Source: Candidatus Poseidoniaceae archaeon (GTDB lineage: Archaea > Thermoplasmatota > Poseidoniia > Poseidoniales > Poseidoniaceae). Taken from it: a stretch of 64,000 nt of DNA. The position numbers were made by a program, and so were the translations under genes. This document shows positions 1 through 64,000 of this stretch, piece after piece. Positions within the stretch are counted from its first letter, which is position 1. Each line of letters opens with the position of its first letter. The notes under the pieces are model-generated. The model had not been told where the DNA came from and searched no databases. It was given only the letters and a program-made list of their open reading frames with translations. The stretch is taken from NCBI GenBank assembly GCA_949372875.1, contig CASIAW010000005.1:98586-162585 (forward strand). Reading direction: 5' to 3'.

Positions 1-213
1 CCGCTGGTTGTGCTATCGAAACCCAAGGGGTCTGATTCCATATTCCAGTTATATCCTCACTTGTAAAACCAATAAAAACGTCATCAAGAGCCGTTTTTTC
101 AACAGAATCACTGCGCTTGCCATGAGAGGTATATCCTTCAAGAAGCGGAGAAGTAAGGCTACTCAGAACGAACATCAGGGCCAAAAGAAGACCTGACCTC
201 CTCGAGTCCATGT
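1..213 (-). CDS. Partial CDS (N-terminal part, runs off the window start). Predicted secreted or membrane protein with an N-terminal hydrophobic signal (MDSRRSGLLLALMFVLSSL...)
   Basis: Manual reverse-strand translation from the ATG at 213..211 gives an open frame to the window edge with signal-peptide-like hydrophobic N-terminus. Not in the ORF track because it is truncated. Confidence 0.3.
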
Positions 214-366
214 TTCCGGCTAACATCAATAGGGTTTAGCAGTGCCGGATGAGAAACGGTCTATCAGGTTCGGCTTTCAAAAAAGCGTGGCGAAAATCTC
301 TTTTGGAGAGTTTTTCATGGAGAAACTGCGAACTTGATAAGTAAGGTGGCCTCACATGGTTGACTG

Positions 367-990
367 ATGGCAGAACTCTACATGGCACGAACATGCAAAT
401 GGGGCATTCTACGCGTTGTCGGTGGTGACGTATGGAATCACTCCGGTGATGTGCTCATCACGCCTGCCAATAACCGACTTTCTGGTCGTGAAGGATTGGA
501 TGCTCTTATCCATGCAAAAGCGGGCCCAGAATTGACACAAGTCACTCGTAATATTTGTCTAGAAATGCGGAAAATTAACGCCCCGCCATGCGCAGTTACT
601 CAGAATGTCGTCACTGAGCCATATGACTTGGCTGAGAATTATAAACACATTATTCACGTTGTTGGACCAGATTGCCGACGGCCGAATCAAGACGAAGCAC
701 GGCGTGAACTGCTTCCAGAAACATACGTCAATCTGTTCGAGACTTTGTCAGAAATGAAAGATGTAAAATCGATCATATCGCCTCCTCTTTCAATGGGCAT
801 TTTTGCTTACCCACACCGTGAAGGTGCTCGATTAACACTCGAAATCATCCTTGGAAAACTTAACGGAGAAGAAGACCCTGGGTTTTCCGAATATACAATT
901 GTTGTAAAGGAGAAGAACTTTATTTCAAACATGAGAACTGTTTACAGAGAAACTGAAGACCAGTTACCTGGTTTTGATTCAACCTCATGA
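367..990 (+). CDS. Macro-domain protein (ADP-ribose binding / O-acetyl-ADP-ribose deacetylase-like)
   Basis: N-terminal motif VLITPANNRLSGREGLDALIHAKAGPEL resembles the macro-domain consensus (VNAANxxLxGGGGVxxAIHxAAG). Length 207 aa. Confidence 0.65.
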   Translation: MAELYMARTCKWGILRVVGGDVWNHSGDVLITPANNRLSGREGLDALIHAKAGPELTQVTRNICLEMRKINAPPCAVTQNVVTEPYDLAENYKHIIHVVGPDCRRPNQDEARRELLPETYVNLFETLSEMKDVKSIISPPLSMGIFAYPHREGARLTLEIILGKLNGEEDPGFSEYTIVVKEKNFISNMRTVYRETEDQLPGFDSTS

Positions 991-996
991 GGCTTT

Positions 997-1848
997 TTGA
1001 TGGTTGACCTCGCTGCGATGGTCTCGAGTACTCTCTCCTCGGAGAGACGTTCTTTTCAATCGGCATTGATGCTTGCAAACAGTGTTCGAAAAGTAAAATT
1101 AGTAGCCGAAGTTCTTCCCCCTGAACTTTCTCTTACCGTTCTTTCAAGCCAAAATAGAGTCGTTGAATCCCTCAATGAAAGTGGAATTGTAAGTTCTTTG
1201 CTTGAAGAGAACCTCACATCGCAAGGTTTGAGCGTCCTCAATCACATGCACGATTTGGTACTACAAGCAATAGGTGAAGGGAACCTTACCAGTGGAGAGC
1301 GAATGTTGGTTATACTTGCTGAACCAATAGATGGTGTTTTTGTAATCGATACTTCAACCTTAAATTCCAACAGATTTGCTACTTTAGCACAGGAGTTTCA
1401 TATTGATCTCGAAGTGCTAACCAAAATGATGCAACTTGCTCGCCACATCGGTTCACGAGGAAGAGAGGGGCATGCTATTGGAGCATTATTTGCAATCGGC
1501 CCACTGCCAGGGTTAAGAAAGCATACAACTGCACTTGTCCTTAACCCATTCAAAGGACACAGTGCAGAGAAACGAAGTGTCTTGCATGACGGAAATCATG
1601 AAACTCTCGCCGAATTTGCTTGGCTCGATGGTGCTATTTTGTTTAATCGTGACGGAGTCGCAAGTGACGCTGGTAGGTATATCCAAGTCCCAGCAGGCAT
1701 CGTCCCAAAGGCCGGAGAAGGGGGGCGGCATCTGGCAGCACGAGCTATTTCTCAATTGGTCGAAGGTATCGCAGTCTGCGTCTCCTCAACTGGAACAATT
1801 ACGGTGTATGCCAACGGAAGAGATCGTTACAAGGTCAAATTGAACTGA
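997..1848 (+). CDS. dacZ: Diadenylate cyclase (DAC / DisA_N domain; archaeal DacZ-like c-di-AMP synthase)
   Basis: C-terminal half carries DAC-domain signatures (HAIGALFAIGP..., DGAILFNRDG, GGRHLAARAIS..., TGTITVYANG). Sits 6 nt after the macro-domain gene. Confidence 0.65.
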   Translation: MMVDLAAMVSSTLSSERRSFQSALMLANSVRKVKLVAEVLPPELSLTVLSSQNRVVESLNESGIVSSLLEENLTSQGLSVLNHMHDLVLQAIGEGNLTSGERMLVILAEPIDGVFVIDTSTLNSNRFATLAQEFHIDLEVLTKMMQLARHIGSRGREGHAIGALFAIGPLPGLRKHTTALVLNPFKGHSAEKRSVLHDGNHETLAEFAWLDGAILFNRDGVASDAGRYIQVPAGIVPKAGEGGRHLAARAISQLVEGIAVCVSSTGTITVYANGRDRYKVKLN

Positions 1849-1849
1849 G

Positions 1850-2455
1850 TCACTCCGATTCATCAGAGACGAGACGAGAGTCTAACTTTGATTCCACAGA
1901 TTTTAGAGATGCCGTGGTTGAGATGAAGTCCATACGAACAGCATCCAGATTTGAATGATTCAAATTTCGTTCAATGCTCATTTTCGTTCGATTCATTGAC
2001 GCTACTCGTTGCGTTCTGTCCTTTGGGCGGAGAACGTCTCCTCGTTGACTCATCAGCCATTCCTCAAGCAATGCTTGACCCCACTCTGGCGCTCGGAGTC
2101 GGGCAGCGAGATGAATTTCTAGATTACGATGTCGAAAACGAACCCGGCCATCAGCAGTTCGAATGGCTTGTATAGACCCTGGATTCCATCGATCCAAAGG
2201 TATCTGAAGATGTTCTTGGCAGATGGCCAAACCTTCTTGCGTTATCGTAAAATCAGCGATAAGCACACTTCGATGTAGGCGCATAAAGACTTGAGCTACA
2301 TCCTCATCAACGAACCATTCTGAAATGCCAAGGGGGGATTGACCCCATTCTTCTTCGCACCAATTCGCAAGAGCGCGTTCCAGAGATGTGTCCATGGACA
2401 AGGGTTTGGTCGAACCATCATCAACTTTGTTGAGAAAAAGTCTGTCAAGTTTCAA
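1850..2455 (-). CDS. Hypothetical protein
   Basis: 201-aa ORF filling the gap between neighbouring genes. No recognisable motif. Confidence 0.4.
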   Translation of the reverse strand: MKLDRLFLNKVDDGSTKPLSMDTSLERALANWCEEEWGQSPLGISEWFVDEDVAQVFMRLHRSVLIADFTITQEGLAICQEHLQIPLDRWNPGSIQAIRTADGRVRFRHRNLEIHLAARLRAPEWGQALLEEWLMSQRGDVLRPKDRTQRVASMNRTKMSIERNLNHSNLDAVRMDFISTTASLKSVESKLDSRLVSDESE

Positions 2456-2479
2456 GGAGAAGGAGTGTTTGCATCAACC

Positions 2480-3937
2480 ATGGATGGGGCATGGGGGTCG
2501 GTGCAAGCCGATTGGAGATTCGTGGTTTTACTCATCTTTGCATGGTACATCATGCTTCGCTTATGGGAAAAAGATGGTACTCTTGACCGATGGAACGCTT
2601 CACGTGTGTTCGGCGTAATTTTGATGGTTCGAAGTAATCGAGGTTTGAAAACTCTGGAACGTGTTGCGCGTCCGCGACGATTTTGGCGAATCTATGGAGA
2701 AGTGTCGCTTTGGCTCTGTTTATTGTGCATGTTCGTTGTTGCGCTCATGATGATTCTCGCATTTGTAACTTCAGTATTGTCACCACCTTCAGCAAGTCCA
2801 CCAACGGCGAGTGAACTCGTTGCGATTCCCGGAATAAATCCAATGATTCCTTTGGGATGGGGTACAATGGCGTTTGTCATTGCACTGGTCATTCATGAAT
2901 TCGGACATGGGCTACTTGCCAGAGCGCACGGTATGCGCATACGTGCATTTGGCCTTCTCCAATTAGGACCACTACCGCTTGGTGCTTTTGCCGAGCCCCA
3001 ATACCAAGAATTACACAAAGCCCCTAGGAAAGAGAGAATGAGAATGTTTGCGGCTGGACCTGCAACGAATTTATTTGCGGCATTCATCTGTTTGTTACTG
3101 CTCGGTGGACTGGCTGGTAGCTTTACATCTACTTCCGATAACCCTCATGTTCGTGGCATCATCAAGGACGCAGGTGCGGATAATGCAGGTATGCAGCCAT
3201 GGGACACGATATTGAGGATTGATGATGTTGAAATTCATGGTCAAGAAGGGTTTCAAACTGTAATTCAAGGATATCAGGCTAACGATACCATCGTTGTTGA
3301 TGTCCGTCATGAAAATGGATCGTTGGAGAGTGTAGATCTGTTACTTTCCGACAAATACGATTACTATATCGAACTGGGTTGGAGTGAATCGAACCTTGAA
3401 GCACTTGGAATTCAACAAGGTGATGCATTTGTTGGTGTCGAGGGAATCAGCCCGAGTACTGCCGGAATTGATCGGCTCGCCGGTCCCTTTTCTCCGAGAT
3501 TTGAAGGAGGTGTTGCAAGTCAAGTCATCTATACACCGATTCACATACTCAACATGATGATTCTTCCCTTTGAATTGCAAGGTGTTTCAATGCATCCTGT
3601 CGAAGAGGCTATGCTCATACCTGCTGATGGATTCATTGGCGAGAGCCTTGGGATGACTGGGCTGTTATTCATTGTCAATTTCTTCTTTTGGCTGATGTGG
3701 GTAAATATTCTTCTCGGATTCACCAACCTCCTCCCAATGGTGCCTTTTGATGGAGGGCATTTGTTCAAAGATTGGTTGAATGGTAACCTGAATCGGTTGA
3801 AGAAAATTGGCAAAAAAACAAGACTATGGAACATTCATCCGATGTGGGTTGCACATATCTCAAACAAGGCCTCAAGCCTTTCATCGATTGCATTACTGGT
3901 AATGTTGCTGTTTGTACTCTTCATCCCATACATCTAA
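2480..3937 (+). CDS. Site-2 protease (M50 family intramembrane zinc metalloprotease, RseP-like, with a PDZ-like central region)
   Basis: HEFGHGLLARAHG (HExxH) in a TM segment and a second motif LLPMVPFDGGH. Multi-pass membrane profile. The start was moved to the internal ATG at 2480 to avoid overlap with the upstream minus-strand gene; the ORF itself opens at 2339. Confidence 0.75.
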   Translation: MDGAWGSVQADWRFVVLLIFAWYIMLRLWEKDGTLDRWNASRVFGVILMVRSNRGLKTLERVARPRRFWRIYGEVSLWLCLLCMFVVALMMILAFVTSVLSPPSASPPTASELVAIPGINPMIPLGWGTMAFVIALVIHEFGHGLLARAHGMRIRAFGLLQLGPLPLGAFAEPQYQELHKAPRKERMRMFAAGPATNLFAAFICLLLLGGLAGSFTSTSDNPHVRGIIKDAGADNAGMQPWDTILRIDDVEIHGQEGFQTVIQGYQANDTIVVDVRHENGSLESVDLLLSDKYDYYIELGWSESNLEALGIQQGDAFVGVEGISPSTAGIDRLAGPFSPRFEGGVASQVIYTPIHILNMMILPFELQGVSMHPVEEAMLIPADGFIGESLGMTGLLFIVNFFFWLMWVNILLGFTNLLPMVPFDGGHLFKDWLNGNLNRLKKIGKKTRLWNIHPMWVAHISNKASSLSSIALLVMLLFVLFIPYI

Positions 3938-4615
3938 TCAAGAACGGCGTCGGGCGAGCTCAGCAAGCACATCCAATGGTTTGTTGGTAATCGTTTGAGC
4001 AGGAAGGATTTCTTCGAGTTCAGTTGAGGGTAACGTGGGTGAAAAAAGATTGTTCCTTAACGTTCGAACTTCTAAATTATGTAAAGCATGATTTTCTGAG
4101 CCAGCAGAAGAGCAGACAAGAGCGATGAAGGCGTGCAGTGGCATTCCATCTTCCCAATTGAGATATACCGAGCCATTACGGGTTGTTGGGAAAGCAGGTA
4201 TAGACTTTTCAAGTTGGCGAAGACGTCCAGAAAGATTTTGTGTTTCTACCCGAAAGATCCTCCATGAATCCCCTCGAATACCTTTCTGTCGATGGGCATA
4301 CAGCGGCATAAGGTTACATCTTTCGCCCTCATAGACCATTGCTTCATACTGAAGTTTCGTTCGGCCAGAAAGATAGAGTTTCGTTGCGCGAGTAGATTTC
4401 ACTTCAATTGGGAAACATAAATCTCCTCGTAGAGCCAATAAATCACCTGTACCTTCCATGCCGGAACCTGCTGCTCGAACAACCAAAAAAGGACGTTCAA
4501 TCACTTGACGCATCTTTTGTTTTTCAAGCGGGTTGCACGATCGAATCACTGAATCAACACCCTTCGGAACTCCAGCAAGAACCTGCCGCAATTCCCGCTC
4601 ATATTGGCTCGACAC
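3938..4615 (-). CDS. hjc: Holliday-junction resolvase Hjc-like nuclease (restriction-endonuclease fold) with a C-terminal extension of about 80 aa
   Basis: YERELRQVL..., FLVVRAAGSG..., GDLLALRGDLCFPIEVKS match the Hjc catalytic core (ERELV / RAxGSG / DIIA...IEVK). 225 aa is longer than canonical Hjc (about 140 aa). Confidence 0.55.
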   Translation of the reverse strand: MSSQYERELRQVLAGVPKGVDSVIRSCNPLEKQKMRQVIERPFLVVRAAGSGMEGTGDLLALRGDLCFPIEVKSTRATKLYLSGRTKLQYEAMVYEGERCNLMPLYAHRQKGIRGDSWRIFRVETQNLSGRLRQLEKSIPAFPTTRNGSVYLNWEDGMPLHAFIALVCSSAGSENHALHNLEVRTLRNNLFSPTLPSTELEEILPAQTITNKPLDVLAELARRRS

Positions 4616-4652
4616 AGATATTCATCACTGTCAATCGTTCTTGATAACTTCG

Positions 4653-5483
4653 GTGAAAGTTCAACATTACTTGGTGGTTTTGAAGACCTATCGGAACGCC
4701 CGCAGAGGCGGAAGATTAGTTAATCTCGGAAAACAAGAATTGTATGTGCCTCGGTTAGCAATACGCACCATTGATTTCAAATTAGCATTTAGGTTAATGA
4801 ATGAACTCAAAAAGCGAGGGTTGAGGTTTATTCTACTCGAACACGATGCGGTTCTTCCTGAAGCGGACATGATTTGGTTTGGTAGTGAAATTGAAGTTGT
4901 AAAGTTCCGCGACGAAGGTCAACCGATTATGACTGCCCCCGATTCGGTCAAAGAGGCTGTTGACAATGCTGTTCGACAGATGAGAGGGATTAAACAAGTT
5001 CACCAATTGTGTTTTGGGATAGACCCTGGTCCACGACCTGGACTTGCTTGGCTTGCTGATGGTGTTGTCTTAGGCGTTGCTCAATTTGAACAAATTGAAA
5101 ACCTTGCAGCGCAAATTATCGGGATTTCATCCGCTCTGGAATACAAACAGAGAGTGGTCCGAATCGGAGATGGAGCGCCCTTGAATCGTGACCGAATCAT
5201 CAATGATTGCCTCACTCATCAACTGGATATCGAAGTGGTCAATGAAGCGAAAACATCGCGTGGTCTACTACGTCACAATCACGTCATCTCTGCGATTCGT
5301 ATTGCTTTGATTTCCGGTGAACGTGCCTGGGACTTCCGAGAGGTTCACCCAACTGAAGGCGAAATAAGGGAAATTCAACGACAAAGTCGTAAAAAAAGCA
5401 ATGGCCGGAAAACCATTTCATCAGCCATAGCACATGCAGTGGCTTGTGGCGATTTGTCCTTGGAAGAGGCACTGCAAGAGTAA
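4653..5483 (+). CDS. RNase H-fold (RuvC/YqgF-like, DUF460-like) protein. Start codon uncertain.
   Basis: GIDPGPRPGLAWLADGVVLGV resembles the N-terminal strand/Asp motif of RuvC/YqgF-type nucleases. The listed ORF start (4533) would overlap hjc by 83 nt. In-frame GTG 4653, GTG 4674 or ATG 4797 are alternatives. Confidence 0.4.
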   Translation: MKVQHYLVVLKTYRNARRGGRLVNLGKQELYVPRLAIRTIDFKLAFRLMNELKKRGLRFILLEHDAVLPEADMIWFGSEIEVVKFRDEGQPIMTAPDSVKEAVDNAVRQMRGIKQVHQLCFGIDPGPRPGLAWLADGVVLGVAQFEQIENLAAQIIGISSALEYKQRVVRIGDGAPLNRDRIINDCLTHQLDIEVVNEAKTSRGLLRHNHVISAIRIALISGERAWDFREVHPTEGEIREIQRQSRKKSNGRKTISSAIAHAVACGDLSLEEALQE

Positions 5484-6506
5484 TTATTCTTCTTCATAGT
5501 ACTGCTTCAACTGCTCAGATGCCGCTTGTTCAAATTCGGGAGCACCCGTCATCAATCGCCGGATGAGTGGTTCAAAGAGCATTGGTAATACCAAGACACC
5601 ACCTATGATGAGAAACAGTATGAAAAATGATGAACTAGGAACATAACTCGTTCCTGGAGTTCCTTCACCACTGACCATCAGTTTAACAGTACCCAACCAT
5701 GGAATTTCCCCCCCACCGACTCCAATGAGCCATGAAGAGCGAATTGGCCCAACTGTTCCAGATGCGCTGTGAACACCCGATGAACCGTTCACTGCTTGAG
5801 AGCCTTGGTCGACTGAACAGTTGTTATTATCGCCAAGAGTTAGAATCCCCGCATGCCGTGGCTCCCATTGCCAAACCACCAAATATGGTTCCACATTTGC
5901 ATGAGCCATTCGTTTGCAATCGTAATATCCAGCCTTGACTCCATCAAAATGAACCGTGACTTTTTCGACATCGATGACTTCAGTTCCAGGAACATCCCAT
6001 GTAAGGACACAAACACCCATTAAGCCATTTTCATCCAACGATTCAGAATCATAGGTACCTCCTTCAGGGCAATGTTCAGAATTGGAAGAATCTGTGGTTG
6101 CATCTCGATCTGGAGTCAATATTTGGTTCGGCACTACTTCCATTATTGCTCGGTGAATGATTGGCGTACCTGCTTCACCGTTCTTCTTGTAGATGATGAC
6201 ATCACCACCGAGACCATGTTGAGAATATCCAAATTTGGAATTACCTACCTCTGTTGCTTCTGCAAAGGTAACGATGGTGTCAAAATCGTGATTGTGAACG
6301 AGAACTAAATCTCCCGCATCAATACTACCTACTTCGCCGTCTATATCATGAATCATTGAAGAAGATTCAACCACAACCAGTGGCGGCATTGAGCCTGTGT
6401 GTGCGTAGAGTGCCAAAATGAGTAAGCCAATCATGCCAGCTGCAAGAAGAAGTTCTCGAACAAGTGTCTTTAGCGGGTCACTGTCACTCACGCATTGCCC
6501 CCTCAA
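5484..6506 (-). CDS. Signal peptidase I (S26 / Sec11-type) with a C-terminal extension and TM anchor
   Basis: N-terminal TM, then the catalytic Ser motif VVVESSSMIHDI and GDLVLV box typical of archaeal/eukaryotic-type signal peptidases. C-terminal hydrophobic segment. Confidence 0.65.
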   Translation of the reverse strand: MRGQCVSDSDPLKTLVRELLLAAGMIGLLILALYAHTGSMPPLVVVESSSMIHDIDGEVGSIDAGDLVLVHNHDFDTIVTFAEATEVGNSKFGYSQHGLGGDVIIYKKNGEAGTPIIHRAIMEVVPNQILTPDRDATTDSSNSEHCPEGGTYDSESLDENGLMGVCVLTWDVPGTEVIDVEKVTVHFDGVKAGYYDCKRMAHANVEPYLVVWQWEPRHAGILTLGDNNNCSVDQGSQAVNGSSGVHSASGTVGPIRSSWLIGVGGGEIPWLGTVKLMVSGEGTPGTSYVPSSSFFILFLIIGGVLVLPMLFEPLIRRLMTGAPEFEQAASEQLKQYYEEE

Positions 6507-6508
6507 GT

Positions 6509-6952
6509 TTACCGTCGAAGTCCTTTGCTTTCAAGGAATGCTGTCCATGAAGCATCGTGGCCTGCACCCAGTGCGTCAGCGGCTTCGTTCCCTTCTTCTC
6601 TACGTCGACGTAATTCTGAGGTTGAGTCAATGGCCTTTAGGTCCTCGAGCGTGCCAACATGGCTTCGCAAAGAAAGGAATTCTGGTAGAACAACAAGAAG
6701 CGCTGCTGCGGAGAAGACGCCTAAGGCAATAGCGTGACCAGTGAAATCACCCCAAGTAGTGTGATTTTGGAGAAATAAGAGTTGGTAGGCAGAAGTCAAA
6801 AAGAGTATACCAAACGAACCACAGAGTGTAGCTGTGATGCCTAATTGACGCCCGTGTTGTTGTTGCCACCAATTTGAAATGAGTCCCATCTTCTGTCCGC
6901 CTCTGATGGACGATAGGTGCTCGCCTTCTTTTTTGTATCGCTTCAAAGTCAA
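6509..6952 (-). CDS. Hypothetical small membrane protein
   Basis: 147-aa ORF with 2-3 hydrophobic helices. Immediately downstream of the signal peptidase on the same strand. Confidence 0.4.
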   Translation of the reverse strand: MTLKRYKKEGEHLSSIRGGQKMGLISNWWQQQHGRQLGITATLCGSFGILFLTSAYQLLFLQNHTTWGDFTGHAIALGVFSAAALLVVLPEFLSLRSHVGTLEDLKAIDSTSELRRRREEGNEAADALGAGHDASWTAFLESKGLRR

Positions 6953-7090
6953 TATTTGAAATTCGTTCGTAAAATCACTTTACCAGTTTCTTGAAAAGCC
7001 TCACCTCAAGAATAGATTCACAATTGACCTGACGGGGCGAAGTTCAAATGCTTTGTAGAGCGTGGGCCAAAGGCCCACTGAGGGAAAACG

Positions 7091-10000
7091 GTGTTTACCA
7101 TGCAAAAAGCTCTTTTTTTAACTCTCCTTTTCTTGATGTCGTTAGTTGCTCCAATGGCATCCAGTGCAACCGTTGAAACGCAATTCACCGATGGAACGTC
7201 TTCGTACAGGCACACCTTTTCCGGCACAGGAAGTGGAACGGCGGGGGAACTTACGATTCCTTGGGGAGCGGAAGTGACTGCTGCACAGTTTAATTTGAGA
7301 GGAGAAGCGAGTTCAACCTCCTATTCCAACTTCACAACCGATGCTCACTTCGGAGGTACTGGAGATAACACTTGGTCGGGAAGCCCCCCTTCCCCATTCA
7401 CTTCAGGAAGCCGTTCAAACATGGATGTTGCCTCTCAGTCAATGTCCTTGAAAGGAAACCCTTCGGTTCAATCCATTGACTTCGCGCGTTCTTCAAGCAT
7501 ACAATCAAAAGTCAATGTACATCAAAATACAACAGGACAATTTGCCTCCCTCTCCGACCAAGGTTACACCGGGTTGACAAAGAAATCTCCTCAATTTAGT
7601 GTCAGCACAAGTGCTTCCTGGGGCTATATTGGCGTTGTTGTATTGGTCGACCATGAATATCACATCATGAAATATTCGTCTTCAAGCCTCTACAACACAC
7701 CTACAATTCTTCGCATTAACTCCACAACAGGCGCCTATATTGGAACTGCATCGTTGAATACCAACGGCTGCAGTTCATCTTCATACTACAATATGGTTGA
7801 TGCAACGGTTGATGGAACCACAGTTTACACTGCCCATTACACGAGTTACTATCTGACAAAATGGTCTGTCGTCACCACTGGTACGGCAAAATCATGGCGT
7901 TGTGATGGTTCATGGAATGCATTCAGTAACACTTACGTCACCGGAGTTGACATTGATGATGCAACTGGCAAACTCTATGTTGCTACATATTCTTATTCAG
8001 CCAATACCCACTACCTTAACGAAGTGAGTAAAACTTCTCCTTCTTCAATTCAGGGAACTTGGACTTTAGCGACCGGTTCGACAGTCTCTCGTTATGGGGC
8101 AGGAATGATCGTTAACATGCCGACCATCATCTACAACGAATACGACCAACAATACGTTAGCGGTGTGGGTTACAATTACGACTCATACCATCATTTCTTC
8201 ACTATGCGTGGAAATTTCATCGAACACATGGGTGAAGTTGCTGTTCCCGAAGGTGGACATTATGGCATGGTAGAATCGGAATTAGGGCAATTTAGTTTCT
8301 CATGCCACTATTACAGCACGACATACTGCAGCAGTTCAACCCGGCATAAAATCAACAATTTTGGAGATGGAGCTCTATTTGAACAACGCGCACACTCAAC
8401 AACGACCGGTTCCATTATAGGTACTGCATTTACGACCTCTAAAGCAATTGATACTTTGAAAATCAGTAGTATTCTGGGATATGTCCCCACCGGAACAAGT
8501 ATCAGCGTCGACATCTCAAACGATGGAGGAAGCACGTGGAGGCATGTAACCTCAGGTCAAACAATAACATTCCCGCAAAGTAGCACATCCTTTGTTTGGC
8601 GAGCGACGCTGAATGGGACCGCTTCAAAAGCACCGATTCTTGATGGTGTTGGAATTGAATACATCACCTCATACGTCACCTCATCGTACATGTATGCCTA
8701 CCAGTACGTTGGTTCCGGGACAAAAAGTGTCGTTGCAGCCACCATTACATGGGATGAAGTATTGCCTCCCAGCACCTCGCTGCGGGTTTATTTTGGTTTC
8801 ACCACTTCAAGTACCTGCACTTCGACGAGCGCTGGCGTTTTGACTTTCACTCAATCGAATCAAACCAAATCAGTAACGGGAACAGGATACTACATGTGTA
8901 TGCGAGTTCAATTATCCACTTCCAATTCAGGAGTAACTCCTTCGATATCGAATATCTCTATCGCTCAGCACTCAAACGCACCTTCGCAACCTGGAATAGA
9001 TATCAACGGAAACTCGAGCTGGGCACGAGCATCACAAGATGGTGCATTACTCGGACCATTAGCCGTGACGCATCAATCAGGTGGAATCAACAATATTCTC
9101 AAACACTTTAATGATGCCATTCCAGATACTGGTTCAGGATTCAGCAACATTTCAATTGAGTTGGTTGCTGCTTCATCGGGAATATTGATTCTCGAGTCGT
9201 TTGCAATCACCTACACAATGAACACTGTTAACCTGGATATCGACATTCCAGAAGGTGAAATCCTGCATGAACGTTTAGAGCCATATGAAGTCGTAACTCG
9301 TCACATTATCGGCGAAGATGCCTCCAGTATGTCAGAAGCAAGTCTTACTCTTATCACCAATTCAATTGCCAAAAATCCGACCCTCTATTGGACAAATGGC
9401 GATGTATTCCCGAGTCCAAATGACCCCGAAGATTACATTGAATTGGATGCGAGCTCTTGGTCCTCAACCAATAATGGAATCTTAGAAGTGCATTGGATAT
9501 TCCATGTGACTTCTGAATTCCCGGACCAGAGTAATGTTCGTTTTAGAACGGGATGCATGGATAACTCAGGTTCTGCTGGATATTCTCCTCTTGATTTGAC
9601 AAGTTCCACTGGGTTGGAAGTCAACAGAACTTTTGGCCTTGGATGGTTAAAGGTCCGTGACAATGATGGTGCCTTAGTGATGGACGATGTTCCTGACAAT
9701 TCATGGGTTGCTGCAGGTGAAACGCTTTACTTCCAAGGCGCAATGTGGTTCCAAAATACTGAAGATGCGCCAAAAGACAGTGCATTTGACGTGCGCGTTT
9801 CTCGCAATGGTTGGGTTGAAAGTACTGCACGTGATACGACCAATAACAACGGCAGTTTCTTCATCTCTGTTGATCTTCCAGACATTGATGTTGAGTCGGG
9901 CTTGACCTATGAAGTTCAGACCTATAACGAGAAGGAGCCAACGCATGTAATGCAACCGAATTCGGATTGGCAACGTACTTTCTTAGTCGATGCTACTGCA

Positions 10001-12163
10001 CCTCTACGAAAAGCAGTTCTTCCTATTGACGAAAGTTATGAAGCAGCAAGTACTGTTCAAGAAGTCAAGGTTCTTGTCAACGATGATGTTGGCCATCCAA
10101 TGGCTCTTGATTTGCTATATTGGGTTGAGTCTGATCATGACTTAAACCGTAACGGCGAGCCTGACCCTCAAGAATATGTAACCAAGAGTGTATACAATTC
10201 AACTGAGGCCAAGAACAAGTGGTTTATCACGACTATTGACCATTCGAGAAACCCGAACATGGGACGAGTTTCCTATTATTGGGCTGGAGGAGACCAAGCA
10301 GGTAATCCATTGCATTACACGCAAATGGACAGTGATGATGTCCTGCATGAATTCCAGTCAGGACCTGGCTTCCTTTACGATGATGCAACATTCCGTACTC
10401 GCAAAGATTCAACTGCGGTATTTACCGGATTGGATTGGGTCGGACACGTCGATAATGCTCCTGTATTCGCTGGAATGAAGCAGACCATTACACTCGGTTT
10501 CATCGATGCAAATACCGCTATTGACTTTGAACACATCTCCTTGGTCTTTGACTTTGAAGGCCCAAACCCATTGAGAGACGCACAGCGCATTTCATATTCA
10601 GGAATCAACAACACGTTCTGGTCTGAAAGTGATTTCATTTCTCTCATGACTAGCAGTTCAATGCATGAAACAACCAATGAGTCTGGACTTCCGTGGATTA
10701 TTGTAACCTTTGAATTTGTCATTGGATGGGATTGGCCTGATGAGGAGATGGGAGATGTAGCATTGGTCTACAAAGAAAGAGGCGCTGATGATGATGCACA
10801 AATCTTGTTACTCGAACATACCTTCAGAGTCGAAAACGACTTGATGCTCTCTCCAACAGAATATTTAGTTGAAGATATTTCAGAACCACGAACTGGAATT
10901 GTAGCTGATGGAAGCCGTGTTCGAAAAGATGACCGGTTAGCATTCACTGGCCGAGTTGTCTACGAAGGCAGTTCGGTTGCTGCACCTCGAGACGTAGGCA
11001 TACTCATCGAAGTGTTTGATGGAGAAAAAATGTGGAGCGATGGTTCAATAAGTTCACTTGGAGAATTTTCTGTCGAGGTACCGCTCTCGTCAGCATTAAC
11101 TCTACAATCTTCACCAACTCGTACCTGTCTCATCTCAATTACCAATATTCCTGGACGAGGAGAAGACATGACAGGAACACTGGTTTCAACAACATTGCAA
11201 GTCATTGTTGATGATGCAGCACCACGTGTAGTTCGTCGGATTTCTCCACTCAATGTTATTGATATTTCGTTGGATAACGATCTTGAAAATATTCAGGTCG
11301 AATTCCATGGAACTGAAGATGCAGATCTTACCGGTTCGAGCCAAATGGTTCATTGGGTTATGAGGGATGCTACACGAACGGTTACTATCGGTGCAGGGTC
11401 CTCACTCTTGGGAATGCAGCAAGAGGGACAGAACGTCATCTGGACCGGTGCAGTGGATTTGACTGACGGAGGAAGAATTGTCCTTCAAGAAGGTGACTTC
11501 GTAGGATTCTACGTCACAGGTTATGATGCTGCAGGAAATCAATTCCCAGTGGTTTCAAATTCTGAAGCGAGCCCTATTCCTGAACTCGCTGTTGACGACA
11601 CTGACTTTGAACGACAATGGATTCGATTAGGTGCTGTAGGGGCTGAATTACGAGTCAAGTCAATCACCCTCTCAGACGATCACATTGCGCCTGGTTCAGA
11701 AATTGAAATTCGTGCAGACATCATCAATATTGGAGGTCCGACTGAAAAGTTGTTCAAAGTAGCTTTCTATTCTGGTGATGATGAAGACCCATTCAAGACA
11801 GTCGGTGTCGCTGGAATTGATGGTGATGAAGTATTCAGCGTGAGTACAACATGGAGAGCAGAAGATGTTGACCGGATTCGTGTGGTTGTAGATTATGACA
11901 ACTCGATTGTCGAAGTAAACGATAATGACAACAGTGCAGAACATTCCATCGATATTGCATACGGGCAATACTTCGGCTGGTTCGACTCTCCACGTGAAAG
12001 TCCACTCGCTTGGATATTTATTGTCACATCAATATTGGTACTTCTTGGCGTTGCATCTATTGCATCCCGCACCACAATCGACCACGGCGACGGTGTATTC
12101 ACCGATGAAGAAGAAGATTGGGAAGACGATGAGGAAGAAGAAGACGAATACGATGATGACTGA
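7091..12163 (+). CDS. Giant (1690 aa) secreted surface protein. N-terminal signal peptide, Thr/Ser-rich beta-rich repeats, a CARDB-like domain near the C-terminus, one TM anchor and a poly-acidic cytoplasmic tail.
   Basis: Signal peptide MFTMQKALFLTLLFLMSLVAPMASSA. Long low-complexity S/T/Y/N-rich region. C-terminal TM LAWIFIVTSILVLLGVASIA followed by DEEEDWEDDEEEEDEYDDD. Confidence 0.8.
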   Translation: MFTMQKALFLTLLFLMSLVAPMASSATVETQFTDGTSSYRHTFSGTGSGTAGELTIPWGAEVTAAQFNLRGEASSTSYSNFTTDAHFGGTGDNTWSGSPPSPFTSGSRSNMDVASQSMSLKGNPSVQSIDFARSSSIQSKVNVHQNTTGQFASLSDQGYTGLTKKSPQFSVSTSASWGYIGVVVLVDHEYHIMKYSSSSLYNTPTILRINSTTGAYIGTASLNTNGCSSSSYYNMVDATVDGTTVYTAHYTSYYLTKWSVVTTGTAKSWRCDGSWNAFSNTYVTGVDIDDATGKLYVATYSYSANTHYLNEVSKTSPSSIQGTWTLATGSTVSRYGAGMIVNMPTIIYNEYDQQYVSGVGYNYDSYHHFFTMRGNFIEHMGEVAVPEGGHYGMVESELGQFSFSCHYYSTTYCSSSTRHKINNFGDGALFEQRAHSTTTGSIIGTAFTTSKAIDTLKISSILGYVPTGTSISVDISNDGGSTWRHVTSGQTITFPQSSTSFVWRATLNGTASKAPILDGVGIEYITSYVTSSYMYAYQYVGSGTKSVVAATITWDEVLPPSTSLRVYFGFTTSSTCTSTSAGVLTFTQSNQTKSVTGTGYYMCMRVQLSTSNSGVTPSISNISIAQHSNAPSQPGIDINGNSSWARASQDGALLGPLAVTHQSGGINNILKHFNDAIPDTGSGFSNISIELVAASSGILILESFAITYTMNTVNLDIDIPEGEILHERLEPYEVVTRHIIGEDASSMSEASLTLITNSIAKNPTLYWTNGDVFPSPNDPEDYIELDASSWSSTNNGILEVHWIFHVTSEFPDQSNVRFRTGCMDNSGSAGYSPLDLTSSTGLEVNRTFGLGWLKVRDNDGALVMDDVPDNSWVAAGETLYFQGAMWFQNTEDAPKDSAFDVRVSRNGWVESTARDTTNNNGSFFISVDLPDIDVESGLTYEVQTYNEKEPTHVMQPNSDWQRTFLVDATAPLRKAVLPIDESYEAASTVQEVKVLVNDDVGHPMALDLLYWVESDHDLNRNGEPDPQEYVTKSVYNSTEAKNKWFITTIDHSRNPNMGRVSYYWAGGDQAGNPLHYTQMDSDDVLHEFQSGPGFLYDDATFRTRKDSTAVFTGLDWVGHVDNAPVFAGMKQTITLGFIDANTAIDFEHISLVFDFEGPNPLRDAQRISYSGINNTFWSESDFISLMTSSSMHETTNESGLPWIIVTFEFVIGWDWPDEEMGDVALVYKERGADDDAQILLLEHTFRVENDLMLSPTEYLVEDISEPRTGIVADGSRVRKDDRLAFTGRVVYEGSSVAAPRDVGILIEVFDGEKMWSDGSISSLGEFSVEVPLSSALTLQSSPTRTCLISITNIPGRGEDMTGTLVSTTLQVIVDDAAPRVVRRISPLNVIDISLDNDLENIQVEFHGTEDADLTGSSQMVHWVMRDATRTVTIGAGSSLLGMQQEGQNVIWTGAVDLTDGGRIVLQEGDFVGFYVTGYDAAGNQFPVVSNSEASPIPELAVDDTDFERQWIRLGAVGAELRVKSITLSDDHIAPGSEIEIRADIINIGGPTEKLFKVAFYSGDDEDPFKTVGVAGIDGDEVFSVSTTWRAEDVDRIRVVVDYDNSIVEVNDNDNSAEHSIDIAYGQYFGWFDSPRESPLAWIFIVTSILVLLGVASIASRTTIDHGDGVFTDEEEDWEDDEEEEDEYDDD

Positions 12164-12223
12164 TTTCCCATCATTTGGCATCGATGCTTCACTGCAAATA
12201 CTCAAAAGAGGTCGACCGGACCA

Positions 12224-15200
12224 TTGCTCCATAGGGGTGGGGAGAGTATGTCGGATGTATTTTCCAACCTTGAGCCGAAACTGGCTGCAGCACTTCATTC
12301 AAAGGGTTGGGAGCCAACACCTGTTCAGATTGCTACACTACCCGAATTGTGCAATGGCGGGGACCGGATTATTGTCGCACCGACCGGTTCAGGAAAAACC
12401 CTCTCGGCAGTACTTCCAATGCTGCATCGATGTTTAACCGAGCAATGGGAGCCGCTTTCAATTCTCTACATTACCCCTCTAAGGGCATTGAACAGGGACG
12501 TAGACCGACGATTAACAGAAATTACGGAAGCTGTCGGTTTGAAAATCGGACTGCGTCACGGAGATACAAAACAAAGTGAAAGAACGCGCCAAGTCCGAAA
12601 CCCTCCCGATTTGCTTGTAACCACCCCTGAAACATTCCAACTCATGTTCACAGGAAAAAATCTGCGCGAACTCTTGAAACGAGTTCAGGCGGTAATCATC
12701 GACGAAGTGCACGATTTGGCTGCCAGTGAACGAGGATGGCAACTGTCTGTCGGATTAGAGCGACTTGAAGCCCTTTCAGGCCACCCCGTTCAACGAATCG
12801 GGCTCTCTGCGACCGTTGGGAATCCTGAAGAAGTTGCAAAGTGGCTTTCACCCAAAAGAGGACAAGCATTGCTCACAACAGGTGACCGAACAACTGATTT
12901 GACCGTCGAATGTGCTCAAAGTTTGCCTGAAGATGAAATTGGGGCGTTAGAAATGAGTATTCAACCTCGTGCCCATGCGAGTTTCCGAAGATTGATTGAA
13001 GTTTTAGAAACTGAACCTCCTTGTTTGGTGTTTGTAAACAGTCGTAGCGATGCTGAGACGATTGCCAATCGGTTGCAGAGCATGGCGCCTAATCTCAATG
13101 TTGGAGTTCATCATGGTTCACTTGCTGCTGAAACTCGCCAAGATATGGAGGATAAACTGCGTAGTGGCGAGTTGGCTGGACTGGTTTGCACTTCAAGTCT
13201 TGAACTTGGAATTGATGTCGGGAAAATCCGACGGATTATTCAGATTAAAAGCCCCCGCTCTGTTGATCGGATGCTCCAGCGTGTCGGACGCGCAGACCAT
13301 CGATTAGGTGGTGTAGGTAAAGGACATCTTTTGTCATGGGATACCGACGATATTGCGGAAAGTGCAGTTGTTGGAAGACGGGCGATGCTTGGCCAGATTG
13401 AATCAATTGAATGGCGTCAACGTCCTCTCTCAGTTGCTGCGAACCAGTTGGTTTTAATGGCGCACTCTTTCAACGCAGTTGCTATTGATGAAGCAACACT
13501 AATTCTCTCCAACGTAGCTCAATTCCAAGGTTGGAAGAGGCAAGATACCGAATCAATACTTCGGGTTTTAGCGGACAGTTGGATTCTTCGATTTACACCT
13601 GACCCTGACGAAGTACCGTGGTATAGATGGCCAAAGGCAGTCTACACTGTCGCTCAACAAGAGGCAGCAAAGAAAGGTGAACCTCTTCCTGACGAACGAC
13701 CATTGTTTTCACTCCCAGAAGAAGAAGTGCCTGAAGTATTCAAACAAAGGACTGTACCCGTGCCTCTTCCATTCAGATTCGGTTGGTTTTCGACTGCAGG
13801 AAGAACACGCCAATGGGTCACAAATCACCTCTCTATGATTCCTGACAAACAATCCTATCGAGTTCGAGACGCTGTTACACGACGCAGTTTAGGAAGTGTT
13901 GATGAGGCATTTGTATTGTCACTCAATGACAGTGGAGAGGATGATGATGGAAGCAGGCGCCAATTCGTAATGGCTGGAAGAACTTGGCTGATCATTGATG
14001 CAGACCCTGAGAAATCGGAATTGCTGGTCGCTCCGGTTTCTGATAAAGCACAAGCTCCACGATGGGTTGGAGAATTACCACCTGTACCAAAGGCCATTGG
14101 CAGAGACATTGGAAGATTACGTCAGTTGATTGCAGATGACTTAGATTTGTTCGAAAATGAGCCAAATACCATGCAAAATACTCTCATGATTGATGCGGAA
14201 GGGATTTTTGCAGACCGTCATTCAACGCTTTCTGAACACCCCTTTGATGATGAAGCATTGGGAGTCATGGCAGAATCCATTACAGCCCATATCGAAGCAA
14301 CCGGTCATGTTCCTACTGACCGATTGATGACCCTTGAGGCACGAGAGGATGCGATTGTCATCAATTCATGTCATGGTTCCCGAATCAATGAGGGATTAGG
14401 ACATTTCCTCATGGCGATGGCAACCACAAAGTCGGGTAAATGGGGTAGACTGGTCGTTGAACCGACTCGAATCGCTCTCCAAACAGGAGCAGTGAATCCA
14501 GAACAGCTCGTCGCTTGGATGATGGAGACGCCACCTGATGCCATTGAAGGACTACTCAGCGTAACGTTGCCGAATTCAAGACAAGTACGCTGGAGGTTTG
14601 CTCAAGTTGCCAAAACATTTGGAATCTTACGCCATGGTGTAGATCCACGCAAAATCAACCTTCAAGCCCTTTTACGTAAATATCGTGGAACCGTAGTGAT
14701 GGAGGAAGTCTTGTCAAAACTTTTCCATGAGCGTATGGATGTATTAGGGGTTCGGGACATTTTACGTTCCATTCAAAATGGAAATATTGAACTCAAAATC
14801 ACTGCATCCGGGCCGATTGGATTATCCAACCACTCGAGTCGAGATATGCTACTGCCAAATTGGGATAATGCGCAAGTTCGAAACCAGTTGAGAAGTCGAT
14901 TAACCAATGAAAGGGCGGTTTTATGTTGTTTAAAATGTAAAGCAACTCGCCGATTCCGCGTAGCGAGATATACTGAAATTAAGGATATTAAAAATTGTTT
15001 GAAATGCAAGGGTTCGATGCTGGCTTGCGCGCCAGAAAGGATGCAGTCTATGTTGGAAGATTGGGTAAAATCCGATGATGAAAAGGACCAAGGGCGAATG
15101 ATGAAAAACGCTTCAATTATTCAATCACGGGGATACGAAGCCGTTCTCTGCTTAATGGGTAGAGGAATCGGAGAAGCAACAGCCCAAAGAGTGCTAAGAA

Positions 15201-15289
15201 AAGTGCAGCGCAACAACCTCGAAGGATTACTTGAAGCGATTCATAATGCTGAGATTGAGTATGCCCGTACTCGCAGGTTTTGGAATTAG
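12224..15289 (+). CDS. lhr: Lhr-type large ATP-dependent DEAD/DEAH-box helicase with a C-terminal zinc-ribbon
   Basis: Walker A VAPTGSGKTLSAV, DEVH box (IIDEVHDL), helicase C motifs. Length 1021 aa. C-terminal CCLKCK...CLKCKGSMLAC four-Cys cluster. Confidence 0.8.
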   Translation: MLHRGGESMSDVFSNLEPKLAAALHSKGWEPTPVQIATLPELCNGGDRIIVAPTGSGKTLSAVLPMLHRCLTEQWEPLSILYITPLRALNRDVDRRLTEITEAVGLKIGLRHGDTKQSERTRQVRNPPDLLVTTPETFQLMFTGKNLRELLKRVQAVIIDEVHDLAASERGWQLSVGLERLEALSGHPVQRIGLSATVGNPEEVAKWLSPKRGQALLTTGDRTTDLTVECAQSLPEDEIGALEMSIQPRAHASFRRLIEVLETEPPCLVFVNSRSDAETIANRLQSMAPNLNVGVHHGSLAAETRQDMEDKLRSGELAGLVCTSSLELGIDVGKIRRIIQIKSPRSVDRMLQRVGRADHRLGGVGKGHLLSWDTDDIAESAVVGRRAMLGQIESIEWRQRPLSVAANQLVLMAHSFNAVAIDEATLILSNVAQFQGWKRQDTESILRVLADSWILRFTPDPDEVPWYRWPKAVYTVAQQEAAKKGEPLPDERPLFSLPEEEVPEVFKQRTVPVPLPFRFGWFSTAGRTRQWVTNHLSMIPDKQSYRVRDAVTRRSLGSVDEAFVLSLNDSGEDDDGSRRQFVMAGRTWLIIDADPEKSELLVAPVSDKAQAPRWVGELPPVPKAIGRDIGRLRQLIADDLDLFENEPNTMQNTLMIDAEGIFADRHSTLSEHPFDDEALGVMAESITAHIEATGHVPTDRLMTLEAREDAIVINSCHGSRINEGLGHFLMAMATTKSGKWGRLVVEPTRIALQTGAVNPEQLVAWMMETPPDAIEGLLSVTLPNSRQVRWRFAQVAKTFGILRHGVDPRKINLQALLRKYRGTVVMEEVLSKLFHERMDVLGVRDILRSIQNGNIELKITASGPIGLSNHSSRDMLLPNWDNAQVRNQLRSRLTNERAVLCCLKCKATRRFRVARYTEIKDIKNCLKCKGSMLACAPERMQSMLEDWVKSDDEKDQGRMMKNASIIQSRGYEAVLCLMGRGIGEATAQRVLRKVQRNNLEGLLEAIHNAEIEYARTRRFWN

Positions 15290-16294
15290 TTATTCCCAAC
15301 TATCTAATTCATTGATTGCTTTTGCAGCAGCGACAACGTCGCCGTCTTCCCACCAATCTACTGCGATGAACGTTGGCCGTTTTCCATGCTGCTGCCAACA
15401 CTCCTTGGAACGTTCGATAAGAAAATCAACATCGTTTGCTTCATCGCCTCGCGTTGGATCTGACAATCCAAGAGGACCTCTTAACCAGTTATTCATGTGA
15501 TAGACTTCTTGCTCAATATCTCCCCGCAAAAGGTTGCAATCCATATCCTCAGTGTTCTCTTCAGCGAAGTTGGTGGTCCAGCTATGGGTAAGGAAATCGT
15601 GAATCCATGGGTGCGACACATCTTCGCCTTGCTCCCAAAAGACCACCAGCGTTGTGTTTTGTTCGATCAACTCCTGTAAGGTTGGCCATGGAGTGTTCAA
15701 TTCATGATAGAACACTTTTTCATACAGACCTGACAATTCAAACGTGGCTTTGAGATGGTCTGGTTGAACATAATTTTCAACAAGCAGAGTCACGATATCA
15801 CGAGGGTTTTGTTCCATCTTACTGTTCAAATTGGATAACCATGCCACGGAATCTACATTTCCGTAAGTGCATGGGCTGAATCCTCTATCATCATCTCCAT
15901 GACATAAGCGAACTGTTTCTATTTGTTCATTTCCGAGTGTTTCGTAGTGCGTATCCACCATGAAAGCCCTCATCCCGGCATTCCATTGAGCATCCAGTCC
16001 AGTTTGATGGTTGCTGGCGGGATAGTAAATCCCGTCTTGATGTGTAGAAAAGGCATTATGAGTTTCAGGGAATGTAACTTCATCATATGCACGCAGACAC
16101 AGAATCAACAGACCATTACAGGCCTCAGTAGGCGTTTCAATCTCTTGTGATTCGCTAAGTGAAAGCGTATCCACAGTCGGTGCGACACACCCCGAACATA
16201 GCAGGAGGAAAGTCACTACAACCGCTGTCGGCCCGCCTCGCATGGATTTGCCAAGAAACAAGACAGCATGAAACCGTCGGTAGAGACAAATCAA
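15290..16294 (-). CDS. Secreted PLC-like phosphodiesterase (PI-PLC X-domain-like) lipoprotein
   Basis: Signal peptide with Cys (LLLCSGCVAP). ...FPETHNAFSTHQDG...NHQTGLDAQWNAGMRAFMVDTHY resembles the catalytic His region of PI-PLC X domains. Confidence 0.5.
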   Translation of the reverse strand: MICLYRRFHAVLFLGKSMRGGPTAVVVTFLLLCSGCVAPTVDTLSLSESQEIETPTEACNGLLILCLRAYDEVTFPETHNAFSTHQDGIYYPASNHQTGLDAQWNAGMRAFMVDTHYETLGNEQIETVRLCHGDDDRGFSPCTYGNVDSVAWLSNLNSKMEQNPRDIVTLLVENYVQPDHLKATFELSGLYEKVFYHELNTPWPTLQELIEQNTTLVVFWEQGEDVSHPWIHDFLTHSWTTNFAEENTEDMDCNLLRGDIEQEVYHMNNWLRGPLGLSDPTRGDEANDVDFLIERSKECWQQHGKRPTFIAVDWWEDGDVVAAAKAINELDSWE

Positions 16295-16749
16295 ACTGTT
16301 CGAACCAAAACGCCTGCTTCAACAAGCATTCCATTTGAGATAGTAAAATCTTCAAGCCATCGCTCAGGAATTCCATCGTTTTCAGGATAGACGATTTCTC
16401 GAATACCTGCTTGAATTAACGAACGAGCACAACGTGAGCATGGTGGCCATGTGACGAAGGCAGTTGCTCCTTTCAAGGAAATCCCGATACGAGCTGCGTG
16501 CATAATGGCATTCTCTTCAGCATGACAAATCAATGGATATTTCTTTGAACGGTCTGTAAGGCGTTCATTGTCGTCTTGGATACCTCGCGGAAACCCGTTG
16601 AATCCTGTTGAACGGATTTCTCTGTCTTCACCGACGACAACACAACCGACTTTGGTTGAAGGGTCTTTACTCCAGCCAGAAATATGTTTAGCAAGTTCCA
16701 AAAAACGTAGATCCCATTTATCGCTCATGGCCCTCAACAAGCCTCTCAA
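16291..16749 (-). CDS. dCMP / cytidine-deoxycytidylate deaminase
   Basis: Zinc-binding motifs HAEENAI and PCSRCA (H-A-E ... P-C-x-x-C). 152 aa. Confidence 0.8.
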   Translation of the reverse strand: MRGLLRAMSDKWDLRFLELAKHISGWSKDPSTKVGCVVVGEDREIRSTGFNGFPRGIQDDNERLTDRSKKYPLICHAEENAIMHAARIGISLKGATAFVTWPPCSRCARSLIQAGIREIVYPENDGIPERWLEDFTISNGMLVEAGVLVRTV

Positions 16750-16763
16750 ACACTAACTCTCTA

Positions 16764-18047
16764 TCAGTGCTTCGCAACTAATGAAAGGTTTTCATCACTG
16801 GCCCAATTAAAAAAGTTAAGAATGTTACCTTGCAAATACAAAGACCCTAAGCTGACCACGAGTCCAACACTATCTTCTGATTGAGTTGCTAAATATTCGA
16901 TGGCTTGATCTGCTGAAGCGAAGGTTAACGGATTCTTTATTGTCCATTTTTGTTCGAGTAAATCGTTCACATCCACACCAGGATAACGTCCTCCGTGGGG
17001 TTGAGTTAACAGAATCTGCTTTGGAGGCAATCGTTGACACAAGTCATGTAAAGGTGCCAGAAAATCAGCCAAGTCATGTTGAGGTGAAGTTCCAAAGATC
17101 AATGTCCAATTCGAATTGGGTGCATGTTGGGAAAGAAGTTCTTCCAGTTCAGGAAGTACGCGACGTATACCTGAAGGGTTGTGTGCTGCATCGAGCAAGT
17201 AAGGGTGTGTGGAGGTTTCTTTTTGATTCAAAAAATGAAGTCGTGCGGGCCATCGCAACACAGATTTTGCCTGCTCAATGGAAGCGGTTGAGAAACCAAG
17301 TGTCTCAAAGAGAGCAGACGCCATCACTGCAGCCTCTTCCCGAACACCGACACCGCTCGGAATCGGCACAAAAGTTGCTTGCGCAGGTGCTTGAATTTCG
17401 TCAAGCGATGTGTTCCCAGCATTCAATGTCTCCTCCTCCATGGCGTTACGAACTTCAATGTCTTCTGGGTCTCGGATGATAATCGGACAACTAGGACGAG
17501 CAATTGCCGCCTTTTCTCGAGCGATTTTTGGCAAGTTAGAACCTAAGATTTCCATGTGCTCTCGACTTACTGCTGTCACAAGAGAAGCGGTTGCTGGTCC
17601 ACTTCGAGTTGCATCAAGACGACCCCCTAAACCGGTTTCAAGAAGAAGAACTTCGCTGCCAGCTGAGGTAATCATGGCAATCAGATAGGTGATTTCAAAG
17701 AAAGTGAGTTCAATGGCTGAATTGTTTTCATCACCAATCGACGCCCTTTGAATTTGATTCAATGCTTCATCAAACTCATGAGAAGATATGGGGGTTCCAT
17801 TTCTTCGGATTCGTTCTTCAATCCGAGCTACGTGGGGTGAAGTGAACAGGACATTATCTATATTGTTGAGGGTGAAAGCCGTTGACATCAAGGCGCAAAC
17901 CGTTCCTTTTCCGTTACTTCCTGCCACGTGAATAATATGCGGTGGAAATTCAATTTGAAGACGATTGAGAACAGTTTTTGTTCCTTGAAGGCCGAGCGCC
18001 ATACCGCGCTTTTTTGACGATTCAAGCCAAGAGCGTGCTTCGACCAC
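16764..18047 (-). CDS. folC: Folylpolyglutamate synthase / dihydrofolate synthase (Mur-ligase family)
   Basis: P-loop HVAGSNGKGTV and overall Mur-ligase/FolC architecture. 427 aa. Confidence 0.8.
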   Translation of the reverse strand: MVEARSWLESSKKRGMALGLQGTKTVLNRLQIEFPPHIIHVAGSNGKGTVCALMSTAFTLNNIDNVLFTSPHVARIEERIRRNGTPISSHEFDEALNQIQRASIGDENNSAIELTFFEITYLIAMITSAGSEVLLLETGLGGRLDATRSGPATASLVTAVSREHMEILGSNLPKIAREKAAIARPSCPIIIRDPEDIEVRNAMEEETLNAGNTSLDEIQAPAQATFVPIPSGVGVREEAAVMASALFETLGFSTASIEQAKSVLRWPARLHFLNQKETSTHPYLLDAAHNPSGIRRVLPELEELLSQHAPNSNWTLIFGTSPQHDLADFLAPLHDLCQRLPPKQILLTQPHGGRYPGVDVNDLLEQKWTIKNPLTFASADQAIEYLATQSEDSVGLVVSLGSLYLQGNILNFFNWASDENLSLVAKH

Positions 18048-18149
18048 ATGTCGCCGAACAGTTGCTGGGATTTGGGCTTTTGTTCAAGAGATATTGACGC
18101 AGGTTGTATCGCCCCCGTAGGGGGCGTGGCAGGCGCGACGCTCATATGA

Positions 18150-20369
18150 GTGTCCGAACTCGCAATGGGTATGAGCGAACAATCGGAACCCTCGACGCCG
18201 GACAGAAAGGTTTCGAAGGAATTTTCCGCCGTTCAGGCAGAACTCGAGGCTGAAGACAACCTTTTCTCGATGATGAAGGAACAATTTACTTCGATGATGG
18301 GCATGATGTCCATGTTTGTAATAACCATTGCAATTGCTCTCTTCATTCGACCTTGGTATGACATTGCTAATTTGCAAGCCTTTGGAGAAGCAGGCGCTAC
18401 TCAAATTCGCTATATTGCACTCGAATTAGTAATGATCTTCATTTTCACTGCAGCAATCTTAATGCTAGCAAAATACAAGAAAGAATGGGTCATCAAGTAC
18501 GGTATTATGGGCGTTTTAGCAATTGCATTGATGTATACTACAGTCCCTCTTGCCCACATGCTGGTACTAGATTTCGAAGTTGAATCGTTCTCCTATGAAG
18601 ACGAAAGTGAATTTGATGTGTCCTATCTTGCTCATCACGGAATGGACACACATCTCACCAATTCATTGATTGGAGCCCCTGGGATGTGGAACGATTCAAT
18701 CAGCCTTTACCACGGAGAGGGGTTGACGAATGGCACTCCTGCTTGGACAATCACGCACGAACGGCTACCTTTCGCAGACACTGCAGAACTGAGAACGGTA
18801 GTTTCAGATCAATATTATTCGTTCACCAACCAAGGACACATTTGGTATGTTGATGCAGCAACAGGTGAAATTCAAGACTCTTATGATTGCCATCGTTATA
18901 TTGTAGACCCGGTTGATAACTCATCATACCTTGACTTCCTAGGTAACTTAGGAGGTGCATGTTCACTTGCATTTTATGCGGATGATGCAATGTATGTCAT
19001 CAATGAAGACAACCTCTTGGTTCGATACAACGTTTTTGAAGAAAGTCCAGGGTTGCTGGCCTATCAAGCCGGATGGGAATTACCAATGAACTTGGAAACA
19101 CATTTCGGAGTCGAATATGCGGAATTGATTGCGGAGGACATGGTACTTATTGTTACTTCCAACACAGCAGTAGTCATCGAATTGGAGAAGACCTCTCCTA
19201 GCTTGGACCCATTGGCGCCAAATATTGCTCGCTCAAACGCAAGTGTCCTGTTTCAAGTAAATTCCACCAGCAACTTCACGAGTGCCGACTACGGACATTC
19301 TCCTTGGTCGGACAATTTAATCAATGAATCTGAAGAGGGTGAAGGGTTTTTGATACTTGGTGAAGAGAACGGTGATGTTCTTAGTATCGAGAAAAGTGGA
19401 AGCGAATTCACCCCTCAAACAAAGATGAATTTGTTAGGATATGCAGACTCTATCCAATCTGTTCGGATTACTGACCTTGATGAAAGTGGTTATACTGACT
19501 TGCTTATAGCGACTGATACCAATGCAAATTGGCACCATTCCCAACTCTTGAAAAATAGAATTTCGTTCCCAGTTACAGATAATTTGGAAACAGTTTGGTT
19601 TGGGCAAATAAATGAATCTTCTCAATTCCATGCGGTCTATGATAACGGCTCTGTAATGATTGAGTCAGGCCTCGTAACTGGAGACATGATGGCATTAGAG
19701 GGCTTGCAACTGGAGAATGGACCGTTGTTTATCGGCCTCTTCGTCGCTGCTCTATTGATGGTTTTACTGTACGTCCACAGTGAATGGTATGTTGTCAACA
19801 CCGTTGGAGTCCTCGTTGGCTCTGGTGTGATTGTCATGCTTGGAGTAACCTTTGTTCCAACCCTCATCATTCTGTTTATGATCGCTGCTGCCGTGTATGA
19901 TGCATGGGCAGTTTATCGCTCTGAGCACATGCTTGATTTAGCCGATACAATGATTGGATTACGACTACCTATTCTCTTGGTTGCTCCACAAGAAAAGGGT
20001 TATTCGTTTATTGATGAAACAGTTTCCATGAAAGGAATGAATGCTGACGCACCTCCTCGCCCTCAACCAACATCGGCGCCCAAGAAGAAAAGTAAGGATG
20101 CAATGTTCATGGGCCTTGGAGACGTTATTTTCCCAGGTATGCTCGTTCTCTCAGCAGCCCAATACATCGATGGAAGCGATGGATTCTTGATTGCAATGAC
20201 AACTCTTCTTGGCGGATTAGTGGGTTATTTTGCATTGATGACATATGTGGCTCGTGGTCGCGCCCAAGCAGGATTACCGTTGCTGAATGGTGGCGCAATT
20301 CTAGGATATGTGATTGGTGGACTACTCTTCGTTGGTACTGCTATTTTTGACTTTGGAATAACATTGTGA
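18150..20369 (+). CDS. Presenilin / signal-peptide-peptidase-like (A22 family) intramembrane aspartyl protease homolog carrying a soluble insertion of about 370 aa
   Basis: C-terminal TM block contains AVYDAWAVY (YD motif), MGLGDVIFPGML (GxGD motif) and QAGLPLL (PAL-like). Three N-terminal TMs are separated from these by a large hydrophilic domain (about aa 160-530). Confidence 0.5.
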   Translation: MSELAMGMSEQSEPSTPDRKVSKEFSAVQAELEAEDNLFSMMKEQFTSMMGMMSMFVITIAIALFIRPWYDIANLQAFGEAGATQIRYIALELVMIFIFTAAILMLAKYKKEWVIKYGIMGVLAIALMYTTVPLAHMLVLDFEVESFSYEDESEFDVSYLAHHGMDTHLTNSLIGAPGMWNDSISLYHGEGLTNGTPAWTITHERLPFADTAELRTVVSDQYYSFTNQGHIWYVDAATGEIQDSYDCHRYIVDPVDNSSYLDFLGNLGGACSLAFYADDAMYVINEDNLLVRYNVFEESPGLLAYQAGWELPMNLETHFGVEYAELIAEDMVLIVTSNTAVVIELEKTSPSLDPLAPNIARSNASVLFQVNSTSNFTSADYGHSPWSDNLINESEEGEGFLILGEENGDVLSIEKSGSEFTPQTKMNLLGYADSIQSVRITDLDESGYTDLLIATDTNANWHHSQLLKNRISFPVTDNLETVWFGQINESSQFHAVYDNGSVMIESGLVTGDMMALEGLQLENGPLFIGLFVAALLMVLLYVHSEWYVVNTVGVLVGSGVIVMLGVTFVPTLIILFMIAAAVYDAWAVYRSEHMLDLADTMIGLRLPILLVAPQEKGYSFIDETVSMKGMNADAPPRPQPTSAPKKKSKDAMFMGLGDVIFPGMLVLSAAQYIDGSDGFLIAMTTLLGGLVGYFALMTYVARGRAQAGLPLLNGGAILGYVIGGLLFVGTAIFDFGITL

Positions 20370-20370
20370 G

Positions 20371-21672
20371 GTGAAAGGAATGCTCGATCTTGATTTATTT
20401 AGAAACGAACCTGATGTAATTCGTAAGGACCACGACAAACGCGGGATTCCTCATGATAACATTGAGCAGGTCATCGAATTGGACCAACAATGGCTCAATC
20501 TTCAGCATGATACAAACTTACTTCGAGCAAAGAAGAACACTGCTGCTCGGGGAATTGGTGCAGCGAAGAAATCTGGCGATGAACAAGCAGCTCAACAAAT
20601 CCTGGCCGAGGTTGCTAATTTAGGAACGCAAATTGCAGAAATGGAAGCAAAAACGGACTTAGCAATGGCAGAAAGAGATCGGTTGCGGATGAGTATTCCC
20701 AATATTCTTCACCCTGAGGTCCCAGTTGGAGCTGATGAGTCAGGTAACACTCTACACAGCGTTCATGGTGAAAAACCAGAATTTGGATTTGAACCTCGTA
20801 CCCATAATGAACTCATTGAAATGAATAAGTGGGTTGATTTGAAACGCGCTGCAAAAATCGTTGGTAGTCGATTCTTTTTCCTCAAAGGGGATTTGGCAAG
20901 GCTCGATTTTGCCTTACAACAGTATGCAGTTAATTTCATTCGAGAACGAGGGTATACGTTTGTTCAGCCACCGGTGATGATGAATCGTGAAGCATACGAA
21001 GGGGTAACTGACCTCTCGGACTTTGAAACCGTCATGTATGGCGTTGAACCAGACAAGTACTACATGATTGCCACATCTGAACACCCACTTACAGCGATGT
21101 TCATGGGAGAGACGATTCCAGAAAGCGACTTGCCTCTCCGCATAGTAGGTGTTTCACCTTGTTTCAGGAGAGAAGTTGGTTCGCATGGTCAATCCGATTT
21201 AGGAATATGGCGAGTGCATCAATTTACCAAGATTGAACAAATTATCATTGCAACTCCGGAACAATCATGGGAACTTCAAGAAGAACTCTTACAGAATTGC
21301 CTTGACTTATGGGACCAACTGGATATGCACTATGAAGTCGTCAATATTTGCACCGGGGACATGGGAACTGTTGCTGCTCGGAAATACGATCTTGAAGCTT
21401 GGATTCCTGGCGCTAAACAATACAAAGAAATTGTATCATGTTCCAACTGTACAGATTATCAGGCGAACCGATTGCAAATTCGCTATGGCCAACCAGGACA
21501 TTCTGGGCAGCCTATTGCTCACACCCTCAATTCGACTGCTGTAGCGACTTCCCGAGCTTTAGTGGCCATTATGGAACAGAACCAAATGGAAGATGGGCGG
21601 GTTAGAATTCCTCTTGTTCTCCAACCTTTAATGGGTGGGCAGGAAATCTTGGAACCGTGCTCTTGGGGTTGA
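20371..21672 (+). CDS. serS: Seryl-tRNA synthetase
   Basis: N-terminal MLDLDLFRNEPDVIRKDHDKRG coiled-coil arm and class-II aaRS core motifs (...FRREVGSHGQ...). 433 aa. Confidence 0.9.
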   Translation: MKGMLDLDLFRNEPDVIRKDHDKRGIPHDNIEQVIELDQQWLNLQHDTNLLRAKKNTAARGIGAAKKSGDEQAAQQILAEVANLGTQIAEMEAKTDLAMAERDRLRMSIPNILHPEVPVGADESGNTLHSVHGEKPEFGFEPRTHNELIEMNKWVDLKRAAKIVGSRFFFLKGDLARLDFALQQYAVNFIRERGYTFVQPPVMMNREAYEGVTDLSDFETVMYGVEPDKYYMIATSEHPLTAMFMGETIPESDLPLRIVGVSPCFRREVGSHGQSDLGIWRVHQFTKIEQIIIATPEQSWELQEELLQNCLDLWDQLDMHYEVVNICTGDMGTVAARKYDLEAWIPGAKQYKEIVSCSNCTDYQANRLQIRYGQPGHSGQPIAHTLNSTAVATSRALVAIMEQNQMEDGRVRIPLVLQPLMGGQEILEPCSWG

Positions 21673-21712
21673 TTTCGTAATGTTTGATATATCCTAACCT
21701 TCACTACAGTCC

Positions 21713-22594
21713 ATGGAAGACGATGGCATGCTGTATTTTGGATACGGCTCCAACCTTGACTGGGATGATTGGAAGTCGTGGTGTGAAAAGAAAAATCTCC
21801 GATTCGAAGGATTGGTTGAACTCAGCCCATGTTGGCTACCAAATTATTCAATGAAGTTTCACTACTTTTCCGATGGGCGAAAAGGAGGTGCTGCTGATGT
21901 TGTGGAGGCAGGCCGGGGTCATGCAGTTCCCGGAGTACTGTTCCGAATGGATGAGGTTGCACTCAAAGCGATGGACAGAAAAGAGGGCGTCAAGGTCGAA
22001 GCATACCTACGTCGAAAAGTAAAGGTGACCCTTCCAAATGGTACCTTTGTTGAGGCAATAACGTACTGCGTATCTGAAAAGAGGAGGGAAAACAGGTTTA
22101 TTCAACCTACAACAGCATACAGCAAACTCATCGAAAATGGTCTTTTGAAAAGAAATCTTCCAATTGGAGAATTGAAAAATGCTATTGAAGACTTCTCACC
22201 AAGTTATCCCCTTGAAAACCTATTTGTATATGGCACACTCATGGAAGGCGGACGATTTCATTCCACCATCTCCGAATTTAGTATTGGTGAGGGAAGGCGA
22301 GCCTCAGCCAACGGAAATCTTGTTGATTTAGGCGACTTTCCTGGAATGATTACGGGAGGAGAAGGTGAAGTCAAAGGCGAAGTGTATCAAATCGACCAGA
22401 TATTTCCTGCTTTACGAACCCTCGATACTATTGAGGGGTTTTATGGCTATGATTCTACACATTCTCTGTTCACCAGGACGATTGTTCAAATCAAGACTGA
22501 GCAAGGTACTGAATGGGCTTGGGCTTATTCATACAACCAACAAAAAGACGAAATGTTGAAAATCATAGATTCAGGTGATTGGCGAAATCGCTAG
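21713..22594 (+). CDS. Tandem gamma-glutamyl cyclotransferase (GGCT/AIG2-like) domain protein
   Basis: Two copies of the AIG2/GGCT signature: LYFGYGSNL...W (N-terminal) and LFVYGTLMEGG (C-terminal). Confidence 0.55.
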   Translation: MEDDGMLYFGYGSNLDWDDWKSWCEKKNLRFEGLVELSPCWLPNYSMKFHYFSDGRKGGAADVVEAGRGHAVPGVLFRMDEVALKAMDRKEGVKVEAYLRRKVKVTLPNGTFVEAITYCVSEKRRENRFIQPTTAYSKLIENGLLKRNLPIGELKNAIEDFSPSYPLENLFVYGTLMEGGRFHSTISEFSIGEGRRASANGNLVDLGDFPGMITGGEGEVKGEVYQIDQIFPALRTLDTIEGFYGYDSTHSLFTRTIVQIKTEQGTEWAWAYSYNQQKDEMLKIIDSGDWRNR

Positions 22595-23064
22595 TCTTCA
22601 TTTTCATCCATTTCCAAAAGGGTTGAACCTTGCTGGACTTGATCTCCTGATGCGAAATGGATTGCTGTGATGTGGCCGGATGATGATGCAAGAATTCTGT
22701 GCTCCATTTTCATCGCTTCAAGCACCATGAGTGTTTGACCTGCTTCGACCGGTTGATTCAGTTCAACCAAAACATCGAGTATTTTTCCTGGCATTGGAGC
22801 GATAAGGCCACCATTGTCTTCTGATTGAGATGCACCAGGTTCAATTCGCTCTAAGCAAAATGTATGTCCTTGGAAATGAACCCACCAAACATCTCCGACT
22901 TTGGCTGTTGTAGCATATCCAGTTAAGCCACTCGATAATTGGATTGAAAGCCTACCATCAGATTCAATTCGAGCTTGATGTTCACCCAAATGCCAAACTC
23001 CATCCTTTTTCGCAACCGTAACTTCAACAGGTCCTTCGGGAGTTTTGAATTGATGATGCATCAA
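22591..23064 (-). CDS. accB: Biotin carboxyl carrier protein (biotin/lipoyl attachment domain)
   Basis: Biotinylation motif EAMKMEH. 157 aa. 4-nt overlap with the upstream biotin carboxylase gene. Confidence 0.75.
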   Translation of the reverse strand: MMHHQFKTPEGPVEVTVAKKDGVWHLGEHQARIESDGRLSIQLSSGLTGYATTAKVGDVWWVHFQGHTFCLERIEPGASQSEDNGGLIAPMPGKILDVLVELNQPVEAGQTLMVLEAMKMEHRILASSSGHITAIHFASGDQVQQGSTLLEMDENED

Positions 23065-24572
23065 GGATACCTCCTGTTGAGGGTCAAAAATGGACTAATT
23101 GGGCCTGATTGCTCATCGGATTGAGCAGTTGTGACAGACGTTCTATGCAAACCAGCACTTTCTGAAACAGCGGCGGCCATGAGGGCTGCGTCTTCAAAGT
23201 CGGTGGGAAGGTTTGGCGACCACCCGTTGGGCCAAAGTCTGTCAATCATCGTCGTATCCGTAGTTCCTTCAATCACATCAGGAACATCACACAGTTCTCG
23301 TAAAAATCGAAGATTTGTGACGGTACCAAGAACAATGAATTCATCAAGAGCTCGGCGCATACGTTGCAGTGCCTCGACTCTTGAAGGAGCCCAAACAATC
23401 AGTTTAGCCAACATCGGGTCATAATTAGGCGTGACTTGATCCCCTTGACGTACGCCAGTATCGAGCCGAATACCGGGCCCTTCAGGAGGCTGAAATACAG
23501 CGAGTGGTCCAATTGCTGGAAGGAAATTATTTTCAGCATCTTCTGCATACAACCGCACCTCAATTGCATGACCTCGCAGATGCAATTCACCACAGGACAT
23601 CGGTTCACCAGCCGCTATACGCAACTGCTCTCGAACAATGTCCACACCAGTGACTAATTCAGTCACTGGATGTTCAACTTGAATCCGAGTATTCATTTCA
23701 AGGAAGAAAAACTCACCTGTAGGTGCGAGCAAAAACTCAACGGTTCCAGCTCCTTCGTAGTTTACAGCCATAGCGGCTGCAACTGCCGCTTTCCCCATTG
23801 CAGAACGTATGTCCTCACTCATGGTTGCACATGGCGCTTCTTCGAACACTTTCTGGTGACGACGTTGAACACTGCACTCGCGCTCTCCCAGATGAATTGT
23901 ACGGCCATGTCGGTCAGCGAGAATTTGAATCTCTACATGCTTCGAGCCTGTAAGCATCCGTTCAAGGTATACACGGCCGTCTCCGAACGCTGCTAATGCC
24001 TCACGGCGGGCGCTTTGAGCCGCTTCAAGAAGATCTTCGTGCCGTTCAACCGCACGCATTCCTTTACCACCGCCACCGGATGAGGCCTTGAGCAGTAAAG
24101 GATAGCCAACACGGACGCTCGCTTGTTGAATAGCGATAAGTGCTTCCTGTTCATCTTCTGTTTCAATCTCTTCACCAGGGATGACGGGGACACCGGCATC
24201 CCTCATGGTAATTCGGGCAGTCATTTTGTCGCCCATTCTCTCAATTGCAGAAGGGCTTGGCCCAATCCACTGAAGTCCTGCTTGAGATACTGCTCTGGCG
24301 AAGTCTGCACGCTCTGAGAGGAACCCAAACCCTGGATGAACTGCATCAGCACCAGTCGCTTGTGCAATAGCTAGAATTTGAGATTGATTGAGGTATGTTT
24401 CAGTAAGAGAATCACCCTCAAGAAGGACTGCTTGGTCTGCAAGTTCGACAAAGAGAGAAGATGCGTCGTTTTCAGCATAGATGGCAACGCTGCTCAAGCC
24501 AGCTTCATTGCAAGCACGTAATATTCGGCAAGCAATTTCACCTCGATTGGCAACCAAGACTTTGCTGACCAT
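23061..24572 (-). CDS. accC: Biotin carboxylase subunit (ATP-grasp)
   Basis: MVSKVLVANRGEIACRILRAC N-terminus and ATP-grasp and biotin-carboxylase C-terminal motifs. 503 aa. Confidence 0.9.
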   Translation of the reverse strand: MVSKVLVANRGEIACRILRACNEAGLSSVAIYAENDASSLFVELADQAVLLEGDSLTETYLNQSQILAIAQATGADAVHPGFGFLSERADFARAVSQAGLQWIGPSPSAIERMGDKMTARITMRDAGVPVIPGEEIETEDEQEALIAIQQASVRVGYPLLLKASSGGGGKGMRAVERHEDLLEAAQSARREALAAFGDGRVYLERMLTGSKHVEIQILADRHGRTIHLGERECSVQRRHQKVFEEAPCATMSEDIRSAMGKAAVAAAMAVNYEGAGTVEFLLAPTGEFFFLEMNTRIQVEHPVTELVTGVDIVREQLRIAAGEPMSCGELHLRGHAIEVRLYAEDAENNFLPAIGPLAVFQPPEGPGIRLDTGVRQGDQVTPNYDPMLAKLIVWAPSRVEALQRMRRALDEFIVLGTVTNLRFLRELCDVPDVIEGTTDTTMIDRLWPNGWSPNLPTDFEDAALMAAAVSESAGLHRTSVTTAQSDEQSGPISPFLTLNRRYP

Positions 24573-24581
24573 TGCGTCACC

Positions 24582-25439
24582 TCATTCGTTTTTCCAATTT
24601 GCAGGACGCTTGTCGAGAAAAGAAGACAGTCCTTCTTGTCCTTCTAGTGAGCCTCTCATGCGGCTGGTAAAATCAAGAGTAAACTCTCGTAACTCTGTAT
24701 CACTGCCAGTCCATCTGTCAAATTCAAGTGTCAATTCCTTCGCCAGTGTAATGGCTTGAGGACCGGTGCCAAGGATTTCTTCTACCAATTCATCGACCGC
24801 AGGTGATAGTTCATCGATTGAATCGACAACTGCTTCTATGAAGCCAATCCGAAGTGCTTCTTCTGACTCGATACGGCTGGCTTGCATGGCGAGTCGCCGG
24901 AAACAAGCGGAGCCGAGTCGCCGATACACATAGGGCCCGATTACAGCAGGAAGTATTCCGAGTTTGCCTTCCGACAACGCAATTTTGACATTCGATGTCG
25001 CAATGACATGATCAAGACAGGCGACAAGACCAGCACCGCCGCCAAGTGCAACACCTTGAACTGCTCCAATCGTGAAGCATGGGTGCGACCATAATCCGTT
25101 GAACAAACGGTCAAGGCGTTCTGAATCAATTCGGTTTTCTTCGGGAGTATTCGCTCCTGCATCACGCATCATGTTGATGTCAGCGCCTGCACAGAAATGC
25201 CGCCCTGCTCCGGAAAGCACGAGTGTTCGAAGATAAGAGGCACCGTGAGTATCAGTAAGTGTTCCTTGAACACCCACGCTTCGTTCAGCAGTCCAGTCAA
25301 AAAGCGTGCATAATTCAGTGATCATTTGAACATTGAGTGCATTGAACTTCTCTTCCCGGTCGAGTTTGATATGGCATCGTGAATCAGTAATCTCGACGGT
25401 CACCAATTCGGTTTGCGGTGGTTTATCCATTATTTTCAT
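24582..25439 (-). CDS. Enoyl-CoA hydratase/isomerase (crotonase) family protein, embedded in the carboxylase operon (possibly methylglutaconyl-CoA hydratase-like)
   Basis: Crotonase oxyanion-hole motif LSGAGRHFCAGADI. Start set at the internal ATG (MKIMDKPP) so that it does not overlap the upstream carboxyltransferase gene. Confidence 0.7.
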   Translation of the reverse strand: MKIMDKPPQTELVTVEITDSRCHIKLDREEKFNALNVQMITELCTLFDWTAERSVGVQGTLTDTHGASYLRTLVLSGAGRHFCAGADINMMRDAGANTPEENRIDSERLDRLFNGLWSHPCFTIGAVQGVALGGGAGLVACLDHVIATSNVKIALSEGKLGILPAVIGPYVYRRLGSACFRRLAMQASRIESEEALRIGFIEAVVDSIDELSPAVDELVEEILGTGPQAITLAKELTLEFDRWTGSDTELREFTLDFTSRMRGSLEGQEGLSSFLDKRPANWKNE

Positions 25440-25482
25440 GTTAAAAACTCCAATTGCATTTTTAATTTTTAAATTGAAATAT

Positions 25483-27099
25483 CTACATTCTAAATACGCC
25501 AAATCTATCGTTTGGCATTGGCGCATTACGGGCGGATGCTAAACACAAACCGAGAACATCCCGGGTATCTCTCGGGTCGATTATACCATCGTCCCAAAGA
25601 CGAGCGGTGGAATAATACGGGCTCCCTTCAGTTTCATACTTCTCAAGAATCGGGGCTCGGAACGTATCCAGTTCCTCTCCCGCCATTGCTGAAAGTCCTT
25701 CTCGAGCTCGTTGATCTTGTTTCACCGTTGTCAGAACATCCGCTGCTTGAGGCCCACCCATAACCGAGATTCGGCTATTCGGCCACATGAATAGGAAACG
25801 AGGATCGTAAGCTCTCCCGCACATTCCGTAATTCCCTGCGCCGTGAGAACCACCGATGATAACGGTAAATTTAGGAACATTGACGCAAGAAACTGCAGTG
25901 ACTAATTTGGCTCCATCTTTGGCAATGCCTCCAGCCTCATACGCTTTACCAACCATGAATCCTGTGATGTTCTGTAGGAAGACGAGCGGTATGCCTCGTT
26001 GACCACAAAGTTCAACGAAATGAGCACCCTTCAGAGAGGATTCAGAAAAGAGGATTCCATTATTGGCGACAATTCCGACCTTGTGCCCGTGGATGTGTGC
26101 GAAGCCGCAAATGAGAGTAGTGCCGTAGCGAGATTTAAATTCGTGGAAACGAGAACCGTCAACAATTCGAGCAATGATCTCTTTGATGTCAAACGGAGTT
26201 CGATTATCGCTTGGTATTAAGCCAAGTAAGTCATTCACATCATGCGAAGGAGGTTCAGGGGCTGCACTGGCAGACGGAGCGAGCGTACGAGGACCAAGGT
26301 TTTCTACGATGTTTCGAACCATTCGTAGTGCTTCATTTTCGTCTTCAGCAAAGTGGTCAGCTACGCCGGATTGCGAAGTGTGGACATCAGCGCCCCCCAA
26401 CTCCTCAGCTGTAACTTCTTCACCCGTTGCTGCCTTGACCAATGGAGGCCCTGCGAGGAAGATTGTGCCATTTCCTTTGACGATAATTGACTCGTCACTC
26501 ATCGCTGGAACATAAGCGCCTCCAGCGGTACAGGAACCGAGAACTGCAGCGATTTGAGGAATTTTATCACCTGACATACGTGCCTGGTTTCTGAAGATTC
26601 GTCCGAAGTGCCCAATGTCTGGAAACACTTCATCTTGCATTGGTAGGAAAGCCCCGCCGGAATCGACCAGATAGATGCAGGGGAGATGATTCTCATGTGC
26701 AACCGTTTGCGCCCGAATGTGCTTCTTAACCGTCATTGGGTAATAGGAGCCACCTTTCACTGTTGCATCATTCGCAACAAAAAGGCACTCACGTCCGTGG
26801 ACCAAACCAACGCCGGTCACAATTCCAGCAGAATGGGCACGACCGTCATACAAATCAAAAGCGGCGAGTGGAGAGAGTTCCAAAAACGCGGTCCCAGGGT
26901 CGATAATACGCTCAATTCGCTCGCGTGCAAGGAGTTTATTTCTACCTCGATGACGTTCAACATATTTGCTGCCCCCTCCATTCGAAGCGATTGCTAAGCG
27001 TTCTTGCAGAGTATCGAGGAGTGATTGATTGAACTGCTTGTGTTCTGCGAACTCTGGGTCGCTGCGATTCACACGGGTAGGTAATCGGTCCATATTCAC
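25483..27099 (-). CDS. Acyl-CoA carboxylase carboxyltransferase (beta) subunit, methylcrotonyl-/propionyl-CoA carboxylase beta-like
   Basis: N-terminal [22 protein letters not shown] and two carboxyltransferase half-domains. 538 aa. Confidence 0.85.
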
Positions 27100-27168
27100 C
27101 CCTCATACCGAGGCAGGTGGATGCCGTCTTTAACACTACTACAGTTCAGGTTATCCGGACTTTTATTC

Positions 27169-28557
27169 TCAAACGCCGAGCATGAGACGACCAATGTCCC
27201 TTAATCCAGGTGCTAATCCAACAATGAGAACAGCTAAAACAATCAAAATACGGATATGACGTTGTCTCTTTTCCACTTTCATCTCGATGAACATCCAAGT
27301 GATTGCTCCAACTAAAGCTGCTTTGAGCAGTACAAACAGCCATGCCCCTTCGCCAAACTCAATGCCGAGCATTGAATTTAATTCTCCACCGTAAAGAATA
27401 ACTTGGTTACTTACAACATGTTTCTCACTGTATCCAAAATAATCAATTCCAACCATGGTAGCAAATCCATCGCATAATTGGCCGAAAACCATGGCGAGGA
27501 CCATTGGACTAGCGAGCAGAGCATTTCTCGAAAGCATGGCGACGGGATGATGATCGACATGATCTCCAGCATCTTCCCATGCTTTGGTGCTGATGCCTTC
27601 TGGTAGAACCCCTGCCTCATAGCCGGTTAATTTCATTTGAAGTGCGTCCTCAGCACCGCGCCTATACATTGCAATACAAACCAGTCCCGGAATTCCGAAA
27701 ACAACGAGAACCGGCCACCATGCAATTGATTCTGAAACTCGAGAACTCTCTTGAGCCCACGGCGTAGCAAGGAATTGAACCCAATGAGCAAAACCAAGCA
27801 TACTTGCAGAGGCGCCAAATGCAAACATTCCTCTGGTGATTGCTGGCCACCCTCTGGTTCGGATGATGACGCCAGTTAAGACGATGAACGATAGAACCAA
27901 ACCGGCGTAGATCCAAAACATTCCGATGCCCTCGTGCGTGATGTATGCAGGTTGATACAAAAAAGCCCAATGGAAAAACAACATGAGAAATAAAATTGGA
28001 AGAAGCGCCTTACGAATCTTTACTTCGATTCTATCAGATGTCTCACCATCCCATTGTGATGCAAGGAATTGAGAGAGCCCTGCAACAACCACAAGCCAAA
28101 GTGCGAGGTGAAGATGGATTACCGGTGAGATGAACAACCAATCCATATCAGAACTAAAGAAATCCGCGTCTTCTAGAACTCGCAAGACTGGTGCAAGGCA
28201 CACCCAAGTTAGGAGCGCTAGAAGCATTCGATCGTCTGCTGGAAAATGAGCTCTACGAAACAAGGCTTGTAGAACCAGAACGCTTGCAAGCATACTGAAT
28301 GTGTAAAGCAAGGTATTCAACGGATTATAATCAGCATCTCCAGCAGAACCTGCATCTTCCATAATCGGGTCCCAAACTATTGGTTTAAGACCATCTGTCC
28401 AAACGAAATCGTTGGCAAAAACAAAACCAAGAATGAAGGCAATACTGCAGGCAAAGGCAACCCAAAGCGTACCTTTCTCTAATGGAGAATAAGTCTCTGA
28501 AGGCAAAGAAGGATGTTCTGATGCCAACTGTTGTTCAAGTTCTTTGAGACTCGTCAT
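27169..28557 (-). CDS. Polytopic integral membrane protein, function unknown
   Basis: 462 aa with at least 10 predicted hydrophobic helices. No catalytic motif recognised. Confidence 0.5.
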   Translation of the reverse strand: MTSLKELEQQLASEHPSLPSETYSPLEKGTLWVAFACSIAFILGFVFANDFVWTDGLKPIVWDPIMEDAGSAGDADYNPLNTLLYTFSMLASVLVLQALFRRAHFPADDRMLLALLTWVCLAPVLRVLEDADFFSSDMDWLFISPVIHLHLALWLVVVAGLSQFLASQWDGETSDRIEVKIRKALLPILFLMLFFHWAFLYQPAYITHEGIGMFWIYAGLVLSFIVLTGVIIRTRGWPAITRGMFAFGASASMLGFAHWVQFLATPWAQESSRVSESIAWWPVLVVFGIPGLVCIAMYRRGAEDALQMKLTGYEAGVLPEGISTKAWEDAGDHVDHHPVAMLSRNALLASPMVLAMVFGQLCDGFATMVGIDYFGYSEKHVVSNQVILYGGELNSMLGIEFGEGAWLFVLLKAALVGAITWMFIEMKVEKRQRHIRILIVLAVLIVGLAPGLRDIGRLMLGV

Positions 28558-28644
28558 AGTTATCCCTGTTGATGGGTTGGGTATCTTATCAATATCCTTT
28601 GGGGATGGATGCTTGCTGATTCAGTCATTCAAGCAAACATTGGT

Positions 28645-29475
28645 TCACTCTTCTTCTTGAGAAAGACGAGCAACGAGGTCTGCTTTCTTGCCGCCAACTG
28701 GTAAGCCCGCTGCCTTGCAGCGTTCCTTGAGTTCAGCAACTGAAAGAGAGGAGAGGTCTTCACCCTCGTCATCACTAGCATCTTCTTCAACACCGAAGCC
28801 ACGTGGTTCGTGAACTTCGATAAACGAAACTTTACCGCATTCAATAGCATCACGAATTGTGGTGACCAAGCGGAATTTGAGCATTGCAGCGTTGGTATCG
28901 AAAAGCATTGTTTGAGGCAATACGATTGAAAGGTCGTCTCCAGAGAAACTAACCTCAAAACCAGAATGCCCGGTGTTTGCTTGGAGAAGAGCAGTGACTT
29001 TGTCTTCTTTACCCTCGACAACATCAACGACATTGAAGGAGTATTTGAGGGATTTACCAGCCATAGGATGGTTATAATCGATTCGTGCACGACCTGCTGC
29101 AAGATAAGAAAGTTGACCTTGACGACCGTTAATGGTCACGGGTGCACCAATGTAGAGTGCGTTCGGGTCTTGGACTGCTCGAATGAGTTTGTCGATGCTG
29201 ATTGTTTCGACTTGTTCTGGGTCTTTTTCACCATAGGCGTCTTCTGGAGCGATGACGATCTCGGTTTCTTTGCCTTTCTTAGCTTCTCCGAGTGCTGCTT
29301 CAAAACCTGGAATAAGTTGGCCACCGCCGACAATACAAACCATTGGTTCGTAGTTACGACCCTCTTGGTGAGATTCATGTTCCTTGGCGACTGCTTCACG
29401 GGTTGTCTCGATGAGATCCCCTGTTTCATTGTTGTAAAGTTCATAATCAACGTGGACTATTGTTCCATCTTCCAT
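28645..29475 (-). CDS. Long-type archaeal FKBP peptidyl-prolyl cis-trans isomerase (SlyD/FKBP26-like)
   Basis: MEDGTIVHVDYELYNNETGDLIETT... FKBP fold with insert-in-flap region. 276 aa. Confidence 0.75.
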   Translation of the reverse strand: MEDGTIVHVDYELYNNETGDLIETTREAVAKEHESHQEGRNYEPMVCIVGGGQLIPGFEAALGEAKKGKETEIVIAPEDAYGEKDPEQVETISIDKLIRAVQDPNALYIGAPVTINGRQGQLSYLAAGRARIDYNHPMAGKSLKYSFNVVDVVEGKEDKVTALLQANTGHSGFEVSFSGDDLSIVLPQTMLFDTNAAMLKFRLVTTIRDAIECGKVSFIEVHEPRGFGVEEDASDDEGEDLSSLSVAELKERCKAAGLPVGGKKADLVARLSQEEE

Positions 29476-29545
29476 AGTATTACCTCCCTTTCGGGTAGTT
29501 CGGCGACCATCGCCCCCTTCATAATTGCATTGGCGAGGAAGTTGT

Positions 29546-32170
29546 TCACTCTTCCTCCATGGAAGTAGTGTTTATGGCTTTTCGTCGGTCGTTTTTGAAA
29601 ATGTCACCCAGAACGACCACACCCATTCCGATGAGCATTGTTGTCCAGCCGAGCCACACCAGATGGGAGGCTGGAAGGTCGTAAATGGTGACTCGGACGA
29701 TTTGAACAGACTCTGAACCATTCTGCACTGTTTGTTGCATCAAACCATTTGCTTGGCTACCGTCGAAAATGAAAACAATATCCCCACTCCACCGAGTGAG
29801 TGTATCGACTTCTGAACGGGACCTAGACTGCAACACAAATCCAGAATCTGTCGTTGTATCAAAACGTAACATGCCCGGTTCAACCGTTCCGATTTTCTCA
29901 CCAACAGCACCTTGTTCAAGTTCATATACGTTGATTTGGATACCAACATAGCCATCACCAACCTCTAGGTCCTCAGATGTTAAGCGTAAACCTGTAAATT
30001 CGTAGCCATAATTTCCGCTAAGGACAATTTCGTCTTTGACCATCGTTACTCGATGACTCGCATCACCTCTATCGACAAGTACTGTTGTGTATACATGGCC
30101 AATGAGCAGCAAGAGAAGACCGAGATGAACCAAGTGGGCTCCGAAAGGTATACGCTTCCATAGAGGGGTTTTCGGCCGCTCAATTCCTTGGGTAATTATT
30201 ACTTCTTTGATCATTGGAATCACTACCAAAATGAGGAGAGGGAGTGTGAGCCAAGCAAGAACACCACGAACAAGAAGCGTCGACATAGCAGTGCTAGAAT
30301 CCATTCCAAAAGCAGTGGGTTGCCAAATGGCTAACAGAACTGAAAGCAACAAAGTACCAAGCAGCAGGTTCGCATTCCTCTTCGCCTCATGCCGGCGGTT
30401 GGAATACAGGAAAAGAGCAGCGGTGAAAGCCATCACAAAGGGAGTACCATACAATTCGTGTCCCTCGAAATTAATTGCATCAATGCTTGAGAGAAGGAGA
30501 ACTAATGTCAAAATCAAATATGTTCCAACAACCAATACTGAGGCCCATAAAGCCATAACTTGTTGGGATTTTTTATCGAAGAAAGAAAAGGTAGACTCAT
30601 CTTCGGATTCTGGAGCAAGAAGCCATGGAAGAATGAATAACAGCATGATGACACCTGCTGAAACAAGTTCAATCATCCCAGACCATGCACCAGCCAATCC
30701 AAGCATGACTCCAGCTGCACCAAGTGCCCATTGTTTCGTGGCATCTTCCGCAAAAAACAATGGCGTGAAGAATACCAAAAAGAAGGCAGTATAAAGGAAA
30801 TTACCAGTCATTCCAAACATGAGAAGAGAGATGAAAATTAAGACGACAAGCGATAAGTATGCAGGTCTCTTCTCGTTCTTTTGAATCATACCTAAGAAAC
30901 TCCAACCGCCGTATTCCGGTTGATTTACACTCTTTCCGTAGCGAAATTCAAGACAGAGTGGTGCAAATAAAACCAACGAAAAGGCAAATGTTGGTACTGA
31001 AGCATAGACCGCAGGATCAAAGGAAACCGAGCAAGATTGGAGTGAGGAGCCGCAAGACTGGTTAAAGTAAGCATTCAGAATTAAAGCCAATACCACGCCA
31101 ATGACAGGTATACTGAAGAGGCGAAGAGAAGAAACGTGTGGCTTCCAATCCTTATTTGAACTACGCTGTAACTGAAGCCAAAAACCCATGAAGAGCAGGA
31201 GAAGGAGAAGATAAGACATAACTTCTACTCCAGCAGTAGCATCGGATTTGAGAACCATCATCCGAGAAAAAGCATCTGCAGGGGCAGTGCCTTCCGAATC
31301 AGTGACAAAGGTATGAACTGAAGAAGCCCAAACACCGCCGGCTCGAGTAACGAGCGTTGCAAAAAGAGCAAGGCCTCCTGCTGCTAAACCTGCCCCTATC
31401 CAAGTGTTTTCCGAGGTTTTGCCTGGACGAGTACGAAGATGGGACATGAAAACTAAAGCAAGCCAAGGCAACATAGAACCTGTTTCGACAGGATCCCAGG
31501 CCCAATAACCTCCCCAATCAAGAATCAGATAGGCCCATAACCCACCGAGCCCGATACCAAGAGTTGAGACAAACAGACCTGGCCGAACAATACTCAGCAT
31601 GCGATCTTTAATCCCACTTGCATCGGCAAACATCGAGGAAAGAGCGACACAACTGATGTGCAAGCAAAGGGAATATGCGAGAAAGATAAGAGGGGGATGG
31701 ATGACCATGAGGTCAGTTTGAAGTAATTCGTTCAAACCCTGTCCCATTCCAGTTCCAGTGCTTTGTTTGAATGGTTCGAGATTCAACGCAAGCAGCAGAA
31801 TGAGCAGATTGAAGCCATAGACTAATCGGAGTCGGAGAGGGTAGGTCGAAGTGATATTTTCTCCAGCCATAGGTTGTCTCCAGATATAGGCCAGTAATGT
31901 CATCCACATCACCCACAAGAGCAAGGGCCCTTCACGTGCAGCCCAAGTTGCCGCAAACCGATATCGGAGTGGAAGATCTTCGCCCCCATACGAGACTACG
32001 TGGGCAAATGAGGTGTCATTGACGAGAAAACGACTCGCAAGAGCAAAAAAAGGAACGGCCATGAGAACATGGCAAGTGATGAAACCAAGTTTCGATTGAC
32101 GCTGGAGTAATGGGCGAATCAACAATACTACTGCGGCGAGGATTGCAAGCCACATTGTAACCCCCCACAT
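29546..32170 (-). CDS. ccmF: Cytochrome c-type biogenesis protein CcmF-like (heme lyase, WWD family) with a C-terminal extension of about 200 aa
   Basis: Tryptophan-rich WWD motif WGGYWAWDPVETGSMLPWL. At least 14 TM helices. 874 aa, versus about 650 aa for typical CcmF. Confidence 0.65.
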   Translation of the reverse strand: MWGVTMWLAILAAVVLLIRPLLQRQSKLGFITCHVLMAVPFFALASRFLVNDTSFAHVVSYGGEDLPLRYRFAATWAAREGPLLLWVMWMTLLAYIWRQPMAGENITSTYPLRLRLVYGFNLLILLLALNLEPFKQSTGTGMGQGLNELLQTDLMVIHPPLIFLAYSLCLHISCVALSSMFADASGIKDRMLSIVRPGLFVSTLGIGLGGLWAYLILDWGGYWAWDPVETGSMLPWLALVFMSHLRTRPGKTSENTWIGAGLAAGGLALFATLVTRAGGVWASSVHTFVTDSEGTAPADAFSRMMVLKSDATAGVEVMSYLLLLLLFMGFWLQLQRSSNKDWKPHVSSLRLFSIPVIGVVLALILNAYFNQSCGSSLQSCSVSFDPAVYASVPTFAFSLVLFAPLCLEFRYGKSVNQPEYGGWSFLGMIQKNEKRPAYLSLVVLIFISLLMFGMTGNFLYTAFFLVFFTPLFFAEDATKQWALGAAGVMLGLAGAWSGMIELVSAGVIMLLFILPWLLAPESEDESTFSFFDKKSQQVMALWASVLVVGTYLILTLVLLLSSIDAINFEGHELYGTPFVMAFTAALFLYSNRRHEAKRNANLLLGTLLLSVLLAIWQPTAFGMDSSTAMSTLLVRGVLAWLTLPLLILVVIPMIKEVIITQGIERPKTPLWKRIPFGAHLVHLGLLLLLIGHVYTTVLVDRGDASHRVTMVKDEIVLSGNYGYEFTGLRLTSEDLEVGDGYVGIQINVYELEQGAVGEKIGTVEPGMLRFDTTTDSGFVLQSRSRSEVDTLTRWSGDIVFIFDGSQANGLMQQTVQNGSESVQIVRVTIYDLPASHLVWLGWTTMLIGMGVVVLGDIFKNDRRKAINTTSMEEE

Positions 32171-32233
32171 GGGTCTTGGTCGTGATGCTCCCTCAAGGAG
32201 GTTGCGCGTGTTCTAAGTTCAAACCACAGCGGA

Positions 32234-33481
32234 TTACCAACCGAAAAACTTCGCTCGAGAATAGCCGAAAGAGAGAAGCACATGAATGACGCTTTTCGTG
32301 AATAACATTGGCTTGCGGAAAAGTATTTTGAATCCAATTCCCACTTTTTGTAAAGGAGACATGTTTCCGAGTTCTTCAGGTAAACAATGCGCCATAACAG
32401 ACATTTCATCGTCCGTAAGTTCATACAGCGCAGTTTTTCCTTTCAAGATTTTAGAATAAGGAGGGAATGTTTTCTTCCATGCCTTTTCATAATCCATGAG
32501 CTTCTCTTTTGAGAGGTGAGAATCTGATGCCATCACAGACGCAATCGTTTGGGCTGCTTGTCGACCCGACCATAGAGCCAAGTGCGAACCACCTTCAAAC
32601 AGCGGAGAAGTGAAACCTGCAGCGTCGCCAACAAGAATCAAACCGTCACCTACGGTAACAGATCGCGGGCCTGAAATCGGAATCGTCCCGCCAAAGGGTC
32701 GAACTTTGATGCCATCCGCCCTCCATGGAGGGTTTACGGTTGGCTTGCCATCCAAATAGGTGTCTTCAATGAACGAATTAAGATACTTGATTGCTCCCTT
32801 TTTATCGGTTGTCACCAAGCCTACATTGGCCCGGCCTCCTTCTTTCGGAATCATCCAGACGTAGCCGTGCGGAGAATACTTTGGCCAGATGTAGAAATCT
32901 AAGTATCCATCGTTTTTGACATCCAGCATTTCATATTGGAACCCTGCAATGACTTCAACTTCAGTGCCCATGTCAAGGAGTTTTGAGGCAGCACCAGAGA
33001 CACCTGATGCATCAATCACTGATTTACATTCCAATGGAAATCCGTCCCCCTTGCCATTAATTTTCCAATAGGAAAATTGATTCTCGCTATTGAAAATTCG
33101 TTCCATAGAAGTCACGCGATGATGGAGTTTTAACTCTGCGCCTTCTTTGATGGCTTCCTCACATAGCCAGCGTTCAAAGAGATGTTTTTCAAGCACGTAT
33201 CCTTTCTCAGTGAGAAGCTTTTCAGTGCCATCAGGAAATATGACTCGAATGCCTTTCACATCGAGTGCTTTTACGTGGTCTGGTATCTTTAAATCGAGGT
33301 TTTCAACAGCCAATTCGCTCAAGCATTCACCGCAATGAACAGGAGTTCCAACTTCTGGATCTGCTTCAACAATGAGGGTGGATAAACCAGCTCTTGAGGC
33401 ATGAAGTGCAGCAGAGCCACCACCGGGCCCGGCTCCAATGACTAGGACATCATACATCTTCGGTCCCTCCGCCATGTGCAT
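32234..33481 (-). CDS. Geranylgeranyl reductase (FAD-dependent; digeranylgeranylglycerophospholipid reductase family)
   Basis: FAD-binding MYDVLVIGAGPGGGSAALHASRAG and the GGR-family Cys (PVHCGE). 415 aa. Confidence 0.8.
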   Translation of the reverse strand: MHMAEGPKMYDVLVIGAGPGGGSAALHASRAGLSTLIVEADPEVGTPVHCGECLSELAVENLDLKIPDHVKALDVKGIRVIFPDGTEKLLTEKGYVLEKHLFERWLCEEAIKEGAELKLHHRVTSMERIFNSENQFSYWKINGKGDGFPLECKSVIDASGVSGAASKLLDMGTEVEVIAGFQYEMLDVKNDGYLDFYIWPKYSPHGYVWMIPKEGGRANVGLVTTDKKGAIKYLNSFIEDTYLDGKPTVNPPWRADGIKVRPFGGTIPISGPRSVTVGDGLILVGDAAGFTSPLFEGGSHLALWSGRQAAQTIASVMASDSHLSKEKLMDYEKAWKKTFPPYSKILKGKTALYELTDDEMSVMAHCLPEELGNMSPLQKVGIGFKILFRKPMLFTKSVIHVLLSFGYSRAKFFGW

Positions 33482-33527
33482 CTACCGGAGAATCAAGTCC
33501 ATGAAAGAAACGGTCAAAACCACTGGT

Positions 33528-33998
33528 TCAATCCTCGTTAGGACGATGGAGAACTGCGACAAATGCCAGCAACGTGATCGAGGCTGCGAATGATACGGAG
33601 GGAGTTTTCTCCGGAATTTCCTCCTCCTCTTCAATTTCAGAGATGGGAGCCGGAGCTGGCTCAACGGTGATTAATCCGACCATTCCCACACTTTCATGCG
33701 GCTCGCAAACAAACTGATATGAACCGGCCATGCCGACTTCAAACTCAAACCGGTAATCAACATCTCGTGCAGGTTCTCCAGAGTCAAACAACCCACTGTC
33801 TTCGACAGCGTTGTGAGGTAGTGCTTGACCACCCCAAACAAATCGAACTGCTTGTCCCTCCTCGAGAGTGACTTCTGAGGGGTTAAACCGCAGATTTGTG
33901 CTGTCAACAGTGATGATGACATCGTTTGCGGACTCTTGAGCGGAAGCGAGTCCAGTGCTGCAGATGAGCAAGAACAGAGCGAAGAGTGTGCTTTTCAT
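33528..33998 (-). CDS. Halocyanin/plastocyanin-like blue-copper protein (cupredoxin), secreted
   Basis: Start set at the internal ATG giving signal peptide MKSTLFALFLLICSTGLASA. Type-1 copper ligand pattern ...PHNAV...CEPHESVGM (H, C, H, M). Confidence 0.65.
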   Translation of the reverse strand: MKSTLFALFLLICSTGLASAQESANDVIITVDSTNLRFNPSEVTLEEGQAVRFVWGGQALPHNAVEDSGLFDSGEPARDVDYRFEFEVGMAGSYQFVCEPHESVGMVGLITVEPAPAPISEIEEEEEIPEKTPSVSFAASITLLAFVAVLHRPNED

Positions 33999-34109
33999 GA
34001 GTTGCCACACTCGATGGAGGTTTTCAATGCATGTATTGCAAAGCAGTGCATTTTTGTCGCATGTGAGCGAATACGACGGTTCAAAGGTAGGTTCCGTAAC
34101 GGAAGGTCG

Positions 34110-36071
34110 ATGGCGTGGCGTACTTCCAAGCGATGGCTCAACCATCTTGAGCAGCGCGGTGAGTTGTTGAAAATCTCTCGACCGGTTGACGTCCAATTTG
34201 AAGCCGGTGCGATTGCAGACCTGTTAGTCAAGAATGACGGCCCTGCGGTTCTCTTTGAACAACCTCGACTGCCAGATGGTTCGATAAGCGAGATACCACT
34301 GGCCATGAATTTGTTTGGCGGCCAAGACAGGACCCTTCGTGCACTCGGTGCAAGCCATGAGACCGAAATCGGAGACCGAATGGTTGCGATGATGAAGCCT
34401 GACATTGGCCTCTACATGCGCAAACCGTGGAAAGGACTCCCTCTTGTACGAGATGCATTAGCAATGCCTCCAAAAAAGAAGCGAAAAGGGAACTGTCAAC
34501 GCGTGAAATTGCCTCTTGACTTAACGAAACTCCCAATCCCGACGACATGGCCAAAAGACGGTGGTCCGTTTGTTACTCTTCCATTGGTCGTCACAAAGAA
34601 TCCTAAGAATGGAGAGCACAACCTTGGCATGTATCGTGCTCAAGTCTTCGGTCCAAAACAGATCGGACTCCATTGGCAAATTCACAAACATGCTGCAGAC
34701 CATGCTGCAGCCATCAAAGATTCAGGTGGGGACGGACGTATGCCCGTAGCCATTTGCATGGGCGGACCTCCTGAACTTATTTTCTCAGCCATTTCTCCAC
34801 TACCAGACAACCTAAGCGAGTATCAATTTGCTGGAATCTTAGGTCGTAAGTCACTTCCTATTACCAAAGCACTCACCCAGGATTTGATGGTCCCTGCTGA
34901 AGCAGATATTGTGATTGAAGGCTACTGTATTCCAGGCGAGACTCGACTTGAGGGGCCCTTTGGCGACCACTTCGGATTTTATTCATTGACCGGTCAATAT
35001 CCTGTGATGCACGTGACAGCCATTACGTGTCGAAAGGATGCGGTCCTTGCAGCGACCATTGTTGGCCTGCCACCGATGGAAGATGGTCATCTGGGTGAAG
35101 CAATCGGGCGCCAATTTTCTCCAGTCCTCAATTTCCAACATCGAGATGTCAGTAGCGTTCACTTGCCAATGGAAACCGGTTTCCACAATCTTGCCATTGT
35201 ATCTTCAAAACAACGCTATCCACGACAAGGAAGAAAAACTGCCCTTGGATTGCTTGGTGCAGGACAAATGATGTTCTTGAAAACGATGATTGCGATTGAC
35301 GAGGGTCAAAATCCGAAAAACTTGGAAGCGCTGTTAGATGCACTTAACTCAAAAGTCGATATTTCGACTGACGTGCTTGTTCTTGATGGAATGGTTGCTG
35401 ATTCTTTGGAAGCAGCAAGCCCCTATGAAAACGTCCACAGTAAGTTACTGATTGATGCTACGACGCTTGCCCAACGAGATCCACGCTCCGCAAATGACCC
35501 GTTGGAAGGCTCATACAGTCAAGCAACACCTGAGTGGCGTCAAGGAATCGGCAAAGCACCTGGATTCTCTGGCATTGAAGAGGTTCTCAAACTCAAACAT
35601 GTCACTGAGGCGAGAATGCTACGAGACAGCATCATGGTCGTAACGACTCATATCGAAAACACACCAACCCCTCAAGACGGTCAAGATGAGTCAAATGATG
35701 AAGCTGAAGCGGCAAGAAGGGAGCGTATTTCTCAATTGCGAAAATCAATTTGGCAATTGGATAAATCATCCTCACTTCGCTGGCTCTTTATCACCAATGA
35801 TGACCTCGATTTACACTGTGATAAAGCTCGACGTCGCCTCTTGTGGCAACTCACCTCTCGATTTGATGTTGGCCGTGGACTCATGTTTGATGAAAAGAAA
35901 GAGAGACTCTGCTGGGATGCTACGACCCCAATCCCCTCCAAACAATACGGTGTACGCAGATGGCCATCGATTACTCTGCATTCTGCTGAAACATTGGAAA
36001 AGATAGCACAACATCCTGAATTAGAATCATATGAGTGGCCCCCCCACCTCTCTTTCGGGGGACCGAAGTGA
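34110..36071 (+). CDS. ubiD: UbiD-family (prenylated-FMN-dependent) decarboxylase with a C-terminal extension of about 160 aa
   Basis: UbiD-like N-terminus (MAWRTSKRWLNHLEQRGELLKISRPVDVQFEAGAI...) and core. Start moved to the ATG at 34110 (ORF opens at 33936). Confidence 0.75.
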   Translation: MAWRTSKRWLNHLEQRGELLKISRPVDVQFEAGAIADLLVKNDGPAVLFEQPRLPDGSISEIPLAMNLFGGQDRTLRALGASHETEIGDRMVAMMKPDIGLYMRKPWKGLPLVRDALAMPPKKKRKGNCQRVKLPLDLTKLPIPTTWPKDGGPFVTLPLVVTKNPKNGEHNLGMYRAQVFGPKQIGLHWQIHKHAADHAAAIKDSGGDGRMPVAICMGGPPELIFSAISPLPDNLSEYQFAGILGRKSLPITKALTQDLMVPAEADIVIEGYCIPGETRLEGPFGDHFGFYSLTGQYPVMHVTAITCRKDAVLAATIVGLPPMEDGHLGEAIGRQFSPVLNFQHRDVSSVHLPMETGFHNLAIVSSKQRYPRQGRKTALGLLGAGQMMFLKTMIAIDEGQNPKNLEALLDALNSKVDISTDVLVLDGMVADSLEAASPYENVHSKLLIDATTLAQRDPRSANDPLEGSYSQATPEWRQGIGKAPGFSGIEEVLKLKHVTEARMLRDSIMVVTTHIENTPTPQDGQDESNDEAEAARRERISQLRKSIWQLDKSSSLRWLFITNDDLDLHCDKARRRLLWQLTSRFDVGRGLMFDEKKERLCWDATTPIPSKQYGVRRWPSITLHSAETLEKIAQHPELESYEWPPHLSFGGPK

Positions 36072-36991
36072 TGGATGCGAAACAAATCCTGTCTTTCATT
36101 AAAATCGAACACACACTGTTCTCTCTACCATTCGTTCTCATTGGCTATATGATTGCCATAGAACAGTTCAACATCTCACCGGGTATTGACTTACTCTGGA
36201 TTCTTCTTGCTGCTGTGGGTGCACGAGGCCTAGCAATGGCTCTCAATCGAATCATTGACCGAGATATTGATGCTGCTAATCCTCGTACAAAAGACCGTCA
36301 TCTCGCTTCTGGAGCAATGAGTCTGCGTACTGCATGGACGCTTTCGGCTTTCTTCTTCTTTATGCTACTTGTGAGCGCTGGCATGCTCAATACCGTCGCA
36401 CTCATGATGTCGTGGCTACCTGTTCTTGTCTTCGTCATCTACCCCTACATGAAAAGATACACCTGGCTGTGCCATTTCTGGCTTGGTCTTTGCCTGGGTC
36501 TTGCCCCTGCAGGTGCTTGGGTGGCCATGGCTGCAGACGTGCATGGATGGGCAGCCATAACTGGAATGTTCGAAAATGAAACCGTATTTTTGTGGTCAGC
36601 AACAATACTACCTATTTCGTTGGGAGTTGCATTATGGATTGCCGCTTTTGACATCAATTATGCTCGCATGGATGTCGAGAATGACCGTAACAGCGGCATA
36701 CACTCATTCCCCTCCCGATTCGGCGAAGATCTGACAACCCGTGCTACGGTTCAATTGACGCTTGTATGGTTTGCATGTTTTGCCGTCTCCAACCCGATGG
36801 ACGGGGTTTGGTTTCTCGCTGCCGCTGGATTGATGGCAGGGTTGAACATTTGGGTTGTCTTAGCAAAAAACAAGTTTGAAGACTTTCAAACGGTTTTATT
36901 CCGAGCCTCAATGTTGACCGGATGGATGCTTCTGTTTGCACTCATCATCGGTTTCATGCTGGAGCCAAGCGCTGAAGGAATGTTGGACTGA
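36071..36991 (+). CDS. ubiA: UbiA-family aromatic prenyltransferase (4-hydroxybenzoate polyprenyltransferase-like)
   Basis: Asp-rich motif NRIIDRDIDAANPRTKDRHLASG, 8-9 TM helices. ATG overlaps the ubiD stop by 1 nt (TGATG). Confidence 0.8.
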   Translation: MDAKQILSFIKIEHTLFSLPFVLIGYMIAIEQFNISPGIDLLWILLAAVGARGLAMALNRIIDRDIDAANPRTKDRHLASGAMSLRTAWTLSAFFFFMLLVSAGMLNTVALMMSWLPVLVFVIYPYMKRYTWLCHFWLGLCLGLAPAGAWVAMAADVHGWAAITGMFENETVFLWSATILPISLGVALWIAAFDINYARMDVENDRNSGIHSFPSRFGEDLTTRATVQLTLVWFACFAVSNPMDGVWFLAAAGLMAGLNIWVVLAKNKFEDFQTVLFRASMLTGWMLLFALIIGFMLEPSAEGMLD

Positions 36992-37077
36992 AAGGCTCTC
37001 ATCCGAATGCTGGCCGGTTTTTTCGACCACACTTCACCTATGGAAGGTTGATGTGCTTCAAGCAATCACCGTATATC

Positions 37078-37455
37078 ATGAACCCTATTGTAAAATCACT
37101 GCTTGAGTTTAATGAAGCCTTTGAAATCCCAAAACTCGATTCTCCAGGACTCGGAACAGATGAAATGATTGAACTGCGAATCAAATTACTTCGCGAAGAA
37201 GTAGAAGAATACGCAGAGGCTGCTCGGGCGGGCGATATGGTTGAGGTTCTCGATGCGCTTGCAGACATTGGCTACATTCTCGGTGGAACCATCATCAACC
37301 ATGGTATGCAGAAGATTTACGATGATGCATTCAATGAAGTTCATCGCTCAAACATGGCGAAACTGGTTGATGGAAAGGTCATTCGACGTGAAGATGGAAA
37401 GGTGCTCAAACCAAAAGGTTGGCAACCACCGCAACTCGCTCAATTCCTCGAATAA
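37078..37455 (+). CDS. MazG-like nucleoside-triphosphate pyrophosphohydrolase (all-alpha NTP-PPase / HisE-like)
   Basis: EEVEEYAEAARAGDMVEVLDALADIGYIL matches the MazG/HisE EExxE...D metal-binding helix pair. About 125 aa. Confidence 0.55.
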   Translation: MNPIVKSLLEFNEAFEIPKLDSPGLGTDEMIELRIKLLREEVEEYAEAARAGDMVEVLDALADIGYILGGTIINHGMQKIYDDAFNEVHRSNMAKLVDGKVIRREDGKVLKPKGWQPPQLAQFLE

Positions 37456-37554
37456 GCCTCTATGAACTTTCGAGTGGAAAAAAACCACTAAGTCCCCCAA
37501 AGAGGCTTGTGAAAACGCGGCAATCTAGATATACCATGGCGTTAAGTTGAACAC

Positions 37555-40500
37555 ATGAAGATTCAAACGCTGTTAATCGTATTGATGCTAACACTTTCTG
37601 GTTGCCTTGGACTCAATGATGCTGGTGAGGAAATCGACCCTGATGATAAATTTCCGAATGATACTGCGGCTTTTTACGATACCGACAACGACGGGTTGCC
37701 TGACGAACTTGATGGCCCATCAACCTCCAACCCTCCATTGATTGCTGATAGTGACGATGATAACGATGGTTTCCCTGATTCAATGGAACTCTCATGTGGA
37801 ACGAATCCGCTATTGGATACATCTTTCCCTGACGACCTTGATGGAGACTTTGAATGCGATGACCAAGATTTCGATATCGATGGAGACGGTATTTTCAACT
37901 CAGCTGATGCCTTCCCCTTGGATGCGACCGCAACTACAGACACTGACGGCGATGGAATGCCTGATACGGTAACTGGTGAATCAACCCTCACAGAAGATAC
38001 CGATGATGACAATGACGGGTGGTCTGATGAAGTTGAAACTGAATGTGGCAGCAATTCCCTGGTTGCTTCACTCACCCCAATAGATGAAAACGGCGACGGT
38101 GTATGTGATTCTGTTTCAACCGATGACGATGGAGATACATATTCTGATGACGAAGAAACACTGTGTGGTTCTGACCCACTTGACGCTTTGAGCATTCCTT
38201 CTGACCTTGACGGCGACTCTATCTGCGATGCACTGGATGAGGACGTCGATGGCGATGGAGTCTCCAACGCACAAGACATGTATCCTAGCGACGCGAGTAA
38301 ACATGAAGATGTGCCCGGATGTATTGATGAAAATGCTTTCAACCACGACATTGGTTCAAACCTCGATGATGGTTCTTGCTTTGGCCCCGAAGAAGCACAT
38401 TCCATGATGTCCGAATTTATGGAAAGCGGTACATGGCACTTTACTACAGAGCAACAAGAAGAGATGGATGAAGGCGAGTTTTATCTGATTCAATCCCTCT
38501 TTGTCAATGATGCTGAGAATGATACAACACTGATTAGTCAAGTGGTCTTGGACGATTCCGGGGAAGAAATGTTCAGCATCAGCTTATTGGCTAAAGATGG
38601 CATCATTGAACTGCATCAATATGCTGATGTTTATTTGGAAGAAGAAGGCCAAACCATTACCATGGATGATGCAGTGCTCATTCACGACCAAATTATGACG
38701 AGTCCTTTCATGGAAGAGAGTGAAACGTGGTATCATTGTGAACAAGATGTGAGCAGTGTATGGTTCTGCTCGAGTTCCTATTTCTTTACCGTGGGTGAAG
38801 AAATTTCTCTCTTCGACTGCGATGATGGAAGTCAGATATATATCTCTCAAGTCAACGATGGCATGACTGACTGCGCAAATGATGAAGACGAACCGAAGTA
38901 TGATGAAACAGAATACAGCGAATTTGAGTGCGACACTGGCGAATATATCTACCTCTCTGAAGTCAATGATGGAAGTCCTGATTGTCCGGCAGGCGATGAT
39001 GAACCAACTTATGACCCAATTACACAGGAAGAAACCTCTAATTTCGAATGTTATGATGGCAGTACAATCCCCCTTTCTTGGGTGAATGATGGAACATATG
39101 ATTGTCCTTACCAGGCTGATGAACCATACTATGAATCTGAAGAAACTTCCGAATTTGATTGTAATGATGAAGTAGATACAATTGCACTTTCCTGGGTCAA
39201 CGATGGATACGAAGACTGCCAAGACGGTTCTGATGAATCAGAGTATAGCGATGCCACTGGCAATGCAGACAGTGCAACAGATACTCTTCACCTGTTTACA
39301 TGTGATGATGGAACTATGATTTTAGCAGAGTATGCTAACGATGACAACAACGATTGTTCTGACGGTTCTGACGAAGCACAAAGTACAGAAGCGACAACGT
39401 ATGAATGTAAGAATGGTGAAGTAATTGACTTTAGCCTTGTCAACGATCAATCAAAGGATTGTACTGATGGTTCTGATGAACAATATGACTTCCAATGCGA
39501 GAATGGAAATTCCATTCCGCTCTCATATGTGAACAATGGATACTCGTACTGTGAAGATGGTTCTGACGAACCTGAGTATGAGGAAGGTGAAGAACTTTCG
39601 ATGTATGATTGCGCTGATGGAAGTCAAGTTTTCCTTTCAACGGTGAACGATGGAAATGATGACTGTAGTGATGGAACTGACGAAAACCCTACGCATCTTG
39701 ATTATGTTGAACTGGTATACTTCTCATGTGAAGAAACTGATTCCGAAATTCCTCTCAGCCTCGTGAACAATGGGGAAGAAGATTGTCAAGATGGTTCCGA
39801 TGAAGCGGAATATGACAGTATGGGTAATGAAATCTCTGAGTATTACTGTGAAGATCCAACGACTTTCGACGAAGAAGATGAAACAGTAATCAACCTCAGT
39901 CAAGTGAATGATGGTACAGAGGACTGTGCTTTTAGCTGGGATGAATGGACATATGTGAGTGAAAACTGGTTCGGAATGGAACGTGATAATGAAGAAGAGT
40001 TGAACGGTGATTGCCAAATTGATGGCGAGGATTTCTTTGTCCCATGGGTCTTCGTGAACGATGGTGATGATGACTGTGATAACGGCGATGATGAACCATC
40101 TTACGACAGTTCTGGCATGGAGACTTCAACAATGACATGCTGGAGTGGCGATATTATTGCACTTTCTTTGGCCAACGATGGCAACAACGATTGTCCCGAC
40201 GGAGATGATGAAATACTCTACATGTATGTGGTTATACTTGAAGGACAAAGCAGTTCTGGAGAAAACTGGTCCTGCATCATACCCTTTGAATACCTCAATG
40301 ATGGAGATGGAGATTGTCAAGGGTACGCCGATGAACCTGAGTATGATAATGGAGAAGAACTTACTTTCTTCGAGTGTGATGATGGAACCCAAATATATCT
40401 CTCTCAAGCAAATGATGGCCTGGCTGACTGCGCAAATGGAGAAGATGAGCCTACGTGGGAAGAAGTAGAATACTCTGAATTTGAATGCAATACTGGCGAT

Positions 40501-42339
40501 TACATCTACCTCTCTAAAGTCAATGACGGAAGTCCAGATTGTCCGGCAGGCGATGACGAACCAACATATGACCCCATAACACAAGAAGAAACTTCAACTT
40601 ACGAATGCTCTTATGATGGCAGTACAATTCCTCTTTCTCAGGTGAGTGATGGAACCTATGATTGCCCTTATGGAGAAGATGAACCGTATACAGAGGAGGA
40701 GGATACTTCTGAATATGAGTGCGCTGATGGTGCGTATACAGTTCCGACCTCCTACATAAATGATCGATATGAAGACTGTGATGATGGTTCCGATGAACCC
40801 GAGTATGACCTCGAGGAAATCAGTGTATTCACATGCAATGATGGAATTGAAATCCCATTGTCTTCGGTAAACGATGATTTCAGTGATTGCTCTGATGGAA
40901 GTGATGAGCCAAATAATTTCGAATGTCTCGATGGTTCATCTCTCTCATGGTACTGGGTAAATGATGGATATGAAGACTGTCAAGATGGTTCTGATGAATC
41001 CGATATTGATTATGTAGGAAACTATGTTTGTCAAGATGGAAATGAAATTCCAATGCAGAATCTTAGAGATGAGTATGCGGATTGTAATGACGGGTCGGAT
41101 GAAATCTACTTCGATGATACTTTTGAAGAATGTGACTGGGATATCGACGATAATATGTGGGCATGCTCTGGAAGTCCAATGCCCGATGGTACATGGAGTT
41201 GGGTCATTGAGAGCGACGGTAGTTGGGCAATTACCTTAGAGCAATCTTACGATACATACTTGATCCTCATTACTCCGGAAATGACCATCAAATCGGTCAC
41301 CAATTACTTCGAAGATGACGACAACTCAGAGACGTATACTGCCGGTCTTGGTGGACATGTTATGTCCCTCAACATGGAACTTAGCGATGCTGCTCCTCCG
41401 TTTATGGTATATTTCGAAGGTATTCCAATTTCCTCAGGCGATGATACTTTCGAATGTGACGATGGGGCATTCATTGCCTTCTCATCCATTAACGACGGAA
41501 ATGAAGATTGCTCTGAAGGTGAAGATGAGCCTCAATACGAACAAAATGAAATTTCCGAGTGGAAATGCGTCACAGGTGAAGATGATGAATGGCTTTGGCT
41601 CTCTCAGGTATCTGATGGCACTCAGAATTGTCTCGATAATTCTGACGAGGACATAACGGCACTCTTTGAGTGTAATGACGGTTCAACAATTACCATCGAG
41701 ATGGTAAGCGATGGAACGAACGATTGTGCAAATGCGGAGGATGAGCCTACGTATGAACAAGGAGATCAAGAGGTTTCTGAGTTTGATTGTTATGATGGTG
41801 AAGAGATTATTCGACTTTCTTGGGTGAATGACGGATATGCTGATTGTGAAGACGGCTCAGATGAAAATCTTGGTGAAGGACATGGACATGGCATGTATGG
41901 AGTATCAACTCTCGGTTTTTCTTCAGAAATGGAAATCATTGAATGGAACGGTGGCTCTCTCACCGACTCAACGAGTGCTGACGGAATGGACCTCGTTCTT
42001 TCAATGTGTGATTCCTTTTCCCACCAGTTCACCGACGAATACATGCTTGTTTCCGAATGTGGTGCTGATGTTCAGCGATGGTCTCTTGCAGATATTTTTG
42101 CAGGGCAAGTTACTGGAATTGAATTTTATGATACTGATGAAAGTGGAACACTCACCGATGGTGACATGTTTGAAATTACTGAAGATCTTGACAATAACCT
42201 CGAATGGAATGCTGTTCGCCTAGCGAAAGGTTCTGCCTACGCAGATGAGAATCCTGAAGTTGTTCTTCCTGGTTTCACAGCTGCTCTTGGCATTATCTCA
42301 ATGCTTGGAGCTGCTCTTCTTGTCCGCAAGAACGAGTGA
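37555..42339 (+). CDS. Giant (1594 aa) acidic surface lipoprotein. Lipobox signal peptide, thrombospondin-type-3-like Asp repeats, about 24 tandem LDL-receptor-class-A-like calcium-cage modules, C-terminal PGF-CTERM archaeosortase sorting signal.
   Basis: MKIQTLLIVLMLTLSGC (lipobox). DTDNDGLPDELD, DSDDDNDGFPD, DTDGDGMPD (TSP3-like DxDxDG). Repeated modules of about 45 aa with consensus [FY]xCxDGSxIxLSxVNDGxxDCxDGSDEPxY. C-terminus LPGFTAALGIISMLGAALLVRKNE (PGF + TM + basic). Confidence 0.85.
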   Translation: MKIQTLLIVLMLTLSGCLGLNDAGEEIDPDDKFPNDTAAFYDTDNDGLPDELDGPSTSNPPLIADSDDDNDGFPDSMELSCGTNPLLDTSFPDDLDGDFECDDQDFDIDGDGIFNSADAFPLDATATTDTDGDGMPDTVTGESTLTEDTDDDNDGWSDEVETECGSNSLVASLTPIDENGDGVCDSVSTDDDGDTYSDDEETLCGSDPLDALSIPSDLDGDSICDALDEDVDGDGVSNAQDMYPSDASKHEDVPGCIDENAFNHDIGSNLDDGSCFGPEEAHSMMSEFMESGTWHFTTEQQEEMDEGEFYLIQSLFVNDAENDTTLISQVVLDDSGEEMFSISLLAKDGIIELHQYADVYLEEEGQTITMDDAVLIHDQIMTSPFMEESETWYHCEQDVSSVWFCSSSYFFTVGEEISLFDCDDGSQIYISQVNDGMTDCANDEDEPKYDETEYSEFECDTGEYIYLSEVNDGSPDCPAGDDEPTYDPITQEETSNFECYDGSTIPLSWVNDGTYDCPYQADEPYYESEETSEFDCNDEVDTIALSWVNDGYEDCQDGSDESEYSDATGNADSATDTLHLFTCDDGTMILAEYANDDNNDCSDGSDEAQSTEATTYECKNGEVIDFSLVNDQSKDCTDGSDEQYDFQCENGNSIPLSYVNNGYSYCEDGSDEPEYEEGEELSMYDCADGSQVFLSTVNDGNDDCSDGTDENPTHLDYVELVYFSCEETDSEIPLSLVNNGEEDCQDGSDEAEYDSMGNEISEYYCEDPTTFDEEDETVINLSQVNDGTEDCAFSWDEWTYVSENWFGMERDNEEELNGDCQIDGEDFFVPWVFVNDGDDDCDNGDDEPSYDSSGMETSTMTCWSGDIIALSLANDGNNDCPDGDDEILYMYVVILEGQSSSGENWSCIIPFEYLNDGDGDCQGYADEPEYDNGEELTFFECDDGTQIYLSQANDGLADCANGEDEPTWEEVEYSEFECNTGDYIYLSKVNDGSPDCPAGDDEPTYDPITQEETSTYECSYDGSTIPLSQVSDGTYDCPYGEDEPYTEEEDTSEYECADGAYTVPTSYINDRYEDCDDGSDEPEYDLEEISVFTCNDGIEIPLSSVNDDFSDCSDGSDEPNNFECLDGSSLSWYWVNDGYEDCQDGSDESDIDYVGNYVCQDGNEIPMQNLRDEYADCNDGSDEIYFDDTFEECDWDIDDNMWACSGSPMPDGTWSWVIESDGSWAITLEQSYDTYLILITPEMTIKSVTNYFEDDDNSETYTAGLGGHVMSLNMELSDAAPPFMVYFEGIPISSGDDTFECDDGAFIAFSSINDGNEDCSEGEDEPQYEQNEISEWKCVTGEDDEWLWLSQVSDGTQNCLDNSDEDITALFECNDGSTITIEMVSDGTNDCANAEDEPTYEQGDQEVSEFDCYDGEEIIRLSWVNDGYADCEDGSDENLGEGHGHGMYGVSTLGFSSEMEIIEWNGGSLTDSTSADGMDLVLSMCDSFSHQFTDEYMLVSECGADVQRWSLADIFAGQVTGIEFYDTDESGTLTDGDMFEITEDLDNNLEWNAVRLAKGSAYADENPEVVLPGFTAALGIISMLGAALLVRKNE

Positions 42340-42364
42340 TTTGAAACAAGCAGTCGTATCAACT

Positions 42365-45016
42365 TTAGGACACGAGAGGGTTGGAAACGTATGGCTTTGA
42401 GTCTGTACGTTGAGCCTTAAGGTTGTGAAGAAGAATCGCAGCGCTTGCAGAGAAGATTTGAACAAGAGCGAAAAACGCTTGCCAGGTTAACATGAAGATT
42501 AGTCTTGGATAAGTAGGAGAATATGCATAGAGGCAAAGACATCCCAAAACAAGGAGAGATTGTGCGAGAATAAATGGCATTAGCGGAATCTCTTGTTCTT
42601 GTATGAACATCATCATGACGCACGACGCAATCAAGAGAGGACTTGCAATCATCAAGATCATCCATCCGGTTGAAGGGCTGTTACCAGCTGCGAAATAGCC
42701 TCCTTGAACTGCTACTGCGCCCGGGTCTAATTCTCTTGGGTGTGGACAAATCCCTTCAAAACAGGTTTGAATTCCATTAACTTGACCATAAAGAGTCCAC
42801 CAGAGCAACCACATCAACCAAGGTAACATGGCATAGAACAACCAAAGCCACTGTTGCGATGATTGCCTTCGTTCAAGTCCAGTCCATTTTTTCAAGGCAG
42901 AAACAATTGTTGGGGTGGATGCTAACAAGACGGTAATACAACAAGCAGCCCATGGCCCCCATGAGACCAAAGTATGCAATGCAACTGCATGGATGGTGTG
43001 CATCTTCGAATATTCTCGATTCTCACCGAAAAATGAGTGATGTATAGCAAGCCCATACCCAGCGAGAACAAGGATGAGCATCAATCGCTCAAGAGGGTCA
43101 TAACCGATTTCACGAACGATTACGCCAAGTACGAGTGCTATCCCAAAAAATGTGGTCGCTCGATGCTCATCTTTGGGTAATACGGTGTTTTTCACTACGA
43201 GGAGCATCCAAATGATGAGAAGGCCCGTTAGCAAAAAACCACCTATGCTGACGGCACTCAAATTAATCAGATCTAACATGTAATGCCTTCCAAACAAACG
43301 ACGATGGACCAGAACGATAGCCGATAATGTCAGAGCAAACACTGACAGAAGAGGTATCATAGATTCCTTTGTGCGTTCTGTATCTTTCTCAAGAAGAATT
43401 CCTCCAAGGATGTAATACCAAGGTATGAGGAAAAACCAAAGACGCAGTCCTCCGATACTGATGAGGACAACTGCAAACAGAATGAAAAGGTAATTTCGCT
43501 CTTTCTCATCACTTCTCCAATGTCCCGAGAATGCAAGAACAGAGACGGCAAGCAAGGCGAACATAGCGCTTTGCACCATAGCTTGCGTGAGCGTTCCTTG
43601 GAATACTACTAACGCAAGGAGAGTCAAACCTACGAGGCTCCAAAAACTGGGTTCAAACTTTTTCCATTTAATCGACGTGTTTGGAGCACGACCAAGCGCT
43701 GAGCTTACCAACCAAACCGCACCAAGTGCGCCGAGTCCACGCGGAATCATAGCAGAATAAGCAAGGTTTGCTTGAAAATACATCAATACAAAGCCAAACA
43801 AACCAATACCGCCAAGCTTGATTAATTCGTCTCTTTGAGTCATTTTATTGGCTCCAAACGCATAAGCAACTCCGGCGAGGAGAATGAGTAAAGTGAGAAT
43901 GGATACAATCACATCCAATGTCCTCACTTGAATCGGTTCAGTTTCGATTGATTCCCAATCAACAACCGTTTCTGACAACATGTCTTTGTCTTGAGGATAA
44001 TAAAACACGTGTCTGTTATATCCAGCCTTCCAATTCCATTGCTCCAACGTTGAAATTTCAGAGGATGTGTGGTCCAACATCGCAAGAGGAATCCTTCCTT
44101 GCAGTTGGTTAGGGAAATCGAGAAGCAGTGTGGAGACCATGAATGCGGCGATATCTGGCTGTTTGATGTCAGACCATACTCCAGTATTCACATGCGGTCC
44201 AGAAATAATAGCAGCGACTTCTTGAGTGACTTTTTCAGCAGAACCGTGGGTTCCTGCATCGGTCATGCCGTGATCGGCAGTTATGACAACAGTCCAATCA
44301 GGCGGCACTGTTCGTAAGAGTCGGTCCACTGTCAGGTCAATGGAGAGGAGTTTCTGCCTGTATTCATCGGTTTGAATCCCCCAATGATGGCCGACTTTAT
44401 CCGGTCCAGAAAAGTGTGCAGCAATGACGTTATGTTCTCCGTTTTGAAGCCATTGTGCGGCTACAGTTTCTGTTTCTTCATCGCCTTGATAGTAGTCGCT
44501 ATGGCCTTTGAAAGTATCAACAAAACTGATATTTGGCATACCTTGGTAGATATTCCCCATCACATAGCTTCCAACCATGCCTACAGAATACCTCTCATCT
44601 TGGGATGCGAGAGTCCATGGATCATTGCCACCTGGGTGGCCAAGATTGAAGTTGTTTAATCCATCAATCGGCCTGTTTGGAACTCCAGTCATCAATTCAC
44701 TGATGCATGTCGCAGACAGCGTAAGTGGGCCTGTTTGGATGTTTAATACAGCAGCCGTTTGTTTGTGACTGTTCAGGTTCGGCATGGATTTTTCATCCAG
44801 CATCAATTCTCTTCCAACACCATCCAAAATGATGAGCAGAAATCCTTCGTTTTGACTGATTATGCTCACCGCATCGACTTCTCCAGGTGGAGTGTCTGTG
44901 TCCAGCAAGACATAAGGAGCGGTAATGAACGCTGGAATGAGCATTAAAGCGAGTAGAAAATACAACCACCGTGTTGGAGGTGAACTGTACAGTTCAGCGC
45001 TTTGCGTTGATTCCAT
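42365..45016 (-). CDS. Alkaline-phosphatase-superfamily (type I phosphodiesterase / phosphotransferase) domain fused to a C-terminal polytopic membrane domain. Architecture resembles eukaryotic GPI ethanolamine-phosphate transferases (PigN/PigO-like).
   Basis: N-terminal TM, then FLLIILDGVGRE (metal-binding Asp), GPDKVGHHWG, VVITADHGMTDAGTHGS (AlkP-core His/Asp). After about aa 380 there are at least 12 hydrophobic helices. 883 aa. Confidence 0.55.
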   Translation of the reverse strand: MESTQSAELYSSPPTRWLYFLLALMLIPAFITAPYVLLDTDTPPGEVDAVSIISQNEGFLLIILDGVGRELMLDEKSMPNLNSHKQTAAVLNIQTGPLTLSATCISELMTGVPNRPIDGLNNFNLGHPGGNDPWTLASQDERYSVGMVGSYVMGNIYQGMPNISFVDTFKGHSDYYQGDEETETVAAQWLQNGEHNVIAAHFSGPDKVGHHWGIQTDEYRQKLLSIDLTVDRLLRTVPPDWTVVITADHGMTDAGTHGSAEKVTQEVAAIISGPHVNTGVWSDIKQPDIAAFMVSTLLLDFPNQLQGRIPLAMLDHTSSEISTLEQWNWKAGYNRHVFYYPQDKDMLSETVVDWESIETEPIQVRTLDVIVSILTLLILLAGVAYAFGANKMTQRDELIKLGGIGLFGFVLMYFQANLAYSAMIPRGLGALGAVWLVSSALGRAPNTSIKWKKFEPSFWSLVGLTLLALVVFQGTLTQAMVQSAMFALLAVSVLAFSGHWRSDEKERNYLFILFAVVLISIGGLRLWFFLIPWYYILGGILLEKDTERTKESMIPLLSVFALTLSAIVLVHRRLFGRHYMLDLINLSAVSIGGFLLTGLLIIWMLLVVKNTVLPKDEHRATTFFGIALVLGVIVREIGYDPLERLMLILVLAGYGLAIHHSFFGENREYSKMHTIHAVALHTLVSWGPWAACCITVLLASTPTIVSALKKWTGLERRQSSQQWLWLFYAMLPWLMWLLWWTLYGQVNGIQTCFEGICPHPRELDPGAVAVQGGYFAAGNSPSTGWMILMIASPLLIASCVMMMFIQEQEIPLMPFILAQSLLVLGCLCLYAYSPTYPRLIFMLTWQAFFALVQIFSASAAILLHNLKAQRTDSKPYVSNPLVS

Positions 45017-45066
45017 GTAGGGTCCTCAAAGTGACTCTTCGGTTGCAGCAGGGACTTAGTCGTAAC

Positions 45067-45102
45067 CTGGACAGGTGCCCCCCCTAGCGGGGGGGCGTCC
45101 AG
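45067..45102. terminator. GC-rich interrupted hairpin (6-bp outer + 8-bp inner G/C stem) between two co-oriented minus-strand genes. Candidate terminator / RNA structural element.
   Basis: CTGGAC-aggt-GCCCCCCC-tagc-GGGGGGGC-GTCCAG read directly in the sequence. Lies 44 nt downstream of the lipoprotein stop and 50 nt upstream of the next gene start. Confidence 0.35.
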
Positions 45103-45145
45103 TATCAACAAAGCACAATGCTTCAATCGAGGTATATTATCGGTT

Positions 45146-46297
45146 TCAACTGTAGGTTCCAATGTCATCAGAGGTGATGCCATAGTGAGCCCAGACATGC
45201 TCGAGGTGAGCAGTAACGTCGTAGGAGGTTCCAAGTTGAGTAGCGTCTTGAAGGTTCAAGATCTCGTTGATTTTGTCTGCACCGTAGTGTCCATCAAAGG
45301 TTTCGTTTGCTGCGTCACAAGCGGATGCATCAGAGTTTCCGACATAAGTTACGTTTCCGTCAGTGTGGATACATGCATTGGTGTGAGCAGCCGAGTATGC
45401 TTCGATTGCCTTCCAGAATGCATATCCTTCAACTTGATACTTCTCGCCGGACTCGTTGCTGTCCATCTTCGAAGTGTACTTGAGAACTGCTTGGGAGTAT
45501 GTAATGACGAGGTTCTTGACAACGGTGTCTGCTGCTGCAGTGTATCCAGCAGAGTCTCCTGCTTGGAGTGCTGCAAGTCCGTCAACCATTGCGGTTTGAG
45601 AAGCAGTGAGAGCGTTTGAGACGCCATTGGTTTCTGTGCCAAAGTCAGCAGCGCGCTTTTCCATTACCTTAGCAGGAGAGCAGCCGTAGTCTTCATCAGG
45701 TCCGTGGAAGAATGCCCATCCTTCGTCCCAGTTGTGTGGAGCGCCGGAGTCGTTGTCGACGTTTCCAGCATCTGCCTTTGCAATTGCTGAGTTCAACTCG
45801 TGAATAGTGTAAGCAACCATTCCCATGTTAACGGTCAACTTTGCAATACCTTGGTATCGAACGGTGTCAGAAACACCAGCGAAGTCGCCTGTGCCGTCCA
45901 TTGCAGCCATGATGTGGTCATCGACTGAACCGGATGCGTCGTAGTATGCATCGTAGCCGTGGTTCTTACCATCAGCAGACGCAAAGCCAGCGAGTGTGCG
46001 GTAAGAGCCATCGCTTTTTTCTGCATTCTTGCCGTTCATGTAGATGTCCTTTGCAGTTGCGAAGTCGTAGCCGCCATCAGAGCTAGCTGCGGTCTTCATG
46101 TCGCAAAGGTCCTTCATGAGAGAGCGGTGGTTGTCAACATTTGATGCATAGGTGTAGCCACCATCTTCAGCATCCATTGCAACGACCGAATCTGCTGCGT
46201 CCGTCGTTTCGTCTTCTTCTGATGCCAAGCAGCCTGCTAATCCAGAAACTGCCATCAATGCAATCAATACTAATCCTTTCAATTTTGTGTGGTTCAT
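45146..46297 (-). CDS. Secreted lipoprotein of unknown function (DGGY/DGSY-repeat containing)
   Basis: Lipobox MNHTKLKGLVLIALMAVSGLAGC. Repeated ...DGGYTYA..., ...DGGYDFA..., ...DGSYRTLAGF... 383 aa. Confidence 0.6.
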   Translation of the reverse strand: MNHTKLKGLVLIALMAVSGLAGCLASEEDETTDAADSVVAMDAEDGGYTYASNVDNHRSLMKDLCDMKTAASSDGGYDFATAKDIYMNGKNAEKSDGSYRTLAGFASADGKNHGYDAYYDASGSVDDHIMAAMDGTGDFAGVSDTVRYQGIAKLTVNMGMVAYTIHELNSAIAKADAGNVDNDSGAPHNWDEGWAFFHGPDEDYGCSPAKVMEKRAADFGTETNGVSNALTASQTAMVDGLAALQAGDSAGYTAAADTVVKNLVITYSQAVLKYTSKMDSNESGEKYQVEGYAFWKAIEAYSAAHTNACIHTDGNVTYVGNSDASACDAANETFDGHYGADKINEILNLQDATQLGTSYDVTAHLEHVWAHYGITSDDIGTYS

Positions 46298-46311
46298 AAT
46301 AATGTCCTCGT

Positions 46312-46358
46312 TTAGGGGGCCCTAAAACCGCCTTATAAATGTTCTTAGGGCGCCCTAA
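46312..46358. promoter_or_regulatory. Two 14-bp palindromes (TTAGGGGGCCCTAA near-perfect; TTAGGGCGCCCTAA perfect), centres 33 bp apart, bracketing a TATA-like box (TTATAAA, 46333-46339) upstream of the lipoprotein gene. Candidate operator pair.
   Basis: Direct reading: 46312-46325 and 46345-46358. The lipoprotein start codon is at 46297. Confidence 0.4.
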
Positions 46359-46492
46359 AAATTAGAGCGTTATGTTATCGCCTTTGTACGGTCCAAACAG
46401 ATGAGAATGAATCGTAGTCGAACCAATAACCGGATAAGACCTTCACAGAAGCATTCTGACAGTCCGACCGAGGTGAAGCCGATGACTATGGC

Positions 46493-46918
46493 TCAGCAAC
46501 AGCCTTCATCACGCATGGGGGCGCTGATGAAAGTAACCTTATCGACATTGGCAGTATTCTGGAGTTGCTCAATAACCGAACGATAGTGAGATGCCTTTCC
46601 AATGCCTTGGATCACATCGACACACGAATGGCTATGTTTGAGACAGCTGTGGTTGTATGAAGTAATCTCAAGTTCACCGGAGTGACGTAAATCGATAAGT
46701 TTATGCTCATTTCCGTGTTGATAGTAGATGACTAAGTGACCTTCAACGACTGTATCATCATCCATATCTGCTAACTCTCCTCTCTGTTGTATTTCAGCAA
46801 AAAGTAAAGCAGCATCTCGAATGAAGCGACTTCGGTTTTGATATCCTGATTTTTTGATTAAGTCTTCAAAGTCCTCGGCAAATTTTTTATCAGCACTAAA
46901 CGAAATGATTTGGCTCAT
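46493..46918 (-). CDS. nikR: NikR-like metal-responsive transcriptional regulator (N-terminal ribbon-helix-helix + C-terminal ACT-like metal-binding domain)
   Basis: N-terminal DKKFAEDFEDLIKKSGYQNRSRFIRDAALLF resembles the NikR RHH region (...LDxLxxxRGYxNRSEAIRD...). C-terminal domain has HLVIYYQHGNEH and HSCLKHSHSCVDV, His/Cys clusters placed like the NikR high-affinity metal site. 141 aa. Confidence 0.6.
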   Translation of the reverse strand: MSQIISFSADKKFAEDFEDLIKKSGYQNRSRFIRDAALLFAEIQQRGELADMDDDTVVEGHLVIYYQHGNEHKLIDLRHSGELEITSYNHSCLKHSHSCVDVIQGIGKASHYRSVIEQLQNTANVDKVTFISAPMRDEGCC

Positions 46919-46938
46919 GTTGTAACGGAGGAGAGAGT

Positions 46939-46974
46939 CACTAATAATAACTGCCTAGGTGGTAATTATTAGTG
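46939..46974. promoter_or_regulatory. Perfect 10-N16-10 inverted repeat (CACTAATAAT-N16-ATTATTAGTG) in the divergent promoter between the nikR-like gene and the ZnuA-like gene. Candidate NikR-type operator.
   Basis: Read directly. The spacer centre contains CCTAGG. A TATA-like TTAAATA (46977-46983) sits about 27 nt upstream of the ATG at 47007. E. coli NikR is known to bind a GTATGA-N16-TCATAC dyad. Confidence 0.5.
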
Positions 46975-47006
46975 TTCATTAAATAGTTAATAGAAAACGG
47001 CACGAC

Positions 47007-50000
47007 ATGAACAACAACCGTATGAGAGTCGTTTTCGTAAGCCTGATTATGATTTTTTCAAGCCTTGCTGGATGTATTGGCGATGAAGAATTGGAAGCTA
47101 TTGAAGAGGCCACTGACCTCTTGAATGATGCAACAAACTCCACAATGGATGGCAACAATACCACAACCATTGGGATGTTGGGATCCGTAATGGTTTCAAC
47201 ATACCACGTCGGAGAACTCGTCAAAGCAATCGCTGGCGAACATGTCGACATGGAATACATGAGTCTTGACAACATCCCCGTCCACGATTACGAACCATCT
47301 GCATCGGATCTCATCCGACTTCAGAACTCTGACGTTTTCTTCTACCACGGACTAGGACTCGAACCCTGGGTCGATGCAACGCTTGACTCCTTGGGTAACG
47401 ATGCTCCAACAGCCGTTCAAGTTCACACCATGCCTAGTGGGGAAGAGACCCTCGATTATGAATCGTTACTCGTCTCTGATTTGTGCAAAACTCTCTTAGA
47501 AGGGCCATACGAAACCGTTGAACTTGTTGATGAAGAAGAGCACGCTGATGATGTTAAAATCCTAGCTGAATACATGGCGCATAACATCACATTCCCTCAC
47601 GAAGAGCATGACGACCATGCTGATGAAGAAGGTGACCATGATGACCACGCTGAGGAAGAAGACGGGCATGACGGCCATGCTGATGAAGAAGGCAACCATT
47701 CAGAAGAAGGTCACGAAGACCACGACGCTCATGATGATGGCCACGAAGGCCATGCCCACCTTGTTGCTGAACAAACTCTTTCCAACCCTGCAGGATGTCC
47801 TGCTGACACAATGATTTCCATATTCCACCTCGAAGAAGGGGAATACATCATTGAATTCGATGCAGAACATGCAGATGATTTCACAATGGCAGTTCTCAAG
47901 ATGCTTGGCGGTCACGCACACCACGACCATGGTGACCACGGTGACGAACACGGAGATGAACATGATGACCATGATGGTCATGGTGACGAACACTTCGTTT
48001 GCCACGATATGACAACTCACGAAAACACCAACCACACCACTGAGGAAGAATGTGTAGCCGCAGGCCACATGTGGATGAAAGAAGACGGTCACGACGACCA
48101 TGAAGGCGACTACTGCCACGATACAACAACTCACGAAAACACCAACCATACCACTGAGGAAGAATGTGTTGCCGCAGGCCACACGTGGATGGAAGAAGCC
48201 GATCACGATGACCATGATGGCCACGACGACCATGATGGCCACGACGACCATGACGACCACGATGGCCATGACGACCACGATGGCCATGACGACCCGTGCG
48301 CCGACCACTATGACCACGACGACCATGATGACCACGGAGATCACATGACTGCAGAAGAAGCGCTTGAAGAAGCCGATTCAAACAACGACAGTCTCCTTTC
48401 TTGGGATGAATTCTGGGATTCCTGGAACGACGATGGGCACGATGACCATGACGACCATGACGACCATGATGAAGAACATCACGGCGTCTTCGTATTATTC
48501 CCTGACAACTGCATGCTCATGTATGCTGCTGAAGACGATATGCTGCCTGAAAACGCAACTGGATGGAACCTCACAACATCTGCAATGATGGGAGATGACA
48601 CACTCGAGCTCAATTACTCCGTTCATGAAACATACGGCACTAGTGTCAGTGGAATCAACGGATTTATGGCTCCAGAAGATTATTCCTGGTATTGGCAACT
48701 TATGCTCTGGAACGGCACAGAAAACAACACTGGCTGGGAAGTCAGCAATGTTGGTATTGACTCTGTAATGATTCCTGAAATGACAGAACACGTCGCTTGG
48801 ATGCCAAATTCCTCGGACATGTCATATTTGCCAGACCTCAGTATGATGCATGATGACCATGATGACCATGATGACCATGATGGCCATGATGACTTCGAAA
48901 GAACATTCCACTGCAGTTCTACCGTTGGTGGCACTCCAGACACAGAAATTCCGTTCTCTCAAGTGAACGATGGCACTGAAGACTGTGGCGATGGTTCCGA
49001 TGAGCCTCAAGACTTTGACGGTGATGGTATTGTTGACAACTGGTTCGACTGCATGGATGGTTCAAATGTGTCCATGGAATTCGTTAACGACGGATATGAT
49101 GACTGCCCTGATGGTGATGATGAATCTCACGATGATGACCACAGTGACAATGAAGGAGCGCCAACGCCTCAAGAATTTATCAATATGACTGATACTGACG
49201 GAAATGGAACAATGAGCTTTGATGAATTCATTGCATTCATGAATTCACCTGATCCTGACGGTGAACATGAAGATGATGATGAGTCATTGCCACAATCTAT
49301 GGTTGACGAACTCAGAGTAATATTCGATAACAACGATGCAGATCAGTCCGGAGAGTTAGATCTCGATGAACTCGACCAATTTATCATTGACACGGATGAG
49401 TACTTTATGTCAATGGATGGCGGTGATGGCGAACCGACTCAAGAGGAACTCCAGTTCCTCTTCAACGCATCCGATGCAGACGGCGACCAATTGTTGAACG
49501 TTACCGAACTTGGTGCATTCATGGAAATGCTCGAAGACCTCATGGAAGATGACCACCATGATGATCACGACGACCATGACAATCACGACGACCATGACGA
49601 CCACGGCGACGATAACCACGCTGACGAAGAAGATCACCATCCTGTCGGCTATGTGACCCTTCACGTTAATGCTGAAGGCGACTATGGTTTCGCTCTACCT
49701 ATGGATGTTGAATTCCACATCATGATGGCCGAAGGCGGCCATGACGACCATGCTGGCCATGATGATCACGACGACCATGATGACCATGCTGGAGAAGAAG
49801 GCGACCATGCTGAAGAAGAAGGCGACCATGATGACCACGCTGATGAAGAAGGTAACCATACTGATGAAGAAGGTGACCATGATGACCACGCTGACGAAGA
49901 AGGAGCTCTCGATTATGACCCTCACAGCTGGCTTAGCCCACTTGCTTTCAAGGCACAAGTGAATGTTGTTCTCGACGGACTAACCACTGCTTTCCCTGCT

Positions 50001-50447
50001 GGAGAAGCAGTCTTCAAGGTAAACGCTGAGGCATATGCTGCTCAATTAACAGCTCTTGACGTTTCATTTGACGCTGCCTTCGGAGAAGGCGGCCAATGCA
50101 TGGCTGGAGGTCAACAAAAGACTGTGGCTTCAAACCACAACGCTTACTCCTACATCGCAGTTGAATACGGAATCCAATTCATGACCGTTCACGGACTTGA
50201 CCCAGAAGGAGAACCATCTCCTGAAGATGTCGCTAAGGTTGTTAACTTCATCAAGGAAGAAGGAATCACTGTTCTGTTTGTTGAAGAATACACCGACCAA
50301 TCTTCAGTGCAAAGCATTGTTGATGAAACAGGTGTGTCGATTCAAATCCTTTACACCATGGAAATGGCACCAAGCGATTCTGATGACAATTACATGACAA
50401 TGATGACCAAGAACCTTGCAAACCTCGTAGCCGGTATCGGATGCTGA
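47007..50447 (+). CDS. znuA: ZnuA/TroA-family (cluster-9) metal-binding lipoprotein with an interlobe His/Asp/Glu-rich loop hyper-expanded to about 800 aa, containing EF-hand-like and LDLa-like calcium-binding modules
   Basis: Lipobox MNNNRMRVVFVSLIMIFSSLAGC. N-lobe motif ...DNIPVHDYEPSASDLIRLQNSDVFFYHGLGLEPWV... C-lobe DPHSWLSPLAF...ASNHNAYSYIAVEYGIQ...EPSPEDVAKVVNFIKEEGITVLFVEE... (TroA-like). Between them are HDDHDGHDDHDDHDG-type runs, DTDGNGTMSFDEF / DNNDADQSGELDLDEL / DADGDQLLNVTEL (EF-hand DxDxDG...E loops) and two VNDGxxDCxDGSDE modules. Confidence 0.85.
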   Translation: MNNNRMRVVFVSLIMIFSSLAGCIGDEELEAIEEATDLLNDATNSTMDGNNTTTIGMLGSVMVSTYHVGELVKAIAGEHVDMEYMSLDNIPVHDYEPSASDLIRLQNSDVFFYHGLGLEPWVDATLDSLGNDAPTAVQVHTMPSGEETLDYESLLVSDLCKTLLEGPYETVELVDEEEHADDVKILAEYMAHNITFPHEEHDDHADEEGDHDDHAEEEDGHDGHADEEGNHSEEGHEDHDAHDDGHEGHAHLVAEQTLSNPAGCPADTMISIFHLEEGEYIIEFDAEHADDFTMAVLKMLGGHAHHDHGDHGDEHGDEHDDHDGHGDEHFVCHDMTTHENTNHTTEEECVAAGHMWMKEDGHDDHEGDYCHDTTTHENTNHTTEEECVAAGHTWMEEADHDDHDGHDDHDGHDDHDDHDGHDDHDGHDDPCADHYDHDDHDDHGDHMTAEEALEEADSNNDSLLSWDEFWDSWNDDGHDDHDDHDDHDEEHHGVFVLFPDNCMLMYAAEDDMLPENATGWNLTTSAMMGDDTLELNYSVHETYGTSVSGINGFMAPEDYSWYWQLMLWNGTENNTGWEVSNVGIDSVMIPEMTEHVAWMPNSSDMSYLPDLSMMHDDHDDHDDHDGHDDFERTFHCSSTVGGTPDTEIPFSQVNDGTEDCGDGSDEPQDFDGDGIVDNWFDCMDGSNVSMEFVNDGYDDCPDGDDESHDDDHSDNEGAPTPQEFINMTDTDGNGTMSFDEFIAFMNSPDPDGEHEDDDESLPQSMVDELRVIFDNNDADQSGELDLDELDQFIIDTDEYFMSMDGGDGEPTQEELQFLFNASDADGDQLLNVTELGAFMEMLEDLMEDDHHDDHDDHDNHDDHDDHGDDNHADEEDHHPVGYVTLHVNAEGDYGFALPMDVEFHIMMAEGGHDDHAGHDDHDDHDDHAGEEGDHAEEEGDHDDHADEEGNHTDEEGDHDDHADEEGALDYDPHSWLSPLAFKAQVNVVLDGLTTAFPAGEAVFKVNAEAYAAQLTALDVSFDAAFGEGGQCMAGGQQKTVASNHNAYSYIAVEYGIQFMTVHGLDPEGEPSPEDVAKVVNFIKEEGITVLFVEEYTDQSSVQSIVDETGVSIQILYTMEMAPSDSDDNYMTMMTKNLANLVAGIGC

Positions 50448-50502
50448 TTGTAAGAACTTGATTTCGCAAACATAACCATGAACTGAAGAGAAGGTGAAAG
50501 AC

Positions 50503-50622
50503 GTGCACCTTGTAGATACACTTCCAATCATCGTTGTTTCAACGGTGTTCGTTGCCTTTTTTGGCTACTTACTGGTTGAATCTTTCTGGGCTACATACTC
50601 CAGTCAAGACGATTTTTCGTGA
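50503..50622 (+). CDS. Possible small (39 aa) single-TM membrane protein between the ZnuA-like and ZnuC genes (GTG start). Speculative.
   Basis: Manual translation gives VHLVDTLPIIVVSTVFVAFFGYLLVESFWATYSSQDDFS*. Hydrophobic core of about 20 residues. Below the 60-aa ORF-track cutoff. Confidence 0.2.
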   Translation: MHLVDTLPIIVVSTVFVAFFGYLLVESFWATYSSQDDFS

Positions 50623-50671
50623 TATCAATCTCAGATTCACTTTTGCGAATTGACATCAATGACATATCAAC

Positions 50672-51535
50672 ATGGTAGTGCTTAATATGCAACCTCCAGC
50701 CGATAACAAAGTGATGGAAGAAGCGGCTGCAATCCTAAAAATAAAGGATTTGACCGTAAGCCGTTCCGGAAAAGTGGTTATCCACGACATCAATCTAAGC
50801 GTACGTAAAGGCGAATTTATCGGTTTAGTTGGACCCAATGGTAGCGGTAAGTCAACGCTTCTTCTGTCCATTCTTGGCGTTTTGAGAGCCCAGCAAGGCT
50901 CTATTCAGATATATGGTCAAAAACCAATGTCAAGAAGCATTCTGGGTAAAATTGGCTGGGTCTCTCAAGCTGCAGCGGTCATGCCGAAGAACGTGAGAAT
51001 TACAGTTCGAGAACTCGTCCAACTAGGTACCTTAAACTCGAGGAATATGTTTTGGCGAAGAAAGGGAATCCATCGTGAAAAAGTGGACCAGGCAATGAAA
51101 ATGGTTGGATTAGAAGGGGTTGCAGACAATGACATAGCGCGACTTTCAGGAGGGCAGCGTCAGCGTGCTGTTATTGGTCGTGCTCTTGCATCCGATGCAC
51201 AATTTATCTTGTTGGATGAACCTCTCGTGGGTATTGACCGAGAATCTCGAAACTCGTTACTCAAGTTATTAGACAAGCTCTGCCATGATGAAAATAAAAC
51301 TATCCTGATGGTCTCACACGATCTCGCTGCGATTCGTCAAACCGCTCACCGTATGATTTATCTTGAAGAATCTATACGATTTGACGGGCTAACTGAAGAC
51401 TTCCCTGACCTTACAACCCTTGCTGGATTACGCGGCATTGAACCAGTGCATGGTCATAGCCATGACAAAAATATTCCGAAATCAATTGTTCTTGGGACTG
51501 AGAAGAATGAACATTCCAATAAGGAGGAAGAATAA
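50672..51535 (+). CDS. znuC: ABC transporter ATP-binding protein (ZnuC/TroB-like, metal-type ABC)
   Basis: Walker A GPNGSGKSTLL, ABC signature LSGGQRQRAVIGRAL, Walker B FILLDEP, H-loop MVSHDL. Confidence 0.85.
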   Translation: MVVLNMQPPADNKVMEEAAAILKIKDLTVSRSGKVVIHDINLSVRKGEFIGLVGPNGSGKSTLLLSILGVLRAQQGSIQIYGQKPMSRSILGKIGWVSQAAAVMPKNVRITVRELVQLGTLNSRNMFWRRKGIHREKVDQAMKMVGLEGVADNDIARLSGGQRQRAVIGRALASDAQFILLDEPLVGIDRESRNSLLKLLDKLCHDENKTILMVSHDLAAIRQTAHRMIYLEESIRFDGLTEDFPDLTTLAGLRGIEPVHGHSHDKNIPKSIVLGTEKNEHSNKEEE

Positions 51536-52449
51536 TGGGAATAGGAATGACGATTTTAGAACTCGTTGCTCCAGTACTCGAGTTTATCGCACCAATGGTT
51601 CCTGGAGAGATTTTTCCATATTTCTTTACTATGGAAATGTTTCAACGTGCTCTTTTGGCAGCGATCATGGTCACGATGGTTGCTGGTGTACTTGGCTCCT
51701 TTTTGCTGATTCGAAACCTCGCCCTTATCGGGGACGGTTTGGCTCACGTATCCTTTGGTGGGGTAGCTGTTGGTGTGGTATTGGGGGCCACTTCCCCCCT
51801 CTGGTATGCACTGGTATTCAGCGTAATTTCTGCAGTTATTATTCACGAAATGCAAACCAGAGAATTGCTAACTGGTGATGCCTCAATCGCTATTTTCTTA
51901 ACTGGAATGCTCGCTTTAGGTCTCGTTGTTCTTCGAGTATTTGGTGGAGGAATAACGAGCGATATCGAGGGATATCTGTTCGGAAGTTTACTTCTCATTG
52001 ACGAGAAGAGTCTTGACATGATTGCTAGCATCAGTATATTCTCACTTCTTTCCCTCTTAATGCTCTATTCTGGATTACTTTCGACGACCATTGATCCACT
52101 TGCTGCTCGTGTTCAGGGACTTCCAGTTCGAGCAATTGGACTCGTGTTTAGCATCATCACTGCTGCTGTAGTTGTGAGTATGGTTCAAGTTATTGGGGCT
52201 TTACTCGTAACCGCGTTACTGGTCACTCCAGCTGCAACCGCCCAACTGGTAGGGCGTAGTTTCCGTTCCTGTTTAATTTGGACTCAAGTTTTTGGAATGT
52301 CTGCTATTTTCATTGGGCTGTATCTCTCAGCAGAGCACGACTCGGGTAGTGGAGCAATGATTGCTTTAGTTGCGGCTTCGATATTTGCAACAGTGGCAAT
52401 CTTAAAAACTGTAATTCTGGGTTTGATTAAGCCAAATCAAAACCTCTAA
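51535..52449 (+). CDS. znuB: ABC-3 family metal-transport permease (ZnuB/TroC-like)
   Basis: 304 aa, about 8-9 TM helices. Start codon overlaps the znuC stop (ATAATGGG). ABC-3-like hydrophobic profile. Confidence 0.85.
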   Translation: MGIGMTILELVAPVLEFIAPMVPGEIFPYFFTMEMFQRALLAAIMVTMVAGVLGSFLLIRNLALIGDGLAHVSFGGVAVGVVLGATSPLWYALVFSVISAVIIHEMQTRELLTGDASIAIFLTGMLALGLVVLRVFGGGITSDIEGYLFGSLLLIDEKSLDMIASISIFSLLSLLMLYSGLLSTTIDPLAARVQGLPVRAIGLVFSIITAAVVVSMVQVIGALLVTALLVTPAATAQLVGRSFRSCLIWTQVFGMSAIFIGLYLSAEHDSGSGAMIALVAASIFATVAILKTVILGLIKPNQNL

Positions 52450-52578
52450 CCCCTCTGTAAAGTATTCATTCCTTCTATCGTAAGGAGTAAGAGCAGTTAG
52501 ATTCAATGTAGAATTGAAGGGAAATCATATCCTATCGATGACTGGAGGGGTTATGATGGAGGGGCGCCACGGCGTTGT

Positions 52579-53310
52579 ATGTCCCGCCCTGTTGCACTGG
52601 TTACTGGAGGCGGCAGAGGTATCGGTGCAGCAGTATCGAAGCGTCTTGCCAAGGATGGCTATGATGTACTGTTAACCTACAATACCTCTTCCAAACCTGC
52701 AGAGATGGTCGTCGAAGAAATCCGTTCCTCTGGAGATGACGCACTTGCTGTCAAGGTCGATTGCTCAGATACGGGGGAAGTCGGCTTACTTGGAATTCAT
52801 CCATGGATGGCTCGAGGAATTGATGTATTGGTCCTTAACCACGGGTCTTATGAACGGATTTCGGCTGATGAGATGACAATAGAAACATTACGTAAAACAA
52901 TGCTAACAAATTTTGAAGGCGCTGTTTCAGTATGGAAAGCGGTTCAGCCTCACCTTACTGCTCATGCCAGAATGGTTGTCGTTGGCTCACAACTTGGCAC
53001 AAAAGGATCGCCACATGGCGCTGACTACTCAGCTTCCAAAGCAGCACTCTCAACCTGGGCTCGCTCACTGGCACAAGCAGTTGGACCGGAAGGAAAGCGA
53101 GTGAATGTGCTGGCTCCGGGATTTGTCGATACAGCTATCCTCGCAGGTGATTCAAAAGAGAAGCGAAGTCAACGTGAACAACAGGTTCCACTCAGGCGTG
53201 TCGGTACACCTGAAGATATGGCAGGAACAATCTCCTTTTTGGTCGGCCAAGATTCAAAATACATCACCGGTGCAATACTCCATGTCAACGGCGGACTCTA
53301 CCTGCCTTAA
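52579..53310 (+). CDS. Short-chain dehydrogenase/reductase (SDR; FabG-like)
   Basis: TGGGRGIGAAV (TGxxxGIG), catalytic YSASK, PG motif NVLAPGFVDT. 243 aa. Confidence 0.8.
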   Translation: MSRPVALVTGGGRGIGAAVSKRLAKDGYDVLLTYNTSSKPAEMVVEEIRSSGDDALAVKVDCSDTGEVGLLGIHPWMARGIDVLVLNHGSYERISADEMTIETLRKTMLTNFEGAVSVWKAVQPHLTAHARMVVVGSQLGTKGSPHGADYSASKAALSTWARSLAQAVGPEGKRVNVLAPGFVDTAILAGDSKEKRSQREQQVPLRRVGTPEDMAGTISFLVGQDSKYITGAILHVNGGLYLP

Positions 53311-53337
53311 GTGAAGAATTGAAAACCCGTCGACGTA

Positions 53338-55812
53338 ATGAGAAAAAACGACGGAGGTGAGAGTATGGTAAAACAATGGGACGATAATGGCGAATTTGAA
53401 CAGATGGCAGACCTCGATGTCGGTCAAGGAGATTTGACAGAAAGAGACCCCTTTGACCTCTCAAAAGCGCTCGGAGGTGCTGCACTAGAGCACTTACACC
53501 CTGATGTGAAACGCCTTCGGCTTCATTCAGATTTCGAACCTGCTGGAGACCAGCCTAAAGCAATTGAAAAATTGATTTCCCAATTGGAAAATGGGCAGGA
53601 GAGAGCAGTCCTCCTTGGTGTCACTGGAAGCGGAAAAACATATGCGATGGCGCAAGTCATTCAACACCTCAACATTCCCACTCTAATTATCAGCCATAAC
53701 AAAACGTTAGCGCGACAACTGCATCAAGAAATGTCTGGATATTTCCCCGAAAATGCTGTCGATTATTTCGTATCTCACTATGACTATTATCAACCTGAAG
53801 CGTATTTGGCAAAACGTGACCTTTACATCGATAAAGAATTGTCAATCAATGAACGGATTGAGCAAGAGCGGTTCGCTACAGTTGCCTCTTTAGTGACTCG
53901 TCCTGACTGTGTCATCGTTTCTTCTGTTTCGTGTATTTACGGATTGAACCCCCCTGAAACATTCCTTGAATACCACGTCCGTGTCCATGTTGGCCAAAAC
54001 ATCGAAACCAGTGATTTGCTGAAAGAACTCATTGTACTGCAGTATAAGCGTACAACAACGGATTTGTCCCGAGGTGAATGCCGATTGCGTGGCGAGGTTC
54101 TTGACGTATGGATGCCGAGTCGCGACGATCCCTTGCGCATCCAATTTGATTTCGATGGCGTCACGAAAGTGCAGGTTTGTGACCCAGTTACATGGGAAGT
54201 TCTCGATACATTGGATGAGGCTTGGATTCATCCGAAAGAATTCTTCATGACCAGTCCCGAGCGATATGAATCAGCTTTAGTTTCGATTGAAGATGAACTG
54301 GATGACCGTATTGCACACTATTCAAGCCTCGGCCATGAATTGGAACGCCATAGAATTGAACAAAGAACTCGTTATGATTTGGAGATGATTCGAGAGATTG
54401 GGCATTGCAGGTCTATGGAAAACTATTCACTTCACTTCGATGGACGTGAACGCGGAGAACGTCCGTATTGTCTACTCGATTTCTTTGCAGCATGCGCAAA
54501 ACAATTTCATGGAAGCCCAGACAAATTTCTTGTCATCATGGATGAATCGCACGTGACGCTCCCGCAAGTTGGTGGAATGTACTACGGTGACCGTTCGAGA
54601 AAGGAGAGTCTTGTTGAGCACGGCTTCAGACTTCCGACTGCTAAGGACAACCGTCCGCTGAAGATTCCAGAGTTTCAAAACCTCATACCGCAGATGGTCT
54701 ATGTTTCGGCAACCCCTGGTGAGCGTGAATTACGTCATCTGTGTGAAATTACTAATCAACCCCTTCCAAACGGCCTCCTGCATGCAAAATCCGAAGGTGG
54801 GGCTGGCCAAGCAGATATCGACAAGAAACATCCTGACAGTGAAAGTTTGTATCACATGGTTCAGGGAATTGAAGGCATTGCTAAAATGGAGATTCGTCCA
54901 ACTGGCTTATTGGACCCTGAAATAGAAGTTCGGCCCACAAGTGGTCAAATTGCAGATTTATTGTCAGAGATAAACGCTCGAATAAAAAATGGTGAACGGA
55001 CATTAGTCACTGTATTGACAATCAAATTCGCCGAAGAAGTCGCTGAATACCTCAATAAAATGGGTGTTAAAGCACACCACTTGCATTCCGAAATCGATAC
55101 GATCGAGCGAACCGAGATCATTAATGCGTTGCGCATAGGTCACATCGATGTCATTGTTGGAATTAATTTATTGCGAGAAGGTCTCGACTTACCAGAAGTA
55201 AGTTTAGTCGCTATTTTTGATGCAGACCGGCAAGGGTTCCTTCGTAATGAACGGAGTTTATTGCAGACGATAGGCCGAGCTGCTCGAAATATCAATGGCC
55301 ACGTGTTGCTGTATGGTGATAGCATTTCTCCAGCAATGCGTGCAGCAATTCAGCAAACGCTCGAACGGCGTGAACGGCAACAAGCTTACAATGATGCAAA
55401 TAATATCACTCCAAAGACCATCAAAAAGGCCTTGCCTAAGATGAATTCAGATATTGACGATCTCATTTCAGGAACCTCGACATCGAAGGATGGTACACGG
55501 CGTCTTGTCGCTAAGAAAGGTGGCCGAAAGGATGGAGATTGGGCCAAGAATTTGAATATTGGAGCAGGTTCATGGGCCGCAGGTGCAGGTCAAGATGGAA
55601 GTCGTGGCGAAGGTGATTCTTCAATTGGAAAATCAAATATTGAATTGAATTATGAGGGACCTGACGATGTTCTTTCGGGGCTCGAACCTTCTCAGATTCA
55701 AGACTTGCTTGTAGAATTGAAATCAGCAATGAAAGAGGCTGCTAAAAATCTCGACTTTGAAGAAGCTGCACGGCTTCGAGATCGAGTTTTTGAATTAGAA
55801 CAGCGACTGTAA
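53338..55812 (+). CDS. uvrB: Excinuclease ABC subunit B (UvrB) with an extra low-complexity segment before the C-terminal UVR domain
   Basis: PAGDQPKAIEKL, Walker A LLGVTGSGKTYAM, beta-hairpin region, helicase motifs, C-terminal UVR motif EEAARLRDRVFELE. The start could also be a downstream ATG (53365 or 53404). Confidence 0.9.
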   Translation: MRKNDGGESMVKQWDDNGEFEQMADLDVGQGDLTERDPFDLSKALGGAALEHLHPDVKRLRLHSDFEPAGDQPKAIEKLISQLENGQERAVLLGVTGSGKTYAMAQVIQHLNIPTLIISHNKTLARQLHQEMSGYFPENAVDYFVSHYDYYQPEAYLAKRDLYIDKELSINERIEQERFATVASLVTRPDCVIVSSVSCIYGLNPPETFLEYHVRVHVGQNIETSDLLKELIVLQYKRTTTDLSRGECRLRGEVLDVWMPSRDDPLRIQFDFDGVTKVQVCDPVTWEVLDTLDEAWIHPKEFFMTSPERYESALVSIEDELDDRIAHYSSLGHELERHRIEQRTRYDLEMIREIGHCRSMENYSLHFDGRERGERPYCLLDFFAACAKQFHGSPDKFLVIMDESHVTLPQVGGMYYGDRSRKESLVEHGFRLPTAKDNRPLKIPEFQNLIPQMVYVSATPGERELRHLCEITNQPLPNGLLHAKSEGGAGQADIDKKHPDSESLYHMVQGIEGIAKMEIRPTGLLDPEIEVRPTSGQIADLLSEINARIKNGERTLVTVLTIKFAEEVAEYLNKMGVKAHHLHSEIDTIERTEIINALRIGHIDVIVGINLLREGLDLPEVSLVAIFDADRQGFLRNERSLLQTIGRAARNINGHVLLYGDSISPAMRAAIQQTLERRERQQAYNDANNITPKTIKKALPKMNSDIDDLISGTSTSKDGTRRLVAKKGGRKDGDWAKNLNIGAGSWAAGAGQDGSRGEGDSSIGKSNIELNYEGPDDVLSGLEPSQIQDLLVELKSAMKEAAKNLDFEEAARLRDRVFELEQRL

Positions 55813-55881
55813 TCAAAACACACCCTACGGGTGTGGAAAATGTGTGGGCAGGTTCTTGAAGGAAGGACAGATGGATGAACC

Positions 55882-56898
55882 ATGGCGATTCACCCAGAAG
55901 ACTTCGATGTGCCAGTCGTCGACTATCGGTTTTCTGACATCTCCTCCCCACAGTCCTTGCTGGACCAAATGGCCAGTGCTGGAGGTTTTACTGCAACGAA
56001 ACTAGCAACTGCTCGAGATATCCTGCTCGATATGAAAAAGCAGTCTGACGCTTTAGGTGGTGACATTTCGAAAATTTGTAATTGGCTTTCATTCCCTGCT
56101 TGCCTGTGTGCAACTGGGACGCGAGGATTCTTTGTTGAAGCGCTCAGACAAAAGATGTTCAATGTTGTTTCGACAACCTGTGGAATGCTGGACCACGACA
56201 TTGCTCGTTCTCACAAACACTACTATCACGGGGCGTTTGAACTCGATGATATTGAACTGGGAGAGCATTCACTTATGCGTCTTGGAAACGTGATAGTTCC
56301 GAACTCGTCATACGGCGAAATCATCGAAGATGTGCTCACTCCAGTATTGGAAGAGATGTATCAAGACCGACTCAAAGAAACAGGTAAAACAGGAGCTGAT
56401 GCTTGGCTTGGCTTTGGTTCAATCCATCTCGTATGGGAACTTGGTAAGCGAATCGGAACGCCAGACTCCCTCATATATTGGGCATACAAGCATCAAATCC
56501 CAGTGGTGATCCCCGGAATCACCGATGGCTCGATAGGAGCGCAACTCTTCATGTTGAGACAAAAGCATCGTGACTTCCACATCGATACTCTTGCCGATGA
56601 GCAAGTGATGAGTGATTTGACATGGGATGTTGAAGTTTCAAACGCCTTGATGGTTGGTGGAGGAATTTCTAAACACCACGTCATTTGGTGGAACCAATAT
56701 CGAGGTGGTCTTGATGCTGCTGTGTATATCACAACTGCTCCTGAACATGATGGAAGCCTTTCTGGCGCAAGACTACGTGAAGCAATTTCATGGGGTAAAA
56801 TGCGACCCGAGGCTCCAAACATTTGCGTTGAAGGTGATGCGAGCGTTTTGCTCCCTCTACTCGGTGCAGATCTTTTTCAAAGAGGTGAACAAAAATGA
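55882..56898 (+). CDS. dys: Deoxyhypusine synthase-like protein
   Basis: ...SAGGFTATKLATARDILLDM... and VGGGISKHHVIWW resemble conserved DHS blocks (GGGvpKHhI). About 338 aa, typical of archaeal DHS. Confidence 0.65.
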   Translation: MAIHPEDFDVPVVDYRFSDISSPQSLLDQMASAGGFTATKLATARDILLDMKKQSDALGGDISKICNWLSFPACLCATGTRGFFVEALRQKMFNVVSTTCGMLDHDIARSHKHYYHGAFELDDIELGEHSLMRLGNVIVPNSSYGEIIEDVLTPVLEEMYQDRLKETGKTGADAWLGFGSIHLVWELGKRIGTPDSLIYWAYKHQIPVVIPGITDGSIGAQLFMLRQKHRDFHIDTLADEQVMSDLTWDVEVSNALMVGGGISKHHVIWWNQYRGGLDAAVYITTAPEHDGSLSGARLREAISWGKMRPEAPNICVEGDASVLLPLLGADLFQRGEQK

Positions 56899-58340
56899 AC
56901 AATAAAAAAATGGCCATGCTCATAACCCTGTTAATGACAATTATGCCCCTTGCTGGATGCTTTGGTAGCGATGAAGTAATGTCAAATGATGAAACGACTG
57001 GTGGTTTCTTTGATTTTGAACAAGGCTCAAACAGTGGCACATGGTATCATTACCCTGGTGGCGTCAATGCCATGAACAACACTTCAGCACTCGGAGGCGC
57101 AAACATTCCGTTTTACAGTCAAGGAACATACTATGCAACAGGATATTCTACCTTTGAACCAACAATGGGAATTACCTCAACCGATAACATTTACTTCACA
57201 AGTTATGGAAATGGAAATGGTGGCTCAACCGCAATTATTCAATGCACAAACATGATTGAAATGACAAGCTTGTCTGATTTCAGTTGTCAAGACATCTACG
57301 GTGCCTTCCCACCGGTCATCAATTCAAATGACCCATACGTCTACGTTGACCCATGGACTGACCGCATTATGAAGTTCGACATGCATGCTTTAGGCGGAAT
57401 GACAGTTGAATGGACCGACGATGAGGGAGCGTCTTGGGTCGGCCCTTCGGTTGCCACAGGATATTCTGTTCAAGATCACCAAACCATTGCGTCCTCGCCT
57501 TATGGAGGGATTCTTCATGAGACATTGTGGGTATTCTGTATTAACGGCAATTACCCATCGCCACTTTGCTCTGCAAGTCAAGATGGGGGTCTAACATGGG
57601 GGCCTGAACTTCCTGGCGCCCCAGTAGATTGCCAGAGTGGAGGGCTTTCAGCTCACCTTATCGGCGCTGACAATGGCAATTTCTACCGTGGCCAAATTGG
57701 CTGCGATGGAACTGGCTACTCGATGTATAAGACTGAAAATGGAGCACTAACGTGGACCGAGCATGTCTTGCCTACCGAAGAGTCTGGAACTGCAGATACG
57801 TGGAATGCCGAGGAAGCACAAGTCGATACGGATACGGAAAGCAACGTCTACGCAATGTGGATGGGTATCGATAACATGCCTTATTTCTCATACTCTGTCG
57901 ACGATGCAAATACCTGGTCTGATGCCATTATGGTTGGGCCAAGTCATTTGGAAGGAACAGGATTCCCCGTTGTAATAGCAGGCGATCCTGGGCGAGTTGC
58001 ATTTGGATACATCGGAACTGAGGGTGATGGAGTCTGGCATGGATACATCTCGGTTATCACGGATGCTTTCAACGAAACTCCCCTAATCACAACCGTCCAA
58101 GTCAATGCACCAGACGACCCTCTTGACAATGCTAGCCCTACCTGTGGATATGAGCGGTGTGGCGGCTTTGGTGATTTCATTGATATGCAAATCGATGCGT
58201 TTGGGCGACCATGGCTTTCGTTGTCTCATAATCCAAGTGGAGATACTGGCATAATGGGTACTTTCATCGAAGGCCCTACGCTTTTGGGTAATGTAACATC
58301 GTTGTCAGTCTTACCTGAAGGTGGGTCTCAAACTCTTTGA
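56895..58340 (+). CDS. Secreted BNR/Asp-box repeat lipoprotein (sialidase-like beta-propeller)
   Basis: Lipobox MNNKKMAMLITLLMTIMPLAGC. Asp-box repeats SQDGGLTWGP, TENGALTWTEH, DDEGASWVGP, VDDANTWSD (S/TxDxGxTW). Confidence 0.6.
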   Translation: MNNKKMAMLITLLMTIMPLAGCFGSDEVMSNDETTGGFFDFEQGSNSGTWYHYPGGVNAMNNTSALGGANIPFYSQGTYYATGYSTFEPTMGITSTDNIYFTSYGNGNGGSTAIIQCTNMIEMTSLSDFSCQDIYGAFPPVINSNDPYVYVDPWTDRIMKFDMHALGGMTVEWTDDEGASWVGPSVATGYSVQDHQTIASSPYGGILHETLWVFCINGNYPSPLCSASQDGGLTWGPELPGAPVDCQSGGLSAHLIGADNGNFYRGQIGCDGTGYSMYKTENGALTWTEHVLPTEESGTADTWNAEEAQVDTDTESNVYAMWMGIDNMPYFSYSVDDANTWSDAIMVGPSHLEGTGFPVVIAGDPGRVAFGYIGTEGDGVWHGYISVITDAFNETPLITTVQVNAPDDPLDNASPTCGYERCGGFGDFIDMQIDAFGRPWLSLSHNPSGDTGIMGTFIEGPTLLGNVTSLSVLPEGGSQTL

Positions 58341-58343
58341 GAC

Positions 58344-59204
58344 TCATTGAACATAGTCGACAAGCGCGTGCATTAGTGCAGTACGAATCGGAACCAGTGG
58401 ACGCCATCCATCACCATCAATTCGGTGTAAGACATCATGTAATGGAGAAAGCTCTGGCCTTTGCTGAGCATTTTCTTCAACACTCATCGGAGTTGATGGG
58501 CTCACCCGCAACGACTCAACTTCAATTGTTGGCGACGGGGCTGCAGTAAGGTGCTCGATACTAAATTCGCCAGTTTTACCAGCGAGAGTTCTATCGTAAA
58601 GCAAAGAGAGTTCTTCAATCGTTTGCGATTGGCTCCAAGCCCTTCTCCCCGATACTTTCAGTTCAACTGGGAAGGGTTCATCACTCATCAAAATGCGAAC
58701 AAAAGCGTCTGCGACATCAATATCACTCACCCACCACTGTTGTGATGCACCGGTTTCTACAGGTCGGCCACCTGCGTTGAGCTGCTTCATCCACTGTTCA
58801 AAGAGTGGTGAGCGCCAAGTCATATCAAGAATACGTGGTAGAACATCATGTATGACAATAAGACTGTCAAGCCATTCTGAATCAATCTCGAATTCGAAAT
58901 GTGCAGGAGTTACCAGGACTACTTCAAGACCATCGACATCAAAGCCATCACTGCCATCACTCGCCGTATCAAAAGGACCCAATCCAATGAGCATTAATCG
59001 ATGGCCTGCTGAAAAAGGAACAGCCGTAGAGGAATGAAGTTCACATTCTCCGAACTCAAGTTCTGTTGAATAGTGTTGTGAGACTTCTTGATAGTGTTCT
59101 GGAATGAGTACGAGATTGGCATTCGTGCGAAGAATTCGCTCGACTAAAGCGTGACCTATACTTGAATCAAAGCCCCGTATGTGAATCACGGGTGCCTGAC
59201 GCAT
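58344..59204 (-). CDS. Hypothetical protein (possible degenerate Rossmann-like N-terminus)
   Basis: 286-aa ORF. VIHIRGFDSSIGHALVERI weakly recalls an NAD(P)-binding beta-alpha-beta start but lacks the Gly-rich loop. Confidence 0.4.
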   Translation of the reverse strand: MRQAPVIHIRGFDSSIGHALVERILRTNANLVLIPEHYQEVSQHYSTELEFGECELHSSTAVPFSAGHRLMLIGLGPFDTASDGSDGFDVDGLEVVLVTPAHFEFEIDSEWLDSLIVIHDVLPRILDMTWRSPLFEQWMKQLNAGGRPVETGASQQWWVSDIDVADAFVRILMSDEPFPVELKVSGRRAWSQSQTIEELSLLYDRTLAGKTGEFSIEHLTAAPSPTIEVESLRVSPSTPMSVEENAQQRPELSPLHDVLHRIDGDGWRPLVPIRTALMHALVDYVQ

Positions 59205-59707
59205 ATTTCATCCAACAGTCAAGCATACATCAATATGTCCATACAGTGAATTATACGACCTTTGAATTGTAAATAAATCAATTGAAAAATCAAAAATCTA
59301 ATTGGAAAAATGAATAATGGTGGGTGTCAGCGAATGAATGAATTACAGCTCTTCGCAACTTCAGAAGAAATCTCAAAGGAGACAATATGGATCCTTTAAT
59401 CGCACACAGAAATCTCAAAAAAAGAACATTTTATATTGAAAAGAATGCCAAAAAGGAGATTCCGTCTGTAATAAGTCTCGCTCTATAGAATCGAGTGAAA
59501 AAACTCTTCGGCGTTCTTGAACTCCTATTGTAGGAATAAATTATACGACATACCCTAAAATTGAAAAAAAAACGCTTTTCTAATTGAAATGGCAATAAAT
59601 TATACGACAAATGCAATTGGAATTCAGATTTAAACCGCCAAAGAGTATAAGACCTTTCAAGTGAAGCATGGGGTAAGCCGGATTGAACTGGCAAAGGAGA
59701 TGGGAAA
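59205..59707. repeat. Unusually long (503 bp) AT-rich divergent intergenic region carrying three same-orientation copies of AAATTATACGAC followed 6-9 nt later by AATTG
   Basis: Copies at 59248-59259, 59538-59549 and 59598-59609. The region has no ORF longer than about 30 codons. The flanking genes diverge from it. Confidence 0.4.
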
Positions 59708-60298
59708 ATGACGAACGACAAATATGACATCCAAGAATTACTCGGAAGAGATGTTTACGTAAATGATAAGAAAGTAGGAAATATAGTTGGTGAGCGCCAC
59801 CATCCGAATGAAGCACGCGTGCGATCAATGCGATTGCAAGTAGAATCGGATGTAGCAGATGAATTCATGCGGAAGCCCGCTGAACTCGTACCTCTACCAA
59901 AAGAATTAGTCCACAGTATCCGGAATGACGGTACTGTCAAACTTTCAAAATCGATGAGAGAATTACAACGCAGATGGCGCAACACCGTCCGCATTGATGA
60001 AAAGCTGTATGCGCCTGATGAGATGCTTGACAGAGCAGTCCTTGATAACCAGGGAGATGAAATCGGTGTCATTACTGATTTGTTCAAAGTTAAGCGCACC
60101 TACAAAGGTGTTATCGTACAAGTACGAATTGGCATTCAGAAGCAGTATGGTGTTGAAGCAGAATTGCGTATACCAATCAATGCTTTTTCCAGAACTCGTG
60201 AACGCCTTGATGAGGTCGTACTTTCTCGAACATTCGACAAAGTTCTCTCACTACCATCGTATATCTCAATCAATGAGATGAGTGGCGAAGAAGAATGA
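59708..60298 (+). CDS. Tandem PRC-barrel-like domain protein
   Basis: Two PRC-barrel-like segments (ELLGRDVYVNDKKVGNIVG... and LDRAVLDNQGDEIGVITDL...). 196 aa. Confidence 0.5.
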   Translation: MTNDKYDIQELLGRDVYVNDKKVGNIVGERHHPNEARVRSMRLQVESDVADEFMRKPAELVPLPKELVHSIRNDGTVKLSKSMRELQRRWRNTVRIDEKLYAPDEMLDRAVLDNQGDEIGVITDLFKVKRTYKGVIVQVRIGIQKQYGVEAELRIPINAFSRTRERLDEVVLSRTFDKVLSLPSYISINEMSGEEE

Positions 60299-60375
60299 GC
60301 GCATACCAGGGTCCTTTGTGACCTTGCTTACTCCGTCACTCTTATGACGGGGAGGTCAGTCGCCGAACTACAGTT

Positions 60376-60449
60376 GCGCGGGTAGCTTAGTCGGTTAGAG
60401 CACCCGGCTGATAACCGGGAGGTCGCAGGTTCAAGTCCTGCCTCGCGCA
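60376..60449 (+). tRNA. tRNA-Ile (anticodon GAU). CCA not encoded.
   Basis: Manual cloverleaf: acceptor GCGCGGG/CTCGCGC (one G-U), D-arm GCTT...AGAGC, anticodon stem CCCGG/CCGGG with loop CTGATAA (anticodon GAT), T-arm GCAGG-TTCAAGT-CCTGC, discriminator A. Confidence 0.85.
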
Positions 60450-60552
60450 CTCTTTTCCTTCATTGGTACGTTGTTTCGACGATTGAATTCAAGACCACCT
60501 CACTCGCAAAGAACATGAAGGGGCAGTGCTTCGCTCATCACAAGGGAATAAC

Positions 60553-61500
60553 ATGGTCGTTCTATCTGGGAGTAATTCTCGCTTGTTGGCAGAACAACTT
60601 GCCGACTCACTCGGTTGGGATCACCATCAGCTAGAAACTCGAAGATTCCCTGATTCAGAAGGTTACATCCGAATACCTTCAGAAACCATAGAAGCTGTGC
60701 GAAACGAACCTGTCGTATTGGTGTCCAACACGTTCCCTGATTCAGGAATTGTCGAAACATTGCTCATGCTTGAAGCATTAAATGATGTTCGAAAAGGAAA
60801 TATGGAGAACTTACGTGAAATTGGACCTCAATCCATGGCGGATGTTGGCCCGGGAATTTTACTGGCGGTGCCCTACTTTGGTTACTCTCGACAAGATAAG
60901 CGCTTCAAGCCAGGTGAAGCAATTTCAGCCCGAGCGATTGGACATCTACTGGCGTCTCGATGCGACGGCATCATCCTCTTTGACTTACATGCACCTTCCG
61001 TTCTTCAAGATTTACCGGTCCCAGTATCGTTTACTTCTGCAATGCCTGAACTCGCACTCCACCTTCAAGAGACGGTCAAGCCTGACTTCATACTCTCCCC
61101 TGATAAAGGGGCGATTGAAAGAGCGTCGATGGTGGCTAAAGAAATAAATTGTGAATTCTCTTACTTGGAAAAAACCAGAATAGATGCCCATACAATTGTT
61201 CACAAAGCCAAAGACCTCAATGTCGATGGCAAAATTGTCGCCATTGTCGATGACATGATCGCAACCGGAGGGACAATCTGTCGTGCTGCTGAAGCCCTAC
61301 GAAATCAGGGGGCAGTCGCTGTTCACGCTGCTTGCTCACACGGATTGTTTACCGGTGGAGCAATTGCCAGACTGATTCGATATGTCGATGGCGTGCATGC
61401 TACCGGCTCGTTGTCAAACCCCCGAGATGTGATATCCGGCGGCCCTGCGCTTGCTCGTGGAGTAAATGAGCTGTTTGAACGCCTTGGCTGGGAAAGATAG
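60553..61500 (+). CDS. prs: Ribose-phosphate pyrophosphokinase (PRPP synthetase)
   Basis: MVVLSGSNSRLLAEQLADSLG N-terminus, PRPP-binding loop IVDDMIATGGT. Start set at the internal ATG (ORF opens at 60526). Confidence 0.85.
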   Translation: MVVLSGSNSRLLAEQLADSLGWDHHQLETRRFPDSEGYIRIPSETIEAVRNEPVVLVSNTFPDSGIVETLLMLEALNDVRKGNMENLREIGPQSMADVGPGILLAVPYFGYSRQDKRFKPGEAISARAIGHLLASRCDGIILFDLHAPSVLQDLPVPVSFTSAMPELALHLQETVKPDFILSPDKGAIERASMVAKEINCEFSYLEKTRIDAHTIVHKAKDLNVDGKIVAIVDDMIATGGTICRAAEALRNQGAVAVHAACSHGLFTGGAIARLIRYVDGVHATGSLSNPRDVISGGPALARGVNELFERLGWER

Positions 61501-61635
61501 CCTTTCAGTGAGTCTTTTAACGAGTAATACGAACCACGAATCACTAGAAAATATCCAATCCCAAGCAGGTATTTCTTTCCGTCGTGTTTATATCCGCGAG
61601 GTTGTGCGGAGGAACGCCCTTAACATGAGGACAGA

Positions 61636-62016
61636 GTGATTCCAGTGACTGTACACGTGCAATTTGAAACCCCTGAAGAAGTATCGAACCAAATCTACGA
61701 CATGCTACAAGCCAATTCTAATGGCCGCATTAAGAAAGGTAGCAATGAAGTGACAAAGACCGCAGAGCGCGGAACTGCACAATTCATTATCCTTGCAGAA
61801 GATGTCAACCCTCCAGAACTTCTGGCTCACGTTCCTCTTATCTGTGCTGAAAAAGGCATTCCATTCGGATACGTGCCTTCTCAAGAACACCTTGCACAAG
61901 CCGCTGGACTCCCAGCAGGTGTCAAAGCAGCGTCTATTGCTGTGATGGAAATCACCAAAGGCGCTCAAGAAACATTTACACAAGTTGTTGAAGCCATCAA
62001 TGGCCTCAAAGCTTGA
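61636..62016 (+). CDS. rpl7ae: Ribosomal protein L7Ae (also a C/D and H/ACA snoRNP / K-turn-binding protein)
   Basis: ...NGRIKKGSNEVTKTAERGTAQFIILAEDVNPPELLAHVPLICAEKGIPFGYVPSQEHLAQAAG... is a canonical L7Ae/L30e fold sequence. Confidence 0.9.
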   Translation: MIPVTVHVQFETPEEVSNQIYDMLQANSNGRIKKGSNEVTKTAERGTAQFIILAEDVNPPELLAHVPLICAEKGIPFGYVPSQEHLAQAAGLPAGVKAASIAVMEITKGAQETFTQVVEAINGLKA

Positions 62017-62031
62017 AATTGATACGAGGAG

Positions 62032-62265
62032 ATGACAAAGATGAGCGAAGAACTTGGTGGATGGCCTGCTGAAGTCGTTGAAATTGTCGGAAGAACCGGT
62101 ATGACCGGGGAAGCGACTCAAGTCAAAGTCCGTGTTAACGATGCTCCAAACCCACGTGACGTTGGTAGAATCATTTCTCGAAACGTCTTGGGACCTATTC
62201 GAGTGGGCGATATTTTGATGCTCAAGGACACTGGCCGAGAAGCCCGTAAGTTGAATGCACGGTGA
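62032..62265 (+). CDS. rps28e: Ribosomal protein S28e
   Basis: [23 protein letters not shown]...[30 protein letters not shown] matches S28e. Confidence 0.9.
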
Positions 62266-62271
62266 TGAAGA

Positions 62272-62460
62272 ATGCCTGAACGTAGAATCTGTAATTTCTC
62301 TGGTGAAGAGATCGAACCTGGAACCGGAATGATGTTCGTCCGCCGAGATGGAAGCGTTTTGTGGTTCAAGAATTCCAAGGCCCGTAAGAACATGGTCAAA
62401 CTTAAGCGAAATGCTCGTCGAGTCAAGTGGACCCGTCATTTCGTTAAGGGCGGCATTTGA
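62272..62460 (+). CDS. rpl24e: Ribosomal protein L24e
   Basis: MPERRICNFSGEEIEPGTGMMFVRRDGSVLWFKNSKARKN is an L24e zinc-ribbon (TRASH-like) domain. Confidence 0.9.
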   Translation: MPERRICNFSGEEIEPGTGMMFVRRDGSVLWFKNSKARKNMVKLKRNARRVKWTRHFVKGGI

Positions 62461-62576
62461 GCCTTCATTCAACCCAAGTTTTCCCTTGGAATTTTAAAGT
62501 TCAGAGTGCAACCGCTGTTGAGATTATTCCGTATGGCTCATAAAGGGGAGTCAGTTGGACTGAATCGGTGAACAAC

Positions 62577-63023
62577 ATGGAAACAACCTATGTAATGGTC
62601 AAGCCTGATGGCGTGCAACGTGGATTAATTGGAGAAATTATTGGAAGATTTGAGCGCAAAGGTCTCAAATTAGTCGGACTCAAGTCCGTCGTTCCAAGCA
62701 GAGAAACTGCTGAAACGCATTACGCAGTTCATGCTGAACGCCCGTTTTACCCAGGACTCATTAATTTCGTAACATCTGGGCCGGTTGTCTGTATGGCATG
62801 GTCCGGAAAGGACGCTATCAGCGTGGCTCGCACGCTCATTGGTGCTACAAATGGTCGCGAAGCAGCGCCTGGAACAATCCGTGGCGACTTTGGAATGGAC
62901 ATGGGTTACAACATGATTCATGGTTCAGATGCTACAGATACTGCTGAATTTGAACTCGGACTTTGGTTCCCTGATGGATTAATGGATTGGGAACAAACCA
63001 TCACGTCCTGGGTTTATGAATAA
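62577..63023 (+). CDS. ndk: Nucleoside diphosphate kinase
   Basis: [36 protein letters not shown] and catalytic NMIHGSD (His). Start at the internal ATG. Confidence 0.9.
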
Positions 63024-63043
63024 TTGAACTGCAGTTGATTTAC

Positions 63044-64000
63044 ATGACCGATGAAGCCAGCGATGAAGTGGTGGATGTCGAAGAAACGCTTCGCCAACCA
63101 ATCGTTGCTGTAACTGGCCACGTCGATCACGGTAAAACCAGTCTACTCGACCTTCTCCGCTCAATTGGAGGAAATAAAACAAACGTCATGAACCGAGAAG
63201 CTGGCGGAATTACCCAAGAACTTGGCGTGACCAATGTACCTTCCGAACTGCTGGTAAAAGCAATTCAAACAATGCCGTTTAAAGAAAAACCGAAATTTGA
63301 AAGCCCTGGAATCATATTTTTGGATACTCCAGGGCACGAATCGTTTGGCTCTATTCGAAACCGGAGCGGCAGTGTAGCAGATATCGCTATTCTCATCGTG
63401 GACATCGTTGAAGGTTTCAAGCCCCAAACGATTCAAAGCATCCAAATCTTGGAGCAAAACAATATCCCGTTCATCATTGTGGGCAATAAAATAGACAGGA
63501 TTCACCGATGGGAGTCAAAGCGAGGGCGTTCTTCATGGCAATCGTGGAATGAGCAATCAAAAGATGCCCAAAAAATGGCTGATGACTTTTATTACAAACT
63601 TCTTGGGGAAGTCGCTTCGCATTCGAAATTTAATCTAGCGAAATACTGGGATGGAATCAAAACTTTTGACATCAAAAACGACCGGTTATTTGTTCCAATG
63701 AGTGCAAAAGAAGGAGAAGGATTGCAAGATCTACTTTTCGTTATTCTTGCAATGGCTGAAAAGTTTGCTCGAGAAGACCTCATTATTCACTCTGAAGACA
63801 TGGCTGAAGGCTATGTATTGGAGTCACGTGAGGAAATTGGGGTTGGAAAAACCATCGATATCATCCTCACAAAAGGTTCTATTCAAGTTGGAGATAGCGT
63901 AGCATACAACACAAATGAAGGCCCAATTGCTGATTCGTTCCATGACGATGATTCCTCAAGTGTTCGTATTCGCTCAATTCGCAAACCCATGGGTATGGCT
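63044..64000 (+). CDS. infB: Translation initiation factor aIF5B / IF2 (N-terminal part; continues beyond the window end)
   Basis: ATG at 63044. G-domain motifs VAVTGHVDHGKTSLLD (G1), DTPGHESF (G3), VGNKIDR (G4). Open frame to the window edge. Confidence 0.85.
   Translation, partial: MTDEASDEVVDVEETLRQPIVAVTGHVDHGKTSLLDLLRSIGGNKTNVMNREAGGITQELGVTNVPSELLVKAIQTMPFKEKPKFESPGIIFLDTPGHESFGSIRNRSGSVADIAILIVDIVEGFKPQTIQSIQILEQNNIPFIIVGNKIDRIHRWESKRGRSSWQSWNEQSKDAQKMADDFYYKLLGEVASHSKFNLAKYWDGIKTFDIKNDRLFVPMSAKEGEGLQDLLFVILAMAEKFAREDLIIHSEDMAEGYVLESREEIGVGKTIDIILTKGSIQVGDSVAYNTNEGPIADSFHDDDSSSVRIRSIRKPMGMA

Follow-up and report, generated by a model that had tools for sequence, protein, structure and literature searches.

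A locus of four open reading frames at 46493–52449 of the 64 kb stretch of DNA analysed here (the window) is probably a zinc-acquisition locus of the Poseidoniales (Marine Group II), controlled by a NikR-family regulator that would play the role that Zur has in bacteria. The regulator gene (46493–46918, minus strand, 141 aa, containing GYQNRSRFIRDAALLF) is transcribed divergently from plus-strand genes for a ZnuA/AdcA/AztC-type (cluster A-I) solute-binding lipoprotein (47007–50447, 1146 aa), a ZnuC/AztA-like ABC ATPase (50672–51535, 287 aa) and a ZnuB/AztB-like ABC-3 permease (51535–52449, 304 aa); an 88 bp promoter region separates the regulator and binding-protein genes. The divergent arrangement and the positions of all four genes agree with the initial annotation, as does the stop/start overlap of the ATPase and permease genes, in which the sequence TAATG gives the two genes one base in common at 51535; this 1-nt geometry is seen again in other species. 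A GGAGG Shine–Dalgarno sequence (51523–51527) precedes the permease start, while public gene callers start the permease at ATG 51547 instead. Absent from the initial annotation is a conserved small ORF with a single transmembrane segment in the gap separating the binding-protein gene from the ATPase gene (plus strand, ending at 50622; 39 aa if it starts at GTG 50503, 42 aa if at GTG 50494). It encodes MHLVDTLPIIVVSTVFVAFFGYLLVE..., has a GGTGA Shine–Dalgarno-like sequence upstream and is recognized by conservation of the peptide M-x-x-V-D-x-L-P-I...G-x-L, which is kept in about two-thirds of loci with a readable spacer; loci with short spacers (55–105 nt) are without it.

The 141 aa protein had been proposed to be NikR-like, and Pfam, PDB sequence matches, an AF2 model and Foldseek all place it in the NikR family of ribbon–helix–helix (RHH) plus ACT-like regulators. 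Pfam RHH_1 scores 21.7 bits against a cut-off of 20.5 and NikR_C just reaches its cut-off of 22 (22.0 bits), and the closest PDB sequence match is Pyrococcus horikoshii NikR (2bj1, E 3.8e-8). The model, a monomer with a pLDDT of 78.5, has RHH helices at residues 11–24 and 29–51 and a C-terminal domain of β-α-β-β-α-β order (strand 57–67, helix 71–79, strands 84–92 and 98–108, helix 109–120, strand 125–132). In a Foldseek comparison with the PDB its top 38 matches were all NikR, with full-length alignment to NikR chains, and its C-domain superposes on NikR C-domains with an rmsd of 1.7–2.0 Å and a TM score of 0.80–0.84. The regulator is presumably a tetramer. A Zur (Fur-family) identity was considered for the regulator and rejected, since the fold is RHH plus ACT-like and not a winged-helix Fur-fold dimer.

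Within the NikR family the Poseidoniales regulators form an isolated clade of few 50%-identity clusters, 27–34% identical to canonical NikRs. All the NCBIfam NikR models score 23–47 bits against cut-offs of 83–175 (NF002169, 46.8 against 111; NF003381, 42.8 against 105; NF001884, 39.6 against 119; NF002815, 30.4 against 83; TIGR02793, 23.1 against 175). Because the structural model is a monomer, the metal site between subunits was located from alignment only; H79, H90, C92, H97 and C99 are the candidate ligands. Three of the four NikR nickel ligands are thereby kept (Escherichia coli H76′, H87 and C95, corresponding to H79, H90 and C99), all three without exception in the 81 orthologues; a wider comparison of NikR clades shows no variation at H90 and C99 and hardly any at H79. 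The position of the fourth, E. coli H89, is residue 92 here, and in the 81 orthologues it is Cys in 70, Ser in 11 and never His, so that the ligand set of the canonical square-planar His3Cys site (E. coli H76′, H87, H89, C95) is incomplete. By clade, canonical NikRs have His as the fourth ligand, the Poseidoniales Cys or Ser and a sister Thermoplasmata clade Asp, which makes residue 92 a candidate specificity-determining position. Because C92 is replaced by Ser in 11 of the 81 orthologues, the ligand set given here is provisional. The Poseidoniales regulators also add residues to those of canonical NikR, namely H97 and a C-terminal GCC; these, including the terminal Cys-Cys pair, are invariant in the 81 orthologues.

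The ligand pattern bears on whether the protein is in fact a divergent but truly nickel-responsive NikR, partnered by a ZnuABC-like transporter that imports nickel or cobalt, for example for Ni-SOD. The NikR fold and the conservation of H79, H90 and C99 of the high-affinity nickel site speak for such a regulator, and since three of the four nickel ligands are retained, Ni(II) or Co(II) could still be sensed. According to a 2024 review, moreover, all characterized NikR proteins sense nickel only (PMC11672702), and there are Marine Group II lineages that use Ni-SOD and hence need nickel (PMC10783094). The lack of His at the H89 equivalent in every orthologue and the low scores against all NikR models argue against it, as do the binding protein and the genes that appear to be co-regulated, described below, and we regard nickel as an unlikely effector.

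The binding protein has a lipobox, LAGC, at residues 20–23 and matches Pfam ZnuA with 144.7 bits. It is encoded together with an ABC-3 permease (Pfam ABC-3, 200.3 bits) and an ABC ATPase (Pfam ABC_tran, 110.6 bits) in a conserved gene order. In NCBIfam the three proteins match AztC, AztA and AztB best, all below the equivalog cut-offs (binding protein: AztC 121.7 against 350, AdcA 59.2 against 700, ZnuA 43.6 against 268; ATPase: AztA 162 against 220; permease: AztB 147 against 280); to judge from these scores, the transporter represents a diverged archaeal branch that lacks an exact equivalog. When the insert described below is removed, the core of the binding protein is closest to the zinc-binding AdcA 7jj8 (E 4.6e-39), followed by AdcAII, YcdH, Lmb and AztC. 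Its residues H93 (PVHDYEP), H973 (DPHSWL) and H1044 (NHNAYSY) align with the His ligands of AdcA and AdcAII, and an acidic residue in LFVEEYTD (1090–1097) would supply a further ligand; the three His motifs are kept in every orthologue whose binding-protein gene translates without stops. Between the first and second His ligands, where ZnuA has a short His-rich loop, lies a hyper-expanded His/Asp/Glu-rich loop of 873 aa (residues 98–970, 47298–49916, plus strand). It consists of 11% His, 20% Asp and 11.5% Glu and contains pairs of EF-hands and LDL-receptor-A-like modules; loops of 360–873 aa occur in the orthologues, and that of the window is the longest seen. The protein thus combines a zinc-type set of three His ligands with a His-rich loop before the second of them. 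These features, in a cluster A-I protein whose nearest solved relatives bind zinc, argue against nickel as the imported metal, and none of the cluster A-I binding proteins known to us imports nickel.

Uptake of manganese or iron by a TroA/PsaA/MntABC-like system under a NikR-like repressor has points in its favour, since cluster A-I includes manganese and iron importers and the NCBIfam matches also include Deinococcus MntC/MntA. In cluster A-I binding proteins, however, a third ligand that is His marks the zinc type and one that is Glu the manganese/iron type, and here it is His, in NHNAYSY, in all cleanly translated orthologues. Manganese and iron binders are not known to carry His-rich loops, and the solved ones match the core of the binding protein 10–20 orders of magnitude worse than do zinc binders. 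In the window a gene for a FEA1-related, iron-associated lipoprotein adjoins the regulator, which could point to iron; it does so in no other species compared, has no operator of the kind described below and apparently has its own promoter. A ZIP gene of one related locus (see below) could likewise be claimed for either metal, because ZIP proteins can carry iron or manganese. On balance we consider a manganese or iron importer very unlikely. The initial annotation had left the metal open-ended (nickel, cobalt, zinc or manganese), a breadth that is not sustained by the binding-protein core, its ligands and the accompanying COG0523 and ZIP genes: the system is most likely a zinc system.

The pairing of regulator and transporter was compared in about 80 related genomes, which gave 76 informative loci of GTDB Poseidoniales species. 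In 63 of the 76 species the regulator and binding-protein genes point away from each other across a spacer of 84–90 bp, and in three more the binding-protein, ATPase, permease and regulator genes all lie on one strand; the arrangement is far beyond chance. A related pairing recurs in the sister Thermoplasmata clade of NikR-like proteins, in znuA-C-B-regulator operons or beside a ZIP gene. There the regulators have an HxD...CC motif, the operons are co-directional and the promoters carry TTAATAA/TTATTAA-N14-TTATTAA motifs; the ZnuA proteins have the three His ligands, with short His-rich loops in two of the four examined. The claim that the locus represents an undescribed module with an unusual pairing is therefore not supported, the pairing being the norm in Poseidoniales. 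It had also been anticipated in print: the NikR homologue MTH603/MTBMA_c09830 of Methanothermobacter adjoins ZnuABC, and a response to zinc was proposed for it (Kaster et al., 2011; PMC3087415), while the Poseidoniales transporter has already been named as a zinc transporter, described as typical of surface-water members (PMC6461757).

A candidate operator lies in the divergent promoter region. The 27 bp inverted repeat at 46945–46971 matches the family consensus TAATAATT-N11-AATTATTA with one mismatch, extends to perfect 10-nt arms (46939–46948 and 46965–46974) and is the sole site of its kind in the window. It overlaps the TATA-like box of the regulator gene and abuts the promoter of the binding-protein gene. 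An alignment of 77 upstream regions gave TAaTAAtT-N11-AATTATTA, and of the 78 regulator upstream regions of sufficient length, 69 have a site with at most two mismatches, 25–26 nt away from the ATG of the regulator gene and 35 nt away from that of the binding-protein gene; at the same threshold only 20 sites occur elsewhere in 848 kb. The same alignment reveals a separate TATA-like block, cTAtTAacTATtTAat, in the binding-protein promoter, represented in the window by TTAAATAGTTAATAG (46979–46993, plus strand), which on its sequence would be a promoter element at −28 to −14 from the binding-protein ATG. No Shine–Dalgarno sequence is present, so the binding-protein transcript is probably leaderless, and the regulator gene, too, is apparently leaderless.

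Sites resembling the operator also lie upstream of all seven COG0523 genes (Pfam cobW and CobW_C) in the fetched loci. NCBIfam likewise matched CobW in the COG0523 proteins, with all matches below the equivalog cut-offs. The site is 48–55 nt from the start in six of the seven; upstream of the seventh, in L026, the best-scoring site has an N10 spacer, lies at 74 nt and runs through Ns, and an N11 site about 49 nt upstream is homologous to the sites of L043 and L052. In L038 a ZIP gene, the only one that adjoins a regulator, is divergent from it with the operator in common, 35 nt away. In L020, a co-directional locus, a second operator site lies 35 nt upstream of the binding-protein gene. No nickel transporter or nickel-enzyme gene was seen among the neighbours of the regulator and the operator-bearing genes of the fetched loci, which again counts against nickel as the effector. 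Neither COG0523 nor ZIP proteins are tied to zinc alone; nevertheless, from the presence of the operator upstream of both, the regulon resembles a classical zinc-starvation regulon, and by analogy the predicted set of a ZnuABC-type importer, COG0523 and ZIP matches a Zur-type zinc regulon.

Could the palindrome simply be two back-to-back AT-rich archaeal promoter elements, the regulator acting elsewhere or being no metal sensor at all? Its arm nearer the regulator gene falls on a TATA-like box (−27 to −34), is much better conserved than the distal arm and persists where the distal arm has decayed; in the five stand-alone regulator loci L021, L022, L024, L027 and L031 the distal half-site is degenerate, with four to five mismatches. 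Given this AT-richness and an arm that also serves as a TATA-like box, the operator could owe some of its conservation to the promoter. A promoter origin is nonetheless hard to reconcile with a two-arm motif of fixed N11 spacing upstream of the unidirectional COG0523 genes (seven out of seven) and upstream of the binding-protein gene in co-directional L020, with the separate TATA-like block of the binding-protein promoter, and with the invariance of the metal-ligand positions in the regulator. The known NikR boxes are inverted repeats of 27–28 bp (PMC545781), and, compared by sequence alone, the predicted operator has this same 27 bp architecture; it also resembles the Helicobacter pylori NikR consensus TATWATT-N10-AATWATA, as quoted in PMC3177205. 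The geometry fits NikR tetramers, and the architecture can also be counted in favour of a nickel-responsive NikR. We consider a repeat composed of promoter elements only very unlikely.

We therefore favour a zinc switch, in which the regulator would bind the 27 bp repeat in the 88 bp divergent promoter region. One half-site falls on the TATA-like box of the regulator's own gene, and the other stops 35 nt short of the binding-protein ATG, just ahead of the TATA/BRE of that gene. When zinc is sufficient, metal-loaded regulator would occupy the operator and block TBP/TFB, thereby repressing its own gene together with the operon for the binding protein, small transmembrane peptide, ATPase and permease. 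When zinc is scarce, the apo-regulator would leave the DNA and the importer would be made; the lipoprotein would then take up Zn(II) at its His3 (plus carboxylate) site, helped by its very large loop rich in His, Asp and Glu. Elsewhere in the Poseidoniales the operator would likewise serve genes for COG0523 metallochaperone GTPases and a ZIP transporter gene. A position upstream of the binding-protein TATA/BRE is, in archaea, also compatible with activation. As to how the switch arose, we lean towards a NikR lineage that changed its effector to zinc through replacement of a single ligand (HxH to HxC in the Poseidoniales and to HxD in the sister clade) and became the master zinc-uptake regulator of the Thermoplasmatota, to which the most abundant planktonic archaea of surface seawater belong; as a Zur analogue it would control ZnuABC, COG0523 and ZIP genes through the 27 bp box.

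Archaeal genomes sequenced by 2009 were without Fur or Zur (PMC2770081), and for archaeal zinc sensing there are so far only predictions: a NikR homologue in methanogens and a DtxR/MntR-like ‘ZntR’, proposed for the znuABC and COG0523 genes of Methanosarcina (Haas et al., 2009; PMC2770081). Experimental characterization of any NikR-like regulator of a zinc-type importer was not found in the literature. The analysis supplies a defined regulator clade, a 27 bp operator, a predicted regulon and one candidate specificity position, in a model that covers an ecologically dominant, uncultured group. If correct, the model would show that the NikR family is not confined to nickel, offer a clean natural case of a metal sensor whose specificity changed with one of its ligands, and provide oceanographers with genes that mark a shortage of zinc in Marine Group II archaea. 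Should the effector prove to be nickel, the locus would be no less informative, as the first cluster A-I importer under nickel regulation.

The regulator is like NikR of E. coli, H. pylori and P. horikoshii, a Ni(II)-dependent RHH repressor of nickel uptake, in its two-domain fold and length, in its predicted operator, a 27 bp inverted repeat close to or overlapping an ABC-importer promoter, and in likely autoregulation. It differs in its predicted targets, which are ZnuABC-type, COG0523 and ZIP genes as against NikABCDE or NikMNQO, and in its predicted effector, zinc rather than nickel. With the Zur regulons of bacteria (PMC2770081) the system shares a znuABC-type importer, a COG0523 GTPase, ZIP/ZupT, an AT-rich palindromic box that overlaps promoters and the same predicted logic; the likeness is one of function alone, as the regulator belongs to an unrelated family and has an archaeal TBP/TFB promoter context. 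The likeness to MTH603/MTBMA_c09830 of Methanothermobacter is one of gene context, a NikR-family gene adjoining ZnuABC in an archaeon; the report of it (PMC3087415) is a one-sentence remark on genome context, without operator, regulon or ligand analysis. Methanosarcina ‘ZntR’ is likewise a predicted non-Zur zinc regulator of an archaeon with a regulon of znuABC and COG0523, but it belongs to another regulator family and is itself a prediction in that paper (PMC2770081). The transporter resembles ZnuABC, AdcABC and AztABC in its Pfam ZnuA, ABC_tran and ABC-3 components, its His3 site and its His-rich loop, and the binding protein shares lipoprotein anchoring with Gram-positive AdcA. In contrast to the loops of those systems, which are tens of residues long, that of the Poseidoniales protein extends over 360–873 aa with EF-hand and LDL-A-like modules, and an additional conserved gene, for a small transmembrane peptide, separates the binding-protein gene from that of the ATPase.

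The four open reading frames of the locus lie at the coordinates reported in the initial annotation, and each of its family assignments is borne out by Pfam. The regulator gene (46493–46918, minus strand; 141 aa) scores 21.7 bits against RHH_1 (cut-off 20.5) and 22.0 bits against NikR_C (cut-off 22). On the plus strand are the genes for the binding protein (47007–50447; 1146 aa, lipobox LAGC), which matches Pfam ZnuA at 144.7 bits in two pieces around a huge insert, the ATPase (50672–51535; ABC_tran, 110.6 bits) and the permease (51535–52449; ABC-3, 200.3 bits). The overlap of stop and start described for the last two genes is also present; one base is common to both, within TAATG at 51533–51537, and the same 1-nt geometry is seen again in other species. 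Public gene callers begin the permease at the next ATG, 51547; we prefer 51535 because GGAGG lies 8 nt upstream of it and the 1-nt overlap is conserved. Three long metagenomic contigs carry identical copies of the regulator with the same neighbours.

Between the binding-protein and ATPase genes lies a short gene (50494/50503–50622, plus strand) for a single-TM peptide of 39–42 aa, MHLVDTLPIIVV...GYLLVE, with a Shine–Dalgarno-like GGTGA upstream. The peptide is conserved at the protein level in about two-thirds of Poseidoniales loci with a readable spacer, the gene is absent where the spacer is only 55–105 nt, and the product is a possible fourth transporter component that has escaped annotation. 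The next gene downstream of the regulator (45146–46297, minus strand) encodes an FEA1-related lipoprotein, which exceeds the NCBIfam cut-off at 321 bits and matches Pfam Fea1, ‘low iron-inducible periplasmic protein’. We do not count it as part of the unit; it neighbours the regulator only in this species and no operator stands in front of it. A polytopic membrane protein of 883 aa, encoded two genes away from the zinc locus (42365–45016, minus strand), carries a type I phosphodiesterase/nucleotide pyrophosphatase domain of the alkaline-phosphatase superfamily, whose enzymes are zinc-dependent as a rule.

The description of the regulator as a NikR-type ribbon-helix-helix protein with a C-terminal ACT-like domain is upheld by both Pfam domains, at or above their cut-offs, and by a predicted structure whose top matches are all NikR proteins. 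By sequence, NikR of Pyrococcus horikoshii (2bj1, E 3.8e-8) is its best match in the PDB and NikR of Helicobacter pylori the next best. In the AlphaFold2 monomer model (pLDDT 78.5) a beta-alpha-beta-beta-alpha-beta domain comes after two RHH helices. When the model was searched against the PDB with Foldseek, the 38 top-ranking hits were NikR chains without exception, and its C-terminal domain fits the metal-binding domains of NikR with an rmsd of 1.7–2.0 Å. NCBIfam NikR models all score it at 23–47 bits, as compared with cut-offs of 83–175, and judged by its sequence the regulator falls outside canonical NikR. No more than 86 of 1.84 billion cluster representatives match it at E ≤ 1e-3; its own family consists of a handful of 50%-identity clusters, every one ending in GCC, and ordinary NikRs rank after these at 27–34% identity.

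In a HMMER alignment, on which the mapping depends entirely since the model is a monomer, P. horikoshii ligands H78′, H89, H91 and C97 correspond to H79, H90, C92 and C99 of the regulator. Residues H68, H79, H90, H97, C99, G139, C140 and C141 are invariant in 81 orthologues; position 95 is His in 75 of these, and position 92 is Cys in 70 and Ser in the remaining 11. Across clades, H90 and C99 are invariant and H79 nearly so, while the fourth ligand position differs: His (HxH) in canonical NikR, Cys or Ser (HxC) in the regulator clade, and Asp (HxD) in a Thermoplasmata sister clade, where CC replaces the single Cys.

When GTDB was scanned with one genome for each species, 123 relatives came to light, and 80 loci were kept. 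All are from Poseidoniales or a generically labelled archaeon except one contig (L046, NZEQ01000042.1) labelled ‘Verrucomicrobiales bacterium’; this carries a typical Poseidoniales regulator–transporter locus and is probably mis-binned. Sufficient upstream sequence was available for 76 loci. The divergent arrangement noted in the window recurs in 63 of them, with a spacer of 84–90 bp; in three, binding protein, ATPase, permease and regulator lie in that order on one strand, nine have no transporter upstream of the regulator, and an N-run ahead of the regulator gene leaves one unclassifiable. One of the nine, L038, has instead a zinc transporter of the ZIP family (Pfam Zip, E 4.6e-30) as the divergent partner. 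Where the regulator lies apart from the transporter (L027, 8494–10391; L031, 2711–4572; L021, L022, L039 and L055), a gene for SelO, a protein adenylyltransferase, is found downstream at distances from <0.1 kb to ∼2.2 kb, with a small multidrug-resistance (SMR) gene intervening in L027 and L031. Not every member of the wider family lies next to a transporter: P0136, a distant member with 36% identity and a C-terminal GCC, has none nearby.

In the NikR-like clade that is closest to the regulator family, seven members were also inspected; three members of that clade bear source names of Thermoplasmata or Thermoplasmatota MAGs, the others being metagenome sequences. In four of the seven (L090, L091, L092/93 and L094/95) the regulator is the last gene of a znuA–znuC–znuB–regulator operon. 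It directly follows an ABC-3 permease gene on a short contig in L089 and a ZIP gene in L087; the context of P0177, on a 1.2-kb contig, is uninformative. Sister-clade ZnuA proteins have the three His ligands, with short His-rich loops in two of the four examined, and the promoters contain TTAATAA/TTATTAA-N14-TTATTAA motifs. In L090 (977–6631), a DtxR-family (Fe_dep_repress) gene precedes the operon and feoA–feoA–feoB follows it, the whole being a compact island for metal homeostasis in which two different families of metalloregulator are represented. The proposal that the pairing of a NikR-like regulator with ZnuABC is unusual and marks an undescribed module is not supported: the arrangement is found generally among Poseidoniales and their relatives in Thermoplasmatota, so its strangeness had been rated too high, and the pairing as such is not new, having been remarked on in 2011 for Methanothermobacter by Kaster et al. 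(PMC3087415), who suggested that the NikR homologue there responds to zinc.

The transporter itself is of the zinc type. With the insert removed, the core of the binding protein best matches Streptococcus pneumoniae AdcA (7jj8, E 4.6e-39), then AdcAII, YcdH, Lmb/Lbp and AztC; the Mn/Fe binders MntC, PsaA, MtsA and YfeA score much worse. The top-ranking NCBIfam models for the three transporter components are AztC, AztA and AztB, all below equivalog cut-offs. H93 (PVHDYEP), H973 (DPHSWL) and H1044 (NHNAYSY) occupy the positions of the His ligands of AdcA and AdcAII in the alignment, and are kept in all orthologues whose translated gene is free of stops. Cluster A-I zinc binders are marked by His, not Glu, as third ligand and by a His-rich loop. 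The giant insert (residues 98–970; H 11%, D 20%, E 11.5%) falls exactly between the first and second ligand His, the position of the His-rich loop of ZnuA; it measures 360–873 aa in orthologues, the window's being the longest seen. Within it, at residues of about 330–400 and 640–840, are two near-identical repeats of ∼35 aa, HD[MT]TTHENTNHTTEEECVAAGH[MT]WM, together with pairs of EF-hands (Pfam EF-hand_7, E 8.4e-13) and Cys modules that are LDL-receptor-A-like; the loop may therefore bind calcium in addition to capturing zinc. In one assembly the gene is split into three separate ORFs (L003, 6479–9912), and many GTDB contigs (e.g. L005, L014, L045–L051) terminate within its repetitive His/Asp-rich insert, so that the gene is probably under-reported in MAG annotations. 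A zinc transporter was listed by Rinke et al. (PMC6461757) as typical of surface-water Poseidoniales.

The 88-bp spacer between the regulator and binding-protein genes contains a palindrome. Alignment of 77 distinct upstream regions gave an operator consensus, TAaTAAtT-N11-AATTATTA, adjoined by a second conserved block, cTAtTAacTATtTAat. The predicted operator at 46945–46971 has one mismatch to the consensus and is the only good match within the 64-kb window; scanning the window at up to three mismatches, for which 0.36 chance hits are expected, revealed no further copy, the single other hit (three mismatches) overlapping 46945–46971. In nearly all loci the regulator-proximal arm lies 25–26 nt from the regulator ATG, where the TATA box of a leaderless archaeal mRNA is expected. 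The distal arm ends 35 nt before the binding-protein ATG, just upstream of a separate TATA-like block at −28 to −14; this half-site is degenerate in L021, L022, L024, L027 and L031. Because Shine–Dalgarno sequences are absent before the regulator and binding-protein genes and present before the internal genes, these first cistrons would appear to be leaderless. NikR boxes, at 27–28 bp, share the architecture of the 27-bp inverted repeat (PMC545781), and the half-sites resemble the weak H. pylori NikR consensus, quoted as TATWATT-N10-AATWATA (PMC3177205). Among loci L004–L083, the proximal half-site is followed by ‘TG’ where regulator residue 3 is Lys and by ‘TT’ where it is Gln; the distal half-site is TAATAAAT where residue 6 is Thr and mostly TAATAATT where it is Ser. 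Protein–DNA co-evolution could be the reason; the co-variation exists, but is confounded with phylogeny, and we do not take it as evidence.

Family membership, synteny, and the conservation and distribution of the operator are direct observations, and the locus is a real and biologically coherent zinc-type uptake system with a NikR-family regulator. We propose that the regulator acts as a zinc-dependent holo-repressor of NikR fold seated on the 27-bp box in the divergent promoter region; when zinc is sufficient it would silence the importer operon as well as its own gene, and zinc scarcity would release both. Binding to the box is likely. Zinc is probably the effector, the main rival being nickel: three Ni ligands persist in the regulator, and part of Marine Group II uses Ni-SOD (PMC10783094). 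According to a 2024 review, NikR proteins sense nickel only (PMC11672702); no experimental work on a NikR homologue that responds to zinc came to light in a literature search that covered subscription journals thinly, an absence that is weak evidence. Repression at the importer promoter is, by analogy, somewhat favoured over activation, with which a site upstream of TATA/BRE in archaea is also compatible.

Across 848 kb of fetched loci, scanned at ≤2 mismatches and spacings of N10–12, 69 operator sites lay directly upstream of a regulator gene, 66 of them with N11 and 29 of them perfect; another 20 sites lay elsewhere, which puts the background at one site in about 42 kb. An operator-like site stands upstream of every COG0523 GTPase gene in the set, seven in total (Pfam cobW and CobW_C; best NCBIfam models YjiA-like GTPase, CobW and ZigA, all below cut-off); given that background, this is not due to chance, even though three of the seven are from near-identical species. 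The site is 48–55 nt from the gene start in six; in the seventh (L026) the best-scoring hit, with N10 and 74 nt upstream, spans Ns, and an N11 site ∼49 nt upstream is homologous to those of L043 and L052. Operator-bearing examples lie at 10440–11702 in L043, 996–2646 in L068, 10950–12573 in L080, 1486–3169 in L081 and ∼1018–1093 in L058. In L068, L080 and L081 a Cys-rich protein of ∼110–130 aa (CxGCCCGR...) is encoded after the COG0523 gene, the L068 copy having weak DUF1636/2Fe-2S ferredoxin-like matches. The COG0523 genes and these downstream proteins are probably further regulon members. The ZIP gene of L038 shares its operator with the regulator, at 35 nt, and the co-directional locus L020 has a second operator 35 nt upstream of its binding-protein gene. 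The value of the locus is that it offers a well-defined case in which zinc sensing by a branch of the NikR family can be tested: its operator is defined, its regulon is predicted, and one residue is a candidate for the switch in specificity. The content of that regulon in Poseidoniales, namely importer, COG0523, ZIP and the regulator itself, matches that of typical bacterial Zur regulons, which comprise a ZnuABC-type importer, COG0523, ZIP and the regulator gene (PMC2770081).

Follow-up and report, generated by a model that had tools for sequence, protein, structure and literature searches.

The operator of E. coli NikR is the inverted repeat GTATGA-N16-TCATAC, which spans 28 bp (PMC7055735), and the NikR boxes predicted in other bacteria follow a 7-N13/14-7 architecture of 27-28 bp (PMC545781). 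H. pylori NikR has an AT-rich consensus, TATWATT-N11-AATWATA (PMC4557348), and acts within its own intergenic region as a repressor of its own gene (PMC4557348, PMC3177205). According to a review, NikR proteins sense nickel only, via a His3Cys site, and for P. horikoshii NikR the only known role is the repression of Ni-specific ABC importers (PMC11672702). With regard to zinc, a 2009 survey reported no Fur/Zur homologues in the archaeal genomes then available; COG0523 proteins are typical members of Zur regulons, and ZIP transporters and COG0523 proteins are classical in zinc-limitation regulons (PMC2770081). Inverted repeats preceding NikR-like genes are, as such, a well-known kind of finding. 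What is new in the locus presented here is a probable switch of the family to zinc, along with a defined regulon and an archaeal setting. The locus belongs to the Marine Group II archaea (Poseidoniales), abundant surface-ocean heterotrophs without a cultured representative, and the literature searched contained nothing on NikR or metal regulation in Marine Group II or Poseidoniales, nor on an archaeal zinc regulator of the RHH/NikR type. The window, i.e., the whole stretch of 64,000 nucleotides that was analyzed, contains a dyad that is likely to be the autoregulated operator of the adjacent NikR-family repressor, which would control a Zur-like zinc regulon in these archaea.

The dyad is a perfect 10-N16-10 inverted repeat at positions 46939-46974 (CACTAATAAT-AACTGCCTAGGTGGTA-ATTATTAGTG), and both its sequence and its coordinates agree exactly with an earlier note on this DNA. 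It forms the outer portion of an imperfect 36-bp palindrome (18 + 18 nt, 83% complementary, central CCTAGG) and is located in the 88-nt gap between a minus-strand gene for a 141-aa protein and a plus-strand gene for a 1146-aa protein (Table 1). The dyad does lie close to both start codons, as had been noted, but the distance to the regulator ATG (46918) is 20 nt (46919-46938) instead of 21 nt. On the other side, four nucleotides (TTCA) separate it from the TATA-like box TTAAATAG, so that the wording "directly abuts" was too strong; this box starts 28 nt before the ATG of the ZnuA-like protein at position 47007, where about 27 nt had been given. No second copy of the dyad occurs in the window with up to three mismatches allowed (0/100 shuffles). 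Perfect inverted repeats with 10-nt arms and spacers of 0-30 nt, as a class, number two in the window, compared to a mean of 2.4 and a maximum of seven in 50 dinucleotide shuffles. A bare repeat with 10-nt arms is thus not improbable on its own, and the significance of the dyad derives from its location within a divergent promoter of 88 bp and from being conserved in other genomes. Among nine contigs of the same species it is invariant, with two SNPs elsewhere in the intergenic region.

Table 1. Coordinates of the dyad, the surrounding promoter elements and the flanking genes in the window.
Feature	Position	Strand	Details
Dyad, left arm CACTAATAAT	46939-46948		
Dyad, 16-nt spacer AACTGCCTAGGTGGTA	46949-46964		
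Dyad, right arm ATTATTAGTG	46965-46974		
Regulator-proximal arm, two heptamers	46942-46951		TAATAAT (46942-46948, N16) and TAATAAC (46945-46951, N13)
Variable spacer, 13 nt in the family register	46952-46964		Low information content in the spacer columns
Transporter-proximal arm, ATTATTA + G	46965-46972		6 nt (46973-46978) upstream of the transporter TATA, BRE side
TATA-like box of the regulator TTATTATTA	46942-46950	-	Ends 23 nt before the regulator ATG
TATA-like box of the binding-protein operon TTAAATAG	46979-46986	+	Ends 20 nt before the ATG
Box H1 GTTAATAG, half-site-like	46986-46993		Between the transporter TATA and the start codon
NikR-family regulator, 141 aa	46493-46918	-	RHH domain + ACT-like metal-binding domain (Pfam, PDB profile, Foldseek)
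Cluster A-I metal-binding lipoprotein (AdcA/ZnuA type), 1146 aa	47007-50447	+	Pfam ZnuA + EF-hand domains
ABC transporter ATPase, same operon	50672-51535	+	Pfam ABC_tran
ABC-3 family permease, same operon	51535-52449	+	Pfam ABC-3

A lack of conservation in orthologous intergenic regions had been named beforehand as an observation that would speak against an operator, and the dyad clearly passed this test across 80 species-level loci. These 80 regulator loci were obtained by a one-genome-per-species scan of the Poseidoniales (Marine Group II) and cover both Marine Group II families; the regulator upstream regions were anchored on the box nearest to the regulator start codon. The regulator is divergent from znuA in 63 of the 80 loci, and the intergenic layout of about 88 nt is fixed. 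Read toward the regulator, the znuA start codon is followed by about 12 nt, box H1 (CTATTAAC) and the znuA TATA box (TATTTAAT), then by about 6 nt, a middle box (CTAATAATTA) and 9-10 variable nucleotides, and finally by a proximal box (AATTATTATTA), 22-23 variable nucleotides and the regulator ATG. Information content reaches its maxima on TAATAAT, ATTATTA, the TATA box and H1, and falls to near zero in the dyad spacer and in both stretches from TATA to ATG. A matrix built for the site scores at least 12 bits in 69/80 loci. In around 11 regulator loci that lack a nearby transporter, the distal box is shifted or different; the proximal box is still kept at loci of this kind. In three loci (L026, L034 and L035), the regulator lies downstream of znuABC in the same orientation, and the binding-protein gene there is either broken into fragments or cut off by the end of the locus.

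The symmetric conserved core comprises only the 7-nt TAATAAT/ATTATTA, which does not bear out the perfect 10-nt arms as the recognized unit, as they were initially conceived. The 10-nt arms were rejected as a functional unit: the outer CAC/GTG is unconserved, and its positions are complementary in 32/78 and 33/78 loci, where 27.8 and 29.1 are expected. An extended 36-bp palindrome or hairpin was likewise rejected, with a spacer complementarity of 2.40 out of 8 pairs compared to 2.43 expected (62 loci). Since spacer complementarity is at chance level and the outer bases are unconserved, the long palindrome and its hairpin potential are specific for the lineage of the window.

The spacing of the half-sites deserves a separate account. 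The proximal box TTATTATTA contains two overlapping ATTATTA heptamers, 3 bp apart, and the distal TAATAAT therefore has two possible partners, one at a spacing of N13 and one at N16. With the inner heptamer (N13), the proximal heptamer is perfect in 68/78 loci and the whole dyad in 30/78; with the outer heptamer (N16), these numbers are 53/78 and 15/78, respectively. The window reverses this family pattern, as its N16 register is perfect and its N13 register has one mismatch (TAATAAC). The register that the family has in common with a second target gene is 7-N13-7, or 27 bp, while the register used in the window is ambiguous between N13 and N16. The earlier note had stressed that the spacing equals that of E. 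coli, but this is a coincidence of notation: N16 is found between 6-mers in the E. coli operator (6-N16-6, 28 bp) and between 10-mers in the dyad as first read (10-N16-10, 36 bp). The size of the site does compare well with a NikR box of 27-28 bp when the family register is taken, whereas the N16 first proposed is the other register. An inverted repeat of this size with an unconserved spacer, as is typical for NikR operators, is present as TAATAAT-N13-ATTATTA in the promoters of both the regulator and the COG0523 genes described below.

A distance of 22-23 nt between the end of the regulator's TATA-like box and the ATG recurs in almost all of the 78 species loci, and general archaeal promoter geometry would place the TATA of a leaderless mRNA there. 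The sequence TTATTATTA does not occur in the other 40-odd gene upstream regions of the window, and it was rejected as a generic promoter of the source genome on that ground. The transporter TATA has a high information content across 62 loci. No Shine-Dalgarno sequence is present upstream of the regulator or the transporter gene, and the mRNA of the binding-protein operon is probably leaderless. The earlier placement of the dyad at the BRE/TATA position of both genes needs a correction: by position, only the regulator-proximal arm falls on a TATA position, namely the TATA-like box of the regulator gene, and the other arm lies on the BRE side of the transporter TATA, 4 nt upstream of it. H1 is conserved in both the znuA-linked and the ZIP-linked modules and is unconserved at COG0523 genes. 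It may represent a third half-site or a promoter element.

In the sequences scanned, strong matches to the site are confined to a small set of genes. The site matrix detects no second strong site in the 64-kb window; the only other match is a weak one formed by H1 and the middle box (8.3 bits). When 517 kb of related loci were scanned, the regulator's own site was retrieved in 69/80 loci, and the sole clear extra matches were situated upstream of a COG0523/CobW-family GTPase (187 bits against the CobW model, which is below its cut-off). We fetched 80 metagenome loci with this GTPase, which are attributed to Group II archaea solely on the basis of a protein identity of 76-100% with a single genome-derived gene, and 70 upstream regions were left after dereplication. 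TAATAAT-N13-ATTATTA with at most two mismatches occurs in 45 of these 70 regions (16 perfect), compared to about 1.4 in shuffles. The spacing peak is sharp at N13 in these regions, without register ambiguity. The COG0523 promoters carry the same composite as znuA in the window, ATTATTAGT-N5-TTAAATAG, and in both cases 5-6 nt separate the end of the dyad from the downstream TATA, which is left uncovered. At 20/38 COG0523 sites the upstream ORF is co-directional, mostly ending within about 40 nt of the dyad, which means that the distal arm cannot serve there as the TATA of a divergently transcribed gene. The two arms also covary symmetrically at COG0523 (TAATAAT/ATTATTA versus TATTAAT/ATTAATA), with 34 + 6 symmetric and five asymmetric pairs (Fisher p = 2.5e-4, uncorrected for shared ancestry). 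Over 973 kb, TAATAAT-N13-ATTATTA with at most one mismatch yields 120 matches, 74 upstream of the regulator and 46 upstream of COG0523, and none elsewhere; note that this background comprises the window and the 160 loci, i.e., flanks of the same genes. Two lineages, the closest relative of the window regulator (78% identity) and one species-level genome, have a ZIP transporter in the place of znuA with the same module, H1 included. The target genes that share one operator motif thus encode an ABC importer of the zinc type, a transporter of the ZIP family and a GTPase of COG0523.

The neighboring regulator is indeed NikR-like, as the earlier note had supposed, and has the NikR fold (Pfam, PDB profile, and AF2 with Foldseek). 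The Pfam profile RHH_1 scores 21.7 bits (cut-off 20.5) and NikR_C 22.0 bits, exactly at its cut-off of 22. Against the PDB, the family profile matches P. horikoshii NikR over residues 6-127 (E = 5.6e-11), as well as the NikR of H. pylori and, as a weak match, that of E. coli; an hhalign comparison with the RHH domain of E. coli NikR gives a probability of 88.5% over residues 4-47. In the AlphaFold (AF2) model (pLDDT 76.8), the two helices of the RHH precede a domain with beta-alpha-beta-beta-alpha-beta topology. All top 37 Foldseek matches of this model are NikR structures, and the C-domain alone superposes at about 2 Å (target TM about 0.8). Five NCBIfam NikR models score 23-47 bits versus cut-offs of 83-175, i.e., far below the equivalog/subfamily thresholds. 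Homologues with 70-78% identity are abundant in marine metagenomes, and the named sources are Euryarchaeota or Thalassarchaeaceae. The presumed base-contacting strand (I4, S6, S8) aligns with R3, T5 and T7 of E. coli NikR and is almost invariant in the family, which fits the invariant core of the half-site. Residue 9 (Thr) tracks the half-site variant TATTAAx, possibly as a clade effect. Residue 6 (Ser/Thr) shows no clear link with the half-site variants.

The metal site of the regulator differs from that of described NikR proteins. In the alignment to P. horikoshii NikR, three out of four nickel ligands are kept (H79, H90 and C99). The fourth, H91 in P. horikoshii and presumably equivalent to H89 of E. 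coli, is a Cys in the window and a Cys or Ser in the family, and the ligand loop is one residue longer. The full square-planar His3Cys nickel site (H76', H87, H89 and C95 in E. coli) is accordingly absent from the regulator. The family also has further invariant residues, namely H68, H95 and H97 as well as a Gly-Cys-Cys at the C-terminus. In a zinc sensor, the replacement of His by Cys or Ser, the extra invariant His and the C-terminal Gly-Cys-Cys would be the remodeled parts of the metal site.

The transporter operon points to the same metal. The gene order of binding protein, ATPase and permease is conserved in related loci. Without its insert, the binding protein has the zinc proteins AdcA, AdcAII, Lmb and YcdH as best solved relatives, and three His and one Glu ligand positions align with theirs, which we take to be the zinc ligands. 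The insert comprises 816 aa and is rich in Asp (21%), Glu (12%) and His (11.5%); it sits where zinc-specific members carry their His-rich loop. Genes for nickel uptake or use, the targets of the NikR family, do not appear among the linked genes, which encode the AdcA/ZnuA-type ABC system, ZIP and COG0523. Neither a Nik/Cbi-type nickel/cobalt transporter nor nickel enzyme genes were found beside the regulator in the compared neighborhoods and called-gene tables. Because an AdcA/ZnuA-type protein, ZIP and COG0523 are the targets, zinc appears as the effector, and together with the ligands of the binding protein this makes zinc most probably the metal that is sensed. Nickel, which the likeness to NikR would suggest, appears unlikely in view of the same target genes.

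From the computed motif, its conservation and placement, the protein fold and the gene associations, we infer the following mode of action. The regulator would form a NikR-like tetramer in which the half-sites TAATAAT and ATTATTA are each occupied by one RHH dimer; the half-sites are 13 bp apart throughout the family, and the window also offers a perfect N16 register. At its own promoter, the bound regulator would cover the TATA-like box; in front of the transporter and COG0523 genes, it would instead flank the TATA on the BRE side. With H1 located downstream of the transporter TATA, this TATA may be bracketed. When loaded with metal, putatively zinc, the regulator would keep TBP/TFB off both promoters, so that uptake and the regulator's own synthesis would be repressed when the metal is plentiful. 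The same site would control the ZIP and COG0523 genes in relatives, making the system a counterpart of Zur on a NikR scaffold. Given the conserved layout and the specificity of the site, the dyad very probably serves as the shared operator of the divergent regulator and binding-protein genes, as the earlier note proposed, and the autoregulation that it suggested is supported by the position of the site on the regulator's own promoter.

Other explanations of the dyad were weighed against this repressor model. The palindrome might act as a nucleic-acid hairpin (an RNA element, a terminator or a cruciform) and not as a protein-binding site, as the window sequence folds as single-stranded DNA at -7.1 kcal/mol (z = -3.1). 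We consider this highly improbable: the complementarity of the spacer is unconserved (2.40 versus 2.43 pairs), no compensatory changes that keep a stem through the spacer were found in other species, and no Rfam family is present (the only match has 21 bits versus a gathering score of 82). Moreover, the region would be untranscribed if both mRNAs are leaderless. Nor do the AT-rich arms look like mere promoter elements of two divergent genes with a symmetry due to chance. It is true that perfect 10-nt inverted repeats are no more common in the window than in shuffles, that the proximal arm occupies a TATA position and that the outer 3 bp are unconserved. Nonetheless, the transporter already has its own conserved TATA, the dyad with exactly N13 recurs at COG0523 genes without a divergent neighbor, off-target matches are lacking in the 973 kb, and the other promoters of the window are devoid of these boxes. 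The absence of a dedicated operator is therefore strongly disfavored and, in our estimation, very improbable.

If the operator is real, its ligand, metal and direction of action may still be read differently. Another factor could bind it, e.g., a DtxR-like ZntR, with the NikR-like gene as just a member of the regulon. A DtxR-like factor is indeed predicted to control znuABC and COG0523 in Methanosarcina (PMC2770081), the AT-rich heptamers resemble the hexamers of Fur/Zur boxes, and binding by the NikR-like protein is predicted from comparative sequence analysis. Yet, we regard such a factor as unlikely: the site is found on the NikR-like gene's own promoter in 69/80 species, its proximal box is kept even at loci without a nearby transporter, and no other regulator gene is consistently linked to it. 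Half-sites of 7 nt with a variable 13-bp spacer also fit two separated DNA-binding modules, as in a NikR tetramer, and such a split site is unlike the uninterrupted palindromes (15-19 bp) bound by dimers of Fur or DtxR. A similarly low likelihood is given to a true nickel or cobalt NikR operator with a transporter that imports one of these metals, even though the NikR fold with three of four nickel-ligand positions, a box of the usual NikR size (PMC545781), the relatedness of COG0523 to the cobalt-linked CobW and the description of NikR proteins as sensing nickel only (PMC11672702) are all in its favor. The low scores for the NikR equivalog models, the Cys or Ser at the fourth ligand and the residue inserted in the ligand loop are at odds with it. 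So are the AdcA/ZnuA-type cluster A-I system with its His3Glu ligands and huge His-rich loop, ZIP transporters as alternative partners, and the absence of Nik/Cbi-type transporter and nickel enzyme genes from the neighborhoods examined. Finally, the regulator could bind the dyad and activate transcription, recruiting TFB/TBP under metal limitation. The TATA is left uncovered at znuA and COG0523, a position upstream of BRE/TATA is also used by archaeal activators, and H. pylori NikR is both a repressor and an activator (PMC4557348). Activation is nevertheless doubtful, as the site overlaps the TATA-like box at the regulator's own gene, the conserved H1 downstream of the transporter TATA would allow bracketing, and known uptake regulators including NikR bind DNA in their metal-bound form and repress (PMC11672702).

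Repression by the NikR-like regulator with zinc as effector being the preferred reading, we lean somewhat toward the broader view that Marine Group II uses a diverged zinc sensor of the NikR family, which would govern znuABC-type importers, ZIP, COG0523 and its own gene through one 27-bp dyad. If true, this would be the first member of a "nickel only" family that senses another metal, and an archaeal non-orthologous replacement for Zur. It would offer a natural NikR scaffold that has been re-tuned to another metal, which bears on the evolution of selectivity in metalloregulators, as well as a divergent archaeal promoter of 88 bp that is compact, fully occupied and amenable to in vitro tests. 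It would also provide a defined cis-element and a candidate zinc-limitation regulon that can be applied to ocean metatranscriptomes in relation to trace-metal data.

Compared to the described systems, the locus combines the protein and operator architecture of NikR with the target genes of Zur. Like E. coli NikR, the regulator comprises an RHH domain and a C-terminal metal-binding domain. Like the operator of E. coli nikABCDE, the site consists of two half-sites with an unconserved spacer that sets them about two helical turns apart, and it lies in the promoter of a metal-uptake ABC transporter. The overall size is similar, with 27-28 bp in known NikR boxes and 27 bp in the family register. 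The half-site differs (GTATGA in E. coli, TAATAAT here), as do the archaeal TATA/BRE promoters and the zinc-type transporter in the place of NikABCDE, the replacement of one nickel ligand and the extra invariant His/Cys residues including the C-terminal Gly-Cys-Cys. With H. pylori NikR it shares AT-rich palindromic half-sites and several targets with one loose dyad; on the contrary, the spacing is N11 in H. pylori and N13 here, and the H. pylori protein is bacterial and responds to nickel and pH, whereas a compact zinc-type set is found here. P. horikoshii NikR (2bj1 and related structures) is the closest solved relative by both sequence and fold and is also archaeal, yet it has the full His3Cys site and only about 28-30% identity to the regulator.

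The target gene set is the same as that of bacterial Zur regulons, i.e., znuABC, ZIP/ZupT and COG0523 members such as YciC/ZigA. The logic is also alike, in that a single repressor senses the metal and governs both the uptake systems and a metallochaperone. Zur itself, however, is a dimer of the Fur family that binds a contiguous palindrome of about 15-19 bp, unlike the NikR fold and the split 7-N13-7 site described here. Within the archaea, a parallel is the DtxR-like ZntR of Methanosarcina, for which a zinc regulon with the same kinds of targets (znuABC and COG0523) was likewise predicted computationally. As the regulator family and the motif are different, the NikR-like regulator of Marine Group II and ZntR look like a case of non-orthologous replacement.

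A further element, box H1, was found beside the main TAATAAT/ATTATTA dyad of the regulator and is listed with the other features in the table. It is kept in znuA-linked modules as well as in those where a ZIP transporter replaces znuA. The same box occurs in L010-L089 (the 80 species-level Poseidoniales regulator loci) and in L170-L178. At the promoters of the COG0523 metallochaperone GTPase genes, conservation of box H1 is absent. The middle box, CTAATAATTAG, is palindromic and could pair with H1 to give a second, overlapping dyad, with the transporter TATA bracketed between the two boxes. The COG0523 gene has, in some lineages, a divergently transcribed neighbour that codes for an S15-family X-Pro dipeptidyl-peptidase (seen at L051:4444-6351 and in related COG0523 loci). 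There, both genes share the dyad-bearing intergenic region, and the peptidase may be an additional regulon member.

Features and their coordinates in the window
Feature	Position	Strand	Remark
Box H1 (GTTAATAG)	46986-46993		between transporter TATA and transporter start codon
FEA1-related lipoprotein gene	45146-46297	minus
TTAGGG-N2-CCCTAA dyad	46312-46325		promoter of FEA1-related gene
TTAGGG-N2-CCCTAA dyad	46345-46358		promoter of FEA1-related gene
FEA1-related and phosphodiesterase-like genes	42365-46297	minus	downstream of regulator
Metal-binding lipoprotein gene	47007-50447	plus

Within L010-L089, nine regulators carry Thr at residue 9 (..SFST), and in all nine loci position 3 of the distal arm is T. 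The arm reads TATTAAx in eight of the nine; for the remaining regulators it is mostly TAATAAx. This association could reflect co-evolution of protein and site, or simply membership of a shared clade.

Several regulator loci depart from the standard layout. The regulator copies of L047, L049, L050 and L063 have no nearby transporter, and the inverted pair is replaced by a direct repeat of AATTATTATT, with two copies 21 bp apart, approximately 60 nt upstream of the regulator. A 1-bp shift of the distal box is seen in L026, L034 and L035. Two regulator-znuA loci, L020 and L043, lie on separate contigs of a single Poseidonia MAG; this could represent either paralogy or strain mixture.

In the metal-binding lipoprotein, the place of the His-rich loop is taken by an Asp/Glu/His-rich insert of 816 amino acids that contains EF-hand pairs. 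The lipoprotein is between 1146 and 1166 amino acids long, depending on the strain, and on one contig (L005) the gene is broken into three ORFs.

Two genes are located downstream of the regulator on its own strand, one for the FEA1-related lipoprotein and one for an 883-amino-acid membrane phosphodiesterase/metalloenzyme-like protein; across the 80 species-level loci compared, neither was detected close to the regulator (0/80). The promoter of the FEA1-related gene contains two copies of TTAGGG-N2-CCCTAA (0.07 expected), with a TATA-like ATTTATAA between them. This dyad differs from the one between regulator and znuA. The pair looks like a separate operator, perhaps an iron-related one.

What the first reader, a model, noticed from the sequence alone, without database searches (positions are those of the whole stretch)
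47007..50447. ZnuA/TroA homolog with its His-rich loop expanded to about 800 aa, including EF-hands and LDLa-like modules
Canonical ZnuA has a His-rich loop of about 20-50 aa immediately before the DPHxWL motif. In this protein the N-lobe (about aa 55-160, …PVHDYEPS…FFYHGLGLEPWV…) and the C-lobe (from about aa 940, DPHSWLSPLAF…) are separated by about 800 residues. The insert is dominated by HDDHDGHDDHDDH and ADEEGDHDDH runs, hundreds of potential metal ligands in total. It also holds three EF-hand-like loops (DTDGNGTMSFDEF, DNNDADQSGELDLDEL, DADGDQLLNVTEL) and two VNDGxxDCxDGSDE modules of the kind found in the nearby giant surface protein. A 38-aa Cys/His unit (CHDxTTHENTNHTTEEECVAAGHxWM) is tandemly duplicated. 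An ABC substrate-binding protein converted into a massive metal/Ca sponge or metallophore-like cell-surface reservoir has not, as far as I know, been described.
Basis: seen in the sequence. Interest (0 to 1): 0.85.

Follow-up and report, generated by a model that had tools for sequence, protein, structure and literature searches.

The report
Archaeal zinc-binding protein with giant loop
A marine archaeon's zinc-uptake binding protein carries, where relatives have a 20-50-residue histidine loop, an 815-residue chain of folded modules and histidine-rich strings; hundreds of related archaea share this design, which may be a built-in net for catching scarce zinc.

Summary
ORF 47007-50447 (+) encodes an uninterrupted 1146-aa lipoprotein. 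It is a ZnuA/AdcA-type (cluster A-I) metal-binding protein with all four ligands conserved (H93, H973, H1044, E1119). It sits in a znuA–small TM ORF–znuC–znuB operon beside a NikR-like regulator.

About 815 residues are inserted exactly at the His-loop position. The distance between the two flanking ligand histidines is 880 residues, against a median of 78 in ordinary relatives.

This is not an assembly artefact. At least 679 homologues, named by their sources as Poseidoniales (Marine Group II archaea), share the design. Their inserts range from about 170 to 830 residues. The window's protein is the longest I saw.

The insert is not a plain loop. Roughly 60% is predicted to fold:
- a conserved beta-sandwich "hub" with two invariant cysteines that probably form a disulfide
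- two Cys/His mini-domains
- four EF-hands
- a 120-aa alpha/beta domain
- two reduced LDLa modules

These modules are linked by about eight His/Asp/Glu runs. They are under purifying selection (dN/dS 0.04-0.30) and are shuffled as cassettes between close relatives.

The most likely function, which is inferred and not tested, is a tethered, calcium-stiffened, low-affinity zinc-harvesting antenna that feeds the high-affinity site. I found no published description. I rate it a new variant of a known kind.

The parts
46493..46918 (-). Divergently transcribed NikR-family (ribbon-helix-helix plus NikR_C) regulator, 141 aa. It is the candidate metal-responsive repressor of the operon.
   Evidence: Pfam RHH_1 and NikR_C at their cut-offs. 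NCBIfam nickel-responsive regulator 2.8e-12, far below its cut-off. Aligns to P. horikoshii NikR 2bj1 at 3.8e-8, where the query reads HSC against 2bj1 HVH; that these are nickel-ligand positions is from memory. The same 141-aa gene lies upstream in L004 and L011.
46939..46974 (.). Inverted repeat CACTAATAATAA-N12-TAATTATTAGTG, followed by a TATA-like TTAAATAG (46979-46986) about 20 nt before the ATG. Candidate operator overlapping the promoter.
   Evidence: Read directly. Conserved upstream of znuA in L004 and L001. The core pattern occurs once in 64 kb, with 0.03 expected.
47007..47075 (+). Signal peptide and lipobox (SSLAG-C23). The protein is a membrane-anchored lipoprotein.
   Evidence: G22 and C23 are invariant, and S18-A21 at least 90% conserved, in 80 aligned homologues.
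47169..47441 (+). ZnuA N-lobe (aa 55-145) with ligand His93 (PVHDYEPS).
   Evidence: PDB alignment to AdcA residues 5-77. pLDDT 77-96. H93 invariant.
47442..47606 (+). Hub element S1 (aa 146-200): a helix carrying Cys160, then strands and the hairpin 'ILAEYMAHNITFP'.
   Evidence: Present in 120 of 120 homologues. pLDDT 73-91. In short homologues the hairpin is moved to after the Cys/His units.
47607..47753 (+). His/Asp/Glu run 1 (aa 201-249), predicted disordered.
   Evidence: pLDDT below 50 at aa 213-245. 30- and 60-nt imperfect tandem repeats. Length varies between homologues.
47754..47906 (+). Hub element beta1 (aa 250-300): four strands with Cys264 (GCPAD), ending in GGHAHH.
   Evidence: Present in 119 of 120 homologues, with a fixed 38-aa spacing between its anchor motifs. 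pLDDT 83-88.
47907..47993 (+). His run 2 (aa 301-329).
   Evidence: pLDDT below 50. His-run listing.
47994..48194 (+). Two tandem Cys/His mini-domains (aa 330-358 and 369-395), each CH-x4-H-x4-H-x5-C-x4-H-x-W, with a beta-beta-alpha-beta predicted fold.
   Evidence: TRF period 114 nt, 1.9 copies, 90% matches. Present in 108 of 120 homologues. pLDDT 86-91.
48195..48344 (+). His run 3 (aa 397-446), (HDDHDG)n, containing Cys431.
   Evidence: 9-, 18-, 27- and 45-nt repeats. pLDDT below 50.
48345..48434 (+). Degenerate EF-hand 'EF0' (aa 447-476, DSNNDSLLSWDEF).
   Evidence: Present in 69 of 120 homologues. Helix-loop-helix with pLDDT 88-93. Weak Pfam EF-hand_1 match, E 0.008.
48474..48842 (+). Alpha/beta globular domain of unknown family (aa 490-612), with many N-x-S/T sequons.
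   Evidence: pLDDT 84-92. Present in 31 of 120 homologues. No Pfam or PDB sequence match; DUF4430 matches only weakly, 3 of 21 members, best E 0.014. dN/dS 0.087.
48894..49124 (+). Pair of reduced LDL-receptor class A-like calcium-cage modules (aa 630-706), with 2 Cys each instead of 6.
   Evidence: Pfam Ldl_recept_a 33 bits against a cut-off of 24.1 when scanned alone. tblastn to repeats of the 37555-42339 protein, up to 55% identity. Present in only 6 of 120 homologues but 83-92% identical there, with different flanks. pLDDT below 50.
49149..49556 (+). Three canonical EF-hands (loops at aa 729, 777, 823) within aa 715-850.
   Evidence: PS00018 exact matches. Pfam EF-hand_7 8.4e-13 and EF-hand_1 1.8e-9. 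Predicted helices flank each loop.
49557..49631 (+). His run (aa 851-875).
49632..49742 (+). Hub element beta2 (aa 876-912): three strands (VTLHVNAEGDYGFALP...FHIMM), ending in GGH. It looks like a sequence repeat of beta1.
   Evidence: Present in 119 of 120 homologues. pLDDT about 90. Alignment A2.
49743..49898 (+). His/acid run (aa 913-964), (ADEEGDHDDH)n, leading into the DPH ligand.
   Evidence: 21-, 30- and 51-nt repeats. pLDDT below 50.
49899..50447 (+). ZnuA C part (aa 965-1146) with ligands H973 (DPHSW), H1044 (NHNAYSY) and E1119 (YTMEM). It also holds Cys1031 and the C-terminal Cys1146.
   Evidence: PDB alignment. Foldseek to AdcA, YcdH and AztC. Ligands at least 90% conserved.
50494..50622 (+). 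Conserved 42-aa single-pass membrane ORF between znuA and znuC.
   Evidence: The same ORF (M..VDTLPI..V.TVF...GYLL..SFW) lies at the same place in L001, L004 and L011. It is called as a 38-aa gene in L011.
50672..51535 (+). ABC ATPase (ZnuC-like).
   Evidence: Pfam ABC_tran 1.2e-31.
51535..52449 (+). ABC-3 family permease (ZnuB-like).
   Evidence: Pfam ABC-3 5.1e-59.

Best explanation
This is the membrane-anchored substrate-binding lipoprotein of a ZnuABC-type (cluster A-I) zinc importer of a Poseidoniales (Marine Group II) archaeon. Its high-affinity His3Glu site is intact. The flexible His-rich loop that flanks this site in zinc-specific relatives has been replaced by an 815-residue nested appendage.

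The appendage has these parts:
- a conserved beta-sandwich hub (S1, beta1, beta2), probably braced by a disulfide
- about eight disordered His/Asp/Glu runs that leave the hub
- two Cys/His mini-domains
- calcium-binding modules (four EF-hands and two reduced LDLa cages)
- a 120-aa alpha/beta domain

Proposed mechanism, in steps. Step 1 is shown by sequence. Steps 2-4 are inferred.
1. The protein is lipid-anchored on the outer face of the single archaeal membrane.
2. In seawater (about 10 mM Ca2+) the EF-hand and LDLa modules are loaded with calcium and the cysteines are disulfide-bonded. This gives stiff spacers that keep the very acidic chain extended.
3. The His/Asp/Glu runs and Cys/His units bind Zn2+ weakly but in large numbers. 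This enlarges the capture volume and concentrates metal next to the binding cleft.
4. Metal passes in cis to the His3Glu site, and the loaded protein delivers it to ZnuB/ZnuC.

In effect this would be a metallochaperone built into the binding protein. A cell with no outer membrane needs such tethering, because it cannot retain a soluble chaperone.

His-run codon repeats allow slippage and cassette exchange, so capacity and module content vary between strains. Expression is probably controlled by the adjacent NikR-family regulator through the palindrome at the promoter.
For: Identity and integrity:
- Pfam ZnuA 4.6e-42; alignment to AdcA on both sides of the insert; Foldseek hits to AdcA, YcdH and AztC.
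- Ligands H93, H973, H1044 and E1119, and the lipobox Cys, are conserved in 80 homologues.
- An ABC ATPase and an ABC-3 permease lie downstream. The same order is seen in L001, L004 and L011.

Real, and a family trait:
- 679 homologues at E<1e-5. The top 120 are all 634-1099 aa and carry the insert.
- The C-lobe search shows a discrete clade at 50% identity or more, then ordinary ZnuA of 290-360 aa at 41% or less.
- The ligand-to-ligand distance is 880 residues here, 171-641 in complete clade representatives, and a median of 78 outside the clade.

Folded and selected:
- AlphaFold gives pLDDT 83-93 for the hub elements, Cys/His units, EF0 and the globular domain, and below 50 for the His runs.
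- 101 of 115 homologues have an even number of Cys after the lipobox Cys.
- dN/dS is 0.04-0.30 in the insert modules against 0.06-0.11 in the lobes.

Metal role of such loops:
- Deleting the ZnuA loop removes several lower-affinity zinc sites.
- These loops mediate transfer from the chaperones ZinT and AztD.
- A loop of more than 30 residues is already called 'extremely long' in the field (all three points from PMC7731109).

Precedent for a chaperone in cis at this loop: P0188 has an AztD domain (NF038015, E 4.4e-38) inserted at the same position.

His enrichment is specific to this protein. The equally acidic LDLa surface protein nearby has 0.8% His.
Against: - No binding, transport or expression data exist. 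Steps 2-4 rest on analogy.
- In P. denitrificans and Salmonella, loop deletion has little or no growth effect (PMC7731109). Loops may therefore be dispensable even where they are present.
- The adjacent regulator is NikR-like, not Zur. Zinc specificity rests only on the 3His/1Glu ligand pattern.
- A bulky insert next to the cleft could hinder docking on the permease.
- The LDLa segment and part of the EF region are modelled with low confidence.
- The single-sandwich hub is a model-based inference. Some database members lack beta1 or beta2; these may be collapsed assemblies, because they leave an odd Cys count.
- The exact lengths of the His runs in this window cannot be verified without reads.
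Confidence: 0.55

Rival explanations
1. The insert is a regulatory plug or sensor. At high external zinc the His-rich appendage fills with metal, then occludes the cleft or blocks docking on the permease. It would throttle uptake, not enhance it. This role was proposed for the Synechocystis ZnuA loop (recalled from the literature on that protein, not read here).
For: The insert sits immediately beside the metal site. Loops are not needed for high-affinity binding or for the permease interaction (PMC7731109). A large appendage could easily interfere sterically.
Against: A sensor needs only a few sites. An 815-residue, multi-module insert with 93 His, and with strain-to-strain changes in capacity, is poorly explained. 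Open-ocean zinc is scarce, so protection from excess seems an unlikely driver. Transcriptional control is already provided by the adjacent regulator.
Confidence: 0.12
2. The insert is mainly a calcium-dependent surface-interaction or adhesion module, for example binding to particles, algal polymers, the S-layer or partner proteins. The His runs would be incidental. This would be moonlighting, as in the streptococcal ZnuA homologues Lmb and Lbp, which bind laminin.
For: EF-hands, LDLa modules and a CBM-like beta-sandwich are typical of extracellular interaction proteins. The LDLa cassette is shared with a giant PGF-CTERM surface protein 5 kb away. Lmb and Lbp are among the structural relatives. 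The globular domain has many N-glycosylation sequons.
Confidence: 0.12
3. The system imports a metal other than zinc, such as nickel or cobalt. The poly-His appendage would be a nickel/cobalt trap comparable to Hpn, HypB or UreE His-rich tails, and expression would be controlled by a true nickel-responsive NikR.
For: The divergent regulator belongs to the NikR family. His-rich runs bind Ni2+ and Co2+ well (general chemistry). A cluster A-I protein (FpvC) has been crystallised with Ni2+ (hit list).
Against: The 3His/1Glu ligand set plus a His-rich loop is the signature of the zinc-specific groups of cluster A-I (PMC7731109). The closest solved relatives are the zinc proteins AdcA, YcdH and AdcAII. 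The regulator scores far below the NikR cut-offs. At one position that I recall from memory as a nickel ligand it has Cys in place of His (H-S-C for H-V-H). The resulting His2Cys2 set would suit tetrahedral zinc better than square-planar nickel (inference).
Confidence: 0.1
4. The expansion is largely neutral. Codon-repeat slippage and cassette insertion are simply tolerated in a surface loop that does not matter, in a lineage whose exported proteins are generally acidic and repeat-rich.
For: The His runs are imperfect tandem DNA repeats. Their lengths differ by clean indels between close relatives, and accessory modules come and go. Loop deletions in model bacteria have mild phenotypes.
Against: Insert modules are under purifying selection as strong as in the lobes. 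The hub and Cys/His units are kept in 108-120 of 120 members, across both Poseidoniales families named by the sources. No complete clade member seen has a canonical short loop; the minimum distance is 171 against a median of 78 outside.
Confidence: 0.09
5. The long ORF is an assembly or frameshift artefact that fuses separate genes.
For: His-run repeats do break and corrupt assemblies. 7 of 10 GTDB loci end inside the gene, L004 has a frameshift, and some database entries look collapsed.
Against: The reading frame is open for 3,441 nt. Both ZnuA halves are needed for one fold, and they flank the insert. Independent assemblies (Tara/ENA, JGI, NCBI MAGs) give the same order of modules. P0001 and P0002 together support most junctions, apart from LDLa to EF1.
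Confidence: 0.02

Closest known systems
Zinc-specific cluster A-I substrate-binding proteins with a His-rich loop (E. coli, Synechocystis and Paracoccus ZnuA; PF01297)
   Same: Same fold, same ligand positions (3 His plus Glu), same operon partners (ABC-3 permease, ATPase), and a His/acid-rich flexible element at the same position next to the metal site.
   Different: The loop there is about 10-50 residues and disordered; more than 30 is already called 'extremely long' (PMC7731109). Here it is about 815 residues, about 60% folded, with a conserved beta-sandwich hub, Cys/His units and calcium-binding modules. The host is archaeal, the protein is lipid-anchored, and the regulator is NikR-like instead of Zur.
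Streptococcus pneumoniae AdcA (ZnuA-like domain fused to a ZinT-like chaperone domain) and AdcAII with the surface Pht proteins
   Same: Best sequence and structure match for the core. A monoderm organism keeps accessory zinc-capturing capacity attached to the binding protein or anchored to the surface.
   Different: AdcA's extra domain is a C-terminal ZinT fold, not an insertion in the loop. No ZinT domain is detected here. The score against the AdcA model is 59 bits with a cut-off of 700.
AztC/AztD system, and AztD-in-loop fusion proteins (P0188); TIGR03772 'anchored repeat' binding proteins
   Same: AztD transfers zinc to AztC through this very loop (PMC7731109). In P0188 an AztD domain (E 4.4e-38) is inserted at the same loop position. 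This shows that the site accepts whole chaperone domains.
   Different: The Poseidoniales insert has no similarity to AztD. It is a different, multi-module construction with long His runs. Scores against AztC (122 bits, cut-off 350) and TIGR03772 (72 bits, cut-off 350) are far below membership.
High-capacity, low-affinity ion buffers and His-rich metal stores (calsequestrin; Hpn and HypB-type poly-His proteins). Comparison from general knowledge.
   Same: Very high density of acidic and His ligands in low-complexity runs, which suggests many weak sites.
   Different: Those proteins are soluble stores, not inserts in a transporter's binding protein. There is no sequence relationship, and nothing was tested here.
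LDL-receptor class A and EF-hand calcium modules of eukaryotic and bacterial extracellular proteins
   Same: The EF-hand loops fit PS00018 and Pfam. The LDLa acidic cage D-C-x-D-G-S-D-E is present.
   Different: The LDLa modules keep only 2 of the 6 cysteines and are modelled with low confidence. The setting inside a transporter loop is unusual.

Membership tests
Cluster A-I metal substrate-binding proteins (ZnuA/TroA, PF01297) | Sequence match to the family model above the curated cut-off, covering both lobes | tested here: met
   144.7 bits against a cut-off of 29, in two stretches. PDB phmmer to AdcA at 5.2e-37, with N and C parts aligned.
Cluster A-I metal substrate-binding proteins (ZnuA/TroA, PF01297) | Two alpha/beta lobes joined by a long rigid helix | tested here: met
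   In the AlphaFold model the N-lobe spans aa 59-145, long helices span 978-995 and 997-1025, and the C-lobe has pLDDT 75-97. Foldseek gives probability 1.00 to AdcA, YcdH, AztC and TroA.
Cluster A-I metal substrate-binding proteins (ZnuA/TroA, PF01297) | Four metal ligands at the lobe interface | tested here: met
   H93, H973, H1044 and E1119 are invariant or at least 90% conserved in 80 homologues. They align to the HEYEP, DPHVW, QHAAFNY and PLES motifs of AdcA.
Cluster A-I metal substrate-binding proteins (ZnuA/TroA, PF01297) | Encoded with an ABC-3 permease and an ABC ATPase | tested here: met
   The same order is seen in L001, L004 and L011.
Zinc-specific subgroup (Groups I/II of cluster A-I) | 3His/1Glu (or water) coordination plus a flexible His-containing loop next to the site | tested here: met
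   The ligand pattern is His, His, His, Glu. The criterion is taken from PMC7731109.
Zinc-specific subgroup (Groups I/II of cluster A-I) | Demonstrated zinc binding and transport | not testable with these tools
   This needs ITC or ICP-MS and uptake assays.
EF-hand calcium-binding motif | 12-residue loop pattern flanked by helices, with a Pfam match above the cut-off | tested here: met
   PS00018 matches exactly at aa 729, 777 and 823. EF-hand_7 scores 48.9 bits (cut-off 30) and EF-hand_1 36.9 (cut-off 25.4). Helices 721-728/738-745, 763-774/786-802 and 812-822/832-850 flank the loops. Calcium binding itself is not testable here.
LDL-receptor class A domain (PF00057) | About 40 residues with six cysteines (three disulfides) and the acidic calcium cage D-x-x-D-C-x-D-G-S-D-E | tested here: not met
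   The acidic cage is present, and the isolated segment scores 33 bits against a cut-off of 24.1. Each module has only 2 Cys (636/660 and 682/700), and pLDDT is below 50. I therefore call them 'LDLa-like, reduced' and do not file them as members.
AdcA-type fusion (ZnuA plus ZinT) | A ZinT/YodA lipocalin-like domain | tested here: not met
   No ZinT family appears in the Pfam or NCBIfam results. The AdcA model scores 59 bits against a cut-off of 700.
AztC / TIGR03772 anchored-repeat binding proteins | Score above the equivalog cut-off | tested here: not met
   AztC scores 121.7 (cut-off 350) and TIGR03772 scores 71.9 (cut-off 350.45).
NikR (for the adjacent regulator) | RHH DNA-binding domain plus a C-terminal domain with the His3Cys nickel site, and a score above the NCBIfam cut-off | tested here: inconclusive
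   The domains are detected at the Pfam cut-offs. NCBIfam scores are 23-47 bits against cut-offs of 83-175. One ligand position reads Cys instead of His in the alignment to 2bj1; the ligand numbering is recalled from memory.

The most novel reading that the evidence does not exclude
Poseidoniales archaea have turned the ZnuA loop into a cis-tethered, calcium-structured, high-capacity zinc-harvesting organelle-like appendage. It would be a built-in metallochaperone, or 'antenna', that binds roughly 15-45 Zn2+ per molecule. That figure is my own estimate from 60 His in runs and 93 His in the insert, at 2-4 His per ion. The appendage would be based on a previously undescribed beta-sandwich hub and Cys/His metal-binding mini-domains. 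Its capacity would be tuned between strains by His-run slippage and cassette exchange, and it would contribute measurably to zinc acquisition by one of the most abundant archaeal groups of the surface ocean.
Probability: 0.4. Interest if true: 0.8.

Novelty: new variant of a known kind. Interest (0 to 1): 0.65.

Why it matters
The function of the His-rich loop of ZnuA-type proteins has been debated for about two decades. Loop deletions in model bacteria give weak phenotypes. Here nature offers an extreme version: a loop about ten times the usual span, conserved and under selection across a whole order of abundant marine archaea.

If the appendage is a zinc-capturing antenna, three things follow:
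- It would show how a cell without an outer membrane scavenges a metal that is scarce in surface sea water.
- It would add a protein-level player to ocean zinc cycling.
- It would supply new small metal-binding modules (the hub and the Cys/His units) for study.

The finding also has a practical side. The His-run repeats break assemblies of these genomes, so this gene is often truncated or collapsed in public MAGs.

Tried and rejected
- Exact-sequence look-up of the protein found nothing on record.
- Pfam on the isolated insert segments gave nothing for the globular domain, the hub pieces or the Cys/His units.
- Profile searches of the hub (A2) and the globular domain (A4) against PDB sequences returned only His-tag artefacts and noise.
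- My guess that the globular domain is DUF4430-like got only weak support: 3 of 21 members, best E 0.014. I do not claim it.
I modelled the contiguous insert of the short homologue P0082 instead.
- The afdb50 fold library was not available. I therefore could not look for stand-alone relatives of the hub.
- Four literature searches found no description of this expansion. One Poseidoniales paper used ZnuA only for a gene tree (PMC10877094).
- Short clade members in the representative library turned out to be N-terminal fragments, an adaptor chimera (P0131, 'MCIRDR'), or possibly collapsed assemblies. I did not use them as evidence for short-loop orthologues.
- The long antisense ORFs inside the gene (for example 47700-48344 on the minus strand) translate the complement of the His-codon repeats (MVVVIVV...). 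I disregarded them.

Full report
1. THE OBSERVATION

The ORF 47007..50447 (+) is open for 1146 codons. Pfam finds ZnuA (PF01297, E 4.6e-42) in two stretches. It also finds EF-hand_7 (aa 768-837) and EF-hand_1 (aa 723-746), and a weak LDLa signal.

phmmer against PDB sequences aligns aa 61-133 to residues 5-77 of the ZnuA-like domain of S. pneumoniae AdcA (7jj8). It aligns aa 952-1140 to residues 94-277. The two halves of one fold are therefore separated by about 815 extra residues, at exactly the position of the His-rich loop.

The insert (aa 146-960) holds 93 His, 169 Asp and 97 Glu. The ORF is 8.9% His, against 0.8-5.7% in 34 other ORFs of the window. A similarly acidic surface protein nearby has only 0.8% His, so the His enrichment is specific to this protein.

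- The three EF-hand loops match PROSITE PS00018 exactly at aa 729, 777 and 823, and a fourth, degenerate loop lies at aa 457.
- The LDLa-like pair scores 33 bits (cut-off 24.1) when scanned alone.
- That pair matches about 20 repeats of the 1594-aa LDLa/PGF-CTERM protein at 37555-42339 at up to 55% identity.
- The Cys/His unit is a 114-nt tandem duplication with 90% matches.

Two corrections apply. DPHSW is at aa 971, not about 940. The insert is not mostly His runs.

2. NOT AN ARTEFACT, BUT A FAMILY TRAIT

A database search gave 679 homologues at E<1e-5. The best 120 are all 634-1099 aa, all carry ZnuA, and many carry EF-hand Pfam domains. Sources name them Candidatus Poseidoniaceae, Candidatus Thalassarchaeum or 'Euryarchaeota archaeon'. 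NCBI calls them 'zinc ABC transporter substrate-binding protein', and JGI calls them 'ZnuA/Ca2+-binding EF-hand superfamily'.

GTDB representative genomes give the same taxonomic picture. PGF-CTERM and deoxyhypusine synthase in the window fit an archaeon.

A full HMMER scan with the C-lobe alone shows a discrete clade: 43 representatives at E<1e-30, with C-lobe identity of 50% or more. Below that it drops to ordinary ZnuA proteins of 290-360 aa at 41% identity or less.

The distance from the N-lobe ligand His to the DPH His is:
- 880 residues in the window
- 390-833 in the top hits
- 171-641 in complete clade representatives
- a median of 78 (IQR 66-84) in 41 non-clade representatives

The window's protein is the longest I saw.

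Close relatives from independent assemblies (P0001 from Tara/ENA, P0002 from JGI) are collinear with it module by module. Most junctions are seen in at least one of them. The LDLa-to-EF1 junction is not, and it resembles the arrangement in P0012 and P0037.

The repeats do damage assemblies. 7 of 10 GTDB loci end inside the gene and L004 has a frameshift. The exact His-run lengths here therefore remain unverified.

3. ANATOMY OF THE INSERT

AlphaFold was run on the full protein with 80 homologues (mean pLDDT 69). It predicts the following folded segments:
- the two ZnuA lobes
- S1, aa 151-200 (a helix plus strands)
- beta1, aa 256-299
- two beta-beta-alpha-beta Cys/His units, aa 330-358 and 369-395 (pLDDT 86-91)
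- a helix-loop-helix, aa 449-475
- an alpha/beta domain, aa 490-610 (pLDDT 84-92)
- the EF-hand region, aa 720-850
- beta2, aa 880-907

Disordered segments (pLDDT below 50) coincide with the His/acid runs and with the LDLa pair.

A census of the 120 homologues shows which parts define the family:

| Module | Homologues with it (of 120) |
|---|---|
| S1 | 120 |
| beta1 | 119 |
| beta2 | 119 |
| Cys/His units | 108 |
| EF0 | 69 |
| EF2-3 | 59 |
| globular domain | 31 |
| EF1 | 25 |
| LDLa pair | 6 |

Most of the length variation lies between beta1 and beta2 (153-589 aa; the window is the maximum), while beta1 has a fixed 38-aa spacing between its anchor motifs.

Beta1 and beta2 look like repeats of one another, and each ends in GGH followed by a His run. 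In short homologues the S1 hairpin (EIHAEYVAHTLSFPE) sits after the Cys/His units instead of before beta1. This permutation is expected if these pieces assemble into one domain joined by floppy linkers.

Cys160 (S1) and Cys264 (beta1) are invariant. The protein has 14 Cys after the lipobox Cys, and 101 of 115 homologues have an even number. This fits an all-disulfide extracellular protein.

The globular domain has no Pfam or PDB sequence relative. DUF4430 is only a weak lead.

4. SELECTION AND EVOLUTION

I compared the window with its closest full-length relative (L011, which encodes P0001). dN/dS by region was:
- LDLa: 0.04
- beta2: 0.08
- globular domain: 0.09
- EF0: 0.14
- beta1: 0.19
- Cys/His unit and EF3: 0.24-0.30
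- N-lobe: 0.11
- C-lobe: 0.06

The insert modules are thus as constrained as the transporter fold.

The His runs are imperfect tandem repeats with periods of 9-60 nt. They differ between close relatives by clean indels.

Modules behave as cassettes. P0002 lacks the LDLa pair. P0001 has Cys/His units where the window has EF1 and EF2. The LDLa cassette is 83-92% identical in six members that are otherwise 43-73% identical, and it has different neighbours in each. I infer that the His-codon repeats provide the microhomology for this shuffling.

5. CONTEXT

Downstream lie a conserved 42-aa single-pass membrane ORF (50494-50622, also present in L001, L004 and L011), an ABC ATPase, and an ABC-3 permease.

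Upstream and divergent is a 141-aa NikR-family regulator. In the alignment to P. horikoshii NikR, three of the four nickel-ligand positions are kept and one His is replaced by Cys; the ligand numbering is from memory.

Between the two genes lies a 12-nt-arm inverted repeat (46939-46974), just upstream of a TATA-like element. The repeat is conserved in L001 and L004 and unique in the window.

Further upstream are a FEA1-related lipoprotein (321 bits, cut-off 250) and a phosphodiesterase-family protein. In L001 and L011 a P-type ATPase with an ArsR-type regulator lies nearby. This is a metal-handling neighbourhood.

6. HOW IT MOST LIKELY WORKS

Shown by sequence or model: a lipobox lipoprotein, an intact cluster A-I fold, a His3Glu ligand set, a transporter operon, an insert next to the metal site, and folded modules under selection.

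Established for the family (PMC7731109):
- Zinc-specific cluster A-I proteins use 3His/1Glu or 3His/water and carry a flexible loop.
- Deleting the ZnuA loop removes several lower-affinity zinc sites.
- The loop mediates transfer from the chaperones ZinT and AztD.
- A loop of more than 30 residues is called 'extremely long'.

Inferred: the His/Asp/Glu runs and Cys/His units supply many weak zinc sites. The EF-hand and LDLa modules, loaded with calcium in sea water, and the disulfides act as stiffeners.

A monoderm cell cannot keep a soluble chaperone, so tethering makes sense. AdcA carries ZinT in cis. I also found a binding protein (P0188) with a complete AztD chaperone domain (E 4.4e-38) inserted at this same loop. 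That precedent is the strongest indirect support for the 'built-in chaperone' reading.

Weak points:
- Loop deletions have mild phenotypes in model bacteria.
- The regulator is NikR-like, not Zur.
- A bulky insert could hinder docking on the permease.
- Nothing has been measured.

7. COMPARISON, NOVELTY AND VERDICT

The protein is a member of the cluster A-I family and carries the signature of its zinc-type subgroup. It is not a member of the AdcA, AztC or TIGR03772 families; its scores are far below their cut-offs. The LDLa-like modules fail the six-cysteine criterion.

Other lineages carry smaller inserts at this loop: about 100-140-aa beta-rich inserts in P0208 and P0223, a roughly 100-aa pure His loop in P0172, and AztD in P0188. 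The principle of inserting at this loop is therefore not unique. The scale, the hub, the Cys/His units, the calcium modules and the clade-wide conservation are.

Four full-text searches found no description of it. I rate it a new variant of a known kind, with interest 0.65. Identity and reality of the feature are near certain. The antenna/chaperone function is the best-supported hypothesis but is untested.

Noticed in passing
window 46493-46918 (-) and 46939-46974: The NikR-family regulator next to the operon has H-S-C where P. horikoshii NikR has the H-V-H nickel ligands, giving a possible His2Cys2 site. A conserved 12-nt-arm palindrome lies at the znuA promoter and is also present in L001, where no nikR-like gene is adjacent. 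This may be a zinc-responsive offshoot of NikR.
   Followed up: partly
window 50494-50622 (+): A conserved 42-aa single-pass membrane ORF lies between znuA and znuC. It is present at the same place in L001, L004 and L011. It may be an unrecognised fourth component of the transporter.
   Followed up: partly
P0188 (756 aa, from the representative library; not in the window): This ZnuA-family binding protein has a complete AztD zinc-metallochaperone domain (NCBIfam NF038015, E 4.4e-38, aa 162-550) inserted at the His-loop position. It is a chaperone-in-loop fusion. P0208 and P0223 carry roughly 100-140-aa beta-rich inserts at the same site.
   Followed up: partly
window 37555-42339 (+): A 1594-aa, very acidic (27% Asp+Glu, 4% Cys) surface protein with a PGF-CTERM anchor, a bacterial TSP3 repeat, and about 20 LDLa-like repeats. 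These repeats share up to 55% identity with the LDLa cassette in the ZnuA insert.
   Followed up: partly
LDLa cassette, window 48894-49124; homologues P0001, P0012, P0016, P0025, P0037, P0050: The LDLa pair is 83-92% identical in family members that are otherwise 43-73% identical, and it has different neighbouring modules in each. This suggests recent cassette transfer between lineages.
   Followed up: partly
L002, L003, L005-L009 (contig ends) and L004 6594 (frameshift); P0131, P0126, P0142, P0149, P0146: The His-codon repeats break or collapse assemblies. 7 of 10 species-representative loci end inside this gene, and one has a frameshift. Several database entries are fragments, an adaptor chimera ('MCIRDR'), or possible internal collapses with an odd Cys count. 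Public annotations of this gene are often truncated.
   Followed up: partly
window 45146-46297 (-) and 42365-45016 (-): A FEA1-related lipoprotein (low-iron-inducible family; NCBIfam 321 bits, cut-off 250) and an 883-aa phosphodiesterase/nucleotide pyrophosphatase-family protein lie just upstream. The region looks like a metal- and nutrient-acquisition neighbourhood.
   Followed up: no
L001 2154-5882 and L011 2963-6677: In relatives the znuA operon lies next to a P-type ATPase (about 900 aa), an HTH_20 (ArsR-type) regulator and a 130-aa Cys-rich zinc-ribbon ORF. This may be a metal efflux/uptake island. The arrangement is not present in the window.
   Followed up: no
window 47700-48344 (-), 47896-48381 (-), 48100-48348 (+): Long ORFs in other frames and on the other strand inside the gene translate the His-codon repeats as poly-Val/Ile/Met or poly-Thr. 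They are by-products of the repeats, not genes.
   Followed up: yes
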